Positions 1 through 62,411 of a stretch of DNA of 62,411 bases are shown one piece after another. Each line of letters opens with the position of its first letter. Position 1 is the stretch's first letter. Made by a program: the position numbers and the translations under genes. Origin of the DNA: Candidatus Hermodarchaeota archaeon (GTDB taxonomy: Archaea > Asgardarchaeota > Lokiarchaeia > Sigyniarchaeales > SOKP01); assembly GCA_048885705.1 (NCBI GenBank), contig JBHLLJ010000003.1:1-62411 (forward strand), read 5' to 3'. Under the pieces are notes generated by a model. That model had not been told where the DNA came from and did no database searches. It saw only the letters and a list, made by a program, of their open reading frames with translations.

Positions 1-521
1 ATATGAGCCCAATGTGCTAACTGCCCAAAACCAATTGTCTCACCACTATCTTCAAACCATAATACTCTTATAGATTCGACTTTATCTAATTGATTTGCCC
101 CCATTTTTGCCATGATATTTGTCAGTCCTGCTGACGCTCCTGAATTAATAAGAAAAGTTAAATTTTCACGCTCTACATACTTATTCATTTTCAAAAATAT
201 TCGAGTAGCATCATGATCATCGCAAATATCGACATAATTTATGCCTGCTTGAATTGTAGCTCGTGGAATCCAATCTTTAAACATAAAATATGGTCCTATA
301 TTGTTTACTACTAATTTATGTTCTTTAAGAATTTCCACTAATTTTTCAAAATCCATAACGTCTATTTTATGAAAAGTTGCTTTATTACCTAATTTCTCTG
401 CGATTTTTCTGCCTTCGAATTCCCTTAAATCAGCTAAGGTAACATTGAATCCACTTTTTACTAGATCATAAGCAATATATCTTCCAATTTCTCCACATGC
501 TCCTAATATGATTATACTCAT
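1..521 (-). CDS. NAD(P)-binding saccharopine-dehydrogenase-like oxidoreductase; only the N-terminal part is present because the C-terminus runs off the window
   Basis: Not in the ORF track because it is open at the window edge. My minus-strand translation from the ATG at 519-521 reads MSIIILGACGEIGRYIAYDLVKSGFNVTLADLREFEGRKIAEKLGNKATFHKIDVMDFEKLVEILKEHKLVVNNIGPYFMFKDW. It has a GxxGxxG Rossmann start and a layout typical of Sacchrp_dh_NADP-type proteins. The start overlaps the stop of the upstream gene by 1 nt (TAATG). Confidence 0.55.
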   Translation of the reverse strand, partial: MSIIILGACGEIGRYIAYDLVKSGFNVTLADLREFEGRKIAEKLGNKATFHKIDVMDFEKLVEILKEHKLVVNNIGPYFMFKDWIPRATIQAGINYVDICDDHDATRIFLKMNKYVERENLTFLINSGASAGLTNIMAKMGANQLDKVESIRVLWFEDSGETIGFGQLAHWAH

Positions 522-928
522 TAATTAAACTCTTTTCTAGTTGATATTTTCTTAAATATTATACCTACTTGTTTCATAAATACAATCATTAATGATGACC
601 ATACAAGATCATAAGGTATTGCGAAAATGAGTATCATAAATAATTGAGGATATTTAAATAAATTTAATAGACTGAAGATAATTATTATGACGCGTGCTAG
701 AATATTTAATAAGGGAATAATTAGGTATTTCTCTAAATCTCTTGAAGAAAACATTAAAAGTATGCCATAGCAAAGGATAAATATACCTCCCATTTGGGAA
801 AAAATGGGTATATTTTCAAGTCCTAGATGTTCAAAAAGTAAATCTAATACTAAAAATAACAAACCTAAAACAATTTCTACAATTCCACCTAAAATGAGTA
901 AAATTTTTAGTACTCTTTTAGAATTCAT
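521..928 (-). CDS. small integral membrane protein, function unknown
   Basis: 135-aa ORF with about four hydrophobic spans (LKILLILGGIVEIVLGLLFLVL, GGIFILCYGILLMF, VIIIIFSLLNLF, MILIFAIPYDLVWSSLMIVF). It is translationally coupled to the downstream gene. Confidence 0.5.
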   Translation of the reverse strand: MNSKRVLKILLILGGIVEIVLGLLFLVLDLLFEHLGLENIPIFSQMGGIFILCYGILLMFSSRDLEKYLIIPLLNILARVIIIIFSLLNLFKYPQLFMILIFAIPYDLVWSSLMIVFMKQVGIIFKKISTRKEFN

Positions 929-954
929 AATTTTCTTTTAATATCTCTTTCTTT

Positions 955-2130
955 TTAACAATTTTTAAGTGGTGACATGAATCCACCTGCATTTCTTTCT
1001 GTTAACGGAATCATTGAATCACATTCTTTAATTTGAACTTTTTGGTCGAAGAAGAATTGACCTATTTTTTCTGCCTTAGAGTATAGTTCATCAATCAGAT
1101 TTTTTTCTATTGAATGAAGTAAATGATATTTAACTATAGGTTCCGGTTTTTGCTCTGTATCCCAGACCCCAATAGCAATTCCATCTAGAAATATTGTTGC
1201 CGCGATATTTCCAGAACGATCAAAAATTTTGTTATAATTATTAGCATTAATATATCTATCTCTATACTTATATCCCATTGGGTAAGGATCAAGTTCTGGT
1301 AATAAGGATAATGATGATTTATCAACATTATTTAAGTTCCGCAAAATATCAATATCCGATTTGAATATCAAAAAAGTTCCTTTAAGATGTGATATTTTTA
1401 CTCTATTGATGGCAGGTTCAATTTTATTTAAACCTTCTCTAATTTCTGTTTTAGTTAAACCAGTCCACCAAGACAGATCATTTTCTGAAGCAGGTCCATA
1501 GGCTTTCAAATACTTCTCTACTAAAATTGCAATTGCTTGTTTTTCATTTTCTACTGTTAAATTAATATTAGGGAAATAATCTTTGAACAAAGCATATTTA
1601 TTCCGTCGATCTTTCCAATTCTTTATTGGTTGCCCCCTTATTAATAATCCATAATCACACATTAAATGAATAATGGCAGGAATGTTTAAATTTGAATTTA
1701 ACTCTTTTCTTATTTCAGACGCTGATAACTCTTTTTCCTTAAGCGCATTCATTATTAGTTCAGAGATTTCTCTATAATCAGATAAGGAGATTTTGTGAAA
1801 TTCCATATATTTTTCAAAATTTTTTTCACTTAATTTAAAAGTTGCTGCATAGATAATCGGAATCATTTCTCTTGTTTGAATAAATAAGGTTCTTCGCATT
1901 CCTCGAATTCTTCCTAGAGTTCTATTTACATAAAGCTCTCTTTCTAAGTCAGCTTTTTTGAAATTTTTTGTCCTTATAAACAGTGATAAATAAGATGTTG
2001 TAAGTCCTGTTGAATGGAGTCCGCATGAATCATCTGTTATCTTTAAAATATCATCTATTTTAGAATTATCTGTAAGATGATGTTTTTGTAAGATAAACCG
2101 ATTTACACGACTTAATTCAAATGTTTCCAT
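955..2130 (-). CDS. winged-helix DNA-binding domain protein (DUF1006 / YcaQ-AlkZ-like family)
   Basis: 391 aa. The N-terminal segment GLHSTGLTTSYLSLFIR...LYVNRTLGRIRGMRRTLFIQT resembles the family signature recalled from memory (..GlQaq..RgTlHlv..), and the length is typical of the family. Confidence 0.5.
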   Translation of the reverse strand: METFELSRVNRFILQKHHLTDNSKIDDILKITDDSCGLHSTGLTTSYLSLFIRTKNFKKADLERELYVNRTLGRIRGMRRTLFIQTREMIPIIYAATFKLSEKNFEKYMEFHKISLSDYREISELIMNALKEKELSASEIRKELNSNLNIPAIIHLMCDYGLLIRGQPIKNWKDRRNKYALFKDYFPNINLTVENEKQAIAILVEKYLKAYGPASENDLSWWTGLTKTEIREGLNKIEPAINRVKISHLKGTFLIFKSDIDILRNLNNVDKSSLSLLPELDPYPMGYKYRDRYINANNYNKIFDRSGNIAATIFLDGIAIGVWDTEQKPEPIVKYHLLHSIEKNLIDELYSKAEKIGQFFFDQKVQIKECDSMIPLTERNAGGFMSPLKNC

Positions 2131-2182
2131 AAACTTTCCATTAATCTGATTTTGAAGGATTAAAATTAAAAAAATTTAATGT

Positions 2183-2749
2183 TTATGATTTAAGTTTTTT
2201 AAGTAAAAAAGCAAAATTTTTACCTAAATTTTTAAATGTTCTAATACCTTCCTCATCATCTAAGACTTCTCCTGGATTCCTTCCGATACCTAAGTTCCAG
2301 TAACTAGAACCCACTACAAACATCTGCTTTATTAAGAAAAAGTAATTTATACTGGAAAACACATGATTTGCACCAGCTCTCCTAACTGCTACAACTGCTG
2401 CACCAACTTTATGTTTTAAATGCCCTCCCGTAGCATATCCTGAACGTTCAATTAATGCCTTTGTACTTGTGGATAAATCTGAGAAAAATGTTGGCGATCC
2501 TATTATAATTCCATTGGCTTCAAGCATTTTTTGGATATATTCATTCATATTATCTCCTTCAATGGTACATCTTTGATCATCATTGTCTATGCATTGATAA
2601 CATGCAGTACAACCTTGTAATCGTTTATTACCAATCCATATTATTTCACATTCAATTCCCTCAGCTTTTAGTTCTTCCATAACAGTATTTAAACAATGGT
2701 ATGTGTTTCCTTCTTTTCTTGGACTTCCATTAAATAATACTACCTTCAT
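2183..2749 (-). CDS. flavodoxin-fold NAD(P)H-dependent FMN reductase / iron-sulfur flavoprotein (Isf-like)
   Basis: The N-terminus MKVVLFNGSPRKEGNT is typical of the family. It carries a compact Cys cluster CTACYQCIDNDDQRC (CX2CX2CX7C) as in archaeal iron-sulfur flavoproteins. Confidence 0.7.
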   Translation of the reverse strand: MKVVLFNGSPRKEGNTYHCLNTVMEELKAEGIECEIIWIGNKRLQGCTACYQCIDNDDQRCTIEGDNMNEYIQKMLEANGIIIGSPTFFSDLSTSTKALIERSGYATGGHLKHKVGAAVVAVRRAGANHVFSSINYFFLIKQMFVVGSSYWNLGIGRNPGEVLDDEEGIRTFKNLGKNFAFLLKKLKS

Positions 2750-2840
2750 TATTATAAACCTAAAAAATTATAATTACCAAATTATTTTTCAATAATTATT
2801 ACAACGCTTTTAAATTTTATAAAAAATACTTTAGTTTGTG

Positions 2841-3164
2841 TTATTCCAACCTTTCAATTTTAAATATTACTGGTCGGAACCAATCACTACATCCAGTAAT
2901 AACAGTACCTTTGGCTTTCATTCCCGGTATATTAGCCCCTGAAGCAATTGCTATTATATCATGCCGAATATCAGCCCACGCCCAGTGACAGAATCCCTCG
3001 GGTACCTTCCCGAGATTGTTATCAATTATTATTTCTTGGCCATCTTTAAATGCATCACATACTTTAATATCTTTTAAGCGGTCTTCTATATATTCATCAA
3101 TTAAGTCCTGATTTAACATTCTTTTTATTACAGTTATTTTACATTTTGGTATTTTGGAATTCAT
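2841..3164 (-). CDS. TIGR04076-family small conserved protein
   Basis: 107 aa with CDAFKDGQEIII...PEGFCHWAWADIRHDI...GCSDWFRPVIFKIERLE, matching the family pattern as I recall it. Confidence 0.7.
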   Translation of the reverse strand: MNSKIPKCKITVIKRMLNQDLIDEYIEDRLKDIKVCDAFKDGQEIIIDNNLGKVPEGFCHWAWADIRHDIIAIASGANIPGMKAKGTVITGCSDWFRPVIFKIERLE

Positions 3165-3253
3165 TTTTTGGTCTCCCTCACTTTAATAATTTTAAAATCA
3201 TTATTTTATATTGATATATGTTTAATTGTTTGTGAATAAATTTAATCTTTAAT

Positions 3254-4492
3254 ATGGAAGTTCGTCCAGAATTACTTGCACCTGTTCAAGAATGGAATAC
3301 ACTAAAAGTAATAAGTGGTATAGCAGATGCTATATATTTCGGTATAGACAAATATAATATGAGGCAAAAAGCAAGAAACTTTGAAAGGGAAGATTTAAGT
3401 AAAGTTTCTGAATTTTGTCATAATCAAAATCCACCAATAAAAGCATATTTAACCACAAACATTTTAATATATGATAAAGAATTACAAGATTTGGAAAAAC
3501 TGATTCTAGAAGCAAAAGATGCTCAAATTGATGCTATAATCGCTCATGATCTTGCTGCTATTAGAATAGCCAAAAGAAATAATATAAAATTTCATATCTC
3601 AACACAAGCTAATATTTCTAATATTGAAACTGCGAAATTTTTTGAGGAATATGGTGCTGAAAGGATAATATTAGCTAGGGAACTTTCATTAGAGCAAATA
3701 AAATTAATTAAACACCATCTTACAACTACTGAAATTGAATGCTTTGTTCATGGTTCAATGTGCACCTCAATTTCAGGGAGATGCTATCTTTCAGCCACCA
3801 TCTGTGAATCAGAAGTTTATTCAGCAAACAGAGGAAATTGTGTCCAACCTTGTCGCCGAGAATGGCGAGTTATTGATGATGAGACTAATGAATTCATTTA
3901 TGACGGTCAAATGTTTTTAAATGCTAAGGATCTTTGCATGATTGAATATATACCCGAACTTATTAACGCTAAAATAGATGCATTTAAGATAGAAGGAAGA
4001 ATGAAGGATGCTCTATATGTTAAAATAGTTACAGAATGTTATAGAGAAGCAATAGATAGCTATTTTAATGAATCCTATACCCAAGATAAGATAAATATAT
4101 GGTTGGAACGATTATCAAGTGTATATAATAGGGGTTTTCATACGGGTTTCTATTTCCAAAAACCAACTATAGAGGATATTGAACTAGGAAAAAGAGGAAA
4201 TGTTTCTCATTATAAAAAACATTACCTAGGTAAAATTCTTTCTTATGATAAAATTAGCAAATCTGCTAATGTTCTGTTAGAAAGTTTAGATTTCCCCTTA
4301 AAAGTTGGTGATGAAATTTTTATCATTGGACTTAATACTTCTGTCATTGAAACAATAAAAAAAATGATATATAAAGGAGAAAAAATTAAAAGTATAGTTA
4401 GAAAACGTTATAGTGACCCCATAAGGATTAATCTTCGTATTAATAAAGAGGTTGAAATGGATGATAAAATTTATGCATTGTACTTAAAATAA
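3254..4492 (+). CDS. peptidase U32 family protein (collagenase-like / RNA hydroxylation-associated family)
   Basis: 412 aa. It has ELLAP...ADAIYFG near the N-terminus, a Cys-rich core FVHGSMCTSISGRCYLS...NRGNCVQPCR, and a KIEGRMK motif. Confidence 0.8.
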   Translation: MEVRPELLAPVQEWNTLKVISGIADAIYFGIDKYNMRQKARNFEREDLSKVSEFCHNQNPPIKAYLTTNILIYDKELQDLEKLILEAKDAQIDAIIAHDLAAIRIAKRNNIKFHISTQANISNIETAKFFEEYGAERIILARELSLEQIKLIKHHLTTTEIECFVHGSMCTSISGRCYLSATICESEVYSANRGNCVQPCRREWRVIDDETNEFIYDGQMFLNAKDLCMIEYIPELINAKIDAFKIEGRMKDALYVKIVTECYREAIDSYFNESYTQDKINIWLERLSSVYNRGFHTGFYFQKPTIEDIELGKRGNVSHYKKHYLGKILSYDKISKSANVLLESLDFPLKVGDEIFIIGLNTSVIETIKKMIYKGEKIKSIVRKRYSDPIRINLRINKEVEMDDKIYALYLK

Positions 4493-4500
4493 TAATTATC

Positions 4501-5175
4501 ATGAATTTTGAGAATAAGAGAAAGCGTCTAGTTGAAAATCTTAAAGATAGGGGAATTTTAACAAAGGAAGAAGTAATAAGAGCAATGTTAATAGTCCCAC
4601 GCCATAAATTTTTGCCTAAAGATGCCGAATCATGCGCATATATGGATTCGCCTCTCTCAATAGGATTAGGGCAAACAATCAGTGCGCCTCATATGAACGC
4701 TATGATGTGTGAATATTTAGAGTTAAAAGAAGGAGATAAAGTGTTAGAAATTGGTACAGGTTCTGGTTATCATGCCGCTCTATGTGCTGAGATAGTTGCA
4801 ACAAAAAATTCAGTAAGTCCAGGTCACGTGTTTACAATTGAGCGTCATGAAGAATTAGTTAAAAATGCTAGAAAAAGTCTTGAGGCAACCGGATATAACC
4901 ATAGTGTGACAGTTATTCATGGTGATGGTACTTTAGGTTACGATAAAGAAGCACCTTATGACAAAATATTAGTAACTGCTGCTTCACCTTCAAAAATTCC
5001 TTTACCTTTGCGTGATCAGTTGAAAGATGGTGGAATTCTATGTATTCCGGCAGGTTCCAAAAATTTTGGACAAAACTTATATATTATAAAAAAGCATAAA
5101 GATCAATTTAAATCCAAAACAATTACAGGAGTACGTTTTGTTCCTCTTATAGGAAAATTTGGATTTGAATCCTGA
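4501..5175 (+). CDS. pcm: protein-L-isoaspartate O-methyltransferase
   Basis: GQTISAPHMNAMMCEYLELKEGDKVLEIGTGSGYHAAL contains the canonical PIMT motifs. It is 224 aa and lies 8 nt after the U32 gene. Confidence 0.85.
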   Translation: MNFENKRKRLVENLKDRGILTKEEVIRAMLIVPRHKFLPKDAESCAYMDSPLSIGLGQTISAPHMNAMMCEYLELKEGDKVLEIGTGSGYHAALCAEIVATKNSVSPGHVFTIERHEELVKNARKSLEATGYNHSVTVIHGDGTLGYDKEAPYDKILVTAASPSKIPLPLRDQLKDGGILCIPAGSKNFGQNLYIIKKHKDQFKSKTITGVRFVPLIGKFGFES

Positions 5176-5239
5176 GAAAAACTAGTTATAAAAAGAAAGA
5201 TACAAAACAAGAAAAATATTTAAATCTTTAAAAAGGAGT

Positions 5240-5383
5240 CTACTTCTTAAGCTTTTTTCGAAGCTTTTCCTCCATTAGTTTTTGACGAATATTTTTAACA
5301 TATTTATTATTTTCGATATTATTTTTCAGCGTCATTTTGTTATAGGTCCAGCCATTTCGCTTTCCATTTCCATTAGTTCCCAT
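5240..5383 (-). CDS. possible small basic protein (47 aa), uncharacterised
   Basis: Below the ORF-track size cut-off. My translation is MGTNGNGKRNGWTYNKMTLKNNIENNKYVKNIRQKLMEEKLRKKLKK, from ATG at 5381-5383 to TAG at 5240-5242. It sits in an otherwise empty 340-nt gap. No homology was recognised. Confidence 0.2.
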   Translation of the reverse strand: MGTNGNGKRNGWTYNKMTLKNNIENNKYVKNIRQKLMEEKLRKKLKK

Positions 5384-5515
5384 AAACGTCAAAACCAATG
5401 CGTATTTTCATGTTTTCCTATTTTTATTAGGTCCTTAATATATTTAAAGGTATATTATATCAACATAATTCTTACGCATATCCACAAATTTGTAGAGGAT
5501 ACTTAAATTTAAATA

Positions 5516-7690
5516 TTAAAATATTTTAAACGTAAGATGAATTTCTAAATTCTTTTCAAGTTTGAAAATAGGAACAACATTTACTCCTTGATAAATTTCT
5601 TTATAACTCTCTTCTGTGTAAGCATATGCAATAATTGGAAATTTAGTAATTTTAGTCATACCATATTTACTGGAGACATCAATCTCGAAGGTTAAATCAT
5701 AGGATTCATCATAAGCTCTAAAATGAGAACCATTATATTGAAATGATTCCAATAATTTCTTATCTTTATTATCCTTAAAATCTATTTGTTTACTTTCCCA
5801 TTGAAATTTATTCGGATCTCCATTAAAGAAAAATGGTATATCAATCGCTAGATTTAGATGTTTAATAACATGATTGAAAATGTCTTCATTTTCTGGTTTT
5901 TCATTGAAATTTATTCTTAGGGAGACTCTAATTTCATTTTCTTCAACATAAATATCTTTTGTAATTCGAACTGGGATTCTCTCATTAGAATCAGGATCCT
6001 TTATACTTCCCATTTTCTCCATTTCAATAATTGCTATCTTTCCATCTTTTTCGGTACTTGTAACCCTAAAATTTTCATCAACAAAATTTCCAAACTCATA
6101 GTATTGATCAGCATGAAGTTCTTCTAACGATACATCATCGTGTAAAAATCTAAGTCGTAATAAGCTTTTTTTAAATCTATCTACTAATACTTCTTTTGTC
6201 GCAAGTTTCTTACTTTCATGATAAGCTTCTGGCCATCTAGTTAAAGTATTTAATAAGTTATAAGATTTAGGTTTGTAATCTAATTCAAAAGTAGTCCCAC
6301 CATCAGAAGGATTGATATATACATTAAATATATCAGATTCAATCAAATATTCTGTTTTGCTATCTTTAAGAAAATCAATTGGAGTTATGTAAATATAGGA
6401 TTTCAGTTTCGGATTCATTAATATATTTATTTCATCTATAATTTTCTCAGCATTTATTAAATGGGTATAAACTGAAAATCTTAAAAATTGCAGATAGACA
6501 CCCCCAAACAGTCCATGCCAATAACAATCGTTGCACTGAGCTTTATAGATTTCATCCCAAGCTTCACCTATTTTATTCAAAATTAATGAAGTAAGTTGTT
6601 CATTTTGAACTTTTAGTAAGTTTTCTTCAGCATTGATGAGCTTATTTCTTATATGAAGCATCTTCTTATGCATATTGTTGGATTCGGGATACTTTACTAA
6701 GAAATATCTCCAAAAACCACCACTTAGAAATTGATAAATATGTTTTTTAGTCTTATCTTCCCTTAAACTCTTTCTAATATCCTTATAATTCTTTCGAATG
6801 GGTGTTGGAAGCACCCATTCACTCATTTTATCATAACTTGCTGTTGGAAGATAAACTAAACTTTTAGCCGGAAATTTGTTCATATATTCAGAAAGGGTTA
6901 ATGATTTAATCCATACGTTACTTCTTATTTGTTCCAAAAATGCGGGAATGAATGGTTTTCCGTTATCCCCATCATGATGCCCTTGTCCTTCTACATAGCA
7001 AATTTGGTGTGTAGTGCCCCAAACTCCCATTTTTTCCGCATCAGATATTAATAGAGCAATCCTGTCACCAAAATGATCTGCCATCTTGTTTAAATATTCA
7101 ATTGATAAGTAAGTTGGTTTCCAAGGGGTTAAATATCTTAATTCCTCATTTATTGGAAAAATTCGCAATGTTTTTCCTTCATCTTCAGTAATATAGGAAT
7201 AGAAAGTTCCTTCTTCGGTAATCCCAGTGGATCTAAAATGATTATCATCAAGGATAACATATTTTAAGCCAGCGTCATTTAAGAAAGAAGGGTAATTTGG
7301 TTCCCATACTCTTTCTGATAACCAAGCTCCTTTTACTTCTAAGCCAAATTCATTTTTTATCAAATCAGTTAATTTTTTTATTTGAGCAATTTTATCACGA
7401 TATGGGATTATCGAAAAAATAGGTTCATAATAGCCCCCTCCAATAATTTCTATTTGTCCTCTTTTTGCCATTATTTTAAGCTTCTCTATGAAATCGACTT
7501 TATTGTTTATTAGCCATTCCAATAAATTACCCGAAAAATGAAGGGTAATTTTTATATCTTCAAATTTAAAGATGTTATCAATAAGGGGTTCATATGATTT
7601 CTTATAAACATCTTCAAAAACCCATGGAAAATTATCAACAGGTTGGTGAAAGTGGAATACAATAGGGAGATTAATGCTCTTTTCAGTCAT
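5516..7690 (-). CDS. glycoside hydrolase family 57 enzyme (4-alpha-glucanotransferase / alpha-amylase-like)
   Basis: The N-terminus INLPIVFHFHQPVDNFPWVFEDVYKKSYEPL is the GH57 signature (HxHQP...). The 724-aa length fits GH57 glucanotransferases. Confidence 0.8.
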   Translation of the reverse strand: MTEKSINLPIVFHFHQPVDNFPWVFEDVYKKSYEPLIDNIFKFEDIKITLHFSGNLLEWLINNKVDFIEKLKIMAKRGQIEIIGGGYYEPIFSIIPYRDKIAQIKKLTDLIKNEFGLEVKGAWLSERVWEPNYPSFLNDAGLKYVILDDNHFRSTGITEEGTFYSYITEDEGKTLRIFPINEELRYLTPWKPTYLSIEYLNKMADHFGDRIALLISDAEKMGVWGTTHQICYVEGQGHHDGDNGKPFIPAFLEQIRSNVWIKSLTLSEYMNKFPAKSLVYLPTASYDKMSEWVLPTPIRKNYKDIRKSLREDKTKKHIYQFLSGGFWRYFLVKYPESNNMHKKMLHIRNKLINAEENLLKVQNEQLTSLILNKIGEAWDEIYKAQCNDCYWHGLFGGVYLQFLRFSVYTHLINAEKIIDEINILMNPKLKSYIYITPIDFLKDSKTEYLIESDIFNVYINPSDGGTTFELDYKPKSYNLLNTLTRWPEAYHESKKLATKEVLVDRFKKSLLRLRFLHDDVSLEELHADQYYEFGNFVDENFRVTSTEKDGKIAIIEMEKMGSIKDPDSNERIPVRITKDIYVEENEIRVSLRINFNEKPENEDIFNHVIKHLNLAIDIPFFFNGDPNKFQWESKQIDFKDNKDKKLLESFQYNGSHFRAYDESYDLTFEIDVSSKYGMTKITKFPIIAYAYTEESYKEIYQGVNVVPIFKLEKNLEIHLTFKIF

Positions 7691-7780
7691 TTTAATGCAT
7701 ACAGTTTATATGTTTTAAATATATGTAAAAATTTTTACCTATAAAAGATAACTAATTATAATACTTAATATAGAAAATAA

Positions 7781-9511
7781 TTGGTTTTTATGATAAATTA
7801 TTTTGATAAAAATGTGATCCAAGGAGTTTGCAACTCAAATGAGTTTAAAGGGTGGCTTCTTTCAAGACGTTGGTTCGGAGATAAATCTGCTTTATCAAAT
7901 TTAGAGTTTGAAATTCAGTTATTGTATTTTGAAATTATTGCTGAAAGAATTTTCCTAACCATAACTGAAGTAAAAACGTCTAATTATTCTAAAACCTATT
8001 TTGTCCCTTTGATCTTTTATGAAAAACTTGAAGACTTTTTGTATTCCAGTGAAAAAACGCATTCTAATATATTAAAACTTACTGAAAACACTTTTAGTAA
8101 AAAATTAGTTATTACAATTGAAAATAAGCAAGAAATTATTACACTTAATTTATTAGAGGCAGAATTTTGTTTATTTTTCTGGGAGAAAATGCTGTTTGAC
8201 CCTAGCATATCTGAAGATTTTCCTTCAATGAATTTAGAATTGACACTATATAATGAACAATTTGAGGATGAAATAAATATGAGAAAAGTACAGAACTTAA
8301 TTGAAGCTGGATTATACACAGATCGATATGAACTTTCAATTAGTCAATTAGGAGGAGGTAATACAACTAATATCTTATTTTCATTGAATATTATTAATAA
8401 AAGAGACCCACAAAAAAAGTCATTGTCATATGTTTTGAAATCTTATAAGGATTATTCTATAAGCTTAGAACCATCAATCTTATTTGTTTTAGTAAAAAAT
8501 AAGTTTCCAAACACTCCTAAAATATATGGAACAATTAAAGTTCAAGATAAAGAGACAATTGGAATTCTTGAGTATGTTCCCAATATAGGAAATTTAGGTG
8601 ATATAATTTGGAATGAACTAAATAACATGATTAATGCAGTATTTAAGGATATTGATGAAGATTATTCTAGGCTTAGAGACAAACCTGAAGTCTCCAGATT
8701 AATTAAAGAGAAATGCATTGAAAGCTTAAAAGTATCTAAAGACATTAGTAACCACATTAAAAGTCTACATAAATCCTTAATATTACCTGAGCAAGAAGAA
8801 TATAGGTTAGAATTAGTAGATAGTAAACTTTATCTTAAAAATTATACAGATCGATTAGATTTAATGATTTCAGAATTATTAACAAAAATGAATGAACAAC
8901 CAGAAAGTGCATTCTTTAATTTACCCAAAATAAGTTCAATTCTTATAGATATTAAAGAAATAGTTGAAAGATTTCGATCTGAATTTAAGGAACTAAGAAT
9001 TAAAATTCAACCAGTACATCAAGATCTACATATGGAACAAATTCTTTATAATAAAGTTAATGGACAATACAACTTTTATTTCATAGATTTCGAGGGTGAC
9101 CCTCAACTTTCTATAGAAGAAAAAAAGGGAAAATTTCCTATAGAAAAAGACTTAGCTTCATTCTTGAGAGCCCTGAGTTATATTAAGTTTAATACATTAC
9201 TTAAATATATTGAGAAAAAAGTTATTAGAAAAGATAAATATGAAGTCCCAGAAGAAATTCTCTATAATCTATATTTTAGAAGAGCTGCTAGACCTTTAAA
9301 TAAAATTCTTGATAATGTTCTGAATGTACTTAATATTTGGGAATCGAAACTTATAGGAAAAATAGTAAAAGACTTAGAAGTAGATTATATACTAATTACT
9401 TATTTTTATATTGAAAGAGCATTGTATGAGTTAAATTATGAAATCCTATTCAGACCAAATAAAACAATTGTGCCAATTTTAGGATTAAAAGAAATTGTAG
9501 ATAAAAGTTAA
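7781..9511 (+). CDS. maltokinase-like (Mak/Pep2-type) phosphotransferase
   Basis: It has the kinase catalytic loop VHQDLHMEQILY (compare HGDLHLGQ in maltokinases) and the metal loop FIDFEGDP...KDLASFLRALSY (compare DFEGEP...RDvAgmLRSf). The start may be the TTG at 7781 or the ATG at 7790. Confidence 0.5.
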   Translation: MVFMINYFDKNVIQGVCNSNEFKGWLLSRRWFGDKSALSNLEFEIQLLYFEIIAERIFLTITEVKTSNYSKTYFVPLIFYEKLEDFLYSSEKTHSNILKLTENTFSKKLVITIENKQEIITLNLLEAEFCLFFWEKMLFDPSISEDFPSMNLELTLYNEQFEDEINMRKVQNLIEAGLYTDRYELSISQLGGGNTTNILFSLNIINKRDPQKKSLSYVLKSYKDYSISLEPSILFVLVKNKFPNTPKIYGTIKVQDKETIGILEYVPNIGNLGDIIWNELNNMINAVFKDIDEDYSRLRDKPEVSRLIKEKCIESLKVSKDISNHIKSLHKSLILPEQEEYRLELVDSKLYLKNYTDRLDLMISELLTKMNEQPESAFFNLPKISSILIDIKEIVERFRSEFKELRIKIQPVHQDLHMEQILYNKVNGQYNFYFIDFEGDPQLSIEEKKGKFPIEKDLASFLRALSYIKFNTLLKYIEKKVIRKDKYEVPEEILYNLYFRRAARPLNKILDNVLNVLNIWESKLIGKIVKDLEVDYILITYFYIERALYELNYEILFRPNKTIVPILGLKEIVDKS

Positions 9512-9521
9512 TTCTATTTTT

Positions 9522-10187
9522 TTATTCAATTTCTTCTTCAGGTATTGTAGCAAACTCAAATGAATAATGAGAAGATGATCGTTCGATTGGTTGGACTTTA
9601 TTCTTATATGCAGTTCTAATTTTACTTTGAGCTTCAATCTTAGATGATACCCAATCAATATCGAATTCAGAAGGTTGATTAAATATTCGCCAGACAAATG
9701 CTTCAACAAATCTTTGCGGTCCTAATTTTTTATCTATTAAAATATAATTCTCATCGTCAATAAATTTTGTGAATAAACCAAGATTTTCACAGAAGTCTAA
9801 CTTATAATGAATATCATCCAATTTCCCGTTTATTCTCGCGATATCATTAACAAAGTTGGCTAGTTTATTTCCTAGATTAATTTGTTCTTCTTCAGTTTGA
9901 TTTTCAATTAATTTTCTTAAATAACTTCTTTTGATAATTATAAAATCTCGGTCATTTAATGATTTTATTGAGCTTTTAGGCTTTATGATGAATTTTGACA
10001 TTTCTAAGTAGTTTCTAATTAAATCGGCTTTAGAAATTCCTAGTTTTGCACGTACCTTCTCAATATTTATATTTAATTCTTCATCAATCCTAACTGTTAT
10101 AACACTTGTAGAATTATTTAACTTAGATCGCTTATCTGAAGAATTCTTTTTTAGAAACGACGATTTTTGATTGGAATTTCGACTCAT
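9522..10187 (-). CDS. ribbon-helix-helix (CopG-like) domain protein with C-terminal extension
   Basis: A basic N-terminus is followed by VITVRIDEELNINIEKVRAKLGISKADLIRNYLEM, which shows the RHH pattern of a beta strand plus two helices. Confidence 0.5.
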   Translation of the reverse strand: MSRNSNQKSSFLKKNSSDKRSKLNNSTSVITVRIDEELNINIEKVRAKLGISKADLIRNYLEMSKFIIKPKSSIKSLNDRDFIIIKRSYLRKLIENQTEEEQINLGNKLANFVNDIARINGKLDDIHYKLDFCENLGLFTKFIDDENYILIDKKLGPQRFVEAFVWRIFNQPSEFDIDWVSSKIEAQSKIRTAYKNKVQPIERSSSHYSFEFATIPEEEIE

Positions 10188-10982
10188 TTATGAAACCATA
10201 AGAAATTTTGAATTGTAATATCTGTATTAAACTAATATTATATGTAATATATGTAACTAAAAAATATAAATGATAGTATTTTACATTTTTTTCCAAAAAA
10301 AGTATTAAATCAAATATACAAAAAGAGACTGGACTCATGTCTAATTATATAATTTAGTTCAAGGATAATAAATTGATTCTCAAAGCGATTGAGAGTGTGT
10401 TAGATTGGCATTGACTAAGTTTGGTTGAGAGATTTGACCTTACTCAGTTGTTTCACGCATTAGAATATGTTTTTGCAAGATTGGGTTGTGATTTTTCATT
10501 GTATTCTCTTAAGATAAATCGTTTTTATTTAATGTGATTAATATATTGTATAAATCAATTAAAAAAGCCATAAAACACCGAAATTTATAATATTATTTCA
10601 AAATGGGTATCTAATGGGTTTTTTAATAAATTTTTTATAGATTTTTATTAAATTCGAAATCTCGGTTTCAAAGGCATTAAGATTATAATCCAATTCCAAA
10701 TAGTTTATTACTCTTATTAAATTGGTCAAAATTCATTAATCGTTTTCAAAATCATAGTCCATTTACTTATGAAATATATAGTTTCATTAGAAGATCACTT
10801 TATTAAATAAATAATTCCAAAAATAAAAATAAATTATGTAAATTTCCACATCAATTGTAACTATTATATTAATAAGCAATAGCGAATTACAAATATTACA
10901 CCAAATAAGTATATATACCGTCTAAAATATTGATTTAGTGTAATTAACCATAAGAAATTTATTAAGGGTTGGATAAAGAGTT

Positions 10983-11306
10983 ATGGAAATTTCACAAACC
11001 GGTATTTTGGAAGTTAATCTACAAAATAAATCTGAATCTATATCTGTAGAATCAGATGATCAGATTGAAAAGATTGTTAAAGCTCTGTCCTCACAAACAA
11101 GACGTAAAATTCTCCATCATATTCAGGAAGAACCTATGGATGTTTCAAATATTGCAGCTAGTTTAGGCATGACAGAAGCAAATATCTCTGCTCAAATTAA
11201 GAAGCTTGAAGAAGCTGGTTTAATAGCATGTGATTATGCGTCTGGCGATCACGGTGTTAGAAAGATAAGCCGGTTAAAGTTCAATAAACTAATTATTAAA
11301 TTTTAA
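10983..11306 (+). CDS. ArsR-family winged-helix transcriptional regulator
   Basis: LSSQTRRKILHHIQEEPMDVSNIAASLGMTEANISAQIKKLEEAGLI is the classic ArsR/SmtB HTH. Confidence 0.75.
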   Translation: MEISQTGILEVNLQNKSESISVESDDQIEKIVKALSSQTRRKILHHIQEEPMDVSNIAASLGMTEANISAQIKKLEEAGLIACDYASGDHGVRKISRLKFNKLIIKF

Positions 11307-11320
11307 TTGTTATTTTAAAA

Positions 11321-12895
11321 TTAATTTATAGATTTTATTTGTGTTTCTACTTTTTCAGTTAGAATAAGCGGATTTATTCTATTATTAGACGCATCTGGTC
11401 TTCTAATTGTTTTACTTTTTATTCCACGTTCCATTATTTCCTTCATTTCATCAGAAATTATATCCTTTGTCATTCCCATTGAATGAAGCATATCCAATCC
11501 ACTCTTAATAACTGTTTTAGCAAAACGAGGTACATTTCTCCCCATCCAATTAAATTTTCCAAAAGGATTGCAATATCTTTTTGCCACCATTTTAATCCAT
11601 CCCTTCAGATAGTATGCAGAATAAGCTTCACCAACTAATTGGTATATTTCATTATTTGTGAGCTGTTCTGTGCGCATCATTGGATGGAATAAATCATAAT
11701 ATCTATAATTATTACTTGTAATCATACTTTTTTCTGACATTTCATGATAAAAATCAGTTCCAGGAAATGCTGTTATGGGTGTAAATTGAATACAGGTCAG
11801 ATTAAGTGATTTTGCAAATTGGATATTTTCTCTAACCATTGTCTTAGTTTCACCTGGAAACCCAATAATCACTCCTCCAAATATAGAGATTCCTCGATTT
11901 TGAAGTGAAGAAACTACCTTTTTGACCATATCTGGTTTAGTGTTTCGTTTATTCATAGCATCAAGACTTTGTTGATGCATTGATTCAATTCCTAGAAATA
12001 CTTGCCTAATACCAGCTTTATGCATTAGATCAATCAACCATGGATTTCGGTATAAAGTATCAACACGAGATTGGCAGGAAAAATAGATTTTATTTGGTAC
12101 CCCCGATCGAATGATAGTATCAAGTATTTCCTTTGTCCGCTTTATTTTAATGGTAAAGTTATCTTCACAGAAAAAAATAAAATCATTTTTCCAGTCTATA
12201 TCATAAATTTCCTGCATAATCCTTTTAGTTGATTTTGTACGATATGTAACTGGACGATCATTGTTCCGCCACATCTTTATTATGCAGCAAAATTTACAAT
12301 TATGAGGACATCCTCTTGAAGTTTCAAGTTGGGCGACTCTTGCACCTAAATAAATGTACTTTTTATCATCTAATAGATCTCTTCGAGGCATTGGAAACTT
12401 ATCAAGGTTAGGTTCCAATTTTCTATCCTTATTATGTAAAACCTGTCCATCTTTATTCTTATAAGAGATACCATCAATATCTTTTAAAGAAATATGATTT
12501 TTTGCCTCATCAAGATAACTTATTAGTTCACGAAATGTATGTTCCCCCTCTCCTCGAACCGTATAATCAATCGCGGGATGTTTTGCAACGTATTCAGGAG
12601 CTAATGTTGGTTGATAACCACCTATTATAGTTGTACAACCAAGATCTTTTGCCATTTCTGCCACCTCAAATGCATGAGAGATTTGAGGTGTCATACTTGT
12701 GAGAGCTACAACATCACTTTGGTTCAATAATGAACGAAATTTGTTTTCATTATACTTATGGACTTTAAAATCAAACAATTCTGCTTCATGCTCTGGAACC
12801 ATAGCTGCAATTGATATTAAGTTTAATGGAGGTCCTTTAATAATCGCATCGAGCCCAGAGCTAAGTCGTGCTGGATTAACATATAAAATTTTCAA
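11321..12895 (-). CDS. B12-binding domain radical SAM protein
   Basis: An N-terminal cobalamin-binding-like domain (MKILYVNP...ALTSMTP) is followed by the radical SAM cluster motif SRGCPHNCKFCC (CX3CX2C). TTG start. Confidence 0.8.
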   Translation of the reverse strand: MKILYVNPARLSSGLDAIIKGPPLNLISIAAMVPEHEAELFDFKVHKYNENKFRSLLNQSDVVALTSMTPQISHAFEVAEMAKDLGCTTIIGGYQPTLAPEYVAKHPAIDYTVRGEGEHTFRELISYLDEAKNHISLKDIDGISYKNKDGQVLHNKDRKLEPNLDKFPMPRRDLLDDKKYIYLGARVAQLETSRGCPHNCKFCCIIKMWRNNDRPVTYRTKSTKRIMQEIYDIDWKNDFIFFCEDNFTIKIKRTKEILDTIIRSGVPNKIYFSCQSRVDTLYRNPWLIDLMHKAGIRQVFLGIESMHQQSLDAMNKRNTKPDMVKKVVSSLQNRGISIFGGVIIGFPGETKTMVRENIQFAKSLNLTCIQFTPITAFPGTDFYHEMSEKSMITSNNYRYYDLFHPMMRTEQLTNNEIYQLVGEAYSAYYLKGWIKMVAKRYCNPFGKFNWMGRNVPRFAKTVIKSGLDMLHSMGMTKDIISDEMKEIMERGIKSKTIRRPDASNNRINPLILTEKVETQIKSIN

Positions 12896-13156
12896 AATTT
12901 TTACCCATTCAATTCTGTTTTAATCATAGTTTTGGTCAAGGAGCGTGTTTAACTTTATTTTTGTTGATAATTTTTTTAATTATAGAAGAATAATAGAAAT
13001 AGCATAGAGAACCTATTTGCTCCCACTCACCTTATTAATTAAATTATATTATATAATATTGTTGAATCTTATTAAACTTTGTTATTTCTACATAGACCTT
13101 CTTTAATATTAAAAAACATAATAGAATTCAGATTAATAAAAAAGAAACTTATAATT

Positions 13157-14296
13157 CTATTTAAAATAAGAGATTAGTGTATTTTTGATCATCTCGAAAT
13201 GACCTAAATGCGTCTTCTCAAGATTATCAAGCGATTCGATAATTCCTAATTTTTCAATCCTTTCAGTAATATTGAAATATGGAGAATCCTTTAACTTTTT
13301 TACTAGTGCTTTATTTTTTTCAAGATTTTCTAATAAGAATTCCATTGGGTTTAATTTATGAGTTCCTAACATGGCTTGAATGATTGACATTAGCATTGCA
13401 TCGAAGGTGACTCTCAAGATTACTTCATGATCAAATTCCGATGATATAGGAAATAAGTATGATTTAAGCATAGATATAGATTCTTTAAATAGCCCTAAAG
13501 ATTCATTTCCTAATTTCTTTATTCGCTCATTATGAGCCCGGTTCTCAGATGCTCTTAAACATAAGGCGGAGACTGTTTGGTATTCTGCTACAAAATGAAT
13601 GAATCTGGCTTTTGCATTAAGGTAGGTATCTTTTGATTCTTCCTCATCAATAAGATCATCTAATTCATCCAAAGATTTTCTGAAATAAGAAGCAATATCG
13701 GAGAATTTTTGAGCAGCTCCTTCAAATTCTCCCCTTGATAATAAATTCAATGCTCTTTTTTCTTCTTGCTCATATAATTCATCAAATTTATGTATTTTCA
13801 TAACAGCTTTTAATATTAATCGTTTTCCTTCATCTTTTTTAATCTTAGAGCGCTCAAATGTTTGTCCTGCTTTTAAAAGTAGTATTGAAGATAAATTATT
13901 ATACTCATCTGGATCAGTTTCATATAAATATTCTGAAGCTTTCTGCCAAGATTCTCCTGCAGTCTCCCAGTCATGCATATTAAAAGAGAGATTTCCTAAT
14001 TGTATTAACAATTTAGCAGAAACCTCGTAAAGTTTTAATTCTTCAGTTTTTCTAATGATAGATTTTAATCTATAAACAGCTTGAATATTATTTTTAAATC
14101 TCGAGATTATTTGAGCTATTCTGATATATAATTGATCTAATTTAAGGTAACTGCCAAGATCAAGGTAGATAGAAGCTGCTTTTTCATAAATTTGGATTGC
14201 TTCATGTCCTTTCCCTTTGTCAGCAAGAGTTTCTGCTTGATCTATTAATCTTATAGCCTCTAACTCTTTCTCATCGTTATAATTATTATCTATCAT
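13157..14296 (-). CDS. TPR-like helical repeat protein, function unknown
   Basis: 379 aa, apparently all-helical, with repeated A/Y/L-rich pairs (EAIQIYEKAASIYLDLG, WETAGESWQKASEYL). Confidence 0.4.
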   Translation of the reverse strand: MIDNNYNDEKELEAIRLIDQAETLADKGKGHEAIQIYEKAASIYLDLGSYLKLDQLYIRIAQIISRFKNNIQAVYRLKSIIRKTEELKLYEVSAKLLIQLGNLSFNMHDWETAGESWQKASEYLYETDPDEYNNLSSILLLKAGQTFERSKIKKDEGKRLILKAVMKIHKFDELYEQEEKRALNLLSRGEFEGAAQKFSDIASYFRKSLDELDDLIDEEESKDTYLNAKARFIHFVAEYQTVSALCLRASENRAHNERIKKLGNESLGLFKESISMLKSYLFPISSEFDHEVILRVTFDAMLMSIIQAMLGTHKLNPMEFLLENLEKNKALVKKLKDSPYFNITERIEKLGIIESLDNLEKTHLGHFEMIKNTLISYFK

Positions 14297-14468
14297 TCTA
14301 AATTCTCCTTAACAATAAGCAATTCGTAAACAGATGATTTTTTTTTAAAATTTCAATACAATTAACTTTAACTTAATTAAGATATTAAAATCTTAGTATT
14401 AATAGCTTTTTATTCCAAAATTTATGTTCCTTTAAATCTTTGAATTAAAATTTTAACGCTTTGTGCTA

Positions 14469-15353
14469 TTAAAATTGCTTAAATAGTTTAATATTTCGAT
14501 TCTTTAATATATCTTTGAATGCTATTGATTGGTATGCAGAAGCAAATGATTCTTGAGCATCTTCAATTGCGCCATAAAAAATGAAGTTCGAAAACCATGT
14601 TACGATGAACATAATACTAGCTCTTCTATATTTGGTATGAAATTTAATATTTAACCGAGGAGAGGAATATTGAAAAAGAAAAAGATTAGGTGCCGTTCCA
14701 ACTGGAAGTCTCAATGATTTGCTAATTAATTGTTGAGTCTCTAAGATATGAGCCAAACTCTCTAAATTGATCACTCCTCCGTCAATCCATATTCTTTCAA
14801 CACCAATATTTTTTAATCCATCAATGATATTCTCATTATTAGGTTGATTTTTCTCTGTAAGATATGCATATCTCTGAGTAGAAGTCATATTATCTGAACC
14901 AAGAATTAGTAACACAACAGATTTTATTTTATTTTTCTGTAGTATTTCTATTTCTTTCTTATTTTTTAGATTCGAAATCGTATTATAAATGTATTGTTCA
15001 GGTTTTATTCCAGCTTCTTTTAAATATTCAATTCCTGCTATTCTTGATTCAAAGTTTCCACCTAAAATGAATGGAGGATTAAAATGTTCCAAATAAAATT
15101 CTAAATATTTTAACATAGATTCGGGGGTAGTAGCGGAAATTTCTACCAAATTAGGGATTTTATATTGATCTGATAACGAACGATGTGTTTCTATGCGTTT
15201 CAAAGCCTTTTGAGTATTAAACACCTCTGGTTTTTTTCTATCTACTATAGTTTCGTTCTGATAAAAAATTGTACCAATTAGAACAGGAGGTAATTCAAAA
15301 TGTCCTCGTGCTAATATTATATTCTCATAAGTATAATATTTAGTATCTTCCAT
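14469..15353 (-). CDS. MtrH-like (tetrahydromethanopterin S-methyltransferase subunit H family) methyltransferase
   Basis: PPVLIGTIFYQNETIV, YIYNTISN and LRLPVGTAP parallel the MtrH motifs (GTIFY, IYNSI, LPVGSG) recalled from methanogen MtrH. Confidence 0.6.
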   Translation of the reverse strand: MEDTKYYTYENIILARGHFELPPVLIGTIFYQNETIVDRKKPEVFNTQKALKRIETHRSLSDQYKIPNLVEISATTPESMLKYLEFYLEHFNPPFILGGNFESRIAGIEYLKEAGIKPEQYIYNTISNLKNKKEIEILQKNKIKSVVLLILGSDNMTSTQRYAYLTEKNQPNNENIIDGLKNIGVERIWIDGGVINLESLAHILETQQLISKSLRLPVGTAPNLFLFQYSSPRLNIKFHTKYRRASIMFIVTWFSNFIFYGAIEDAQESFASAYQSIAFKDILKNRNIKLFKQF

Positions 15354-15541
15354 CTTTAGACCAACTTAAAAATTTGATATTTAAAATAGGAATGAAAAAT
15401 TATTTAATCTGCTTAATTTTTCCAGAAGATAACTATTTTTCTAAACTTTTTTTAACTAATGTCAAGATTATATGTTTGGAGACTATTAATTATTTAAGAA
15501 TTTGTAAAATAATCTCAAAAATAATAAAAACATTGATCAAA

Positions 15542-15796
15542 ATGGATGATGAAACCATATCACAAGTTAATGTAGCAGCCTATTATCTGGCAGAAAAAGG
15601 ATATGCTTATGATAAACTCTGCTGGATGTTAGCAGAAAGGCAACTTTTCGTTCAAAAAGACCCAAAATATAAAGATGAAAATAGGATAAGAGAAAAGGCA
15701 GCAGAAATATTTTTTTCTGGCCCAGCTTACGATATTTTGTGTTATTTAATTTCAGAAATAGATATTATGCTAAGATTAAGTAAAAGTCGTAAATGA
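15542..15796 (+). CDS. hypothetical small protein
   Basis: This is the internal ATG of track ORF 15374..15796. The upstream 56 codons are low-complexity I/K/L-rich sequence inside a promoter-like AT-rich spacer. Confidence 0.3.
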   Translation: MDDETISQVNVAAYYLAEKGYAYDKLCWMLAERQLFVQKDPKYKDENRIREKAAEIFFSGPAYDILCYLISEIDIMLRLSKSRK

Positions 15797-15798
15797 AA

Positions 15799-17004
15799 TC
15801 AATAAAGGTGCAACTTATAATCACAACTTTTACAATGACCTTCAATTAACTTTTTAAAACATTCCTCATGATAGAGGGTACTACATTGAGGATTTCCACA
15901 TTGAACTGCTGGTTGACCTTCTTCAAAAATCAGATGACAAATCGGGCAAGCATTAAAAAGAGCTTCTTCTCCTAATGTCTTAACGTCATTGATATATTTT
16001 GCGGGTACTAGATCAGGTTTCTGAATTGGTTCTTCTTTTAATCCCGCTGTAAGAACTCTTAATTTTTGAATTTGAGATACTTCTATAGGAATCTTTAGAA
16101 GGTAGAAACAATGTGGGCATCTAGCAGTTCCAGATCTTTTTACTTGGTGATTCTTTTGAGAGTCTGCCCATGCTGCTAAACAATGAATATGAAAAGGAGT
16201 AGCACAATTTGGACAATACCTCCCTGTTACATAAAAAGACCCTTTTGTATACGGATTTTGATCAGAAAAACAAATTGAACATTTCTTAAAATCTACCTCT
16301 CCCCTAATCTCTTTTGCCCGTTGTTCTTGATCTTTTGTTAAATCTTGAACTCTCAATAAACTCGCTGCAATTTTTCTAAGAAAAGCTGGATTTTCTATAA
16401 GTACTTCTTTCTTGGATCCATATGTTTTGTAATTATCATCTGCAATTTCTTTTGCTGCCCTATTTAACGATTCATAATCATTACTATAAAAATACCGACC
16501 ACCTGTGATATCACTGATTTTCTTTAGAACATTATCTTGTCTCGCATTTCCAAGACCAAAAGTATCAATTCTGATGTTTAATCCTTGAGCTAAGCGTGCC
16601 ATTTTTATGGGATCAACAACAGACTTTAAATAATTTCCATCAGAAATCAAAACTATTCTTGGAGTTTTAGCACCGACTTTGCGTAATTCACCTATTAGAG
16701 TTTTGATTGACAAAGCTAAGGCATCACCCATCGCTGAATATCCCCCACAATTCAATGAATTCAAGGCTTCATTAAGGCTATTTTCGAAACTAGCAGTTGT
16801 AAAGTCTATTATCTTTTCCGGTTCATTAGAATATTTTATTAACGCAAAAGCACTTAAACTATCTAAATTAAATCTTTCCTTTATCAATGTTTTAGCAGCA
16901 GATATGCAACAATTTAGTCGATTAGGACTAAAGTCCTTTCTAAACATTGATCTTGACGTGTCTATGCAGATGACAAGATTTTCTGGAATTCTATTTTCGG
17001 ACAT
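15799..17004 (-). CDS. von Willebrand factor A domain protein with two C-terminal C4HC3 (PHD/RING-variant-like) zinc fingers
   Basis: MIDAS motif VICIDTSRSM (DxSxS). Finger 1 is CSIC-x18-CPNC-x4-H-x2-C-x20-CPHC and includes FHIHCLAAW. Finger 2 is CPIC-x12-C-x4-C-x4-H-x2-C-x8-CKSC. Confidence 0.7.
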   Translation of the reverse strand: MSENRIPENLVICIDTSRSMFRKDFSPNRLNCCISAAKTLIKERFNLDSLSAFALIKYSNEPEKIIDFTTASFENSLNEALNSLNCGGYSAMGDALALSIKTLIGELRKVGAKTPRIVLISDGNYLKSVVDPIKMARLAQGLNIRIDTFGLGNARQDNVLKKISDITGGRYFYSNDYESLNRAAKEIADDNYKTYGSKKEVLIENPAFLRKIAASLLRVQDLTKDQEQRAKEIRGEVDFKKCSICFSDQNPYTKGSFYVTGRYCPNCATPFHIHCLAAWADSQKNHQVKRSGTARCPHCFYLLKIPIEVSQIQKLRVLTAGLKEEPIQKPDLVPAKYINDVKTLGEEALFNACPICHLIFEEGQPAVQCGNPQCSTLYHEECFKKLIEGHCKSCDYKLHLY

Positions 17005-17223
17005 TTTAATTAAAGTATTTAACGGCTCTATTTTTTAATAGTTAGCAAATGATCCTTTTGATTCACTCTTATTTTAATTGATTATTAATAACTAATTAAA
17101 TAATACTGCTTCAATTAGATAAAGTTTATTTTTACAAAAAAAAATAATATTTAATATAACGTAATTTACTATTAACATTAAGAATATTAGTAAAAAGAAA
17201 ATCGATATTAAATTTGATGCGTA

Positions 17224-18432
17224 ATGTCAGAAAATAGTAGTAAAAATGTAGCTATTAAGGATTTCTTTAAAAGGAATGTTCTAATCAATGAACTTGAGGA
17301 GGTTTTAAGGTTCAAACCAGATACACTAATAGGTGTTGATACAGTTAGTTCTGAACATTTAATTAATGAAGGTATAAAGAGCATTAATGATTTAGCTAAC
17401 TTATCTGCCTCAAATCTGCCAGAAATAAAAGAAATACTACCAAATATGCTACTAAAATGGGTGAAGATTGCCCAAGTAATCCAAAAAAATGTACAGGAAC
17501 AACTTCGTCGCCACAAAAAGATCCTAATGATTGGTTTGGATGCAGCAGGTAAAACGTCTATTCTTGCAGTAGTTCAAGATAAATTTTCAATAATTAAATC
17601 TCTTCTTCCGACAAGAGGTGTCAAAAGGGAAAAATTAGACTTTTTCGGTTATCCAGTAATCTCGTGGGACCTTGGTGGACAAGTACAATATAGAGAGAAA
17701 CTTTACTTCAATCGACCTGAACTTTTCTTTACAGAAGCAGATATAATGATATATGTTATCGATACGCAAGATCCAGATAGAATTCCTGAAGCTGCCAATT
17801 ACTTTCGTGAAGTTTTAAAGGTATTAGTAGATTTACATGAGAAGCCTAAAGTTTTAATTGTTTTAAGCAAAAGTGATCAAGATATACGGAAAACTCTACA
17901 ATGGCAACAAAATGTCACCAGTATTAAAAATAAATTTAACAGTATTACAGATGATTTTGAGGATTTTGAAGTCGATTATTGCGATACTACGGTGTTTCAA
18001 TGGGAAACTATTATGCAAATGTTCAGTGTTGCACTAAAGAAAGTTTCTGATACTTCTGAAATAATTGAACATATACTTGAAGAGTTTACGCATCAAGTTG
18101 ATGCAAAAGCATCGAGTTTAGTATCGATGGATGGATTAATCTTCGGTAGTTTTACTGGTTCAGATACAGATGAAATGCTTGTAAATAACACAGCTTTATT
18201 GCTCCAAACTCTTTCGAACTTTTATAATTCAATTGGATTAATTAGAGAAAGATCAATAAAATTAGAGTTACCTCTTAATGGTTTTACCATTCGAGGAGAA
18301 AAACTATTTGAGTATTCAGAATTACAGATACCAGTATATCTATGGATGCTCTCACAGAATCCGAATCTAATAGAGGGAAAAATTGACTATTTTAAAGAAC
18401 AATTACTCCCATTGATTAATTTATTCTTATAA
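17224..18432 (+). CDS. Arf-family-like small GTPase with N-terminal HhH-like segment and C-terminal Roadblock/LC7-like domain
   Basis: G1 is GLDAAGKTS (Arf signature), G3 is WDLGGQ, and G4 is the variant SKSD. The C-terminal SSLVSMDGLIFGSF...IKLELPLNGFTIRGEKL resembles the Roadblock/MglB pattern. Confidence 0.7.
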   Translation: MSENSSKNVAIKDFFKRNVLINELEEVLRFKPDTLIGVDTVSSEHLINEGIKSINDLANLSASNLPEIKEILPNMLLKWVKIAQVIQKNVQEQLRRHKKILMIGLDAAGKTSILAVVQDKFSIIKSLLPTRGVKREKLDFFGYPVISWDLGGQVQYREKLYFNRPELFFTEADIMIYVIDTQDPDRIPEAANYFREVLKVLVDLHEKPKVLIVLSKSDQDIRKTLQWQQNVTSIKNKFNSITDDFEDFEVDYCDTTVFQWETIMQMFSVALKKVSDTSEIIEHILEEFTHQVDAKASSLVSMDGLIFGSFTGSDTDEMLVNNTALLLQTLSNFYNSIGLIRERSIKLELPLNGFTIRGEKLFEYSELQIPVYLWMLSQNPNLIEGKIDYFKEQLLPLINLFL

Positions 18433-18493
18433 TTTTCTATAAGGTAATACTTAAACCAATTTTTACCTTTTTTAGTATATTTTCAGATAGTAA

Positions 18494-18712
18494 TTACATA
18501 GTTTCTAATTCCATATTTGCCGCCAGTAAAAATTCATTACATTTATCTAGCATCTTAATTGCATTACTCAGTTTTTCTACAACTGATTCTAAGCCTTTTT
18601 CCTGAGCAATAAATTGCCATTTTAAGAAACTTTCTTTATGTGAATCATTATGGTCTGCCCAATGTTTACATAATTTTGTTAATTTTAAAATTTCTCTATC
18701 TTGTTTATCCAA
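18494..18712 (-). CDS. hypothetical small helical protein
   Basis: 72-aa ORF with a TTG start. No family recognised. Confidence 0.3.
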   Translation of the reverse strand: MDKQDREILKLTKLCKHWADHNDSHKESFLKWQFIAQEKGLESVVEKLSNAIKMLDKCNEFLLAANMELETM

Positions 18713-18904
18713 TTGAGTTCAATCCTTTTACTATTAAATCTAACATTATTTTAAATATTCCATAGACCAATAAGATTTGGATTTTTTGTTAAAAATGAAA
18801 AATTCAATATAAATGGATTGTTTCTAATTTTTATTAAATATTCATAGAGAATATATGTGTTTTTCACTTAAATAAGATAAAGTAATCATTAAAATTGAAG
18901 AACT

Positions 18905-20173
18905 ATGGGGTTTAATATATTATTAGTGAATCCAAATAGATTTAAAAATCCGCCAGTAATCCCTATTGGCTTAGAATATCTGGTGACTGCATTAGAGAAA
19001 CAGAATCATAATGTTGATATACTAGATTTATGCTTTTATGAATCACCAGAAGAACGGTTAGCTATGACTCTGAATAATACAATATATAATCTTGTTGGGT
19101 TCTCAATCCGTAATATAGATTCTCTAGGTTATTTTAATAATGAGTTCTTTTTACCTTCCATAAAACCATTGGTAAAAATTGTTAAAAAGCACAATATTCT
19201 AGTAATTCTTGGTGGCTCTGGGTTTTCTGCTATGCCATATGAAATCTTAGATTATCTTGATGGAGATTATGGAATTATAGGCCCTGGTGAGGCAATTTTT
19301 CCTCGTTTTATTGAATTATTGCAATCCGGACAATTATCAAAAAAAATTTATAATGGCTGGCAATATAATACGGACTCTGAGTTGGTTCATTTACGTGGAA
19401 AAAAGATTGATTATGGAAAATATTTACCTCTCTCTGAGATAATTGGATTTGAAACTCATAAAGGATGTTTAGGACAATGTCCATATTGCATTAATGCTAA
19501 TACACAAATTTGGTATAAAAAAATCCAAAATATTATAGAAGAATTAAAATTTATTGTCAGTCAGGGGTACACTCACTTTCAGTTATGTGATGATGAATTT
19601 AATTCAGATTTAAAATTTTCAATCAATTTTTGTGAAGCATTAACCAAGGCAAAACTTCCGTTAAAATGGAAGTTATTTATGAAACCTTATCCTTATAATA
19701 AAAAATTATTCAAATTGCTGCATGAAACCAATGCGTATAGAATATCGATTAATGTAAATAGTGATATAAAAATTCAAGAATTAAATAATTATACATATCA
19801 AGACTTAGAAAAGATTATTGGGTATTGTAAAGAATACAAGATAGAGTTAGTAATTGATTTAATAGTTGGTTACCCATATGAAACACTGGATTCTGTTAAA
19901 AATATGATCAATTTTTTTAAGAACCATCGACCAACTACAATAACTGTTGATTCTTACTTCCGGGTATACGAACATACCGAATTAGCTAAACTGATAAGAA
20001 AAGATACCTCCATACAAAGAAATTTGATAAAACCTCAATTAGAAAGATTGGAGTTCTTAGAACCTGTTTTCTATAATCAAATTAGTCAGAGTGTACTAGG
20101 AGAATTAATTTCAGATGATGAATTGTTTAGAATTGCCTGGCTTACTCCAGAATTAGATTATAAAAAGATCTAA
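18905..20173 (+). CDS. B12-binding domain radical SAM protein
   Basis: The N-terminus ILLVNPNRFKNPPVIPIGLEYL resembles a cobalamin-binding-like domain. The cluster motif is HKGCLGQCPYC (CX3CX2C). Confidence 0.7.
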   Translation: MGFNILLVNPNRFKNPPVIPIGLEYLVTALEKQNHNVDILDLCFYESPEERLAMTLNNTIYNLVGFSIRNIDSLGYFNNEFFLPSIKPLVKIVKKHNILVILGGSGFSAMPYEILDYLDGDYGIIGPGEAIFPRFIELLQSGQLSKKIYNGWQYNTDSELVHLRGKKIDYGKYLPLSEIIGFETHKGCLGQCPYCINANTQIWYKKIQNIIEELKFIVSQGYTHFQLCDDEFNSDLKFSINFCEALTKAKLPLKWKLFMKPYPYNKKLFKLLHETNAYRISINVNSDIKIQELNNYTYQDLEKIIGYCKEYKIELVIDLIVGYPYETLDSVKNMINFFKNHRPTTITVDSYFRVYEHTELAKLIRKDTSIQRNLIKPQLERLEFLEPVFYNQISQSVLGELISDDELFRIAWLTPELDYKKI

Positions 20174-20220
20174 TATATTTATAAAAAGTTATGAAAAAGA
20201 AAAATAAAGAAGATATTAAA

Positions 20221-22569
20221 TTAGGTTCGACACAATCTCTTTAAAAGTGTTGGATCTACTATTTCTTTTGGTTTCCAACCTTTTTGTTTAAGATATTCTT
20301 GAATTTCATCTTTCATATTAATTGGGATGTCTGCTTCAAGGCGAACGAATTTTTCTAAATCATTTGGGAATTTAACGCCCTTATATTTGCGTTCTAAATC
20401 AATCCAATGGGATAATTTTATCATTCGTCCTTTAGAGTTGTCCGCGGGTCTTAATGCTAATTTAGCAACTAAACAGATAGCTTGTTCGATACTTTCTGCT
20501 GTTGTTAAAAGATGTTCTGGTCCGGGACCTATAATGTGCCCTTCAGAACCATCTCTTGCATTAAATACTTTCCAATTATCCTCATCATCAGATCTACCAA
20601 TATACATTCTTCGATATTCAGCCGCATGAGGTCCTACAACTGCTGGGACTCCTAAACCATTAGCCATACTTGCTATACTTGCAGCCTTTTGGGACATTGC
20701 TCCCCAAGCTACTCCAACAGCACCTACCCTATTTAATATATAATCTGCGATTTCTTCAAAATTCCCCCGTAATGGGCGCCTTGCGAAAATATTCGCAACT
20801 TTAATTGCTGCACCGGTAATATGAGGGTTAGCAACGCATGATCCAACATTAACTAAACCTCCTCGATCGAAATCCCCCGGAAACCGATCATATAAGGTTT
20901 TACCTTCCTCATCTTTTACAAGACCTATATCCATCGCTCCACAGCCTGAAACTACTACAATATAGTTCCTAACCAGGAATTCCTCGGCCATTTTATACAA
21001 TTCCTGAATCTCATGGGCATAATTACCACAACCAATAATTGCAACTATTCCTGGAATTTCTCCTAAGACAATAGGAGCTCCTACATTTCGTATTTCTGTA
21101 TCTTGAATTGGACCTCTACCAGCTCGGCAATTATATTTTTCTGTTTTTATGTACTCACGACCTGCATATTGGATTAATGTCAATGGTGAAACGTTCTTCA
21201 TACAATCAGATTCGCATCTACCACATCCTAAACAATCATGGAAAATTCCTTCTAAAACAGAAAAATCCGCATCTTTAGCTAAATTGATACCTTCTACAAG
21301 TGGTAGATCATTCGGACAGTTTCTCTGACAGTTACCACAACCATTACAGTTCATAGCCATATCTTGACAGCCTTTTTCATCTGGAACACCACTTTTTCCT
21401 TTTCGAATTGGTTTGATTTTAATTGCTGTTTCAGCAGCAACTTCACCAGCTTTTATCGGATCTAAGATTAAAACTCCATCCATCTTTCCACTGACTAAAT
21501 CATTTACTATTTCCATCATTGGATCATCTGTTCTGTCTGGAAATCCACCCATTATCTTTTCATTAGTAGTTATATAAGGTGCTCCCACCGCCTTAGCTTC
21601 CTCATAAGTTCTTAGATTTACACATTGTTCATCAACCATAACTACATCTGCTAAACCAGACCGAATATAATGTAGTTGCCTTGAATAAGACCCAATAATT
21701 TTTGCTGCTGAATAATATCGTGTAAGATCATGAGATGTACAACAAATTGCACCTACATCAACTTTATCTTCATACCCTTTTTCTCTTATATAATCTACTA
21801 ATTCAACTCCCGGTGCTACATTGTGCCCAATCATTAATATTATTGCTTTATTTTCAGTGTCCATAGTACCCATTCCTAATTCTACAATTGGAACATTAGG
21901 ATCTCCTATAGGCATACCATATGCGCAAATTTGAACTGCATCTGAAATTTCCATTCCTACTGAATCACATAAACCAGCTAAGAAACTTTTTGATTCATAA
22001 TCAAGATAACTCGATTCTTGCCCTGTATGACCAGCTGCTAATAATTGAGTAAGAGTATAATGAACCCACTCCATTGCTGTCTCCAAGTCTTCTAAACTCT
22101 CAGGTTTCATACCAAGAACTAAACGAGTGTGTGGCATTTCTACAGCAATGTTATTTCCAAAATTGATTGGAACATTCCCATATTTCTCTTTTAACCAATG
22201 AAGTAGATGGTCTCCGTGAGCAGAGTGACACGCCGCTCCAATGCAACATGCAATTTCTACAATCCTAGCTTGCTGTGTCTCCATATTTATACCGCAAGCC
22301 CCTGTCCGCCCTTTAGAGAGATTACATTTACCATATGTACATAAGCAACACATATCACAGATGGGCATATAAAACGGTTTATATCGTTCCATTAACTTGA
22401 AAAACCAAGATCTTAGATCTCTAAGTCCGGGAGCAGGATGAGGACCCATAGGCTCCCATTCTGTCTCATCACCGTAAGATATCTTCCCAGTTGTTAATTC
22501 AAATCCTTTAATTGTACCAAGTGGACCTTTATATTCATCAATTTTTACTTTTGCTCCTCTCTTTTCCAA
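20221..22569 (-). CDS. cdhA: CO dehydrogenase/acetyl-CoA synthase complex alpha subunit (archaeal CdhA type)
   Basis: 782 aa. The N-terminal Cys cluster is PICDMCCLCTYGKCNL. Two inserted ferredoxin-type motifs, CNGCGNCQRNCP and CLGCGRCESDC, are typical of archaeal CdhA. TTG start. Confidence 0.85.
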   Translation of the reverse strand: MEKRGAKVKIDEYKGPLGTIKGFELTTGKISYGDETEWEPMGPHPAPGLRDLRSWFFKLMERYKPFYMPICDMCCLCTYGKCNLSKGRTGACGINMETQQARIVEIACCIGAACHSAHGDHLLHWLKEKYGNVPINFGNNIAVEMPHTRLVLGMKPESLEDLETAMEWVHYTLTQLLAAGHTGQESSYLDYESKSFLAGLCDSVGMEISDAVQICAYGMPIGDPNVPIVELGMGTMDTENKAIILMIGHNVAPGVELVDYIREKGYEDKVDVGAICCTSHDLTRYYSAAKIIGSYSRQLHYIRSGLADVVMVDEQCVNLRTYEEAKAVGAPYITTNEKIMGGFPDRTDDPMMEIVNDLVSGKMDGVLILDPIKAGEVAAETAIKIKPIRKGKSGVPDEKGCQDMAMNCNGCGNCQRNCPNDLPLVEGINLAKDADFSVLEGIFHDCLGCGRCESDCMKNVSPLTLIQYAGREYIKTEKYNCRAGRGPIQDTEIRNVGAPIVLGEIPGIVAIIGCGNYAHEIQELYKMAEEFLVRNYIVVVSGCGAMDIGLVKDEEGKTLYDRFPGDFDRGGLVNVGSCVANPHITGAAIKVANIFARRPLRGNFEEIADYILNRVGAVGVAWGAMSQKAASIASMANGLGVPAVVGPHAAEYRRMYIGRSDDEDNWKVFNARDGSEGHIIGPGPEHLLTTAESIEQAICLVAKLALRPADNSKGRMIKLSHWIDLERKYKGVKFPNDLEKFVRLEADIPINMKDEIQEYLKQKGWKPKEIVDPTLLKRLCRT

Positions 22570-22703
22570 AGGTTTCTCACATCAATTCATAATTATTATT
22601 ATATGATTTTATGATATTTGATTATAATTAGAGTTATGTTAGATTTTATTTTAATTATTATATTCCAAAACTCAAAATCTAATCTATATTAATTGAAAAA
22701 AGT

Positions 22704-22715
22704 GTGAAATTTCAC
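22704..22715. promoter_or_regulatory. perfect 12-nt palindrome GTGAAATTTCAC between the V4R gene end and the cdhA start
   Basis: Read directly from the sequence. On the minus strand it is followed by ACTTTTTTC, so it could be the terminator of the upstream minus-strand gene. It lies about 135 nt upstream of the cdhA start, so it could instead be an operator for cdhA. Confidence 0.25.
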
Positions 22716-22822
22716 TCTTTTAATTTTAAAAAAATTTCGTCCGATTACTCATCCTGTAAAAAAAGATTTCTAGATTAATCCTTTAGTTACCAAAGAAAAC
22801 AGATTAAGAATTAGAATCTAAC

Positions 22823-23410
22823 TTAAAGAGTGGATAAAAATTCTGATACAGATTCTTCTGAATCAACTAAACTATCATCAAAGGATTCTCCAATTAATTC
22901 AAATTTGAAAACATCTCTTTCGTGCCCTAAAAGAACGCACTCTATCTCTTCAGCATTAACATCGATTTTTAAACTTTCAAACATGCCACTAAAAAGTCCT
23001 TGATAAAGTAAACATAAATTTTTTCCCATAACGTTTTCTCGTTCTTCAGAAGCCAAAGAATCTGTAACTGTAATTAAAAGATGATCTTTTTTAAAGTGGC
23101 CTGTTAATTCTCCAAATCCCATAAGTTCTAATGCTTCGAGGTTTCCAAGAACTACTTCTTTTCTCGTTGCCATTGTTTCTTTACTCCAATCTTTATTATA
23201 AAAGAATTTATCCACGTAGTTACGTCCAATAGTTTTTCCGACCCATATTAAAATATCATCTGCATTTGTACCAGCGAATTCAGAGAATTCGATTAAATCT
23301 ATTGGCCTTAACATTAATAAACGTAAATCTTTTTTTTTATCACCGAAGTACAATTGACCTGTTTTTTCATCAATCATAATTTGTAATTCTTTTTTAAGTC
23401 TTTTCGACAT
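22823..23410 (-). CDS. V4R (4-vinyl reductase / Bet3-TRAPP-fold) domain protein
   Basis: MGFGELTGHF...ITVTDSLASEE...NLCLLYQGLFSGMF...AEEIECVLLGHERDVFKFEL matches the V4R pattern (GwG..v.v.ns.e....C....G...G.....E..C...G...C.f.i) as I recall it. Confidence 0.65.
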   Translation of the reverse strand: MSKRLKKELQIMIDEKTGQLYFGDKKKDLRLLMLRPIDLIEFSEFAGTNADDILIWVGKTIGRNYVDKFFYNKDWSKETMATRKEVVLGNLEALELMGFGELTGHFKKDHLLITVTDSLASEERENVMGKNLCLLYQGLFSGMFESLKIDVNAEEIECVLLGHERDVFKFELIGESFDDSLVDSEESVSEFLSTL

Positions 23411-23576
23411 CAGTTATCCCTTATTTGCTCCTTTCTAAAGAGAATTATAAAGTATTATAATTATATAATAGAAATTTAAACTGCTAGATATTTAAATTTA
23501 ATGTTTAAAACATCAAATCTTAATATTTTGTGAATTTTGAGTGTTTTTTGGTTATTATCGTATAAGGCGTAAGAAT

Positions 23577-24575
23577 TTAGGAAGTTAGCAGATCAAAGAT
23601 CTCTGGTATTATCTTATCTATATTAAAATTAGTTTTTACTGAAGTAAATAGGAATTTCCATTTTCTATTTTTTATATTTCTGAAGTTAAAATAATTAGAG
23701 AGTTCTTTTTCTAATTTTTGAAATTCAATCTCGTATTCTTCTTTAGAACCTTTTGTTAAATCAATTTTATTACCTAAAATAAGCAACGGGATGCTATCTA
23801 ATTCTTCTTTGTTTATTACATTCCAAAACTCATGTTTTGATTCCTCAAATCTTCTCTGATTAGCAATGTCAATCATGTAAATAATGATATTAGAGTCTTG
23901 AAATCCTATTAACCATTTTGGTCGAAATGATCTCTGTCCAGGCATATCCCAGACTGCTAATAACCCCTCCTCTTTTATTGGGAGATATTCGATATTAAAT
24001 TTCCTGGTTGGAGTAAAAAAATTTTCATTAAATTTCCCCGTCTTTAATCGTCTAACTAGACTCGATTTTCCTACTTCATCAATTCCAAATAAAAAAACTT
24101 TGAAGAATGTTTCTCTTTGAAAGTAATAGTCAAACTCATAAGGTTTTTCGATTACTTCATCACCGAACCTTCGAATATCAATAAAGATTGAAATTAATAA
24201 ATTATCGACTTCCAATTCGTCATCGAAGGAATAGCCATTACCATTGTTTAACAGTTCATTCAATAATTCTTTAAATATTTCCTTATAGTCATAAGGATTA
24301 TCTTCATCATCAAAAATAAGGCCTATTATAATTTTACCGTTAATACAACAAGTATACATATTTAATTCATTAAGAAATTGTGCAATAGGCTCATGAATTA
24401 CATATTGAACCGAATTTGGTAAATGAGAATATTCTTCTTTATCATGCTCTTTTATTATATTATTAACAAGTCTTTTATCTTTAATACTGATAATTTCATG
24501 AGGATAACTATAGATATTAAGATCTTCTAAATCACAGATTTTATTTCCTTTAAACAAAAAGATGTTATGTAGCAA
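23577..24575 (-). CDS. Ras-superfamily (Arf/Rab-like) small GTPase with about 160-aa N-terminal extension domain
   Basis: G1 is GIDEVGKSS, G3 is WDMPGQ, G4 is GNKIDL, and G5-like is TSVKT. The N-terminal domain is unassigned. TTG start. Confidence 0.75.
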   Translation of the reverse strand: MLHNIFLFKGNKICDLEDLNIYSYPHEIISIKDKRLVNNIIKEHDKEEYSHLPNSVQYVIHEPIAQFLNELNMYTCCINGKIIIGLIFDDEDNPYDYKEIFKELLNELLNNGNGYSFDDELEVDNLLISIFIDIRRFGDEVIEKPYEFDYYFQRETFFKVFLFGIDEVGKSSLVRRLKTGKFNENFFTPTRKFNIEYLPIKEEGLLAVWDMPGQRSFRPKWLIGFQDSNIIIYMIDIANQRRFEESKHEFWNVINKEELDSIPLLILGNKIDLTKGSKEEYEIEFQKLEKELSNYFNFRNIKNRKWKFLFTSVKTNFNIDKIIPEIFDLLTS

Positions 24576-24756
24576 TTATTTTTCCAGAAATCTTAATTCC
24601 TATATGTTTCAAAATAAAAGGAAATTAAAAAACGTTTGGAATCTTTCCAATTTTATATCCTTTTAAAGTTTTCTGTTTAATATATAAAAGAAATTGAATT
24701 TTTTGATATTTTCAAAAAAATTGAATATATCAGAATAAAATAGTTATATTATTCTA

Positions 24757-26202
24757 TTATTGATCTTCTTTTTCTTCACTTACTTCTGTTGAAGATTCTT
24801 CACTTGGTTCCTCTTTCTCATCTTCTATGGATTTTTGATCTGGTTCTGGTTTAGGTTGTTCAGTTGATTCTGGAGATGTTTCTTCACTAAGTTCTAAATC
24901 TGGCTTAGCTCCTACAGGAGTCTCACAAACAGGACATCGATTCCATCCGGGTCTCAAACTATATCCACATTTAACACATTCCTTAAGATTCTCATCTACT
25001 TCCCATTCAGGTATATCCAATCCTCCTTGTCTCTTCCTTGCTAACTCTTGTAATTCTTCTTCCGTCCAAACTTCCATTCCCTCAGGCAAACCAGATCCTC
25101 GTTCAGCAGTGAATTTGGCTAATTCTTCTTCTGACCAAGTGGGCATATCAGGTTGAGCACTCATTCTTTTTTGTGCTTCTTCAGCTAGCTCTTCAGCTGT
25201 CCAGCTTTTTAATTCTTGCCCTCCTGGAGTTCTAACTGTGTCCGCTTGTTGAGGTGCTGCTTGCGAGGGAACTTGAGGTTGTCGCGAGGGAACATTACAA
25301 CTTTCAGCAGAAAATTTTAAAAGAGCTTCAAAGCATCTTGAATATTTACTTGGATCTTTTCCTTCATCTGTTACTAATATTAAAGTGGTTTTATCTGCGG
25401 GTTGGGGTACTGCTATACTGTTAACTGCAATATCAGAACTAATTCGTTCTGATTCGACACCTGAAATGGTTTTTTCCATTGAATTCATTAATTCGTCATC
25501 TTTCATTAAAAAATCGCAAATGGGGTCACCATGTCGTTGATAACTTTCATGATATTTTGCTAGATGGTTTTGCATCATTGTTGAATCTAAAGAATCAATA
25601 ATAGCACTGACATAAGGATAAAGTTGAGATTTTGGCCCCTTTATGGAATCATCTAGTTTGTATCCACCTAAATCAAGTGCTCCCATTACAGGAGCAAATA
25701 AAGGTTTCTCATTTCGTATTTTTCCAAATATAGTCGATCTTGAAAGAACGCATTTAATTTCCCCATAGTATGCAATCGAATTATCTAAAAGTTCTACTTT
25801 TTTATCAAATACTATGCGAGGAATAGTCCGAAATAAAACATCGACCCAAGGCATTTCCTTTACAGGAATTATTGCTACACATGTCTTTTCAATTAATTCT
25901 TTTAACTTTTTGAGATAATTTTTTAACTCTTTCTTTATATCTTCATATTCTTCATTTTCTAACTCCTCATTTGCTTTCTTCTCAAGTTCTTTGAATTTTT
26001 CCTCATTTAATTTTATGTTTCCTCCAAACGATTTAATTTCCCCTACAATATTATCCTTCATGATTATAGTTGCTTTTTCAACCACATCTTTCTGAAAATT
26101 TGAAAGTTCTTGTTCTTCACTGGAGACTAAGAAATCAACGGGATCAAATTCTAACTTGTTTACAAACACTTGAAAAAGCTTTTTTAAAACAGTATCAGAC
26201 AA
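24757..26202 (-). CDS. hypothetical protein with three W-acidic repeats, a zinc ribbon and an acidic tail
   Basis: The repeats are SWTAEELAEEAQKR, TWSEEELAKFTAER and VWTEEELQELARKR, plus IPEWEVDE. The Zn ribbon is CVKCGYSLRPGWNRCPVC. The C-terminus is E/S-rich. TTG start. Confidence 0.5.
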   Translation of the reverse strand: MSDTVLKKLFQVFVNKLEFDPVDFLVSSEEQELSNFQKDVVEKATIIMKDNIVGEIKSFGGNIKLNEEKFKELEKKANEELENEEYEDIKKELKNYLKKLKELIEKTCVAIIPVKEMPWVDVLFRTIPRIVFDKKVELLDNSIAYYGEIKCVLSRSTIFGKIRNEKPLFAPVMGALDLGGYKLDDSIKGPKSQLYPYVSAIIDSLDSTMMQNHLAKYHESYQRHGDPICDFLMKDDELMNSMEKTISGVESERISSDIAVNSIAVPQPADKTTLILVTDEGKDPSKYSRCFEALLKFSAESCNVPSRQPQVPSQAAPQQADTVRTPGGQELKSWTAEELAEEAQKRMSAQPDMPTWSEEELAKFTAERGSGLPEGMEVWTEEELQELARKRQGGLDIPEWEVDENLKECVKCGYSLRPGWNRCPVCETPVGAKPDLELSEETSPESTEQPKPEPDQKSIEDEKEEPSEESSTEVSEEKEDQ

Positions 26203-26354
26203 TTTCTTTCCCTTATTTTTGTTAATAATTTTGAATAAAAGATATTTATATTTATAGCAATGGAATGGATATAAAAATTTATTTGAATAACCTATAATTT
26301 AAAGGAAATAAAAATTAAATTACTCAATAGTTTATTTCAGATAATTTTGGTATT

Positions 26355-27386
26355 ATGAAAAAATCAGTTAAAAATTACACCATATGCTTTGTTTCTCCAA
26401 TCCCAGAAAATGTAAGAGATTATCTAACTGATCATTTAAGAAAAATAAAAAATGTTAAGATTATATTTCGAAAAGATTCTTCAGATGAAGAATTATTAAA
26501 TACTGTCTCATCAGCGGATGTATTAATAGGATGGCATCCTTCCAAGAAAATATTAATGAATGCTACTAAATTAAAACTATTTATTAATCCAGGGGCTGGA
26601 ATTCATCATCTTTTGCATCTATTTCGAGACGTAAATCAAAAAAGGAAAGTTGTTCTTATTAACGGTCATGGAAATTCTTATTTTGTAGCTCAGCATGCAG
26701 TTGCACTTCTATTAAGTCTTATGAATAAAATAATTCCTCATCATGAATGGATGCGACAAGGGAGGTGGAGAACTGGAGATGAAGATGCTATATCAATTCC
26801 TTTAAGATATAAAAAGGTAGGATTACTTGGATATGGGGCAATAAATCAAAAAGTTCACCATTTTCTTAGTGGATTTGATGTAGAATTTTCTATTTTAAGA
26901 AAACACTGGAAAAAACAAGAAAATCAATTCCCTACAAAAATAAAAGAATATAAATTATCTCAGTTTAATGAGTTTCTCAAGGATATTGATATACTCATAA
27001 TTGCTTTACCTTTAACTTCATTAACAAATAAAATGATAGGGACCTCTGAGCTAGAACTTTTAGGATCTAAAGGGATAATCGTGAATGTTAGTAGAGGAGA
27101 AATTATTGATGAAAAAAGCCTATTCAACGCATTAAAAGAAAAAATTATACAAGGTGCTGCAATCGATGTATGGTATAACTATAATCCAGAAATTAATAAA
27201 GATGGGAAAAAATTTCCTTTTAACTTCCCATTCCATACACTTGATAACATTATATTATCACCACATAGAGGATACTCTCCATTTAATGATTTGTTAAGAT
27301 GGAATGAGGTGATTGAGAACATTTCTCGAGTAGCTCAAGGACGTCAAGATTTTATTAATGTAGTAGATTTAGAAGAGGAGTATTAA
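26355..27386 (+). CDS. D-isomer-specific 2-hydroxyacid dehydrogenase family protein
   Basis: The NAD-binding motif is GLLGYGAINQKV (GxGxxG). It also has NVSRGEIIDE and SPHRGY catalytic-region motifs. Confidence 0.8.
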   Translation: MKKSVKNYTICFVSPIPENVRDYLTDHLRKIKNVKIIFRKDSSDEELLNTVSSADVLIGWHPSKKILMNATKLKLFINPGAGIHHLLHLFRDVNQKRKVVLINGHGNSYFVAQHAVALLLSLMNKIIPHHEWMRQGRWRTGDEDAISIPLRYKKVGLLGYGAINQKVHHFLSGFDVEFSILRKHWKKQENQFPTKIKEYKLSQFNEFLKDIDILIIALPLTSLTNKMIGTSELELLGSKGIIVNVSRGEIIDEKSLFNALKEKIIQGAAIDVWYNYNPEINKDGKKFPFNFPFHTLDNIILSPHRGYSPFNDLLRWNEVIENISRVAQGRQDFINVVDLEEEY

Positions 27387-27875
27387 AACATAGTATCCTC
27401 ATTATTTAATTCTAATGATAAAAAAATTTAATCTAAAAATATATTATAGTAGAATTTTTCTTAAACATTTAGTTATTTAAATTGAAAAATTGCATATGAT
27501 TATTTAAATAAGTAAACAATTTTACGGATTTTAAAGATATTTTATAGATCTTTTCAATTATTTATATCATAATTTAAATACTTGTTCATACAACTTTATA
27601 TAATAGTATAAACTTCAAAAATATCCTTAAAATTGAGGAGTATAGAAACATTTTAAGAATTAATGCATTAATATACTATCTGGAATATTTAAGACATGAC
27701 AATTAAGTATTTCTTTAAATATATTAATCCAATAAAAAAAAACATTTATATAGTAATGTGTAATAAAATAACTTATAAAAAAATTTGTGGTTTAAGGCGG
27801 TAGTAGTAAAAAAAGCTTTAGTCTATTTGCCGATTTTTGAATGTGGTATATTTATGGAAAAAAAAGTGGGTTAAA

Positions 27876-28166
27876 ATGAAAATAGTAACAGTTAACATTC
27901 CTGAATCATATCTCGACAGTATAGAAAAATTAGTAGGAGAAACAGGACTATATCCATCCAGATCCGAGTTAATAAGAGTAGCTGTTCGGGATTTCCTTCT
28001 CAAAGAACTAAAAATGGCTAATAATTTGGTCAAATATAAAGAGGCTGAAATTGAGGAATTTGATGATGAGAATTACGTAAGGGTACCAATTGAGAAATTA
28101 AATGACAAAGATGAACCAGTACGTGAATTTAAGACATACAAAATTATTAAACGATTAGAATATTAA
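27876..28166 (+). CDS. ribbon-helix-helix (CopG family) DNA-binding protein
   Basis: MKIVTVNIPESYLDSIEKLVGETGLYPSRSELIRVAVRDFL is a textbook RHH. I chose the internal ATG at 27876 instead of the track start at 27837. Confidence 0.6.
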   Translation: MKIVTVNIPESYLDSIEKLVGETGLYPSRSELIRVAVRDFLLKELKMANNLVKYKEAEIEEFDDENYVRVPIEKLNDKDEPVREFKTYKIIKRLEY

Positions 28167-28378
28167 ATTTTTTTTATAATCTACTCTTTATTTTAGTGAT
28201 GAGTTGGTAAGAAAAATTTTTTTCTTTTTTTTCTTTAATTCTAAGCTTTCTCTAATTTTCTCATTTAAGTAAAAAATAAATACAATTAAAATAATATTAA
28301 TAAATCTACTATAAAAGATTAGAGGTAGTTTTTATTTCTGACAAATCTAAAAGCTCAGATCATTACAGTCCAAAATTT

Positions 28379-29611
28379 ATGGAGTGGGGTGTTATTAATA
28401 AGGAAAACTTTGAAAATAAAACAACTTATGATGTTCCGATTAAGAGATGGGATCCATTATCTTTAGTTAGGATACGGAGCGAAGATTTTGGTTTAAGAAA
28501 GGAAAGGACAAGATATTATGGCCGTTATTCTTATATCAGTCCCATTAGAGGCACCCGTCCTAAAGGTTTTAAGACAATAGAAGAAGAAAAAGAACTCTAT
28601 GATTGTTCAAAGAAAATTGTGGGTAAACATAAAGATGTATTTTCCTCGGTAGTTGAAGGAAAAATAGTATATGATGATTGGGGTATGCCTTTAGGAGATG
28701 GATTTACATTAATTATCACTCAAGATGAAATAAGACGGGATAATCCTTTTTCAGAAACACCGCATCGAATAGACAAAATCTCTAATACAACGAACGCATT
28801 AACATTGATAAATAGATATCCAGCAATGGCAAGAATTATTGATCCAGACATAGAGAGTACGATCCAACAAAAACTTCCCCCTCATCTAAAATTATCAAGA
28901 GGCATAAATTTAGTAACCGTTTCTAGAAATTTCTATCCTTCTTTATGTTTTAATTTAATACCAGAGGAAGTTTTAGCAGGTATTTTTCTTTCAATGAAAT
29001 CAGCAATTCTTTATTGTATCGAGGAAGCCATTAATAAAGATTATTATGATATTCCTGTTATGCCTTTTTTCAATATTGGAACCAAAGTTGGAGGTTCACA
29101 GCCGAGGATACATAGTCAAATTTATATAGATTTAAATATGGATGGACATGGAAGTAGATTAGAAGGGTATCTTGAAGCATTTAAAGAAATGGGGAGTAAA
29201 TGTCATCTGTGCCAAACCACTCATGGAGGTACGGACAGGATTATATTAGAGACTGATTTTTGGACTTTTTACACAACAGGAAGCCCTGTAAGGAATTATC
29301 ATATAAGATTTCATCCAAATGAACATATAAGACGGTTTTCACAATTAAAGGTAAATCAAATTGAAGATTTAGCAAAGATTCTAAAAATGATTTTTCAAGC
29401 ATTAGATGACATTGAAATTGACAAAAATCGTAATATTTTGTTTAATTGTTGTCCATATGGGTATGATGCTGATTTTCATATGTTTGGTGATATTATACCA
29501 CATGAAGTAATCGGAGGAGCTGAAATGGCTGATGATATGAGAGTTGCTAGAAAATTACCTCACATAGCAGCATTTGAAATCAAACATGCATTAGAAAATT
29601 ACTTTCAATAA
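28379..29611 (+). CDS. galactose-1-phosphate uridylyltransferase (GalT/HIT-superfamily)-like nucleotidyltransferase
   Basis: YISPIRGTRPKGF (compare SPhRakRP), INRYPAM (compare NkyPAl) and FFNIGTKVGGSQPRIHSQIY (compare N.G...G.S.PHPHGQ) parallel GalT family motifs recalled from memory. Confidence 0.5.
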   Translation: MEWGVINKENFENKTTYDVPIKRWDPLSLVRIRSEDFGLRKERTRYYGRYSYISPIRGTRPKGFKTIEEEKELYDCSKKIVGKHKDVFSSVVEGKIVYDDWGMPLGDGFTLIITQDEIRRDNPFSETPHRIDKISNTTNALTLINRYPAMARIIDPDIESTIQQKLPPHLKLSRGINLVTVSRNFYPSLCFNLIPEEVLAGIFLSMKSAILYCIEEAINKDYYDIPVMPFFNIGTKVGGSQPRIHSQIYIDLNMDGHGSRLEGYLEAFKEMGSKCHLCQTTHGGTDRIILETDFWTFYTTGSPVRNYHIRFHPNEHIRRFSQLKVNQIEDLAKILKMIFQALDDIEIDKNRNILFNCCPYGYDADFHMFGDIIPHEVIGGAEMADDMRVARKLPHIAAFEIKHALENYFQ

Positions 29612-29631
29612 TTAAAGAGATGTAAATCCAA

Positions 29632-30804
29632 ATGAAAAAAAAATTAGAAATTAGTATCTTATTGTTTATTGTTCTAATAATACCAATTCATTATAAAAGT
29701 ACAATCGAAACTAGATCTTGTAGTTTTGATGATATTAAATCAAATTTAAATTTGTCAGCTAGTGATGTTATAATTTCATCAGTTCCTTATTATTCTCAAA
29801 TTAAAAATTATTATTGTGGTCCAGCATGTTTAGAGATGGTTTTCGATTATTATGGATCTGATATTATACAACCGGAGATTGCAGATGTGGCGGCAACTGA
29901 TATTGCGTTTGGAGGGACTTTTACTGATGATATGCGGCGGGCTTCTCATTTCAGTAATTTAAGTACATCTGTAGGCAATGAAATGGTTAATAATATAACA
30001 GGTTATACAAATAGAAAAATAGGTTATGCAGCATTTGAAAATTACTTTAGTTCTGCTACGAATTTAATAGATTTAATAGATGCTGGTTATCCTATTATAG
30101 TTTTGCAATGGGGTGATGATAGCAAATCATGGGGGCACTTTAGAGTTGTTATAGGATATAACAAAGATGGTGCAATTATTAATAGTTTTATAACTCGCGA
30201 TCCTTGGTTTCAATCATTTTATAGAATTAATTATGCTACCTTTATGGATTTTTGGTCATATTCTGGTTATTGGGGATTGTTTGTCCATCCCTGGGAGATA
30301 ACAATCAGTGCACCTACTAAGGTAGTAGTTAATTCAACATTTACACTCTCTGCGAGCGTTGAGTATTTATGTCCATCCTATTTCGATGATAATTCTTATA
30401 CCGCTTCAATATGTAATGCAACCATCCAATTACCACCAGGTTTTTCACTTTCCCCTGAAGAAAGTCCTTCAAAGAAACTACCAATTGGAGAAATACAAAG
30501 TGGAGATACTGAAACTGTTCAATGGAGAATTGTTGCTGAAACGCTAGATACTCAGGGATTCATATCGATTGATGCCAGGGGATTTGTTTCAGGTGAAACT
30601 TTCCATCCAACAGTACCTCCTTATTCTTATACTGATTTAATTGGAGGATCTGGGGGAATAACAATTATGATAGTAAAATCACTTCCAAATAATTCCATTC
30701 TTATTATAACAACTGCTATTATGATTTCTATTGCTGTTGCTGCTGCTATAGGAATCACGATTTTTTTAATAAAACGCAGAAGTAGTGCAAGGATCCCAGA
30801 ATAG
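29632..30804 (+). CDS. secreted, membrane-anchored C39-like cysteine peptidase domain protein
   Basis: It has an N-terminal signal or anchor and the catalytic-Cys region VPYYSQIKNYYCGPACLEMVFDYYG. WGHFRVVIGYNKDG...RDPW supplies the His region. A C-terminal TM segment is followed by RRSSARIPE. Confidence 0.6.
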   Translation: MKKKLEISILLFIVLIIPIHYKSTIETRSCSFDDIKSNLNLSASDVIISSVPYYSQIKNYYCGPACLEMVFDYYGSDIIQPEIADVAATDIAFGGTFTDDMRRASHFSNLSTSVGNEMVNNITGYTNRKIGYAAFENYFSSATNLIDLIDAGYPIIVLQWGDDSKSWGHFRVVIGYNKDGAIINSFITRDPWFQSFYRINYATFMDFWSYSGYWGLFVHPWEITISAPTKVVVNSTFTLSASVEYLCPSYFDDNSYTASICNATIQLPPGFSLSPEESPSKKLPIGEIQSGDTETVQWRIVAETLDTQGFISIDARGFVSGETFHPTVPPYSYTDLIGGSGGITIMIVKSLPNNSILIITTAIMISIAVAAAIGITIFLIKRRSSARIPE

Positions 30805-30970
30805 AATAATATATTTCTAAAAATTAAATAAGAGGTTATTTCTAAAATTTTTTTGATTGTACATTATTTCCCCAAATGAAAACTATATATAATCTTTATA
30901 ATTTAAATTGAATTACATTTATATCTATTAAATTCGTTACATATATGAAAATTTTCTTGAGGAATATATA

Positions 30971-32119
30971 TTGAAAGAATGGTCTGCGATAATCCTTGCG
31001 GGAGGGAAAGGCAAACGATTAATGCCTTTGACCTCACTAATTCCTAAACCTTTAGTTAAAGTTACAAATGTTCCTATGGTCGATTATGCGATTGCACATT
31101 TAGTATATGCTAATATAAAACACATAATTCTGGCACTAGCCCATATGGGTAAAGAAATGAAAGAATATATCAATAAAACATGGACAAAAGATAAATTAGG
31201 TGATGTTGAGTTAGAATGCGAAATTCAAGATAGCAAGGGTACAGCAGATGCCTATAGACTCTTAACTGATCATCTAGATTCTGAGAAAATTGTAGTTTCA
31301 ATGGCAGATATTGTAACTAACCTTCCAATGAAACGTTTCATGGACTTTCACTCTGAAAAAGGAGGGATAGCAACAATTTCAATGAAAACTATTGAAAGTC
31401 ATATTTCTCAATATGGGGTTGTATTATTGGACAAAAATCGGAAGATATACCTCTTTTTAGAAAAACCTGGGCCAATGGAGCTATATTTGAGTAGTATGTC
31501 GCAGCGAGAGGATCTCTTTTTACATACAAACGTTGCCAACACAGGTATATATTGTTTTAAAAACCAGATTGGAGATATACTTCATGAAACAGGTTTAATG
31601 GACTTTGGTGGGGAAGTGTTTCCCTACTTACTTGAGAATAAGTATGATTTATATGGCTTTGTTGAGAATTATTATTGGATGGATGCAGGAAATTCTACAA
31701 CCTATTTATGGGCCAATTGGGATCTTTTACGTAAATATGCATGGCCAATTTTACCCAGTGGTGTTGAATATGATGAAATTTTTATAATGGGTATAATAAA
31801 TTCTGGACAAAATATTGTAATTAAGAAACCTACGTGTTTTGGGGAGTTTGTTCAACTACAAAATCGAGTTAAGATAAAAGAATTAACTGCTATCGGAAGC
31901 AACGTTACAATAGGAGAAGATACTGTAATTGAGAAAAGTGTGTTATGGGATGAAATTAAAATTGGTTCGGGTTGTATTATAACTGAAAGTATAATTTGTA
32001 ATAATTGCGAAATAGGTGATAATGTAATTTTAGAGAAAGCAATTATTGCACCAAATTGTAAAATCAGTGATAATTCTCAAATCAGAAGTAAGACGATAGA
32101 ACTTGGAACAGAACAATAA
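30971..32119 (+). CDS. sugar-1-phosphate nucleotidylyltransferase with C-terminal left-handed beta-helix domain
   Basis: AIILAGGKGKRLMPLT is the nucleotidyltransferase signature. The C-terminus has hexapeptide-like repeats (IGSNVTIGEDTVIEKSVL...IGDNVILEKAII). TTG start. Confidence 0.8.
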   Translation: MKEWSAIILAGGKGKRLMPLTSLIPKPLVKVTNVPMVDYAIAHLVYANIKHIILALAHMGKEMKEYINKTWTKDKLGDVELECEIQDSKGTADAYRLLTDHLDSEKIVVSMADIVTNLPMKRFMDFHSEKGGIATISMKTIESHISQYGVVLLDKNRKIYLFLEKPGPMELYLSSMSQREDLFLHTNVANTGIYCFKNQIGDILHETGLMDFGGEVFPYLLENKYDLYGFVENYYWMDAGNSTTYLWANWDLLRKYAWPILPSGVEYDEIFIMGIINSGQNIVIKKPTCFGEFVQLQNRVKIKELTAIGSNVTIGEDTVIEKSVLWDEIKIGSGCIITESIICNNCEIGDNVILEKAIIAPNCKISDNSQIRSKTIELGTEQ

Positions 32120-32157
32120 ATTTTATTGAATAAGAGTTAAGTATTCACTATTTTAAT

Positions 32158-32651
32158 TTATACTTCTATATATTCTGATTTTGTTATTACTTCAACCTTT
32201 CCATTCTTAATTGAACATCATTTTCTAATCTGAATCCATCCAAACCTTGTTTATAAATACCAGGTTCGACAGTGAATTCCATCCCATCTTGTATTAATTT
32301 TTCTTTCTAATATTTTAATGAATAACCATCAGTCGGTTTGCTAGCTATTATTGGTGAATCATGTACAGTTAAACCAAGACCATGTCCTACAGCATATGGT
32401 AAACTATAACCTTCTTTTTTTAGCACATTATCGGCTTCTTCATTAATTTTCCAAAGAGGTACTCCTATATCTATTGCAGCTTCATAAGATTCTATAACTA
32501 AATCTCTCATTTTCCGTTGTTCTTCAGAGAGATCTTTAAAACTAATTGGAACTGTTATATCAGAGCAGTAACCTTAAAATTTTGCTCCAAAATCAATTAA
32601 AGCCAACCCTTGTAAAGCAAAAACTCTTACAGAATAAAATGTTATTAAAAA
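32158..32651 (-). pseudogene. remnant of an M24 (Xaa-Pro / methionine aminopeptidase fold) peptidase, 5'-truncated with two in-frame stops and one frameshift
   Basis: My translation is ...ALQGLALIDFGAKF*(TAA 32574-32576)GYCSDITVPISF...YAVGHGLGLTVHDSPII...SLKY*(TAG 32307-32309)KEKLIQDGMEFTVEPGIYKQGLDGFRLENDVQ. A frame shift then continues into IKNGKVEVITKSEYIEV*. The pita-bread metal-ligand motifs are visible, but the N-terminal roughly 150-200 aa are absent. Confidence 0.75.
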
Positions 32652-32713
32652 TTATCATTTTCATATTTTTATGATGTGGAATAATTAAAAATCTAAAAGA
32701 AAAAAAAAGTGAA

Positions 32714-34117
32714 TTAAAGTTGAGATTCATCAATTATAGGCATTTCTTCTGAAGCTAAGTTTTTTTGAATATCATCATCAGATAATTCATATTCTTTTAA
32801 ATTTCCGTTCATAAATTCTTCGTAAGCTAACAAATCAAAAAAACCATGACCACTCAGATTAAATAAGATTACTTTTTTTTCATTGTTTTCTTTAGCTTTT
32901 ATTGCTTGATCAATCGTTTCTTTTATGGCATGTGCACTTTCTGGAGCAGGAAGTATTCCTTCAGCTTTGGCAAATTGAAGACCAGCACTAATTACTTCTG
33001 TTTGATGATGCATTGTAGTTTTAACAATTCTGTTATTATTTAAAATTGAAATAATGGGAGCCATTCCATGGTATCTTAAGCCTCCTGCATGAATTGGGCT
33101 AGGAATAAAAGTATGTCCTAAAGTATACATCTTTACTATAGGCCCTCTCATTGCAGAGTCCCCATAATCCCATCTATATTCTCCTTTAGTTACACTTGGA
33201 CAAGCTCGAGGTTCGACTCCAATTAATTCCATGTCTGGATTCGCTCCAATTAATTTATCTTTGGCAAAAGGAATCATTAAGCCAGCAAAATTGGAACCAC
33301 CTCCAATGCAACCAATTACTACATCTGCTTTATCAATACCAGCTTTAGCTAGTTGAATTTTTGCTTCTTGGCCTATAATAGTCTGGTGTAATAGTACAAA
33401 ATTTACTACACTTCCAAGAGAATATTTTGTTTTTTCACTTGCCATACTATGTTCTAATGCTTCAGATATAGCGATTCCTAAACTCCCTGGATGTTCTTGA
33501 TCTTTTTCTAAAAATTTTTTTCCAGAATCAGTTAGATCGGAAGGACTTGCATATACTTCAGCATTAAAAGCTCTCATTAATATTTTTCTTCCTGGTTTTT
33601 GAAAATAACTTGCTCTTACCATATATACTGTACATTTTAGATTATAGAGATTACATCCATATGCTAAGGCGGAACCCCATTGTCCAGCACCTGTTTCGGT
33701 AACCAATTCTTCTGTTCCTTCTTTTTTTGCATAATATGCTTGGGTTATAGCAGTATTAGGTTTATGTGACCCTGTAGGAGAACACGATTCATTTTTATAA
33801 AAAATTTTTATCTTATCTCCTTCTATACCTAACTCTTTCTCTAATCCCAATGCACGATGGAGTGGACTTGGTCGATATGTTCTAGCAAAAATTTCCCTTA
33901 ATTCCTTAGGGATAGGAATAAGTGGTTCTGATGAAACTTCTTGTACCACACACTCCTTAGGAAAAATAGCAAATGCCATTTCCGGTGGAGCCGGTTTTCC
34001 ATCCATTGGATTTATTAGGGGCGTCATAGGAGAGGGTAAATCTGGTAAAATATTTACCCAATTTTTTGGAATCTCATTAGGTTGTAATAAAATTCTTCCA
34101 GTAAAATTATTTAACAT
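32714..34117 (-). CDS. trpB2: TrpB2-type tryptophan synthase beta-like PLP enzyme
   Basis: 467 aa. SCSPTGSHKPNTAI contains the PLP-lysine motif, and GGGSNFAG is the phosphate loop. The long N-terminal extension is typical of the TrpB2 class. No other trp genes are in the window. Confidence 0.9.
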   Translation of the reverse strand: MLNNFTGRILLQPNEIPKNWVNILPDLPSPMTPLINPMDGKPAPPEMAFAIFPKECVVQEVSSEPLIPIPKELREIFARTYRPSPLHRALGLEKELGIEGDKIKIFYKNESCSPTGSHKPNTAITQAYYAKKEGTEELVTETGAGQWGSALAYGCNLYNLKCTVYMVRASYFQKPGRKILMRAFNAEVYASPSDLTDSGKKFLEKDQEHPGSLGIAISEALEHSMASEKTKYSLGSVVNFVLLHQTIIGQEAKIQLAKAGIDKADVVIGCIGGGSNFAGLMIPFAKDKLIGANPDMELIGVEPRACPSVTKGEYRWDYGDSAMRGPIVKMYTLGHTFIPSPIHAGGLRYHGMAPIISILNNNRIVKTTMHHQTEVISAGLQFAKAEGILPAPESAHAIKETIDQAIKAKENNEKKVILFNLSGHGFFDLLAYEEFMNGNLKEYELSDDDIQKNLASEEMPIIDESQL

Positions 34118-34272
34118 ATTATTTACCTTTTTTATTTACTTTTTCACATCTTGAGATGTGTATCATTAAAAAATTGGAATTCAATATAATTAATGCCCAT
34201 TTAGAAAGAGGATTTAATATTTTAAAGGAAAATATTGAAAAGAAAAAATAAATCTAAATAAGAACCGCTGCA

Positions 34273-34290
34273 GTTGGCTCTATTGCCAAC
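34273..34290 (-). promoter_or_regulatory. hairpin GUUGGC-AAUAGA-GCCAAC overlapping the last Trp codon and the stop codon of the leader ORF
   Basis: It is a perfect 6-bp inverted repeat read from the sequence (plus strand gttggc tctatt gccaac). The UAG stop lies in the loop and the final UGG lies in the 5' arm. T-rich tracts (TTATTTAGATTTATTTTTTCTTTTC on the minus strand) follow within about 10-40 nt. Confidence 0.35.
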
Positions 34291-34330
34291 ACCAAGGCCA
34301 CTGCCAAGACAGGATTCTTAGAGCTGCCAT
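34280..34330 (-). CDS. candidate Trp-rich leader peptide (16 codons: MAALRILSWQWPWCWQ) upstream of trpB2
   Basis: My reverse-complement reading is ATG GCA GCT CTA AGA ATC CTG TCT TGG CAG TGG CCT TGG TGT TGG CAA TAG. That gives four TGG codons at alternate positions, inside a GC-rich island 163-213 nt upstream of the trpB2 ATG. It is too short for the ORF track. Confidence 0.4.
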   Translation of the reverse strand: MAALRILSWQWPWCWQ

Positions 34331-34611
34331 AATATTAAATAAAGAGTTATCTGAAAATATTTAGAAATAGTATTATTTTTTCAAATAAAAATCTTTTGAA
34401 ACTTCCTTGTATTAGTTGAAATATTGCTCTTATCTATAGATATTCTGTAAATGAAAAAAGTAAACAAATTAAAGTAAAAGTACAATCTTCATAATAAAAA
34501 ACAAAATCAATAAATATTTAATGGTTTTAATGGTCGATTCTAAAGAAGAATTGAAAGAGATAGAAAAGGATTTATTTTATAGTTAACTGTTAAAGAAGGA
34601 TAGACTCTTAA

Positions 34612-35448
34612 TTACTTGAAGATCCTTCTTTTAGTGCTTTGCTTCTGAGGATCTTTTTCAATGGTTGTCCCTATTAATTTATTTTTTAGGCTTTCAGCTA
34701 AGTTACCTAGTTTATTGGCTGTAGCAGAAATTTCTTCCATAGAGGCTGTTTGTTGTTCTGCTGATACACTAATTCCTTCTATAGAGTTAAAAGTGGAATT
34801 AATTTTATTAACTACATCACCGATATCTTTATTAGTATCAAGAACAGCTGTTTTTGATTCTTCAGCTAATTTTCGAACCTCATCTGCAACAACCGCAAAT
34901 CCTCTACCATGTTCACCCGCTCTCCCTGCCTCAATACTGGCATTTAAAGCCAGTAAGTTGGTTTGATCAGCAATATTAGTAACAACTCCAATAACTTTTC
35001 TTATATTATTAGTGGCATTTATAGCCTCTTCTGCCTCTTGTGTAATAAGCTGAGTAGAGCTTGCAATCTCTTCTGAGGCAGCGTTTACTTCGCTCGCACT
35101 TGCCGCTAATTCAGTAGCTATATTGGAAACATTTACAGACGCATCCGAACTATCTTTTAATATAATAGATATTTTCAATTCCTGTTTCTGAATTATCTTA
35201 AGTAAATAATAAATAGCAAAGACAACATAACTAAAGGCACTCAGAATTAATATAACTCTAGGAATAGAATCATTAAAAATTCTATAGGCAAATGCAGTAC
35301 AGGCAATTGTAATTGATGTCGATAACAAAATATGCAATAAAATCTTAAAACTTATTGAGTTTTTTTTTAATTTGAATTTCCTTTGAAAAGCTATAAATAT
35401 AGTCGGAAGGATAACGGCTATCATCAAGAAAATTGTTTCGCTGGACAT
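34612..35448 (-). CDS. short methyl-accepting chemotaxis protein (two TM segments plus signalling hairpin)
   Basis: It has the highly conserved MCP tip [36 protein letters not shown] and N-terminal hydrophobic spans. It is only 278 aa with no recognisable HAMP or sensor domain. Confidence 0.8.
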
Positions 35449-35656
35449 TACATATGCTTCATAAAAAATAATTGTTCACCTTTTAGATATTTTTTTGTGT
35501 AATTAAATGTATTATAACACAAATTTTATTTAAATTCATACTTTTAGAAAATTGTTACGCTGATTGGATAGTATATTAGAAATTAAAAAAGAAATATTTG
35601 CTATTATTGAATTTCAAATTCAAAAAAAAGGAAATTTATTTGAAGAAAAATAATAA

Positions 35657-37402
35657 TTACTTTTTAGCGAAAGGTTCAAGGTCTATTGCTTCAAATATAT
35701 CATCGACTGCTTCAATCGATCCTAAGAAATGCCACTCACCCTGTTCGATATTTTGACCAGAACCATATTTTGAAGCCATTTTATAGAGCCTATTGAAATT
35801 TTCATAGTGTAAAGCTACTCTATTTTCAGCGTAATCTCTAGCTGACCAAGTAGTTATTAAGAATTGCCAATCACTACTTTCTAAGAGGAGGAGTTCTCGT
35901 GCCATCTGCTTTAGGATTTTTATTAGATTAGGATCTTTAGAATCTTTATACTTTGCTATAATTTCTTCACTTTTTGCTTCACATTCGTATATTCTTTCCC
36001 ATGTCCAAGTTGTCCATTCATTTAACCACACCCAATGAGAACTTGCTTGCCCCCATGACCCCTCAATGACTGAAACAACTTTATTAGGCGGATTATTTTC
36101 TACATATATTCGAGAATTTGTCAATTCTACTTCTGGATCATCCTCTATCCATCGGAGTACTCTAGCTAACCACCAATTACCTTCAAACCACCAGTGGCCA
36201 AATAATTCCGCATCATAGGGAGCAACTACAATCCCATTTCTTCCATTATTGTTCTTGTAGTCTCTTAAAATATCCTTGATTAGATTTAAATAATGACTTG
36301 CATTTTCATCTAGTTTACCAGGTACATCATCTGGCCAATACAGCATTTTCTTTCCTAAATCTAGTTTAGCTTCTGTGACTTTCCAATATCTTAAACCACC
36401 TGGATAATGCTTCTTATGAAAATCGAGATATTCAGCACAACCAGGGTACCCATGTTCTCCACTCCATACAACAATTCCTGTTTTTTCATCCCTAGTAAAA
36501 AATCCAACAGGACCGGGAGTCTTGGGATCAGTAGACACTAAATAGGGTTCATATTGGGATTTCTCAAAAGAAGTTGGGATTTCTTCGTATTGGGATTCAA
36601 ATTGCTTCCAGAGTTCGGCAAGCAATGGAAATCGAGCCGCATAGACGCCTTGTGATTTTCCACCTAATAGTAATGCCGTATCAATAAAAAAGTATTTTAA
36701 ACCATTTTTTGCAAGAAAATATTCTACACCAGGTCTTTCATATTCTTCGTTGGTAATTGGATTTTTCCATCGATATCCGGGACGATAAGCACATTCAGGT
36801 AACCAAGCACCGGTAGGACTTCTCCCAAAATGTCTTTTATAATTATCAACTGCAGTTTTAAATTGGGCATCAATGGAAGTATCTTTAGAAAGTAATGGTG
36901 AATATCCATGAGTTGCTCCGCAAGTAATAATATCTACAAGGCCCATATCTTGTAGGTTTTTAAATGCACCTACAATATCCTTATTATATCTATTTGTAAA
37001 ATTATCACGTATTCTATCATAAAATTCTTGCCACCATTTTGTCAGATTGATTCTTCCGGCTTCATATCTATTCTCTGTAAAATCTTTAAAATCGTACAAT
37101 GCAGCATTATATTTTTCTTCTAAATAACCTAAAAATCCTTCAGTGAATTTAGGATTACGGAGCATTTCACATAGTATTGGTGTGAGACCAACTGTTAACT
37201 TTGGATGATATCCGTCGTCAACTAATTTATATAACTCTATAAGAATGGGGATATATGTCTCCGCAGCTGCTTCATTAACCCAATCCATACCATGGGGCCA
37301 TATTCCGTATAAAGTGATAAGTTCACATTATTCTCCGTGACCAAGCACCCAAGGAAGGTGAGAATGAAGGACTAAATTGAAAGATCCTAAAATTTCAGTC
37401 AT
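35657..37402 (-). CDS. GH57-family 1,4-alpha-glucan branching enzyme-like protein, interrupted by one in-frame TAA at codon 25 (37328-37330)
   Basis: The track ORF (543 aa) starts at MDWVNEAAAETYIPIL. The same frame upstream reads MTEILGSFNLVLHSHLPWVLGHGE*CELITLYGIWPHG, which is the conserved GH57 N-terminus (vLHtHlPyV...WPfGe.W..EA..etYiPLL). Confidence 0.75.
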
Positions 37403-37593
37403 AATTCATTACAATCTCTTATGAAAGTATAATTGATCGAAAATTGCTATTGTTATATAATTTTTCATATATTAAATATTAAAGAGAATCTTAAATAATT
37501 AAAAATCGTTAAAGTTATATATTCTTATTTAGCTTTTTATCATATAAGTTTTCCAATTGAAATAATATCGAGAATTTGAAAAAGTAGTTATTA

Positions 37594-38982
37594 ATGATTC
37601 ATAATCCAATAAAAAACCTTAATGAGTTAAAAAAGAACGGTAGAATCATTGGTAAGGCAAACTACGTTTTTACACCAGAGATTTCAAGCTCAATAGGGTC
37701 CATTCACGGTAGTTTATTCAAGCAAGGAGAATCAATTGTTATGGGAAGAGATTATCATAATGATAGTCGGATGTTGAAAAGAGCCTACACATCAGGTATG
37801 ATGTCTACTGGTATAAATCTTTTAAATCTATCAGATTGTACATTCCCATTATTACAATTTACTATAAGACGATTTGGAGCGAGTGGGGGTTTTTATTTCT
37901 CAGGAGGCCATTTATATAGCGAAGATGTAGGAATACGTTTCTTGGATGCAGGAGGAATTGAATTAGCACAATCGGAACTTCAAAGAATAATTGAATCATA
38001 CAATAACTATCCGGAACATGTCAGAAGAGTTGATCCTAATGAAATAGGACAAATAACCGCAATACCACAAACTTCAGATATCTACATTAAATCTCTTCAA
38101 CAATTTGTTGATAAAAAAAAGATTAAAGCTGCGAAATTAAAGATAGTGGTTGATTGTTCCTATGGGCCAACTGGAAAAATAACTCCTCTTCTAATGAATG
38201 ATATTGGTATTGAAGTAATTGCTTTAAATACACATTATCGCGAAAGATCTTCAAGCCCTGTACCTAGCATTAATACAATAAGAAACACCGCTGATATTGT
38301 TAAAGCATCAAATAGCCATGTTGGTGTTTGTTTTGATGTAGATGGCTCAAGAATATTAATAATAGATGAGAATGGTTTGGAAATAAGCTTTGAAGATTTA
38401 TTAATGCTTTTTATTTCCTTTGATAAAAGAATTCAAAAATCTAAAGGGAATACAATTATTACAACACCCTCAATTTCCCCTGTAGTAAAGAAATTTATTG
38501 AAGATAATAATTATCCTATAAAGGAAGTAGAGAATTACCCCGGGGAGATTTCAAGGCAAATAAGGGAAGAGAGAGCATGTTTTGCAGCCGCAGATACTTT
38601 AAAGTTTTATTTCAGTGAATATGCCCCCTTTTCTGATGGTAATTTTATTCTACTTAAGGTTCTTGAAATTATGACTGCTCAAGATGATCTTCTCAGCTCA
38701 TTAACTAGAGGATTTCCCAAGGGTATAAAGATTAATAAAACTATTGCCGTCTCATCGGAATTAATTAAAAATATTCACAATCGTTTAAGAGAAGTAGCAG
38801 ATCAAAATGGTTACAAATACCAGGATATCATAAATGAATTAAAAATCATAGAAGATGATGCATACGTAATTATAAAAGTAGCATTATATAGAAATGCAAT
38901 TCTTCTTTCTGCTGAATCAAAAGATAAAGACAAAGCACAAAAAATGATCCTCAACATGGAAAAAGTGATATCAGAACTATAA
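37594..38982 (+). CDS. phosphoglucomutase/phosphomannomutase-fold protein with degenerate catalytic motifs
   Basis: The overall four-domain layout and length (462 aa) fit archaeal PGM/PMM. The phosphoserine loop TASHNP is replaced by SGGHLY, and the metal loop DGDxDR is replaced by DVDGSR. No GEeSGH or RxSxTEP equivalents are present. Confidence 0.65.
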   Translation: MIHNPIKNLNELKKNGRIIGKANYVFTPEISSSIGSIHGSLFKQGESIVMGRDYHNDSRMLKRAYTSGMMSTGINLLNLSDCTFPLLQFTIRRFGASGGFYFSGGHLYSEDVGIRFLDAGGIELAQSELQRIIESYNNYPEHVRRVDPNEIGQITAIPQTSDIYIKSLQQFVDKKKIKAAKLKIVVDCSYGPTGKITPLLMNDIGIEVIALNTHYRERSSSPVPSINTIRNTADIVKASNSHVGVCFDVDGSRILIIDENGLEISFEDLLMLFISFDKRIQKSKGNTIITTPSISPVVKKFIEDNNYPIKEVENYPGEISRQIREERACFAAADTLKFYFSEYAPFSDGNFILLKVLEIMTAQDDLLSSLTRGFPKGIKINKTIAVSSELIKNIHNRLREVADQNGYKYQDIINELKIIEDDAYVIIKVALYRNAILLSAESKDKDKAQKMILNMEKVISEL

Positions 38983-39089
38983 AAATTTGATTTTTTCTTT
39001 CTAATATCGAGTTAGGGTTTAAAATAAATAGAATAAATTATATTATAATATTATAAAATATCTTACAATCCAAAAAAAGTGATAAAAAC

Positions 39090-39755
39090 ATGGCATTTGA
39101 CATTCCTAATATAATAATCTTGATAACTTTGTTTATTATCTTCATGATATTTCTAGTTTTTGATTTATTTGGTAGGAATGAGAAATACGGTTATTTAGCT
39201 TACCCAATTGCAGTAATACCTGTTAATTACTTTTGGGGCATGGGCGGGGATCCACTCTTTGCTTATATCATTCTATTTTTATTGTGGATAGCAGCAATAT
39301 TAAGAGATACAATAAGTATATATCGGAAAAAAGAAAAAGAAATTAATGAGATATTAATGTACTTAGCTATAAGCATTTTAATACAATTGATTATTAGCGC
39401 TATTATACCAGAAGCAAATTCTTCTCTACAATCTACTGTAGTAAAGTACTGGTTTTTCTGGTTACCTAATGTACATTCAGTTATTTTTAATCCAGGAGTT
39501 GTTGTAGCTTTCAGAATTACTGCAACTATTTTGATTTTCTTGGTTATCGTCCCTTTAATATTAGACATTAAAGACGAGGAAGTACCCTTACCAATTATTA
39601 TTATATTTGTAGTGATATTCCTTGCTCCATTTCTCTATTTAAGTTATATATGGTTACCAGATCCGGCGGGTTTCTGGACATTAACCTTCCTATTCTTAGT
39701 TGTGTTATTTCTGGTATTACTTCTTATTACTAGAAGTGGTAAGGAGACAAAGTAA
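39090..39755 (+). CDS. polytopic membrane protein, function unknown
   Basis: 221 aa with about six or seven hydrophobic spans. Confidence 0.5.
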   Translation: MAFDIPNIIILITLFIIFMIFLVFDLFGRNEKYGYLAYPIAVIPVNYFWGMGGDPLFAYIILFLLWIAAILRDTISIYRKKEKEINEILMYLAISILIQLIISAIIPEANSSLQSTVVKYWFFWLPNVHSVIFNPGVVVAFRITATILIFLVIVPLILDIKDEEVPLPIIIIFVVIFLAPFLYLSYIWLPDPAGFWTLTFLFLVVLFLVLLLITRSGKETK

Positions 39756-39871
39756 AAGAGAAATTTTTTATTCTTCTATTAAATTTTTATTATTATTTTT
39801 ATATTTATTTCATGATAAAATATCAAAATTTATCTGGAATTCAAATAATAGTTTACACTTAATATTATATA

Positions 39872-40870
39872 ATGGCAAAAAAAAAAGTAGAGTCTGAGGA
39901 GCCAAACAGTAAAGAAGTTTCTAAGTCAGAATCCTCTTATACATTAAAAGATCTCCCAGGTGTAGGAGAAGCAACTGTGAAAAAATTGAGTGAAGCTGGC
40001 ATCTTATCTATCAGAACTCTTGCTTTATTTCCATTGAACAAATTAATGGATGAAGCAGGTATAGGTGAAAAAACTGCTGAAAAAATTATAAAGATCGCTC
40101 AAGACATCGAAAAAATGGGATTTAAATCAGCTGATATTATATGGGAAAAAAGAAAGTCCTTACACAAGTTAACAACTGGTAGTCAAAATTTAGATGATTT
40201 ATTAATAGGCGGGATAGAGCCAGGAGCAGTAACAGAACTTTTTGGTGAATATAGAACTGGTAAAACACAAATAGCCCATCAATTATGTGTAAATGTCCAG
40301 CTTTCTTATGAGCAAGGAGGATTAGAAGGTGGAGCGCTATATATAGACACTGAAGGGACTTTTAGGCCGGAAAGAATTATTCAAATGGCACTTGCGAAAG
40401 ATTTAGATTATAATTCGATCCTGAAAAACATCACTGTTGGAAGGGCATATAATAGCAATCACCAAATTTTATTAGCTAAAGAAGCTCCAAAAATAATAGA
40501 TGAAAAAAAGATTAAACTAATTATTGTGGATTCTCTTATAGGGCACTTTCGAAGTGAATATATAGGGAGAGGCACTTTAGCAGAACGTCAACAAATTATA
40601 AATACACACATACATGATTTATTAAGATTAACCGAAACTTATGACGAGTTAGCAGTTGTTTTTACAAATCAAGTATCGGCCAGACCAGATGTTTTTTATG
40701 GTAATCCATTAACACACACGGGAGGACATGTCGTAGCTCATGGAGCAACAATAAGGATCTTTCTACGAAAAGGCAAAAGTGAACAGCGAATTGCTAAAGT
40801 CGTTGATGCTCCTCACATTCCTGAAAGTGATGCTATATTTTCTATTACTGAAGATGGCATAACAGATTAA
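39872..40870 (+). CDS. radA: DNA repair and recombination protein RadA
   Basis: The N-terminal HhH is DLPGVGEATVKKLSEAG. Walker A is GEYRTGKTQIAHQLCV, and Walker B is KLIIVDSL. 332 aa. Confidence 0.9.
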   Translation: MAKKKVESEEPNSKEVSKSESSYTLKDLPGVGEATVKKLSEAGILSIRTLALFPLNKLMDEAGIGEKTAEKIIKIAQDIEKMGFKSADIIWEKRKSLHKLTTGSQNLDDLLIGGIEPGAVTELFGEYRTGKTQIAHQLCVNVQLSYEQGGLEGGALYIDTEGTFRPERIIQMALAKDLDYNSILKNITVGRAYNSNHQILLAKEAPKIIDEKKIKLIIVDSLIGHFRSEYIGRGTLAERQQIINTHIHDLLRLTETYDELAVVFTNQVSARPDVFYGNPLTHTGGHVVAHGATIRIFLRKGKSEQRIAKVVDAPHIPESDAIFSITEDGITD

Positions 40871-40883
40871 GTTTGAGAAAATG

Positions 40884-41321
40884 TTAATAATCAAAATTAG
40901 TGTTTATTTCAATTCCTTTTTTTAGAGATTCTGAAATGATACAATATTGTTTAAACATTTTCTGACATTGATCTGCTCTTTTACGCATTTCTGGACTATC
41001 AATCTTAGGCCTTAATTGTATGTCTATTTTATTTATCCTCCACAATCCATTTTCATTCCTCTTACTAGTAATAAATGCTTTTCCTTCAAAGTCAGACAAT
41101 GAATAATTTTTTTTCTGTAAACAAAATGCATAGCTAGCAGCTAAACACCCTAAAACCGATAATGCCAACAGTTTCGAAGGATTTGGTCCAATTTTATCTA
41201 TTGATTTCTTATGTTGTTCATCAATAAATAAGTCATTCATATTAAGTTGCCCCAGATCGCATTTAAATAGCAGATCTTCTTCTAATCTTATGCCAACTTC
41301 AGATTTATGCTCATCTGGCAA
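40884..41321 (-). CDS. OsmC/Ohr-family protein (paralogue 1)
   Basis: GPNPSKLLALSVLGCLAASYAFCL and ADQCQKMFKQYCIISESL are the two conserved Cys regions of the OsmC family. TTG start. Confidence 0.7.
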   Translation of the reverse strand: MPDEHKSEVGIRLEEDLLFKCDLGQLNMNDLFIDEQHKKSIDKIGPNPSKLLALSVLGCLAASYAFCLQKKNYSLSDFEGKAFITSKRNENGLWRINKIDIQLRPKIDSPEMRKRADQCQKMFKQYCIISESLKKGIEINTNFDY

Positions 41322-41355
41322 ATTTAATTCACCTTTATTAAAAAAAATAAGAAAA

Positions 41356-41829
41356 TTATAGTTTTAGATTAACATTAACTTCCACACCGGTACGAACGCT
41401 TTGAGTTACAATACAATATTGCTCAAAAAAACTTACACCATCTTTTGTTTCTTTTAAGCATTGTTTTGCTCTTTTAAGAGTTTCCGGATCTTGTATTTTT
41501 GGTTCAATCTTTACATCAATCTTTTTCACTCTCCAGAAACCTTTTTCATTCCGTGCTATTGTAACTTCTGCTTCACTTTTAAAATCATCCACTTTGAAAT
41601 TTCTTTTCTTTAAACAGAAAATAAAACTAGCACTTAAACATCCTAAAACTCCCAAAGCTAGCATTCTTGATGGATTTGGTCCTAACATATCAACTTCTTC
41701 ATGATGTTCTTCGTCAATATAACAATCTTTAACTTTCATATTCCCTAAATCGCATTTAAATATCATTTGCGAATCTATATCAGCTAATTTTATACCAACT
41801 TTAGTTTTTAATTCATCTGAAATAATAAT
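41356..41829 (-). CDS. OsmC/Ohr-family protein (paralogue 2), probably starting at an ATT codon upstream of the track ATG
   Basis: GPNPSRMLALGVLGCLSASFIFCL...FFEQYCIVTQSV. The in-frame upstream sequence IIISDELKTKVGIKLADIDSQ aligns with the PDEHKSEVGIRLEED N-terminus of paralogue 1. Confidence 0.6.
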   Translation of the reverse strand: MIISDELKTKVGIKLADIDSQMIFKCDLGNMKVKDCYIDEEHHEEVDMLGPNPSRMLALGVLGCLSASFIFCLKKRNFKVDDFKSEAEVTIARNEKGFWRVKKIDVKIEPKIQDPETLKRAKQCLKETKDGVSFFEQYCIVTQSVRTGVEVNVNLKL

Positions 41830-41857
41830 CCCTCATCTATATTGTTTAAAGAGAATC

Positions 41858-42376
41858 CTATTTATTAGAAGCCATATTTTTAAAAATAGAGAATAATTTT
41901 TCTTTTTTTACTTTATTATCTCTAACATTTTTGAGTAATTCATTAATTTTAGTTAACTCTACTTGATAATATTTTAAATCTTCTTTAATTTCCGATTGGA
42001 TAATTGATAATTGAACAGAATCATCTATCTTACAGGCATTTCTAACAAATTTAAGGCATTGGTTAATTCTTGAATAGATTAACTCATCTTTTAATTGTTT
42101 ATCAACTATGATATTAATTTTTTTAATTAATAAACCTCCAGTTTCATTTTTTATAGTTTGTATTTGAACATGGGGGAATTCTAATTCCTTTCTGTTATTT
42201 CTCAAGCAATTTACTAAAGAAGCGTTTAAACAATTAATAAATGTTTTATCGGATAGTATAGAGGTAGTTACTGATAATGTGTCTATATCTAATTCACCTA
42301 CCTCTTCAAGAATACAGTTAAACAGATTAGTATCATTTAAATTGCATTCAAAAACATTTAACTCATTTTCATTCAT
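41858..42376 (-). CDS. divergent OsmC-like paralogue with C-terminal helical extension (tentative)
   Basis: It has the same size class and position in the tandem array. VFECNLNDTNLF parallels LFKCDLGQLNM, and INQCLKFVRNACKIDDSVQL parallels ADQCQKMFKQYCIISESL. The central Cys motif is degenerate. Confidence 0.35.
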   Translation of the reverse strand: MNENELNVFECNLNDTNLFNCILEEVGELDIDTLSVTTSILSDKTFINCLNASLVNCLRNNRKELEFPHVQIQTIKNETGGLLIKKINIIVDKQLKDELIYSRINQCLKFVRNACKIDDSVQLSIIQSEIKEDLKYYQVELTKINELLKNVRDNKVKKEKLFSIFKNMASNK

Positions 42377-42459
42377 AAGAATCAGTTGATTCTATAATTT
42401 TTTTTAAACTATTTTACACTAATTAATGTAATTTCTTACAAAAATCTTTTATCTTTCAA

Positions 42460-43068
42460 TTATAATTTTGTATCTCTGTGGTTTTTTTCAATTTTTTTAA
42501 GAGTAAAGTGACGATATAGGTGAAAAAATAACCAAATAAAATATAGGAAAATCATTAAAAAATATTCTAAAGCAAAAATTACAATAAATATAACCATTAA
42601 AACGAAAATTATAAATTCTATTCCTAAGCATATTTTATTACTGTAATACTTTTCATCAAAAAATGACGCTGGTAACTTATACTCAGCTAGATACTGAGAT
42701 AAATTTTCAAATTCTTCTTTTGAAATCAAGAATTTAAAACCAACTTGCTTTTTCTGAAAGTAAAAAAAATTTGTACCCCAATCAAGAGTATCGATAAAAA
42801 TATGAATAGAATAACTAAAACCACTGAGGATTAACGGAGGCAAGAAAAATATATATCCAATTATAATTATCACTATACTTGGAATTATTGAATGAGTAAT
42901 TAATAATCTATGATTATGATCTTTAGCATATTTATTGAAAAAAACATCAAAGTCGCAAATAAATGAAAAAAGTACAATAAGTATAAATTCTAGCAGAGTA
43001 AAGTTAAAAAAAATATTTAAAATCGAGGCAAAAATAAGACCGACGGCAAAATGAAAATTAATATGCAT
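42460..43068 (-). CDS. membrane-bound metal-dependent hydrolase-like protein (DUF457/YdjM-like)
   Basis: MHINFHFAVGL..., CDFD and HRLLITHS match the His/Asp pattern of DUF457 membrane hydrolases. It has multiple TM spans. Confidence 0.5.
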   Translation of the reverse strand: MHINFHFAVGLIFASILNIFFNFTLLEFILIVLFSFICDFDVFFNKYAKDHNHRLLITHSIIPSIVIIIIGYIFFLPPLILSGFSYSIHIFIDTLDWGTNFFYFQKKQVGFKFLISKEEFENLSQYLAEYKLPASFFDEKYYSNKICLGIEFIIFVLMVIFIVIFALEYFLMIFLYFIWLFFHLYRHFTLKKIEKNHRDTKL

Positions 43069-43084
43069 ATAACTAACTTTTAGT

Positions 43085-44068
43085 CTAATTTATATATATT
43101 TTTTTGTTGATTCTTTTTATAACTTCTTTTTTTGATACAAAACCATTAGGCCCTTTTTTTTCAATTAAAAATGAAGCAGCTGCGGATGCTAAACAAGCTG
43201 CCCTTTTAATTGATTCCCATGATTTATCTGAATGAATAAATTCGTACAAGAATATCGAAAAATAAACATCACCAGCACCAGTTTCATCTATAACTTTTTT
43301 GGACTTAAATGCAGGAATATACAACATCTTCTCTCCTTTTTTAGTAAGCATCGATCCATTTTCCCCTAAAGTTATGATATAAATTCCATAATTATCATAT
43401 TTATTGCAGTGAATCATAACTTTTTCAGAATCATTACATTCCCTAGCAAGTAAATTCATTTCTTCTTCTGATCCCTTTAAAATCAACCTATCTCCAATTA
43501 AATCAATAATTTTTTCGATTTTAGAGATGATTTGCTTATCATAAATATAAGAGACATTACCATGGTCATCAATTTTTCTAAGAAAACCTTGTAAATCAAT
43601 ACCAATGAAAGCATCGGGAAATTTTTTTAAAATTTGAGATACATATTCATATGAGATTTCATTACATAATGGAACAAGCACTATTACTTCAGGAGGATTG
43701 TTAAGATACTCTATTGGAATATCATTAAAATTAAGGTTAGGACTTTTGGATCTAAGAGTTAAGTTCCGTGTATGATTAAAATAATCTAATACAAAATTTG
43801 TATTTTTTACTTGAGAATACTTAATTCCTCTTAAATCAATATTTTTGTTCTTAATTTTTTCTAATAGTGAGTTATTAAAATTTAGTTTTCCAATGTGTGA
43901 AATTATGCCAATTTTAGCATCTTGAGTATATTTACTTAATGCTAAGGAACAGTATGACACACTTCCTCCAAGACTAGGTTTGTTTAAGCGTTTAAATCTT
44001 ATTATATTATCGATAGCGAAATGGCCTGCAAATATAATAGAGGGATGGTTTTTATTTAGATTATTCAT
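43085..44068 (-). CDS. PfkB-family carbohydrate/nucleoside kinase
   Basis: It has the C-terminal DETGAGDVYFSIFL (DTxGAGD) motif and a ribokinase-like N-terminus. Its start abuts the stop of the upstream gene (TAAATG). Confidence 0.75.
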   Translation of the reverse strand: MNNLNKNHPSIIFAGHFAIDNIIRFKRLNKPSLGGSVSYCSLALSKYTQDAKIGIISHIGKLNFNNSLLEKIKNKNIDLRGIKYSQVKNTNFVLDYFNHTRNLTLRSKSPNLNFNDIPIEYLNNPPEVIVLVPLCNEISYEYVSQILKKFPDAFIGIDLQGFLRKIDDHGNVSYIYDKQIISKIEKIIDLIGDRLILKGSEEEMNLLARECNDSEKVMIHCNKYDNYGIYIITLGENGSMLTKKGEKMLYIPAFKSKKVIDETGAGDVYFSIFLYEFIHSDKSWESIKRAACLASAAASFLIEKKGPNGFVSKKEVIKRINKKIYIN

Positions 44069-45175
44069 TTATGAGGATTTTAATTCTTCGATAATTTTAT
44101 TCTTTTCCTCAATTGTTATTTTTAATTTATTAATTTTATTTTGTAAATCTTCTACTAAACTGGTCATTGGGCCCTTTGATATTGATGGCTGAGTTTGTTC
44201 AGATGATTTCAATTCCACAATCAAAAGATCTTTTTCTTTTATCTGTTCCTGAAGATTGTTAATTTTCTCGCTGATTTGAGGTTCTTCCTTCTGTTTGATT
44301 TTCAAAGATTCTTGTAATTCTAATATTTCATTTTTTAACGATTCATTTTCTTTTTTAATTTTTTTCATTTCCTCTGGTTCTAATTGAAAACCTCCACTTT
44401 CAAGTGCTTTATTTAACTCCTCCTTTTCCTTGGACAATCTTTCTATGTGTTTCTTGTATTTATTTAAATCTTGTTGAAGATCTTGGCATAATCTTTCAAG
44501 AGTTTCAGTTGATGGCTGGGTGGATTGAGGTCTAATTACCGATGGTGTAGGTTGCTCCACAGGGACAACATAATCAATGGGTAATGATTTCAGCTTTTCG
44601 ACTAATTGTTGATTTAAAGCTTCATTTTCTTCAGTTAGAACATTAACTTTTTTTTCTAATTCCTCATATTGACTCTTTTTTTTTGCTAATTCGGATTTCA
44701 AGTCATTTATCAAAGTGATATTTACTTCAGAATCCATTGGAGGAACGCCGACCTTCGATTTTAAAGAGGCGTCTAATTTGGTTTGTAATTCAATTTTCTC
44801 ATTATTTCTTGCTCTTAATTCTACTTCTTTTTCTGCTAACCTTTTTTCTAACTCTATTACTTTATTATTAAGAGATATATTCTTTTGTTGAAGATCACTA
44901 ATATTTGTTACATCACTTATTCCTCCATGTGTTAATTGTGCTCTTAACCTCTCATTTTCTTCAAGAGTACTCTTAATAACTTTTTCAGTTCTACTAATTA
45001 AATCTATATTATCTTTAATCTTATTTCTTAATAGCTCATTTTCTTGTTCTACCTCCTTTATTCTCTCTAAAGTTTCTCCGATGGCACTAGGTTTATCACC
45101 TTCTTTTTCCATTTTCTTCTTCCATAAACTAATGAAATCATCTACTTTTTCATTTTCTTCCGGCATTTTTTTCAA
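44069..45175 (-). CDS. long coiled-coil protein, function unknown
   Basis: 368 aa, E/K/L/N-rich with heptad-like sequence throughout. The start is the TTG at 45175 or the ATG at 45166. Confidence 0.5.
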   Translation of the reverse strand: MKKMPEENEKVDDFISLWKKKMEKEGDKPSAIGETLERIKEVEQENELLRNKIKDNIDLISRTEKVIKSTLEENERLRAQLTHGGISDVTNISDLQQKNISLNNKVIELEKRLAEKEVELRARNNEKIELQTKLDASLKSKVGVPPMDSEVNITLINDLKSELAKKKSQYEELEKKVNVLTEENEALNQQLVEKLKSLPIDYVVPVEQPTPSVIRPQSTQPSTETLERLCQDLQQDLNKYKKHIERLSKEKEELNKALESGGFQLEPEEMKKIKKENESLKNEILELQESLKIKQKEEPQISEKINNLQEQIKEKDLLIVELKSSEQTQPSISKGPMTSLVEDLQNKINKLKITIEEKNKIIEELKSS

Positions 45176-45214
45176 AACCTTTTTATGTTCTAACTTTTGA
45201 ATAATTAATTTAGT

Positions 45215-46099
45215 TTATTTCAATATTATTCCAGAAAAATATCCAACACAATAACCACTAATATTTCCAGTTCTTTCAGAACTTGTATAATATTTTAATA
45301 ATTTTCCCTCATTTGCATTTAAATTCTTACATATCATCATTAAAGAACTTATAGTTTGAGGTCCACAAACTGTTGTTCTTGATGCAGCTTCAAATGTAAT
45401 TTTAGGTTCACCTTTGACAAAGGCATCAATCACTTGATGATCTTTTTCCTTGAATTTTTCTAATTGTTTGGAATCGTATACTTCTTTATGGGTCATGTCA
45501 GAAGAAGCAACAATTACTACATCCTTATCATATGATTCAATTGCTTTAGCAATATCGGTTGATATTTTATTCAAGACATTAAAATCTTTATTAGAGATTA
45601 TTATTGGTATAAATTCGACATCTTTATCCTGAGCGCAATATTTAATAAACGGTAATTGGACTTCAATATTATGTTCTCGTCCAAAGGGAAAACCCATAAA
45701 TGCAGACTCGTCTTTCTTTATGATTTCACTATTTTCAAGAATCTTTTTTGATAATTCTTTATCAATTTTAATATTACCTAAGGGAGTTTCCCATTCTCCC
45801 TCATCCATCAAAGCTATTTTCCCGTAACCAACATGATCCGTACCTAAAACAATAATAGTATCCGGGATTTTCTCTTTAAATAAATTTAAATATGTAAATG
45901 CAGCACAACATCCAGAATAGACATATCCTGCATGAGGAGAAACCCCACCAATAATAGATCTTTGTTCTTGGTTTAGAGTTTTTGGTTCTTCTCCAGGTCC
46001 AAAAGTCTTATTCACAAATGATTCTTTTATTATATTAATTAGGTCTTGTTTATGTCCTGGATAAAAACTACCAGCCACAGCAGCTTTACGGATAACCAT
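45215..46099 (-). CDS. MEMO1-family protein (AmmeMemoRadiSam system protein B-like)
   Basis: AGSFYPG...GGVSPHAGYVYSG...LGTDH...SSDMTH are the MEMO/extradiol-dioxygenase-like signature residues. Confidence 0.8.
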   Translation of the reverse strand: MVIRKAAVAGSFYPGHKQDLINIIKESFVNKTFGPGEEPKTLNQEQRSIIGGVSPHAGYVYSGCCAAFTYLNLFKEKIPDTIIVLGTDHVGYGKIALMDEGEWETPLGNIKIDKELSKKILENSEIIKKDESAFMGFPFGREHNIEVQLPFIKYCAQDKDVEFIPIIISNKDFNVLNKISTDIAKAIESYDKDVVIVASSDMTHKEVYDSKQLEKFKEKDHQVIDAFVKGEPKITFEAASRTTVCGPQTISSLMMICKNLNANEGKLLKYYTSSERTGNISGYCVGYFSGIILK

Positions 46100-46221
46100 T
46101 TTTTTACCTTTATCATTTTTTAATTATATTGCTAAAATTATTAATGTTGAAATTTATATAATATCATCTGATTAATGTAAAATTGAAAGATTTATTAAGT
46201 CATTTTTAATACCTCCTAGTG

Positions 46222-46815
46222 ATGAACCAAGTAAAGGATGAACAAATCTCTCTTGATGACATTGAAGTACCAGATAAAATCCCTACAAAATTCATAAATT
46301 CAAGAGTGATTGTTTTCAATCCTCTATATGCATCCTATTTATATGTGAAGAAAGGATTTTTTGGTTCTCCATTAGGAATCCATAAACCCAGATTAGAATA
46401 TTTTTCCAAACCAAGTGAATTGTCATTAATAGAAGCGTATTATCTCTTGGAAAAAGATGAAATTACTATCTTCGATGTAAAAGAAAATAATTATTTAGAA
46501 CCGGAGAAATTCCATGAGATTGCTAAGAAAATACATCATAAATTTGAGGAAAAATATATTATTTACAAGGATTTAAGAGAAAAAGGATATATCCCTAGAC
46601 CAGGGTTAAAATTTGGAGCAGATTTCGTTGTATACAAAAAGGGACCGGGACTTGAACATTCTCTTTTCATGGTTCATGTTTTACCGCATGATTCAGAACT
46701 TTCAGCTGTGGATATGGTCAGAGCTGGACGTTTAGCAACATCTGTAAGAAAAAAATTTGTAATTGCTAATCCACTCACTTGTAGCTACTACTTTTTTGAG
46801 TGGTTTAAACCTTGA
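46222..46815 (+). CDS. endA: tRNA-splicing endonuclease (tRNA-intron lyase)
   Basis: YKDLREKGYIPRPGLKFGADFVVYKKGP...HSLFMVHV...SVRKKFVIA contains the conserved Tyr/His/Lys region of archaeal EndA. A GTG at 46219 immediately precedes the ATG. Confidence 0.8.
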   Translation: MNQVKDEQISLDDIEVPDKIPTKFINSRVIVFNPLYASYLYVKKGFFGSPLGIHKPRLEYFSKPSELSLIEAYYLLEKDEITIFDVKENNYLEPEKFHEIAKKIHHKFEEKYIIYKDLREKGYIPRPGLKFGADFVVYKKGPGLEHSLFMVHVLPHDSELSAVDMVRAGRLATSVRKKFVIANPLTCSYYFFEWFKP

Positions 46816-46835
46816 TAATTTTATAAAGAATTTTA

Positions 46836-47162
46836 TTAATTAATTTTAGCTTTCTCCCTTTTCAAGCTTTTAAATTTAATTTCAGCTTTATTCTTCTCCA
46901 ATCGAAAATCACTAATTTTGACTGTTGAATATTTAGTACCAGTTGGATAAGTATTTCTTTCAATTAATATATAAACAAAAACTGTGAGAACTGATAAAGT
47001 AGTAATCGTTATAACTATTATAAGTACAAGGAGCACTATAGAAAATGTCCTACCTCTGGAATTTTTAAAAAAAAATAGAGAGCTTATCTCTCTTTTGGTT
47101 AATCCTAATTCCTTTCCAATTTTATATATCCTAAAAATAGTATCTATCATTTCTATAAACAC
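46836..47162 (-). CDS. small single-span membrane protein, paralogue B of 49757..50002
   Basis: GTG-TTT start. It shares the motifs YKIGKELGL, one hydrophobic span, and YPTGTKYSTVKISDF with paralogue A. It has an extra Lys-rich tail. Confidence 0.5.
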   Translation of the reverse strand: MFIEMIDTIFRIYKIGKELGLTKREISSLFFFKNSRGRTFSIVLLVLIIVITITTLSVLTVFVYILIERNTYPTGTKYSTVKISDFRLEKNKAEIKFKSLKREKAKIN

Positions 47163-47182
47163 TCACCTCTCAAATTCAGATT

Positions 47183-48307
47183 TTATATATTTAAGATTTT
47201 CGAATAAAAATTTTTATATTTTGATAAAATAGAATCCATTTTTCCTTTTGTTTTTAACATTTGGGAATTAAAATGAAGATCCTCTATTGATCGTAAACAA
47301 TAAGGTGAATTATCTGATTTTATAGCAGATCTAGTCCCTAAACAACCTCCTTTGCATTCATTCACCATATCGCAACTTTTACAATATCCGTGTAAACTCT
47401 CCTTTGTAAAATTTCGATTATAGTTAAAGGCTTGAGGGTTAGATAAAATTTGTTTTAGAGGTTGATTCCGTATATTTCCTTCAATAAATTTATCTGAAAG
47501 AGTTAAGCAACCTTTAATATTTCCATTGCTTTGAATACCTAGTACAGAATATCCAGCTTGACAACCAATCCATGGTGCTAATCCTAAATTCGGTATAAAT
47601 CTTGAAAAATAACCAAAACAATGAGCTCCAATTACAGGAAGTCTTCGATAGGAATATTTTTTCACATTGATTGCTATAAACATTGCTAATGCATAATATT
47701 CTTCCCTTGAAATCATTAAATCTTTAGGAAATCGTCCAATTGGGACTGCCAATTGAATTTGCCATGACATATTTCGGTCTAAAATTAAATTTTTAATTAA
47801 ATCTACTTCCTTTAAGTTCTTTTTATTAACTGCAGTTATTATTGAAACAGGAAGTTTTTCTTTTTTTAAAATTTTCATTGCATTTAGAGTTTTATCATAG
47901 GCACCTTTAATTCCTCTAAGATAATCATGTGTTTCGGGAGTTCCACCGTCTAGACTTAAAGATACACAATCTACATTTAGTTTTTTTAATTTTTGAATAT
48001 GATTAAGAACATTTAATCCATTTGTAACAATTGATAAATCCATTTTATATTTCTTAACTTCTTTCGCAATTGAATACCAATCCTCTCGAATTAAAGGTTC
48101 TCCCCCCATTAATGCTACACCTTTATACCCACATGAATGTAACTCATTAACTAATTTTAATGATTCCTCAGTAGTTAATTCGTCTGAACGAGCACTACCG
48201 GCTCTAGATCCACAATGAATACATTTGCTATTACATTTTAGAGTAATTTCCCACACAGCACAGGAGTTTTTAATTCTACGGGTTAAAAGTGTTATTAAAC
48301 TTGGCAT
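47183..48307 (-). CDS. radical SAM enzyme with C-terminal SPASM domain
   Basis: The radical SAM motif is CNSKCIHC (CX3CX2C). The SPASM pattern is complete: C...NGNIKGC (Gx4C), CKSCDMVNECKGGC (CX2CX5CX3C) and a trailing SPYC. Confidence 0.85.
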   Translation of the reverse strand: MPSLITLLTRRIKNSCAVWEITLKCNSKCIHCGSRAGSARSDELTTEESLKLVNELHSCGYKGVALMGGEPLIREDWYSIAKEVKKYKMDLSIVTNGLNVLNHIQKLKKLNVDCVSLSLDGGTPETHDYLRGIKGAYDKTLNAMKILKKEKLPVSIITAVNKKNLKEVDLIKNLILDRNMSWQIQLAVPIGRFPKDLMISREEYYALAMFIAINVKKYSYRRLPVIGAHCFGYFSRFIPNLGLAPWIGCQAGYSVLGIQSNGNIKGCLTLSDKFIEGNIRNQPLKQILSNPQAFNYNRNFTKESLHGYCKSCDMVNECKGGCLGTRSAIKSDNSPYCLRSIEDLHFNSQMLKTKGKMDSILSKYKNFYSKILNI

Positions 48308-48425
48308 TGACGTTTTAGGATTTCATTATTGAAATATAAAATTGAATAAATTTCTTTAAAAACTTTTATATTTAAAATTGGCCATTTCATAATATAATCT
48401 TGGTGAATATTACATTAACTAATTT

Positions 48426-49760
48426 TTAATTAATAGAATGATATTTATCAAGGTTTAAGATAGGATTAAAGTTCATTAATTTTTTTGTTGGCTTCTTTAC
48501 ATAACTTATTTCTGAAGTAATATCCTTCCGAATCATCTTTTTATTCTTTATTTTGCTAATTTTTAATAACCTTAACGTTCTCTTATAAATTTTTAGTGCA
48601 TTTGCTTTTAAATTTAATTTAACAAGCACTTTTGCCAAATTCCAATAATAAATGAAATCATCCCTGAATAATTGAATGGACTCTAAAAATTTCCCTTTAG
48701 CAATTTCATAATTTTGTTTATAAAATTCTTTTATTCCCTGATAAAAATATTCTTGGGATTTTTTTTGAATTAGAGTAAAAGTGAAGAAAAATAACTCATT
48801 CGATGTATTACTCTTTGAGAGCTCCTTTAGATGAGTTAATTGATTCTTCTTTTCATTTCTATAAAATAATAACTTCTCTATTATCGTTTCGCCAAATGAC
48901 TTTATCGATAAGAACGCCAACTTTTGAGTTCCAGGTATTGTAGGCAGCTTTTTTAGAGAATTAAGCAAGATATTAGGTAGGTTGTATTCTATTATATATT
49001 CTACTATTTCATTAAAGTATTTTATCTCAAAACTCGAAAGATAATTCAAATTCTCAATCGTATTAAGAAAAATTTTAGCTACTTGAGGAAATTTTAGTAG
49101 AATAGTCTTGAAAATTTCAATGATAATTACTTTATCTCTCTTTCCTTCAAACTCTTTTACCTTAACTAAAATAAAAGTAATTAATTCCTCCATTTCTTTT
49201 ATTAGAAAAGAGTTTTTAAAATCTACAATGTCTTCTAATAAAATTTTTTTTCGAATATGTGTAATGATTTGAAAGAGATTCGATTTCGAAGGTTTTTTAC
49301 ACTCAATCCTTAGTGTGGGTATTGATTCTGGATTATAATATTTCTTCTCATTTATATCAATAAATCCTATTTTTATAAGCATTTCAGTTAACAATTTTGG
49401 AGGATAACATAATTTATGTTGAAGACCTTCATGAGGGATACCAAATACCCAACCTAATATTTCTTTTTGTTGTTCATAGTCTCCGTGTAAGTATGATTGG
49501 AAAGCTTTTTCGATATCAGGAGTTTCTATTATTAGAATTCCATTATTCTGTAAAACCCTGAAAAATTCACTTAAAACGTAAAGAGCCTCGAAAAAACCTA
49601 TATGCTCAATGAATTGAATTGCTTTAACCTCTTCACAAGAATTATCAGGAAATGAGAGATTTGTAGCAGATATTTTTTGATCTGCTAATATACCCTCATA
49701 TAAATCAATATTACAATAATCTGATTCATATCTTTTTCCAGAACCAACGTTTAACTTCAT
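48426..49760 (-). CDS. class I SAM-dependent methyltransferase domain fused to a helical/TPR-like C-terminal region
   Basis: The N-terminus LNVGSGKRYESDYCNIDL...FPDNSCEEVKAIQFIEHIG...VLQNNGILIIETP is Methyltransf_11-like. The C-terminus has TPR-like pairs (YEIAKGKFLESIQL..YYWNLAKVLVKLN..ALKIYKRTL). Its start overlaps the upstream small ORF by 4 nt. Confidence 0.6.
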   Translation of the reverse strand: MKLNVGSGKRYESDYCNIDLYEGILADQKISATNLSFPDNSCEEVKAIQFIEHIGFFEALYVLSEFFRVLQNNGILIIETPDIEKAFQSYLHGDYEQQKEILGWVFGIPHEGLQHKLCYPPKLLTEMLIKIGFIDINEKKYYNPESIPTLRIECKKPSKSNLFQIITHIRKKILLEDIVDFKNSFLIKEMEELITFILVKVKEFEGKRDKVIIIEIFKTILLKFPQVAKIFLNTIENLNYLSSFEIKYFNEIVEYIIEYNLPNILLNSLKKLPTIPGTQKLAFLSIKSFGETIIEKLLFYRNEKKNQLTHLKELSKSNTSNELFFFTFTLIQKKSQEYFYQGIKEFYKQNYEIAKGKFLESIQLFRDDFIYYWNLAKVLVKLNLKANALKIYKRTLRLLKISKIKNKKMIRKDITSEISYVKKPTKKLMNFNPILNLDKYHSIN

Positions 49761-50002
49761 TTTTTATGTTTAAAATCATTTATTTTAACTGTTGAATATA
49801 AGGTTCCACTTGGATAAACAGATCTTGACCCAACAACTACAACAACAATGACGACAACCGCTATTAAAGCTAATATAAATATCAATAAAAGCTTAAATAA
49901 CAAAGATCGATTCCCTGAAAATATAAATGTTTTGTTAATTTCGCTACTCTTCAATCCTAACTCTTTTCCAATCTTATAAAATTGAGTTATTTCTTTAAAC
50001 AC
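49757..50002 (-). CDS. small single-span membrane protein, paralogue A of 46836..47162
   Basis: GTG-TTT start. Sequence: MFKEITQFYKIGKELGLKSSEIN...TM...YPSGTLYSTVKINDFKHKK. Confidence 0.5.
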   Translation of the reverse strand: MFKEITQFYKIGKELGLKSSEINKTFIFSGNRSLLFKLLLIFILALIAVVVIVVVVVGSRSVYPSGTLYSTVKINDFKHKK

Positions 50003-50170
50003 GTTGTAAATTTCACCTTTTAAACAAATAATTATACTATATTGTTGGTTATTATAATAACATATAAAAACTTAAAGGTGCAGTTATAGAACAATATAGA
50101 ATATTCTTAAATTTAAGTGATTAACTTTAATTTTTCCTTAAAGAGTTAATTCATTCATATAATGGGTTAT

Positions 50171-51997
50171 TTATAGAGCATATTGTTTTATTTTCTTCAT
50201 AATATTATCTTTAATTTCTTCGATCTGGTGAAAGGCTTCATTAGGTACTGTTTGATTTATTCGCAAAATTGAGTTTATTAGGTCTAACCCTAAAACATCT
50301 TCTATATTTATTTTTCGTTCTAGTAGAATTTTTCCCTCCTTATAGATTAAAAGTATAATTTTGATCATCCCTAATAATTTCTTAATATTTGTGAAATTAT
50401 CAATCTCATTGTAAGCATTTTGGATTAGAAAACCATTTTTTATCATGTTGGTAATAAAAAGTATTAATTGTTGATCTTCAGGTAAATTTTTTTGTCCTAC
50501 TAACTGAATGATATGTTTCAAATCTTGTTCTTTTGATAGAATCTCGTTCATTTGGTTTCTACACTCGGACCAGTCAAGATCAATCTCAGGCCAATCAATA
50601 TCTCTTTCAAACCACCATTCTGTTATAAATTGGGGATAATTAGAATATGAATTTAGCCAATTAATAGCAGGGTAATGTTTTAGATAAGCTAAATTAGGAT
50701 CTAATGCCCAAAAACCTTGAACTAAACGTTTTGTTGTAGAAGTTACCGGTTCACTAAAGTCACCTGCTGGAGGAGAAATAGTACTAACAATTGAAATTGA
50801 ACCTTTTCTTTCATTTCCTAGATGATCTTTTCCTATGGTATTAACAACTCCTGCTCTTTCATAAAAACTTGATAATTTAGATGGTAGATAAGCAGGATAA
50901 CCTTCTTCTGCTGGCATTTCCTCTAGTAATCCAGAAATTTCTCTTAAGGATTCTGCCCATCTTGATGTACTATCTGCGAGAACTAAAACATTATACCCCA
51001 TATCTCGAAAATATTCTGCTATGGTAACTCCTGAAAATAGACTAGCTTCTCGAGCAGACACAGGCATATTGGATGTGTTAACAATAAGTATTACTCTGTC
51101 TAATATGGGTTTACCACTCCTAGGATTTACTGTTTCTGAAATTTGTTTCATAATATTTGCAATTTCATTACCAGGTTCACCACATCCGATATACACACAA
51201 ACGTCTACATCACTCCATTTAGCTAAGGATTGTATTATAACGGTTTTACCCGTTCCAAAGCCTCCTGGGATTGCTGTAGTTCCTCCTTTAACTATTGGAA
51301 ATAATAAATCAATAATTCTTATACCTGTAATTAAGGGTTCCTGAGGATTTTCTTTTCTTTTAAAAGGGCGATTTTTAGTAATTGGCCATTTTTGCAACAT
51401 AGAAAAAGATTCTTCTTTATGCATGTTTTTGATCTTAAAAATCTCATCAATAATAGTATAATCTCCTTCATGTGCAATAAATGATATTTTTCCTGAAATA
51501 AAAGGGGGGACCATAATTTTATGATCAATTAATGCAGTTTCTTGAACAGTACCAATAATGTCTCCCTCGTTAACCTCCTCATTAACTTTTTTTAAAGGTA
51601 TGAAATGCCATTTTCTAGTCCTCGATAAACAAGGATAATTAACTCCTCTCACTAATTCTCCAGTAGAATAATGAGTAAATACTTTACCTAATGGTCTTTG
51701 TATCCCATCAAAAACCTTCCCAAGAATTCCAGGTGCTAATTCCATGGATAAAGGTTCGTTCAAACTAATAACTTTTTCATTCAATTTTAAGGATATAGTA
51801 TTTTCAAAACATTGAGCCACAACATGATTAGAAAAAATTTGAATTATTGTTCCTAGAATATTATGTTTGGGAATATTAATTAAATCATAAAGACGTACAT
51901 GATTCTCTAACCCCTTAACTTTAATAAGAGATCCTATAATTGAAGAAATATATCCATATTTTATTTCGCTTTCTATCATCTTTTTTGCACAAACCAT
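50171..51997 (-). CDS. atpA: A/V-type ATPase catalytic subunit A paralogue (second copy) with GEPGNE in place of GERGNE
   Basis: It is colinear with 56820..58664 and roughly two-thirds identical to it by eye. Walker A is PGGFGTGKTV. IGCGEPGNE has Pro encoded by CCT (plus-strand agg at 51173-51175). Confidence 0.85.
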   Translation of the reverse strand: MVCAKKMIESEIKYGYISSIIGSLIKVKGLENHVRLYDLINIPKHNILGTIIQIFSNHVVAQCFENTISLKLNEKVISLNEPLSMELAPGILGKVFDGIQRPLGKVFTHYSTGELVRGVNYPCLSRTRKWHFIPLKKVNEEVNEGDIIGTVQETALIDHKIMVPPFISGKISFIAHEGDYTIIDEIFKIKNMHKEESFSMLQKWPITKNRPFKRKENPQEPLITGIRIIDLLFPIVKGGTTAIPGGFGTGKTVIIQSLAKWSDVDVCVYIGCGEPGNEIANIMKQISETVNPRSGKPILDRVILIVNTSNMPVSAREASLFSGVTIAEYFRDMGYNVLVLADSTSRWAESLREISGLLEEMPAEEGYPAYLPSKLSSFYERAGVVNTIGKDHLGNERKGSISIVSTISPPAGDFSEPVTSTTKRLVQGFWALDPNLAYLKHYPAINWLNSYSNYPQFITEWWFERDIDWPEIDLDWSECRNQMNEILSKEQDLKHIIQLVGQKNLPEDQQLILFITNMIKNGFLIQNAYNEIDNFTNIKKLLGMIKIILLIYKEGKILLERKINIEDVLGLDLINSILRINQTVPNEAFHQIEEIKDNIMKKIKQYAL

Positions 51998-52002
51998 ATA
52001 TT

Positions 52003-52419
52003 TTATTGTAAAATAACCTCATTACAGAATGGGCACTTTTTAACAAAGTTAGGCACAGTATTTCCACAATTCTTACATTTGTTTATTATAGATTTGCGGT
52101 AGTTGAAATCCAAATTCATAGGTTTAGGAATTTTTGATTCTAGCTGATTATGTTCCTTTTGTTTCAGATTATTGTTTCTTTCTCCACTTTTTTTATTTGA
52201 AAACATCCGAGAATAAAGAGTCCTCTTTTTTGGTCTTAAAAAAGGACCAATAGTAGCTAAAAATATAAAAATCAATAAGATTGAAACAATTAAAGGATTC
52301 AAACCAAAATTAACTAAAAGATAATACAAATAAATAAAGAGAGCTAAATAAATCGTTAAACCAATTAATTTTAATGCGGTTTTTTTACTTGATTTTTGAT
52401 TTTTTTTTTCTGACACCAT
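52003..52419 (-). CDS. small membrane protein with C-terminal zinc ribbon, embedded in the ATPase operon
   Basis: It has two hydrophobic spans, then a basic linker and CKNCGNTVPNFVKKCPFC. It lies 37 nt after atpI and 5 nt before the second atpA copy. Confidence 0.5.
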   Translation of the reverse strand: MVSEKKNQKSSKKTALKLIGLTIYLALFIYLYYLLVNFGLNPLIVSILLIFIFLATIGPFLRPKKRTLYSRMFSNKKSGERNNNLKQKEHNQLESKIPKPMNLDFNYRKSIINKCKNCGNTVPNFVKKCPFCNEVILQ

Positions 52420-52456
52420 AAATTACAGATTTTGGTTTTACTTTTAAATATTCAAA

Positions 52457-54769
52457 TCATTTAAATTCTTTAATAATATAACTCTTAGCTTTATCAATCT
52501 CTTCTTTTACAGATTTAATCTCGATTTCTTTATCAATCTCTTCAGAAATTATGTCTCTATCGAGTTCTCTGGTAAATGATATAAATGAATAATTGTCATC
52601 AAGATAGAATGGAAAATATTCAATACCAGATCCTTGAAAGAATTTGAAAAAGAATTCATAATAATGCAATCTCATAGTATTTATAAAGACAAGCAAGCCT
52701 TCTATGAGAATCACGACCATATTTCCAAATATAGCTCCGATTAGGTTTAAGATATCAAATCCAATCCCTACTCCTTGAATTAAGTTTCCCATTTGATTTA
52801 TAGCAAATAGTAAAGCAATATGAGCTAATGCCAAGGCTAACAATCTAATGTAAGATAACACATTACTCATCACTGATAATAAAGTATCAAAAGTTTCAAT
52901 TGATCCCTCACCTATTAAACCTCCAATAGATTCTTGCTGTAAATAGGATATCTTAAAGATTTTTCCAAATGGTTTTGAAAATATTAATAATAATCCTGGA
53001 ATCAAAACAAATAAAATTGGATATGGATAAGATAACCATATATTAATATTAAATCCATAACCGAATATTAAAATTGCACCTCCTAATAAAAAGAAAATCT
53101 TCATTAATGAATCGCTAAATGCTAGATATTTTCTACTTTGCTTCCAATAATTTAAGAATTGAATAAACCATCCAAGAATTATGTGAAATATCCCAATTGT
53201 TATAGCAAAATAAAAAACGGATAATATATTTCCCAACGGATTATATAATTGTATAATTACATTTATATTTAAATATGGAATTACTATTGGAATTACTATT
53301 GGATTTTCTTCAAAATTCCATATTATATTGCCGAAAATTTCTATTTCATGATGTCCAAAAAATTCACCATAAAAAAATCCTATGAGAAAAGAAGCCCATC
53401 CACAATAGAAGATAATCCAAGAAAAACTTGAAAACGTTTTTTTTCTCTTCTTAAATGCTAGAGCCCCAATAAATCCTGCAATTATTAAAACTAAACCATG
53501 CCCTATATCACCGAACATAATTCCAAATAATATTGGAAAGGTGAATGCTATAATCGGAGTAGGATCTATTTCGGAATATGTAGGTGTACCGTACATTTTT
53601 GTAATTGTTTCAAAAGGTTTTGCTAAGAAAATATTTTTCATGATTCTTGGAGTAACATCTCTTAAATCTTCAAAATGTTCATCTTTTCCATTTTTTGATT
53701 TAAATTCTTCAGATTTTGATTTGAAGCCGAGTTTTTCTTTTTTAAACTCTTTCTTTTTATAGGATTCACGAATTGGACGCTTTTTAGAAACATCAATCGA
53801 TTCAATTAAGATATTTTCTTTAAATTTATTGAATAAGTCTTCTTTGATTATATTCTTTTTTGATAAAGGCACAAAAAATTTAAGAATTGTTCTATTTGCA
53901 GAACTTACTTCAAATTGTTGAGCTGCCCAGTTATACTCTTCGATATTCTGAACAATTTCGTTAATTCCTGCGAACTTTATTAAATTATCACTAGAAATTC
54001 TGTTTTGTTCTTTATTATAGCGTGATAACAAGTCTTTTATAAATTTTATTTCAGTATCAATTCGATTGTAATTGATACCAGTATCAGTTAAATACTTTTT
54101 TAAAATTGGAACTTCTTCAGAATGAATCAATCGAATTCTTCCATTAAATTCATCCTCTTTATCTTTTGGATAAAATATATAGAATCCAGTTCGATCCTCT
54201 GAGATTTGAAATGTCTCATAATAATTAGGGAATTCTGAGAATGTAAAAAGATTGATTAAATTTTCTAAATTCTTGGAAAAGGTAGTAAAAACTCTAAATT
54301 TAAAATATTTTAAGTTGGGAACATTATTATTTGTTATTTCTATTTTTTCAAGGTATTTATAACATTTTTTTACAATTTCTATATTTTCCAACTCTATTTT
54401 TGCTTTAGATATATAACTTTTCAATTCTATAGCTCTATTCGTAAAGAATTCAATTTCTTCGAGAACATGATTAATTAATTCGTCGAGATCTTGAGCTTTA
54501 AACTCTATTCTCTCTGATTTATTTATTCTCAAATTATTTATATCTTCTTGATTAATATCGAGTCGATTAAATAACGTATCTAGGTTTTTTCTCACTAAAT
54601 TAATTTTTTCAACAATAGGTTTTTTTTCTTCTATCTCTCCTTGCAGTTCAGATTTTTCTTTTGGTTTAATATGTACCGTATTTAAATTAGAAAGTTCAAT
54701 CAAAAGCTGGTCTTTATAATTATAATTTATATCCACTTTCATCAGGCAAAATTCATCTTTTTTTCCCAT
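52457..54769 (-). CDS. atpI: A/V-type ATPase subunit I (stator a-subunit homologue)
   Basis: 770 aa. It has an N-terminal soluble coiled region and a C-terminal polytopic domain with SYIRLLALALAH (essential Arg motif). Confidence 0.8.
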   Translation of the reverse strand: MGKKDEFCLMKVDINYNYKDQLLIELSNLNTVHIKPKEKSELQGEIEEKKPIVEKINLVRKNLDTLFNRLDINQEDINNLRINKSERIEFKAQDLDELINHVLEEIEFFTNRAIELKSYISKAKIELENIEIVKKCYKYLEKIEITNNNVPNLKYFKFRVFTTFSKNLENLINLFTFSEFPNYYETFQISEDRTGFYIFYPKDKEDEFNGRIRLIHSEEVPILKKYLTDTGINYNRIDTEIKFIKDLLSRYNKEQNRISSDNLIKFAGINEIVQNIEEYNWAAQQFEVSSANRTILKFFVPLSKKNIIKEDLFNKFKENILIESIDVSKKRPIRESYKKKEFKKEKLGFKSKSEEFKSKNGKDEHFEDLRDVTPRIMKNIFLAKPFETITKMYGTPTYSEIDPTPIIAFTFPILFGIMFGDIGHGLVLIIAGFIGALAFKKRKKTFSSFSWIIFYCGWASFLIGFFYGEFFGHHEIEIFGNIIWNFEENPIVIPIVIPYLNINVIIQLYNPLGNILSVFYFAITIGIFHIILGWFIQFLNYWKQSRKYLAFSDSLMKIFFLLGGAILIFGYGFNINIWLSYPYPILFVLIPGLLLIFSKPFGKIFKISYLQQESIGGLIGEGSIETFDTLLSVMSNVLSYIRLLALALAHIALLFAINQMGNLIQGVGIGFDILNLIGAIFGNMVVILIEGLLVFINTMRLHYYEFFFKFFQGSGIEYFPFYLDDNYSFISFTRELDRDIISEEIDKEIEIKSVKEEIDKAKSYIIKEFK

Positions 54770-54789
54770 AATCTCCTCACTAAATTTGT

Positions 54790-55431
54790 TTATTCTTGCT
54801 TAATAATAAGATCTTTTGTCTTTTTCAATCTAACATAATTTTCTCTTTCAATTTCCTCTAAAATGTCTTTAATTTGTTTGATATTTGATTCTAATCTAGG
54901 TATTATTACATTTTTCAAACCATTTATCCTTCTATTAACTTTTTTAAAAGATGATGCAACTTTTAGGATTAAATCTTCAATTTCAGAAAATTTTATAATC
55001 TTATTAAAGAATTCTTTTAAAACTATTAATAAATCATCAAGATAATGACTTGTATTTTCAAAAGTATAAGCGGGAAGTTTCTTTTCTTGAAACAACTCAT
55101 AGTCTATTTGAGTAATTACAAGTCCCATGTTTTTTACTGTTCGAATATTAATCCTTGGTTTATATTGGATTCTACTTAATTTGCTAATTAGAATTACTTC
55201 ATTTTTGCCCATTTCTTCATAGGTTTTAGTTAAAGTGTTAATAGATCCTTTGAATAATTTAAGAAGTTCTTTCCTTTTTGAATTATAATCCATCCATAGT
55301 TTTTTAATTTGAAGAATGAGTTGTTCACGTCTAATTTCTAAAAAATTTTGCCCTTTAATTGCAAAATCTAATCTTCTTTTTAAATTAAGTAAATTTGTTT
55401 TTGTAGGTTTAATTTCTCTAAAACTTATGAT
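54790..55431 (-). CDS. atpD: A/V-type ATPase subunit D (central stalk), apparently initiating at ATC/ATA directly after the atpB stop
   Basis: The track ORF starts at MDYNS (55293). The in-frame upstream sequence IISFREIKPTKTNLLNLKRRLDFAIKGQNFLEIRREQL is the conserved subunit-D N-terminus. Confidence 0.75.
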   Translation of the reverse strand: MISFREIKPTKTNLLNLKRRLDFAIKGQNFLEIRREQLILQIKKLWMDYNSKRKELLKLFKGSINTLTKTYEEMGKNEVILISKLSRIQYKPRINIRTVKNMGLVITQIDYELFQEKKLPAYTFENTSHYLDDLLIVLKEFFNKIIKFSEIEDLILKVASSFKKVNRRINGLKNVIIPRLESNIKQIKDILEEIERENYVRLKKTKDLIIKQE

Positions 55432-56823
55432 TTACACCTGCGGTTTATGGTATTTGTCAATATATTTAGGATGAATTCTAATTAATTGGTCTTTATTTAA
55501 ATGGGAAAGAGTCTCCCAAGCACGATTTAGGGTTTGGTCAAAATCTCTACTTTCAGTCGATTTTTGATTAAGAAATTTTTGTTCAAAATCAAAACCATAT
55601 TTTAATAGATTTCTTTGATCATTATTTAAACCATCTTCACCTACAATGGAAATTAAATCTTTAACTTCAAGATAGGATGAATATGAAGCTAATAATTGAG
55701 AACTAACATCTGCGTGATCTTCCCTTGTCTTATCCTTCCCTATAGCATCCTTCATTAATCTTGATATTGAAGCTAATACTTCAAAGGGCGGATATACATC
55801 TTTTTTTTGTAACGCACGGCTAAGAACCAATTGTCCCTCGGTAATATAGCCAGTAGTATCTGGAATGGGATGAGAAATGTCATCATTTGGCATTGTAAGA
55901 ATTGGGATCTGGGTTATTGTTCCTTTTTTTCCCTTGATTTTTCCCGTTCTTTCATAAATTGAAGCAAAATCTGAATAAATATAACCGGGATATCCCTTTC
56001 TACTAGGAATTTCTTCTTTAGCAGAACTAAGTTCTCGTAAAGCTTCGGCATAATTAGTCATATCAATTAAAATTACTAACACATGCATATCTTTCTCAAA
56101 AGCATAATATTCAGCAGTAGTTAAGGCAACTCGAGGAATTATTAATCTTTCAATAATTGGATCATCGGCAAAATTAATGAAAGAGACAATATTTTGAAGC
56201 TTTCCACTTTCTTGAAATCTACTTAAGAAATATATTGCTTCATCTTGGATTATGCCAATTCCACAGAATATGATTACAAACGGTTCTTCTGACAAAACTT
56301 TTGCTTGAGTTGCTATTTGAGCCGCTAATTTATTATGCGGTAATCCTTGTCCGCTAAAAATAGGAAGTTTTTGACCTCTAATAAGGGTAAAGAGTCCATC
56401 AATTACAGAAATACCTGTTTGTATAATGTCTACAGGATATTCTCTAGCAAAGGGATTAATAGGAGTTCCATTAATGTCTTTTCGAACATCAGTTAATATA
56501 TCGGAATCTAAAACATTCTTCGTCCTAATATCAATGGGATGTCCGAGTGAATTGAAAGTTTGTCCAAACATATCTTTTGATATGTTTATTTTAAAAGTAT
56601 CTTCTGTAAATGTGATTTCTGCATTTTCTGAGGACAGTCCTGAAGTATCCTCGAAAACTTCAACAATAATCATATCTTCAGTCATTTTAATTATCTGTCC
56701 TGTTCGAATATTATTATCCTCCGTTTTAATTCGAACTATCTCACCGTATTGAGCACTATGCTCATTTTTTAAAAATAACAGTGGCCCAATAATCTGCTGA
56801 ATCTTTTTATAAATTACACTCAT
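55432..56823 (-). CDS. atpB: A/V-type ATPase subunit B
   Basis: 463 aa. YGEIVRI, GQKLPIFSGQGLPHN and YPGYIYSDFASIYERTG are regulatory-subunit motifs. It has a 4-nt overlap with atpA. Confidence 0.9.
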   Translation of the reverse strand: MSVIYKKIQQIIGPLLFLKNEHSAQYGEIVRIKTEDNNIRTGQIIKMTEDMIIVEVFEDTSGLSSENAEITFTEDTFKINISKDMFGQTFNSLGHPIDIRTKNVLDSDILTDVRKDINGTPINPFAREYPVDIIQTGISVIDGLFTLIRGQKLPIFSGQGLPHNKLAAQIATQAKVLSEEPFVIIFCGIGIIQDEAIYFLSRFQESGKLQNIVSFINFADDPIIERLIIPRVALTTAEYYAFEKDMHVLVILIDMTNYAEALRELSSAKEEIPSRKGYPGYIYSDFASIYERTGKIKGKKGTITQIPILTMPNDDISHPIPDTTGYITEGQLVLSRALQKKDVYPPFEVLASISRLMKDAIGKDKTREDHADVSSQLLASYSSYLEVKDLISIVGEDGLNNDQRNLLKYGFDFEQKFLNQKSTESRDFDQTLNRAWETLSHLNKDQLIRIHPKYIDKYHKPQV

Positions 56824-58664
56824 CTTTTACCGTATACACTCCGTGTTAATTTTAATTCCTCTATTTGATTTAATAGTCTATCTTTTATATTTTCTAATTT
56901 ATCAAAACTTTCGTTAGGAATAGTTCGATTAATTCTTAGAATTTCACTCATTACCTTAAGATTTTTAATTTCTTCAATATAAAATCCTTCTTTAATAAGT
57001 TCCTTGCCTTCTTTATAAACTAAAAGAACAATTTTTATAGATCCTAATAATTTCTTGGTATTAGTATAATTATCAATATCATCGAAAGCGTTTTGAATGA
57101 GAAAACCATTTTTAATCAATTGAGCAATGAAGATAACTAACCTCTGGTCTTCTGGCAAGTTTTCTTCTCCAACAAGTTGAGTAATATACCTTAATTCATT
57201 ATCTTTAGAGAGAATTTCATTTACTTCTTTTCGACACTCAAGCCAATCAATATCAATTTCGACCCAATCAAAATCCCTTTCAAACCACCAATCAGAAATA
57301 TATTCTGGATAATTAGAGTAGGAATTTAGCCAATTAATTGCTGGATAATGCTTTGAATATGCTAATCCTGCATCTAATGACCATATCCCTTGAACAAAAT
57401 TTTTTGTGGTAGCTGTAACAGGTTCGCTAAAGTCTCCCGCGGGTGGAGATACAGAACCAATGATTGTAATTGATCCGATCTTCTCTTTTCTACTATTATC
57501 ACCTCCCAACAATTCAACAATACCTGCTCTTTCGTAGAAACTTGAAAGTTTTGAAGGTAAATATGCAGGGTATCCTTCCTCTGCTGGCATTTCTTCTAGC
57601 AATCCAGAGATTTCTCTAAGAGATTCTGCCCATCTTGAAGTACTATCAGCTAGAACAGCAACATCATATCCCATATCTCTATAATATTCACCTATTGTTA
57701 CTCCTGAAAAAATGCTAGCTTCACGCGCGGATATAGGCATATTTGACGTGTTTGCAATAAGAATTATGCGTTCTAGTAAAGGACGTTTAGTCTGGGGGTC
57801 GATTAATTCAGAGAATTGATCTAATACATCAGCTATTTCATTTCCTCGTTCCCCGCATCCTACAAAGACAATCACATCTGCGTTACACCATTTTGCTAAA
57901 GATTGCTGTATAACTGTCTTGCCTGTCCCAAATCCTCCTGGAACTCCAATTGTACCACCTTTAGTGATTGGGAATAGTAAATCTATTACTCGAATACCTG
58001 TGATTAGAGGTTCATTAGGCATCTTTCTCTCTTTAAATGGTCTGGCTTTATTTACAGGCCATTTTTGTAGCATTGAAAAGGATTTTTCTTTATTACCTAT
58101 TTTTAGCCTATAAATCTCATCTATAACAGTATATTCTCCTTCCTCAGCAATAAAAGATATCTTTCCAGTTATATATGGAGGTATTAATATTTTATGTTCT
58201 ATTCGAGATGTCTCTTGAACAGTTCCTATAACATCACCACCGAATACGGTCTCATTGATGCTCTTCTGTGGTTTGAAATGCCATCTATGTTGCCTTGAGA
58301 TTGGTTCAATTTCTAATCCTCGTTTTAATCCGCCTTCTTTAAAATTATCAAATGCTTTTTGCAGTGGTCTTTGGATTCCATCAAATATCTTACCTAATAA
58401 TCCTGGTCCTAATTCCATTGAGAGAGGTTCATTTAAGCTGATAACCTCATCATTTATTCTTAAATTTGTTGTATTTTCAAAACATTGAGCTACAATATAA
58501 TCAGAATAAATTTGAATGACTTCTCCTAAAAGATTATATTTTGTTACCTTAATTAGATTGTGGAGCTTAATTTGGCGTTCTAATCCTTTAATCCTTATTA
58601 TAGAACCCATTATTGCAGATATATATCCACGTTCAGGGTTTTCATTAGATTTGGATTTGATCAT
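56820..58664 (-). CDS. atpA: A/V-type ATPase catalytic subunit A
   Basis: GPGLLGKIFDGIQRPL, Walker A PGGFGTGKTV, the catalytic motif VGCGERGNE, and ADSTSRWAESLREISG. Confidence 0.9.
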   Translation of the reverse strand: MIKSKSNENPERGYISAIMGSIIRIKGLERQIKLHNLIKVTKYNLLGEVIQIYSDYIVAQCFENTTNLRINDEVISLNEPLSMELGPGLLGKIFDGIQRPLQKAFDNFKEGGLKRGLEIEPISRQHRWHFKPQKSINETVFGGDVIGTVQETSRIEHKILIPPYITGKISFIAEEGEYTVIDEIYRLKIGNKEKSFSMLQKWPVNKARPFKERKMPNEPLITGIRVIDLLFPITKGGTIGVPGGFGTGKTVIQQSLAKWCNADVIVFVGCGERGNEIADVLDQFSELIDPQTKRPLLERIILIANTSNMPISAREASIFSGVTIGEYYRDMGYDVAVLADSTSRWAESLREISGLLEEMPAEEGYPAYLPSKLSSFYERAGIVELLGGDNSRKEKIGSITIIGSVSPPAGDFSEPVTATTKNFVQGIWSLDAGLAYSKHYPAINWLNSYSNYPEYISDWWFERDFDWVEIDIDWLECRKEVNEILSKDNELRYITQLVGEENLPEDQRLVIFIAQLIKNGFLIQNAFDDIDNYTNTKKLLGSIKIVLLVYKEGKELIKEGFYIEEIKNLKVMSEILRINRTIPNESFDKLENIKDRLLNQIEELKLTRSVYGKR

Positions 58665-59373
58665 ATTTTTTCAGATATTCATTGATTTTTGATTTTTGAT
58701 TTTGAATAAAATTATTGAAGTCATTTTCCAATTCTTTAACTTCTGAATCATCTACTATTTTTGACATTTCTTTTTGGATAAATGAAGAATTTTTATTTAT
58801 TAAATTGTCGATTGTGTAATCATAAGATAATAATCCGTTACCCAATGAAATTTTAAATCCTCCAATAAAATCTTCTTGAGCTTTATCTATTTCTATAGTA
58901 TTTCTAAATTGTTCTTGAAATCTTTCGGAATTTTCAAGAAAGTAACTATAATCCTTTGAATTAAATAATACTTCAATTGATTGAGACTTATCTGTGCTAA
59001 TTTCAATTTTCTTAGCGGTATTTAATAAAAATGAGATATAACCTGAATAATTGTCAATAATCTTTTTTTTTATATGATTGAATAAACTTATTTTTAATTT
59101 TTTTATTAATGAATTTTTCAAATTCAGAAATTTTTCTTTTGCTTGTAAGAGGGTTGAAGATAGAGTCTGATTAAGGTATTGATTATAATTTTCTATAAAC
59201 TGCTCTTTTAATTTTTGGGTTCGTTCTTGAATTCTTTCTAAATTCCTTTTTTTAATTTCTGCTTTTTGAAAAAGGGTTTGTCTATTTAATTCATCTATTT
59301 CATTTTGAGCCTTATCAATTAAGTAAAGTCCTAAATTTCCAATTTGTTTTTTATAATCTTTTTCTTCTGAAAT
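58645..59373 (-). CDS. atpE: A/V-type ATPase subunit E (peripheral stalk), apparent ATT start
   Basis: The track ORF starts at the TTG at 59121. The frame stays open 84 codons further upstream (ISEEKDYKKQIGNLGLYLIDKAQNEIDELNRQ...), giving the long N-terminal helix expected for subunit E. It is bounded by TGA at 59380-59382. Confidence 0.65.
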   Translation of the reverse strand: MSEEKDYKKQIGNLGLYLIDKAQNEIDELNRQTLFQKAEIKKRNLERIQERTQKLKEQFIENYNQYLNQTLSSTLLQAKEKFLNLKNSLIKKLKISLFNHIKKKIIDNYSGYISFLLNTAKKIEISTDKSQSIEVLFNSKDYSYFLENSERFQEQFRNTIEIDKAQEDFIGGFKISLGNGLLSYDYTIDNLINKNSSFIQKEMSKIVDDSEVKELENDFNNFIQNQKSKINEYLKKYDQIQI

Positions 59374-59387
59374 TTTAAATCAACTCT

Positions 59388-59711
59388 TTAAGATAAAACG
59401 ATATCTCCAATTGCTTCTAATATCTTATTTATAAGTTTTCCTTCTTTCTCGATATAGGGTTCAAAAACATCAGGAAGGATAAAAATAAATGGATTATTAT
59501 TATTAAGTTTAAAATTTAAAAGAAAGTTTATAATATCATCACTTAAAGACATGGCAATTACAATCATGCCAATTGAAGGTTTTTTTATTAATAGATTAAA
59601 TTCTTCTAAGAATTTCTCTTCAGAATTGATGATTGTACCTTCCAATCCTAAAAGCCCTAACAAAATTACTAAATTTTCTTCGCCCAGAATATGAATTTTT
59701 TGATCTAACAT
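59388..59711 (-). CDS. atpF: A/V-type ATPase subunit F
   Basis: 107 aa. KIHILGEENLVILLGLLGLEG is typical of the N-terminus of subunit F. Confidence 0.75.
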   Translation of the reverse strand: MLDQKIHILGEENLVILLGLLGLEGTIINSEEKFLEEFNLLIKKPSIGMIVIAMSLSDDIINFLLNFKLNNNNPFIFILPDVFEPYIEKEGKLINKILEAIGDIVLS

Positions 59712-60022
59712 TAAAAATCTAATCCTGCTTCAATTATTATTAATTTTTGTAGATTGGGAATATTTTTTTGAAAATCTTTTTCAATTTTCTTAATTGCTTT
59801 ATCTATTTTATCGCTAAATTTTTTACTTTCAGATTCTAAATCTTGAGATAGTTTTAGTAACGCTATATTTATTATTTCGTTCTTTTTATTAATAAAATTC
59901 TCAAATTCTTTTCTCTGCATTTCTCTGAATTGTTCAATATCATTTAAATTAAAATCCTTTGCATTATTTATTAAATCTTCATATACTTTTTCAATATCAT
60001 TTACCCATTTAAATATGTCCAT
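59711..60022 (-). CDS. small coiled-coil protein, probable ATPase peripheral-stalk subunit H/G
   Basis: 103 aa and all-helical. It sits between subunit C and subunit F and overlaps atpF by 1 nt (TAATG). The assignment rests on context and size only. Confidence 0.4.
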   Translation of the reverse strand: MDIFKWVNDIEKVYEDLINNAKDFNLNDIEQFREMQRKEFENFINKKNEIINIALLKLSQDLESESKKFSDKIDKAIKKIEKDFQKNIPNLQKLIIIEAGLDF

Positions 60023-60067
60023 ATTTTTACTCCATCTATTTATATATTTTATCTTTATAGCTGTTTT

Positions 60068-61120
60068 TCATTTTAATAACTTATATTTTTCATATATTAT
60101 GTCTACCAATTTTGGTAAAATGAATAAGCGAATTTCCTTATCTTTTTTAATTAAAACTTCCAAAATTTTGTATATCGCTTGATAATCAATATCTACACTT
60201 TTAATTTCTAAAGACTTGAAATAATAGTCTAAATATATTTTTTCTATTGCCCAAATAAAATGCTCTTGACCAATCGAACCTGTTCTTAATTCCTTTATTG
60301 CAGTTAAATATTGCGTAAGAACTTTAATATACTCGTCTTTGTCTTTTAAATTTATCAGTTCTTTTAATTTTCGTTCATTCATAAATAAGTAATTATCCAC
60401 TAAAAGTTGTGCTAAAAGATTTTTATCAATATTATTTTTTATTCCTCGATATATAAGCCTTAAATTGTAAATCTCAGATATATATTTGATATATGGAGAA
60501 ATCATTACTTTTTCTTTTTGGGTTAGAAATTTAATCTCTTCATTTAAATTATTATAAAAAAGTTGGTCTAAAAAGGCTTCTAAAACAAATATTTCATTTG
60601 TTTTCTTAAAATAAAGAATTCCTTCTCTGATTACTTTATTATAGATAGTTGGTTTCATAAATAGCTGTATTTCTTCTAATGAGGGAATTTCAATTAACTC
60701 TTTCATGAAAGTTGTATTATCTAAGTATTTTTCAACTAACATATTTACCATCAATGATTTCTCATCAATATTCATACGCAGAATTGTTCCAAGTATTACC
60801 CGTTTAATATTCATTATTTCATATTTCATTAAATAATCTTTTAAAAAGATTCTCATGGTTCTCGGACAGATGTAAATTATTCTTCCAATTAGCTTAATAT
60901 AAACATGAAAAAGAGATTTTTCAATTTCTTCTAATGTATTGGATTTAACGGTAAGGGCGGGATAAAAAATGCTTATATATTCAAGAAATTGCTTAATATC
61001 AGTTATTTCTTCTAACTTTTGGAGTGTGTTGTCATCCATTATTAATTGTTTTAAAAAACCAATCTTGATTAAGGTAAATGCGTAGCTTGGAACTTCAATA
61101 GCACTCGTTAAATTCACCAA
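60068..61120 (-). CDS. atpC: A/V-type ATPase subunit C (eukaryotic d homologue)
   Basis: 350 aa and helical. The internally repeated motifs KYEIMNIKRVILGTILRMNIDE and EIYNLRLIYRGIKNNID match the AC39 family pattern (yD..Nik.ilR.k..g). Confidence 0.7.
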   Translation of the reverse strand: MVNLTSAIEVPSYAFTLIKIGFLKQLIMDDNTLQKLEEITDIKQFLEYISIFYPALTVKSNTLEEIEKSLFHVYIKLIGRIIYICPRTMRIFLKDYLMKYEIMNIKRVILGTILRMNIDEKSLMVNMLVEKYLDNTTFMKELIEIPSLEEIQLFMKPTIYNKVIREGILYFKKTNEIFVLEAFLDQLFYNNLNEEIKFLTQKEKVMISPYIKYISEIYNLRLIYRGIKNNIDKNLLAQLLVDNYLFMNERKLKELINLKDKDEYIKVLTQYLTAIKELRTGSIGQEHFIWAIEKIYLDYYFKSLEIKSVDIDYQAIYKILEVLIKKDKEIRLFILPKLVDIIYEKYKLLK

Positions 61121-61148
61121 AAATTAAATATTTATAAATTAATAATCC

Positions 61149-61511
61149 TTATGGAGGTGCGGGTATATTAAACACTAATAATATTGCTATAATCAACCCG
61201 TAAATCGCAATAGCTTCCCCTAGAGCTACAATAACTACTACTTTACCAAAAGCCCCTTCCCTTTCTGAAATGGCTGAAATTGCTGCGGTCCCTACTGTCT
61301 TTATAACATGAGCTGCTGCTAATCCTGAGACCGATATGGCTATTGCTGCAGAAATCGCTAAAATAGGTGTTGTTGGAGAATTATAATAATCAAAATTTTC
61401 AGCTTGGGCGTGAACAAATCCTACTAGACCATTTATAGTTAAAAGGAATACTATGATTAAGATTACTTGGACTATTGCAAGATAAAAGTAAAATTTTTTT
61501 TTACCGTTCAT
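61149..61511 (-). CDS. atpK: A/V-type ATPase proteolipid subunit K (c subunit) with extra N-terminal hydrophobic segment
   Basis: The C-terminal hairpin AISVSGLAAAHVIKTVGTAAISAISEREGAFGKVVVIVALGEAIAIYGLIIAILLV carries the ion-binding Glu (GEAIAIYG). I chose the ATG at 61511; the track uses the TTG at 61535. Confidence 0.75.
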   Translation of the reverse strand: MNGKKKFYFYLAIVQVILIIVFLLTINGLVGFVHAQAENFDYYNSPTTPILAISAAIAISVSGLAAAHVIKTVGTAAISAISEREGAFGKVVVIVALGEAIAIYGLIIAILLVFNIPAPP

Positions 61512-61636
61512 ATATATTACACTTGTATTTATCAAATGAAATTATTATATTAGGGGACAATAATAAAAACTTGCGTATAAATTTTTATATTGCATATTAT
61601 AAGAAATAATGAATACTTTAATTCAAGAAAAAATAA

Positions 61637-62272
61637 TTATTGATAAAGTAATACTCTTATCTCATCAGCAATGTCATGCATTCTATCGCAGAGTTGCTCA
61701 AGTAATACAATGCTATCCCTTAAACGTAAAATTGTTCTTATGTCTAAACTCTCATTAGAATATAAATATTCGAGAAATTGCCTATATATTCTATCAATTT
61801 CATTTTCGAGTTCATGAATCTTCGTCGTATTCTGGAATACTACATCTGTGTTATCTCTCAAGTTTTTAATTGTTGATCTTAAAATATCAGCCATCTCAAT
61901 GGTTTTATTGATTAATTTTTCATATCTTCTTTCTATCTCAGGGTCAATTTTAGGAGTTAATTTAATTTTAGGTAACATATCCACAAATTCTAAGGGATAA
62001 TTAATTACATTGTCCATTTTTAAAATCAAGGAGACAAAATTACCTAAACCTGCTCCTGACTCTGAAAAGTTCTGTATTAATTGAATTTTAATGGCATCTG
62101 CATCTTCTTCAGATAATTGCATTTTATTTTTTTTCTTTTCTAATGATGATTTATTTTTTTCATAATCTTCAGCCCATCTATTATAAAAAACACCCATATC
62201 ACTGAGGACGGAATATATAATCCTTGAATGTTCTATAAGCATTGATATGATTTCTTCTTTTATTTTATTCAT
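61637..62272 (-). CDS. DUF47 (PhoU-like, TIGR00153-type) family protein
   Basis: The C-terminal IHELENEIDRIYRQFLEYLY...LRDSIVLLEQLCDRMHDIADEI follows the DUF47 pattern (lE.eaD.i.r.l...L....eiye.lE...D..ed.a..i). Confidence 0.5.
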   Translation of the reverse strand: MNKIKEEIISMLIEHSRIIYSVLSDMGVFYNRWAEDYEKNKSSLEKKKNKMQLSEEDADAIKIQLIQNFSESGAGLGNFVSLILKMDNVINYPLEFVDMLPKIKLTPKIDPEIERRYEKLINKTIEMADILRSTIKNLRDNTDVVFQNTTKIHELENEIDRIYRQFLEYLYSNESLDIRTILRLRDSIVLLEQLCDRMHDIADEIRVLLYQ

Positions 62273-62411
62273 GAAAATTACATTTAAATTTGTAATTAAG
62301 TCTAATAAATTTATAAAATTAAATCAATAAAAATGATAGTATTTAGAGAAATTTTAATATATTCTTAATTTTATTTATAAGTAAATTCTAAAAGAATTGA
62401 ATATATCTTTT

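Follow-up and report, generated by a model that had tools for sequence, protein, structure and literature searches.

In the textbook picture of rotary ATPases the three catalytic sites are identical. Canonical A subunits of the A/V-type enzymes include those of P. horikoshii (3I4L/1VDZ), T. thermophilus (3A5C/6QUM), E. hirae (NtpA, 3VR2-3VR6) and the eukaryotic V1-A chains, and in the Enterococcus hirae subunit the arginine of the GER motif, Arg262, contacts the gamma-phosphate of ATP (PMC5095293). The role of this residue is seen in E. coli F1, where both betaR182Q and betaR182K lose ATP synthesis, Pi binding and most of the ATPase activity, and where beta Arg-182 is needed for high-affinity binding of MgATP but not of MgADP (PMC3268026). 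Alanine mutants of catalytic residues in F1 still rotate, 1,000 to 10,000 times slower (PMC5380711).

The catalytic subunit also has paralogues in which catalytic competence has been lost. The B subunit (V/A-type) and the alpha subunit (F-type) are ancient degenerate paralogues which lack both the catalytic glutamate and the arginine and supply an arginine finger to the adjacent site. Other degenerate A-like proteins in sequence databases are metagenomic ones, one from Oscillospiraceae and a V-ATPase A paralogue of Paramecium tetraurelia, with GER replaced by GAR, GGR, GLS or AES. [quoted passage not shown]

The stretch of DNA analysed here (62,411 nucleotides, hereafter the window) carries an A/V-type ATPase operon with the gene order K-C-H-F-E-A1-B-D-I-(zinc-ribbon membrane protein)-A2, in which two genes, A1 and A2, encode A subunits. 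The features of the operon are as follows.

61637-62272, minus strand, PhoU_div
61149-61535, minus strand, K/c
60068-61120, minus strand, C/AC39
59711-60022, minus strand, H/G-like protein of 103 aa
59388-59711, minus strand, F
58645 to about 59379, minus strand, E
58645-62272, minus strand, upstream part of the operon as a whole, with the same gene order in loci L081-L091
56820-58664, minus strand, A1, canonical A subunit with GCGERGNE (614 aa; ORF, Pfam, NCBIfam)
55432-56823, minus strand, B subunit, the only copy, with arginine-finger region PSRKGYPGY
54790-55428, minus strand, D subunit of the central stalk (ORF from the first canonical start, 54790-55293)
52457-54769, minus strand, I subunit, membrane stator (V_ATPase_I)
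52003-52419, minus strand, small membrane protein (138 aa; two TM helices predicted, zinc ribbon at the C-terminus)
50171-51997, minus strand, A2, second A/V-ATPase A-subunit paralogue and last gene of the operon (608 aa; ORF, Pfam, NCBIfam, AlphaFold)

For the D subunit, homology to relatives continues upstream of the first canonical start as far as 55426-55428, which reads ATA in the window and ATG in the closest relative.

The initial annotation described two full-length A subunits on one strand, colinear, about two-thirds identical and with a segment in common, and this description is correct, save that the strand is the minus one for both genes. Each has the full Pfam architecture of an A subunit (ATP-synt_ab_N, ATP-synt_ab_Xtn, ATP-synt_ab and ATP-synt_VA_C; for A2 the E-values are 6.9e-06, 7.5e-30, 1.3e-73 and 2.4e-19), so that the A-specific bulge domain is present in A2 and its four-domain architecture is complete. 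BLASTP aligns A1 with A2 over 594 residues at 65% identity and 85% positives with 0 gaps, and both carry the segment WWFERD[IF]DW.EID[LI]DW.ECR, in which 6 residues are inserted when it is compared with the A subunit of Pyrococcus horikoshii. The C-terminus of A2 is shorter than that of A1. At the level of NCBIfam, A2 passes the subfamily model NF003220 (725.6 bits, cutoff 470), while neither copy reaches the cutoff of 972 for the equivalog TIGR01043 (A2 731.7, A1 740.8). An exact-sequence protein look-up with the A2 of the window returned no match.

A2 was originally placed after subunit I. It does lie downstream of I, however the two are not adjacent, since the 138-aa gene (52003-52419) stands between them; related loci conserve this gene in the interval from I to A2, and 5 nt separate its stop codon from the A2 start. 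At 10 of 11 informative loci the operon ends with A2, namely in the window and at nine of the ten from other Asgard archaea (L081-L084, L086 and L088-L091). The exception, L087, lacks A2 while the operon and the zinc-ribbon gene are present, from which it follows that at least one lineage can dispense with A2. The absence of a second B or D alongside A2 was confirmed by tblastn of the window, which found no second I, K, C, F or H either. Nor does the 444-aa ORF downstream of A2 encode a B subunit.

The central difference between the copies lies in the GER motif, where A2 reads GCGEPGNE (CCT) against GCGERGNE (CGA) in A1, exactly as had been noted. The relevant positions are listed below.

57846-57848, minus strand, Arg273 codon CGA of A1
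51242-51265, minus strand, Walker A P-loop GGFGTGKT of A2 (residues 245-252), intact
51176-51178, minus strand, Glu274, catalytic glutamate of the GER motif, kept in A2
51173-51175, minus strand, Pro275 of A2, codon CCT, in place of the GER arginine

The remainder of the site has been retained, as the initial annotation stated for the P-loop and the glutamate. Walker A GGFGTGKT and Walker B D342 are invariant across A1 and A2, Glu274 is invariant in an alignment of 48 sequences, and A2 also keeps the P-loop lysine, the AREAS arginine and the adenine pocket. In 19 non-Asgard A subunits, 159 alignment columns reach a conservation of 95% or more; among these, R275 (arginine in 19/19 outgroup sequences) is the only one kept in A1 and replaced non-conservatively in A2, and the one further column that differs is a conservative V/I exchange.

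Doubts about the codon itself, and about whether other genomes share it, were met from two sides. Contigs from four sediment-metagenome runs carry a proline codon at 51173-51175, either CCT or CCA, the sole variant being A>T at 51173, which gives CCA and keeps the proline. Intact orthologues of A2 are present in other Asgard MAGs, and proline is conserved in about 110 of about 110 A2-type proteins, while arginine is found in all of the approximately 120 A1-type proteins checked. Across loci and reads the codon alternates between CCT and CCA, and it and its neighbours vary synonymously. Pro275 is thus a fixed and genuine feature of A2, private to no single genome. In a survey of 150 representatives of A-subunit diversity, the 116 with a canonical-motif match all have the GER arginine, and proline occupies this position neither in them nor in any of the remaining 34, which are fragments or have other degenerate motifs. 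Loci from a pattern scan of genome contigs, whose matches were mostly generic A subunits recovered through EYFRDMGY and which returned no Asgard locus, served only as outgroups.

Compared with the systems described above, A2 resembles canonical A subunits in length, in its four domains, in fold (TM about 0.8), in its P-loop, glutamate, Walker B and adenine pocket, and in lying in an ATPase operon. It departs from them in having proline for the GER arginine (Arg262 in E. hirae), in a lysine that replaces an acidic residue of the rotor-contact loop, and in being a second copy with one B subunit common to A1 and A2. With B and alpha it shares descent from a catalytic subunit, loss of competence (predicted for A2) and, presumably, retained nucleotide binding and a place in the ring; unlike them, it keeps the glutamate and the A-specific bulge, and its duplication is recent by comparison and found only in Asgard archaea. 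A2 cannot stand in for B, because it reads MPAEEGYPAY, with AEEG in place of the arginine-finger SRKG, where the B motif is P-x-R-[RK]-G-[YF]-P-G-[YF] (PSRKGYPGY in the window); a replacement of B by A2 was therefore rejected. The other degenerate A-like proteins are only 28-50% identical to A2 in the motif region, most have lost the glutamate and not the arginine, and none has proline. A further parallel is with the E. coli F1 betaArg-182 mutants R182Q and R182K (PMC3268026), in which the same GER position is changed; these are, however, laboratory mutants altered at all three sites, whereas A2 is a natural, selected variant beside a wild-type copy. The 'eukaryotic-like V-type ATPase' of the Loki MAG may be an A2-type copy, separated by best hits to different TCDB entries, although that report (PMC7997004) describes a second ATPase and mentions neither a paralogue within the operon nor an Arg-to-Pro change, and the window holds a single set of the other subunits.

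The proposal that A2 is an in-lineage duplicate is borne out by the grouping of A1 and A2: the two form a clade specific to Asgard archaea that stands away from the A subunits of eukaryotes, bacteria and other archaea. The duplication is old, widely inherited and found in Asgard archaea only. At L086 the two copies are as much as 79% identical, yet each retains its signature residues. A2 scores a few bits above A1 against eukaryotic V1-A chains, however a special kinship between the two was rejected, as eukaryotic sequences are no closer to A2 by distance and the derived A2 signature states are absent from mammalian A. Selection on A2 is purifying, with dN/dS of 0.11-0.16 against 0.07-0.15 for A1 and 0.04-0.11 for B, and no frameshifts or stops were seen in A2 at any locus examined. 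Among 28 genomes the mean identity is 73% for A2 and 78% for A1, indicating that A2 evolves somewhat faster; its per-domain conservation profile parallels that of A1, the distances of the two co-vary (r = 0.81), and its most conserved part is the nucleotide-binding domain, where 56% of the columns are invariant. A search for RNA sequencing runs found none with matches to A2 or to A1 and B, and none with this organism.

Apart from Pro275, A2 carries further signature residues, located in the arm helix, beside the adenine-stacking residue and in the rotor-contact loop.

51155-51157, minus strand, Asn281 in the arm helix, where A1 and most outgroups have Asp (D281N)
51038-51040, minus strand, Leu320 in AREAS-L, 100% conserved, where A1 has Ile (I320L)
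50681-50683, minus strand, Leu439, where A1 has Ser, and most outgroups and mammals have Arg (S439L)
50489-50491, minus strand, Lys503 in the loop LVGQKNLPEDQ (E503K)

Leu439 stands three residues before the adenine-stacking aromatic Tyr442, and its one read variant, CTA>TTA, is synonymous. Lys503 is a charge reversal, with Glu in A1 and Asp in outgroups, in a rotor-contact loop which we take to be the counterpart of the F1-beta DELSEED loop. The AlphaFold model of A2 (pTM 0.78) was compared with solved structures by Foldseek and matched A subunits with TM 0.77-0.86 over about 600 columns; A-subunit chains from T. thermophilus, E. hirae, yeast, human and other mammals stand among the top 50, at ranks 3, 4, 5, 7, 10 and others. 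In this model Pro275 falls at the junction of a strand (266-274) and a helix (276-288), which matches the beginning of arm helix 261-275 in E. hirae (PMC5095293), and the position is predicted to tolerate proline.

Taken together, and as far as its sequence and setting indicate, A2 is best explained as a paralogue of the catalytic A subunit in the Asgard A/V-type rotary ATPase that is functional and has been inherited vertically. Since proline always replaces an essential phosphate-binding arginine, A2 looks deliberately disabled or regulatory, and the most reasonable inference is that it would be catalytically impaired or specialised; given the slow rotation of F1 catalytic mutants, a 'dead' A2 may really mean a very slow one. 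As to how it acts, we lean, with some hesitation, to the following reading. A2 would be co-transcribed as the terminal gene of the ATPase operon and would take an A position beside the single B subunit in the A3B3 head, an assembly with B and D that we infer from operon position and conservation. Its site would hold nucleotide, especially MgADP, but would neither bind Pi nor stabilise the transition state, and for that reason it might serve as a built-in brake or gear: in a mixed A1/A2 head ATP-driven reverse rotation would stall, and fewer ATP would be made per turn, raising the ion/ATP ratio. The brake or gear role is offered as a hypothesis, and A2 may sit in mixed heads, sit in heads with A2 only, or stay free. 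A more specific version, which we consider rather improbable, is an asymmetric Asgard head with A2 at one of the three catalytic positions, which would not run backwards because A2 traps nucleotide without hydrolysis, and which would make 2 ATP per turn and so have a higher ion/ATP ratio.

The evidence of conservation and operon position applies equally if A2 keeps apart from A1 and builds separate A2(3)B(3) heads on the shared stalks and membrane sector. The complex would then have a second state with essentially no catalysis, such as a cap to park or seal the membrane sector, or a form for storage under particular conditions. The charge-reversed rotor-contact loop (E503K) and the shorter C-terminus could favour such self-sorting; however, a fully inactive enzyme made at the same dosage from the same transcript would seem costly, and the sequences give no sign that A1 is excluded, so we regard this arrangement as unlikely. 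A role wholly outside the rotary ATPase, in which A2 binds nucleotide as a free protein (say as a sensor, as a factor in head assembly or together with the zinc-ribbon protein), would suit a terminal gene that follows the membrane subunits, lies away from B and D and is always preceded by the conserved small zinc-ribbon membrane protein. That gene also occurs without A2 in L087, on which ground A2 was rejected as having it for an obligate partner. Moreover, conservation in every domain of A2 comes close to that in A1, also in the N-terminal barrel and the bulge, which contact neighbours and stalks in known complexes, and a free protein would not need this; a free A2 is quite improbable.

The retained chemistry has also to be weighed, as the P-loop lysine, the catalytic glutamate, the AREAS arginine and the arginine-finger region of B are all intact and F1 mutants in key residues still rotate slowly (PMC5380711). 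A2 could on these grounds be a working catalytic isoenzyme whose site compensates for the lost arginine or serves another substrate or kinetics, the proline tuning its activity. The signature substitutions (Leu, Leu, Asn, Thr), however, bring no positive charge near the phosphate site, the only lysine gained sits in the distant rotor loop, proline is absent from the GER arginine position in the 116 canonical and 34 other representatives, and even the conservative betaR182K kills ATP synthesis and Pi binding in E. coli (PMC3268026), which makes a working site decidedly improbable. The somewhat faster evolution of A2 (73% against 78% mean identity in 28 genomes) might be read as the decay of a duplicate, or the proline as a sequencing or assembly artefact, yet more than 100 orthologues are intact with proline in all, the codon recurs in four independent runs, dN/dS is 0.11-0.16 and frameshifts and stops are absent. 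Sequencing error and pseudogene were both rejected on the read contigs and dN/dS, and this reading is scarcely credible. A2 as a nucleotide-binding member of the A3B3 head is the preferred, still tentative, account.

Full-text literature searches found no description of an A-subunit paralogue that lacks this arginine. To our knowledge, no second 'catalytic' subunit has been characterised that selection maintains although it specifically lacks the phosphate-binding arginine. Annotation pipelines label A1 and A2 alike, as 'V-type ATP synthase subunit A', and metabolic reconstructions thereby silently count the probably non-catalytic A2 as catalytic.

Many Asgard archaea keep the A2 paralogue. 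If A2 enters the head, it would represent a new way of regulating or re-gearing ATP synthesis, and the ancient divergence of catalytic and non-catalytic subunits could be studied on a young and tractable example. Stalled reversal and a raised ion/ATP ratio would, if they hold, both help organisms that live near the thermodynamic limit. The asymmetric head, if real, would be a natural one-way, low-gear ATP synthase, and A2 would replay, in living cells, the origin of non-catalytic subunits from catalytic ones.

The minus strand of the window holds an A/V-type ATPase gene cluster, in which two genes encode A subunits. In transcription order, the genes are as follows.

61637-62272, minus: PhoU_div
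61149-61535, minus: subunit K/c
60068-61120, minus: subunit C/AC39
59711-60022, minus: H/G-like protein, 103 aa
59388-59711, minus: subunit F
58645 to about 59379, minus: subunit E
56820-58664, minus: A1, the canonical A subunit, 614 aa, complete A-subunit Pfam architecture
55432-56823, minus: subunit B
54790 to about 55428, minus: subunit D
52457-54769, minus: subunit I
52003-52419, minus: membrane and zinc-ribbon protein, 138 aa
50171-51997, minus: A2, the second A-subunit paralogue, 608 aa, complete A-subunit Pfam architecture

The initial annotation described two full-length A subunits on one strand; both are indeed complete, the strand being corrected here to minus. Both pass the NCBIfam subfamily model NF003220, both are named 'V-type ATP synthase subunit A' in databases, and they align without gaps over 594 residues at 65% identity, close to the two-thirds estimated by eye. 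A2 lies downstream of subunit I as described, but the zinc-ribbon gene intervenes, and no ATPase subunit other than A was found duplicated in the window, as had been noted. A2 carries GGFGTGKT and YIGCGEPGNE, with Pro275 (CCT at 51173-51175) in place of the arginine beside the catalytic glutamate (the GER arginine), whereas A1 has GCGERGNE with Arg273 (CGA), the codons being as first read. Contigs from four sediment-metagenome runs containing this sequence span the Pro275 codon and give only CCT or CCA, the sole variant being A>T at 51173 (CCA, proline unchanged), which rules out an error at this codon; further strain variants in A2 are silent or conservative, such as CTA>TTA at Leu439, which is still leucine.

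Both proteins have their top database matches in Asgard (Promethearchaeota) MAGs, with labels spanning Loki-, Thor-, Hod-, Odin- and Hermodarchaeota, and these hits split into two classes, about 104 A2-type proteins (597-609 aa, GEP in all) and about 120 A1-type proteins (mostly 612-617 aa, GER in all), so that orthologues of the second copy with a conserved proline do exist in related genomes. Gene neighbourhoods were compared with eleven other Asgard ATPase loci (L081-L091), of which L085 stops short of the A2 position. A2 occurs in the same position, downstream of I and the zinc-ribbon gene and upstream of a convergent tRNA-intron endonuclease, in the window and in nine of the ten informative loci, including the closed 2.27-Mb genome CP070805.1. 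In the deeper lineages L088-L091 A2 is 62-65% identical to that of the window, with proline in all; L087 lacks A2, with operon and zinc-ribbon gene both present. The zinc-ribbon product is predicted to have two transmembrane helices, carries its CxxC...CxxC zinc ribbon at the C-terminus and has no Pfam or NCBIfam match. Its gene is kept between the I and A2 positions in every examined locus that reaches there, and the protein is a possible, hitherto uncharacterised accessory subunit of the ATPase in Asgard archaea.

Some other features of the cluster were also observed. The PhoU_div (DUF47) gene lies at or near the cluster head in the window, L081-L088 and L090, with an extra gene before K in L085 and L090, and was not seen in L089 or L091. 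The start of subunit D (55426-55428, minus) reads ATA AGT TTT in the window versus ATG AGT TTT in L082, its closest relative, and the next canonical start, at 55293, would drop about 45 conserved N-terminal residues, which suggests that either the start codon is non-canonical or the N-terminus is truly truncated. For subunit E (59121-59379, minus), the frame with homology to full-length E is already open right behind F (59379), and TTG at 59121 is the first ATG, GTG or TTG in it; the E genes called in related loci encode 158-243 aa, in one case 83 aa, from which a non-canonical start seems common. Between A2 and the endonuclease, only the window and L082 carry a block (47183-50002, minus) whose products are a membrane protein of 81 aa, a 444-aa protein that weakly matches a methyltransferase, and a radical SAM/SPASM enzyme; the block is a possible peptide-modification cassette.

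In neighbour-joining trees, A1 and A2 form an Asgard-specific clade with 100% bootstrap, in keeping with the in-lineage duplicate proposed initially; A2 minus one lineage is a clade (91%), and its branching mirrors that inside A1. Distances among A1 and among A2 proteins are correlated (r = 0.81, 28 genomes). Because of this topology, mirrored branching and correlation, we infer that the duplication is old within this Asgard ATPase lineage and that A2 was passed down vertically with the operon. Eukaryotic V1-A falls outside the clade and no nearer A2. Other Asgard-labelled A subunits with HCGERGNE or HCGERGIE (P0224/P0378 and P0226; 59% and 47% identical to A2) branch below it, and therefore there is more than one A-subunit lineage in Asgard archaea.

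Purifying selection on the second copy is evident from Nei-Gojobori dN/dS between orthologues (A2 0.11-0.16, A1 0.07-0.15, B 0.04-0.11). Synonymous variation occurs at the Pro codon (CCT or CCA) and in the codons around it, with no change to the peptide CGEPGNE. A2 evolves roughly 1.3-1.5 times as fast as A1, and its per-domain conservation parallels that of A1, the nucleotide-binding domain being its most conserved part (56% invariant columns versus 69% in A1, 28 genomes). On these comparisons, A2 is a maintained gene. Conservation of at least 95% across 19 non-Asgard A subunits defines 159 alignment columns; both copies retain 120 of these, and R275P is the only column kept in A1 and replaced in A2, besides one conservative V/I column. 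A few other clade-separating residues hold at all depths, and none of the A2 signature changes places an additional positive charge close to the phosphate site.

D281N: in the helix beginning at the GER motif
I320L: in AREAS-L
S439L: three residues ahead of the adenine-stacking aromatic; Arg in most outgroups (non-Asgard A subunits) and mammals
E503K/R: in LVG-x-x-NLPEDQ, which we take to correspond to the DELSEED rotor-contact loop of F1-beta
A2 C-terminus: 6-10 residues shorter

The locus L086, with its two A-subunit genes at 3333-5159 and 10001-11800, is a special case. Here A1 and A2 share 79% identity, third-position identity is high throughout, and dS is 0.55, whereas dS between the copies is saturated in the other loci. 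Although the two group as sisters in the tree, the signature residues of each are retained. Two origins would account for this, gene conversion with later selection on the signature residues or independent duplication with convergence; under either origin, the signature positions are singled out as the functionally selected difference.

An AlphaFold model of A2 (pTM 0.78) superposes on solved A subunits over the full length and places Pro275 exactly between a strand (266-274) and a helix (276-288), a spot structurally permissive for proline. In the Enterococcus hirae A subunit, the 'arm' helix 261-275 begins at the equivalent position (PMC5095293). Among 150 surveyed sequences, each representing a 50%-identity cluster related to A2, all 116 matching the canonical motif pattern have arginine, and none of the other 34 (fragments or divergent A-like proteins with degenerate motifs GAR, GGR, GLS and AES) has proline there; within this sample, GEP can be regarded as a hallmark of the Asgard A2 clade. 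Divergent A-like proteins with degenerate motifs (P0276, P0289, P0291, P0307/P0375, P0311, P0313, P0343, P0345, P0350, P0373; GAR, GGR, GLS, GIC, GKR, AES), including an Oscillospiraceae protein and a Paramecium tetraurelia V-ATPase A paralogue, may mean that catalytically degenerate paralogues are more widespread than recognised.

Arg262 of the E. hirae A subunit joins the P-loop Lys and the arginine finger of B in contacting the gamma-phosphate (PMC5095293; bioRxiv 10.1101/2021.12.07.471682). At the position equivalent to this residue and to Pro275, changing E. coli F1 betaArg-182 to Gln or Lys leaves no ATP synthesis, low ATPase and no Pi binding, and the arginine contributes to high-affinity binding of MgATP, not to that of MgADP (PMC3268026). 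From these roles, A2 should bind nucleotide, ADP in particular, but neither bind Pi nor stabilise the transition state; since F1 with alanine substitutions continues to rotate, 1,000 to 10,000 times slower (PMC5380711), its catalysis might not be strictly zero. A2 is not B-like, having MPAEEGYPAY where B carries the arginine-finger PSRKGYPGY. Since all its domains are constrained, since its co-transcription with B, D, F, E and H (one gene each) is predicted, and since it could not stand in for B, A2 is most economically read as occupying an A position in the head. We hypothesize that in a mixed head the A2 site would idle during ion-driven synthesis and block ATP-driven reverse rotation, and that such a head would also raise the ion/ATP ratio, while a head with only A2 would be an inactive cap.

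The searched literature on energy metabolism in Asgard archaea and on how ATP synthases evolved mentions neither a second A subunit nor the Arg-to-Pro change; the eukaryotic-like V-type ATPase reported beside an A-type ATPase in a Loki MAG (PMC7997004) may be the A2 paralogue seen through different best hits. The A2 feature is specific, conserved, found in a key lineage and directly testable.
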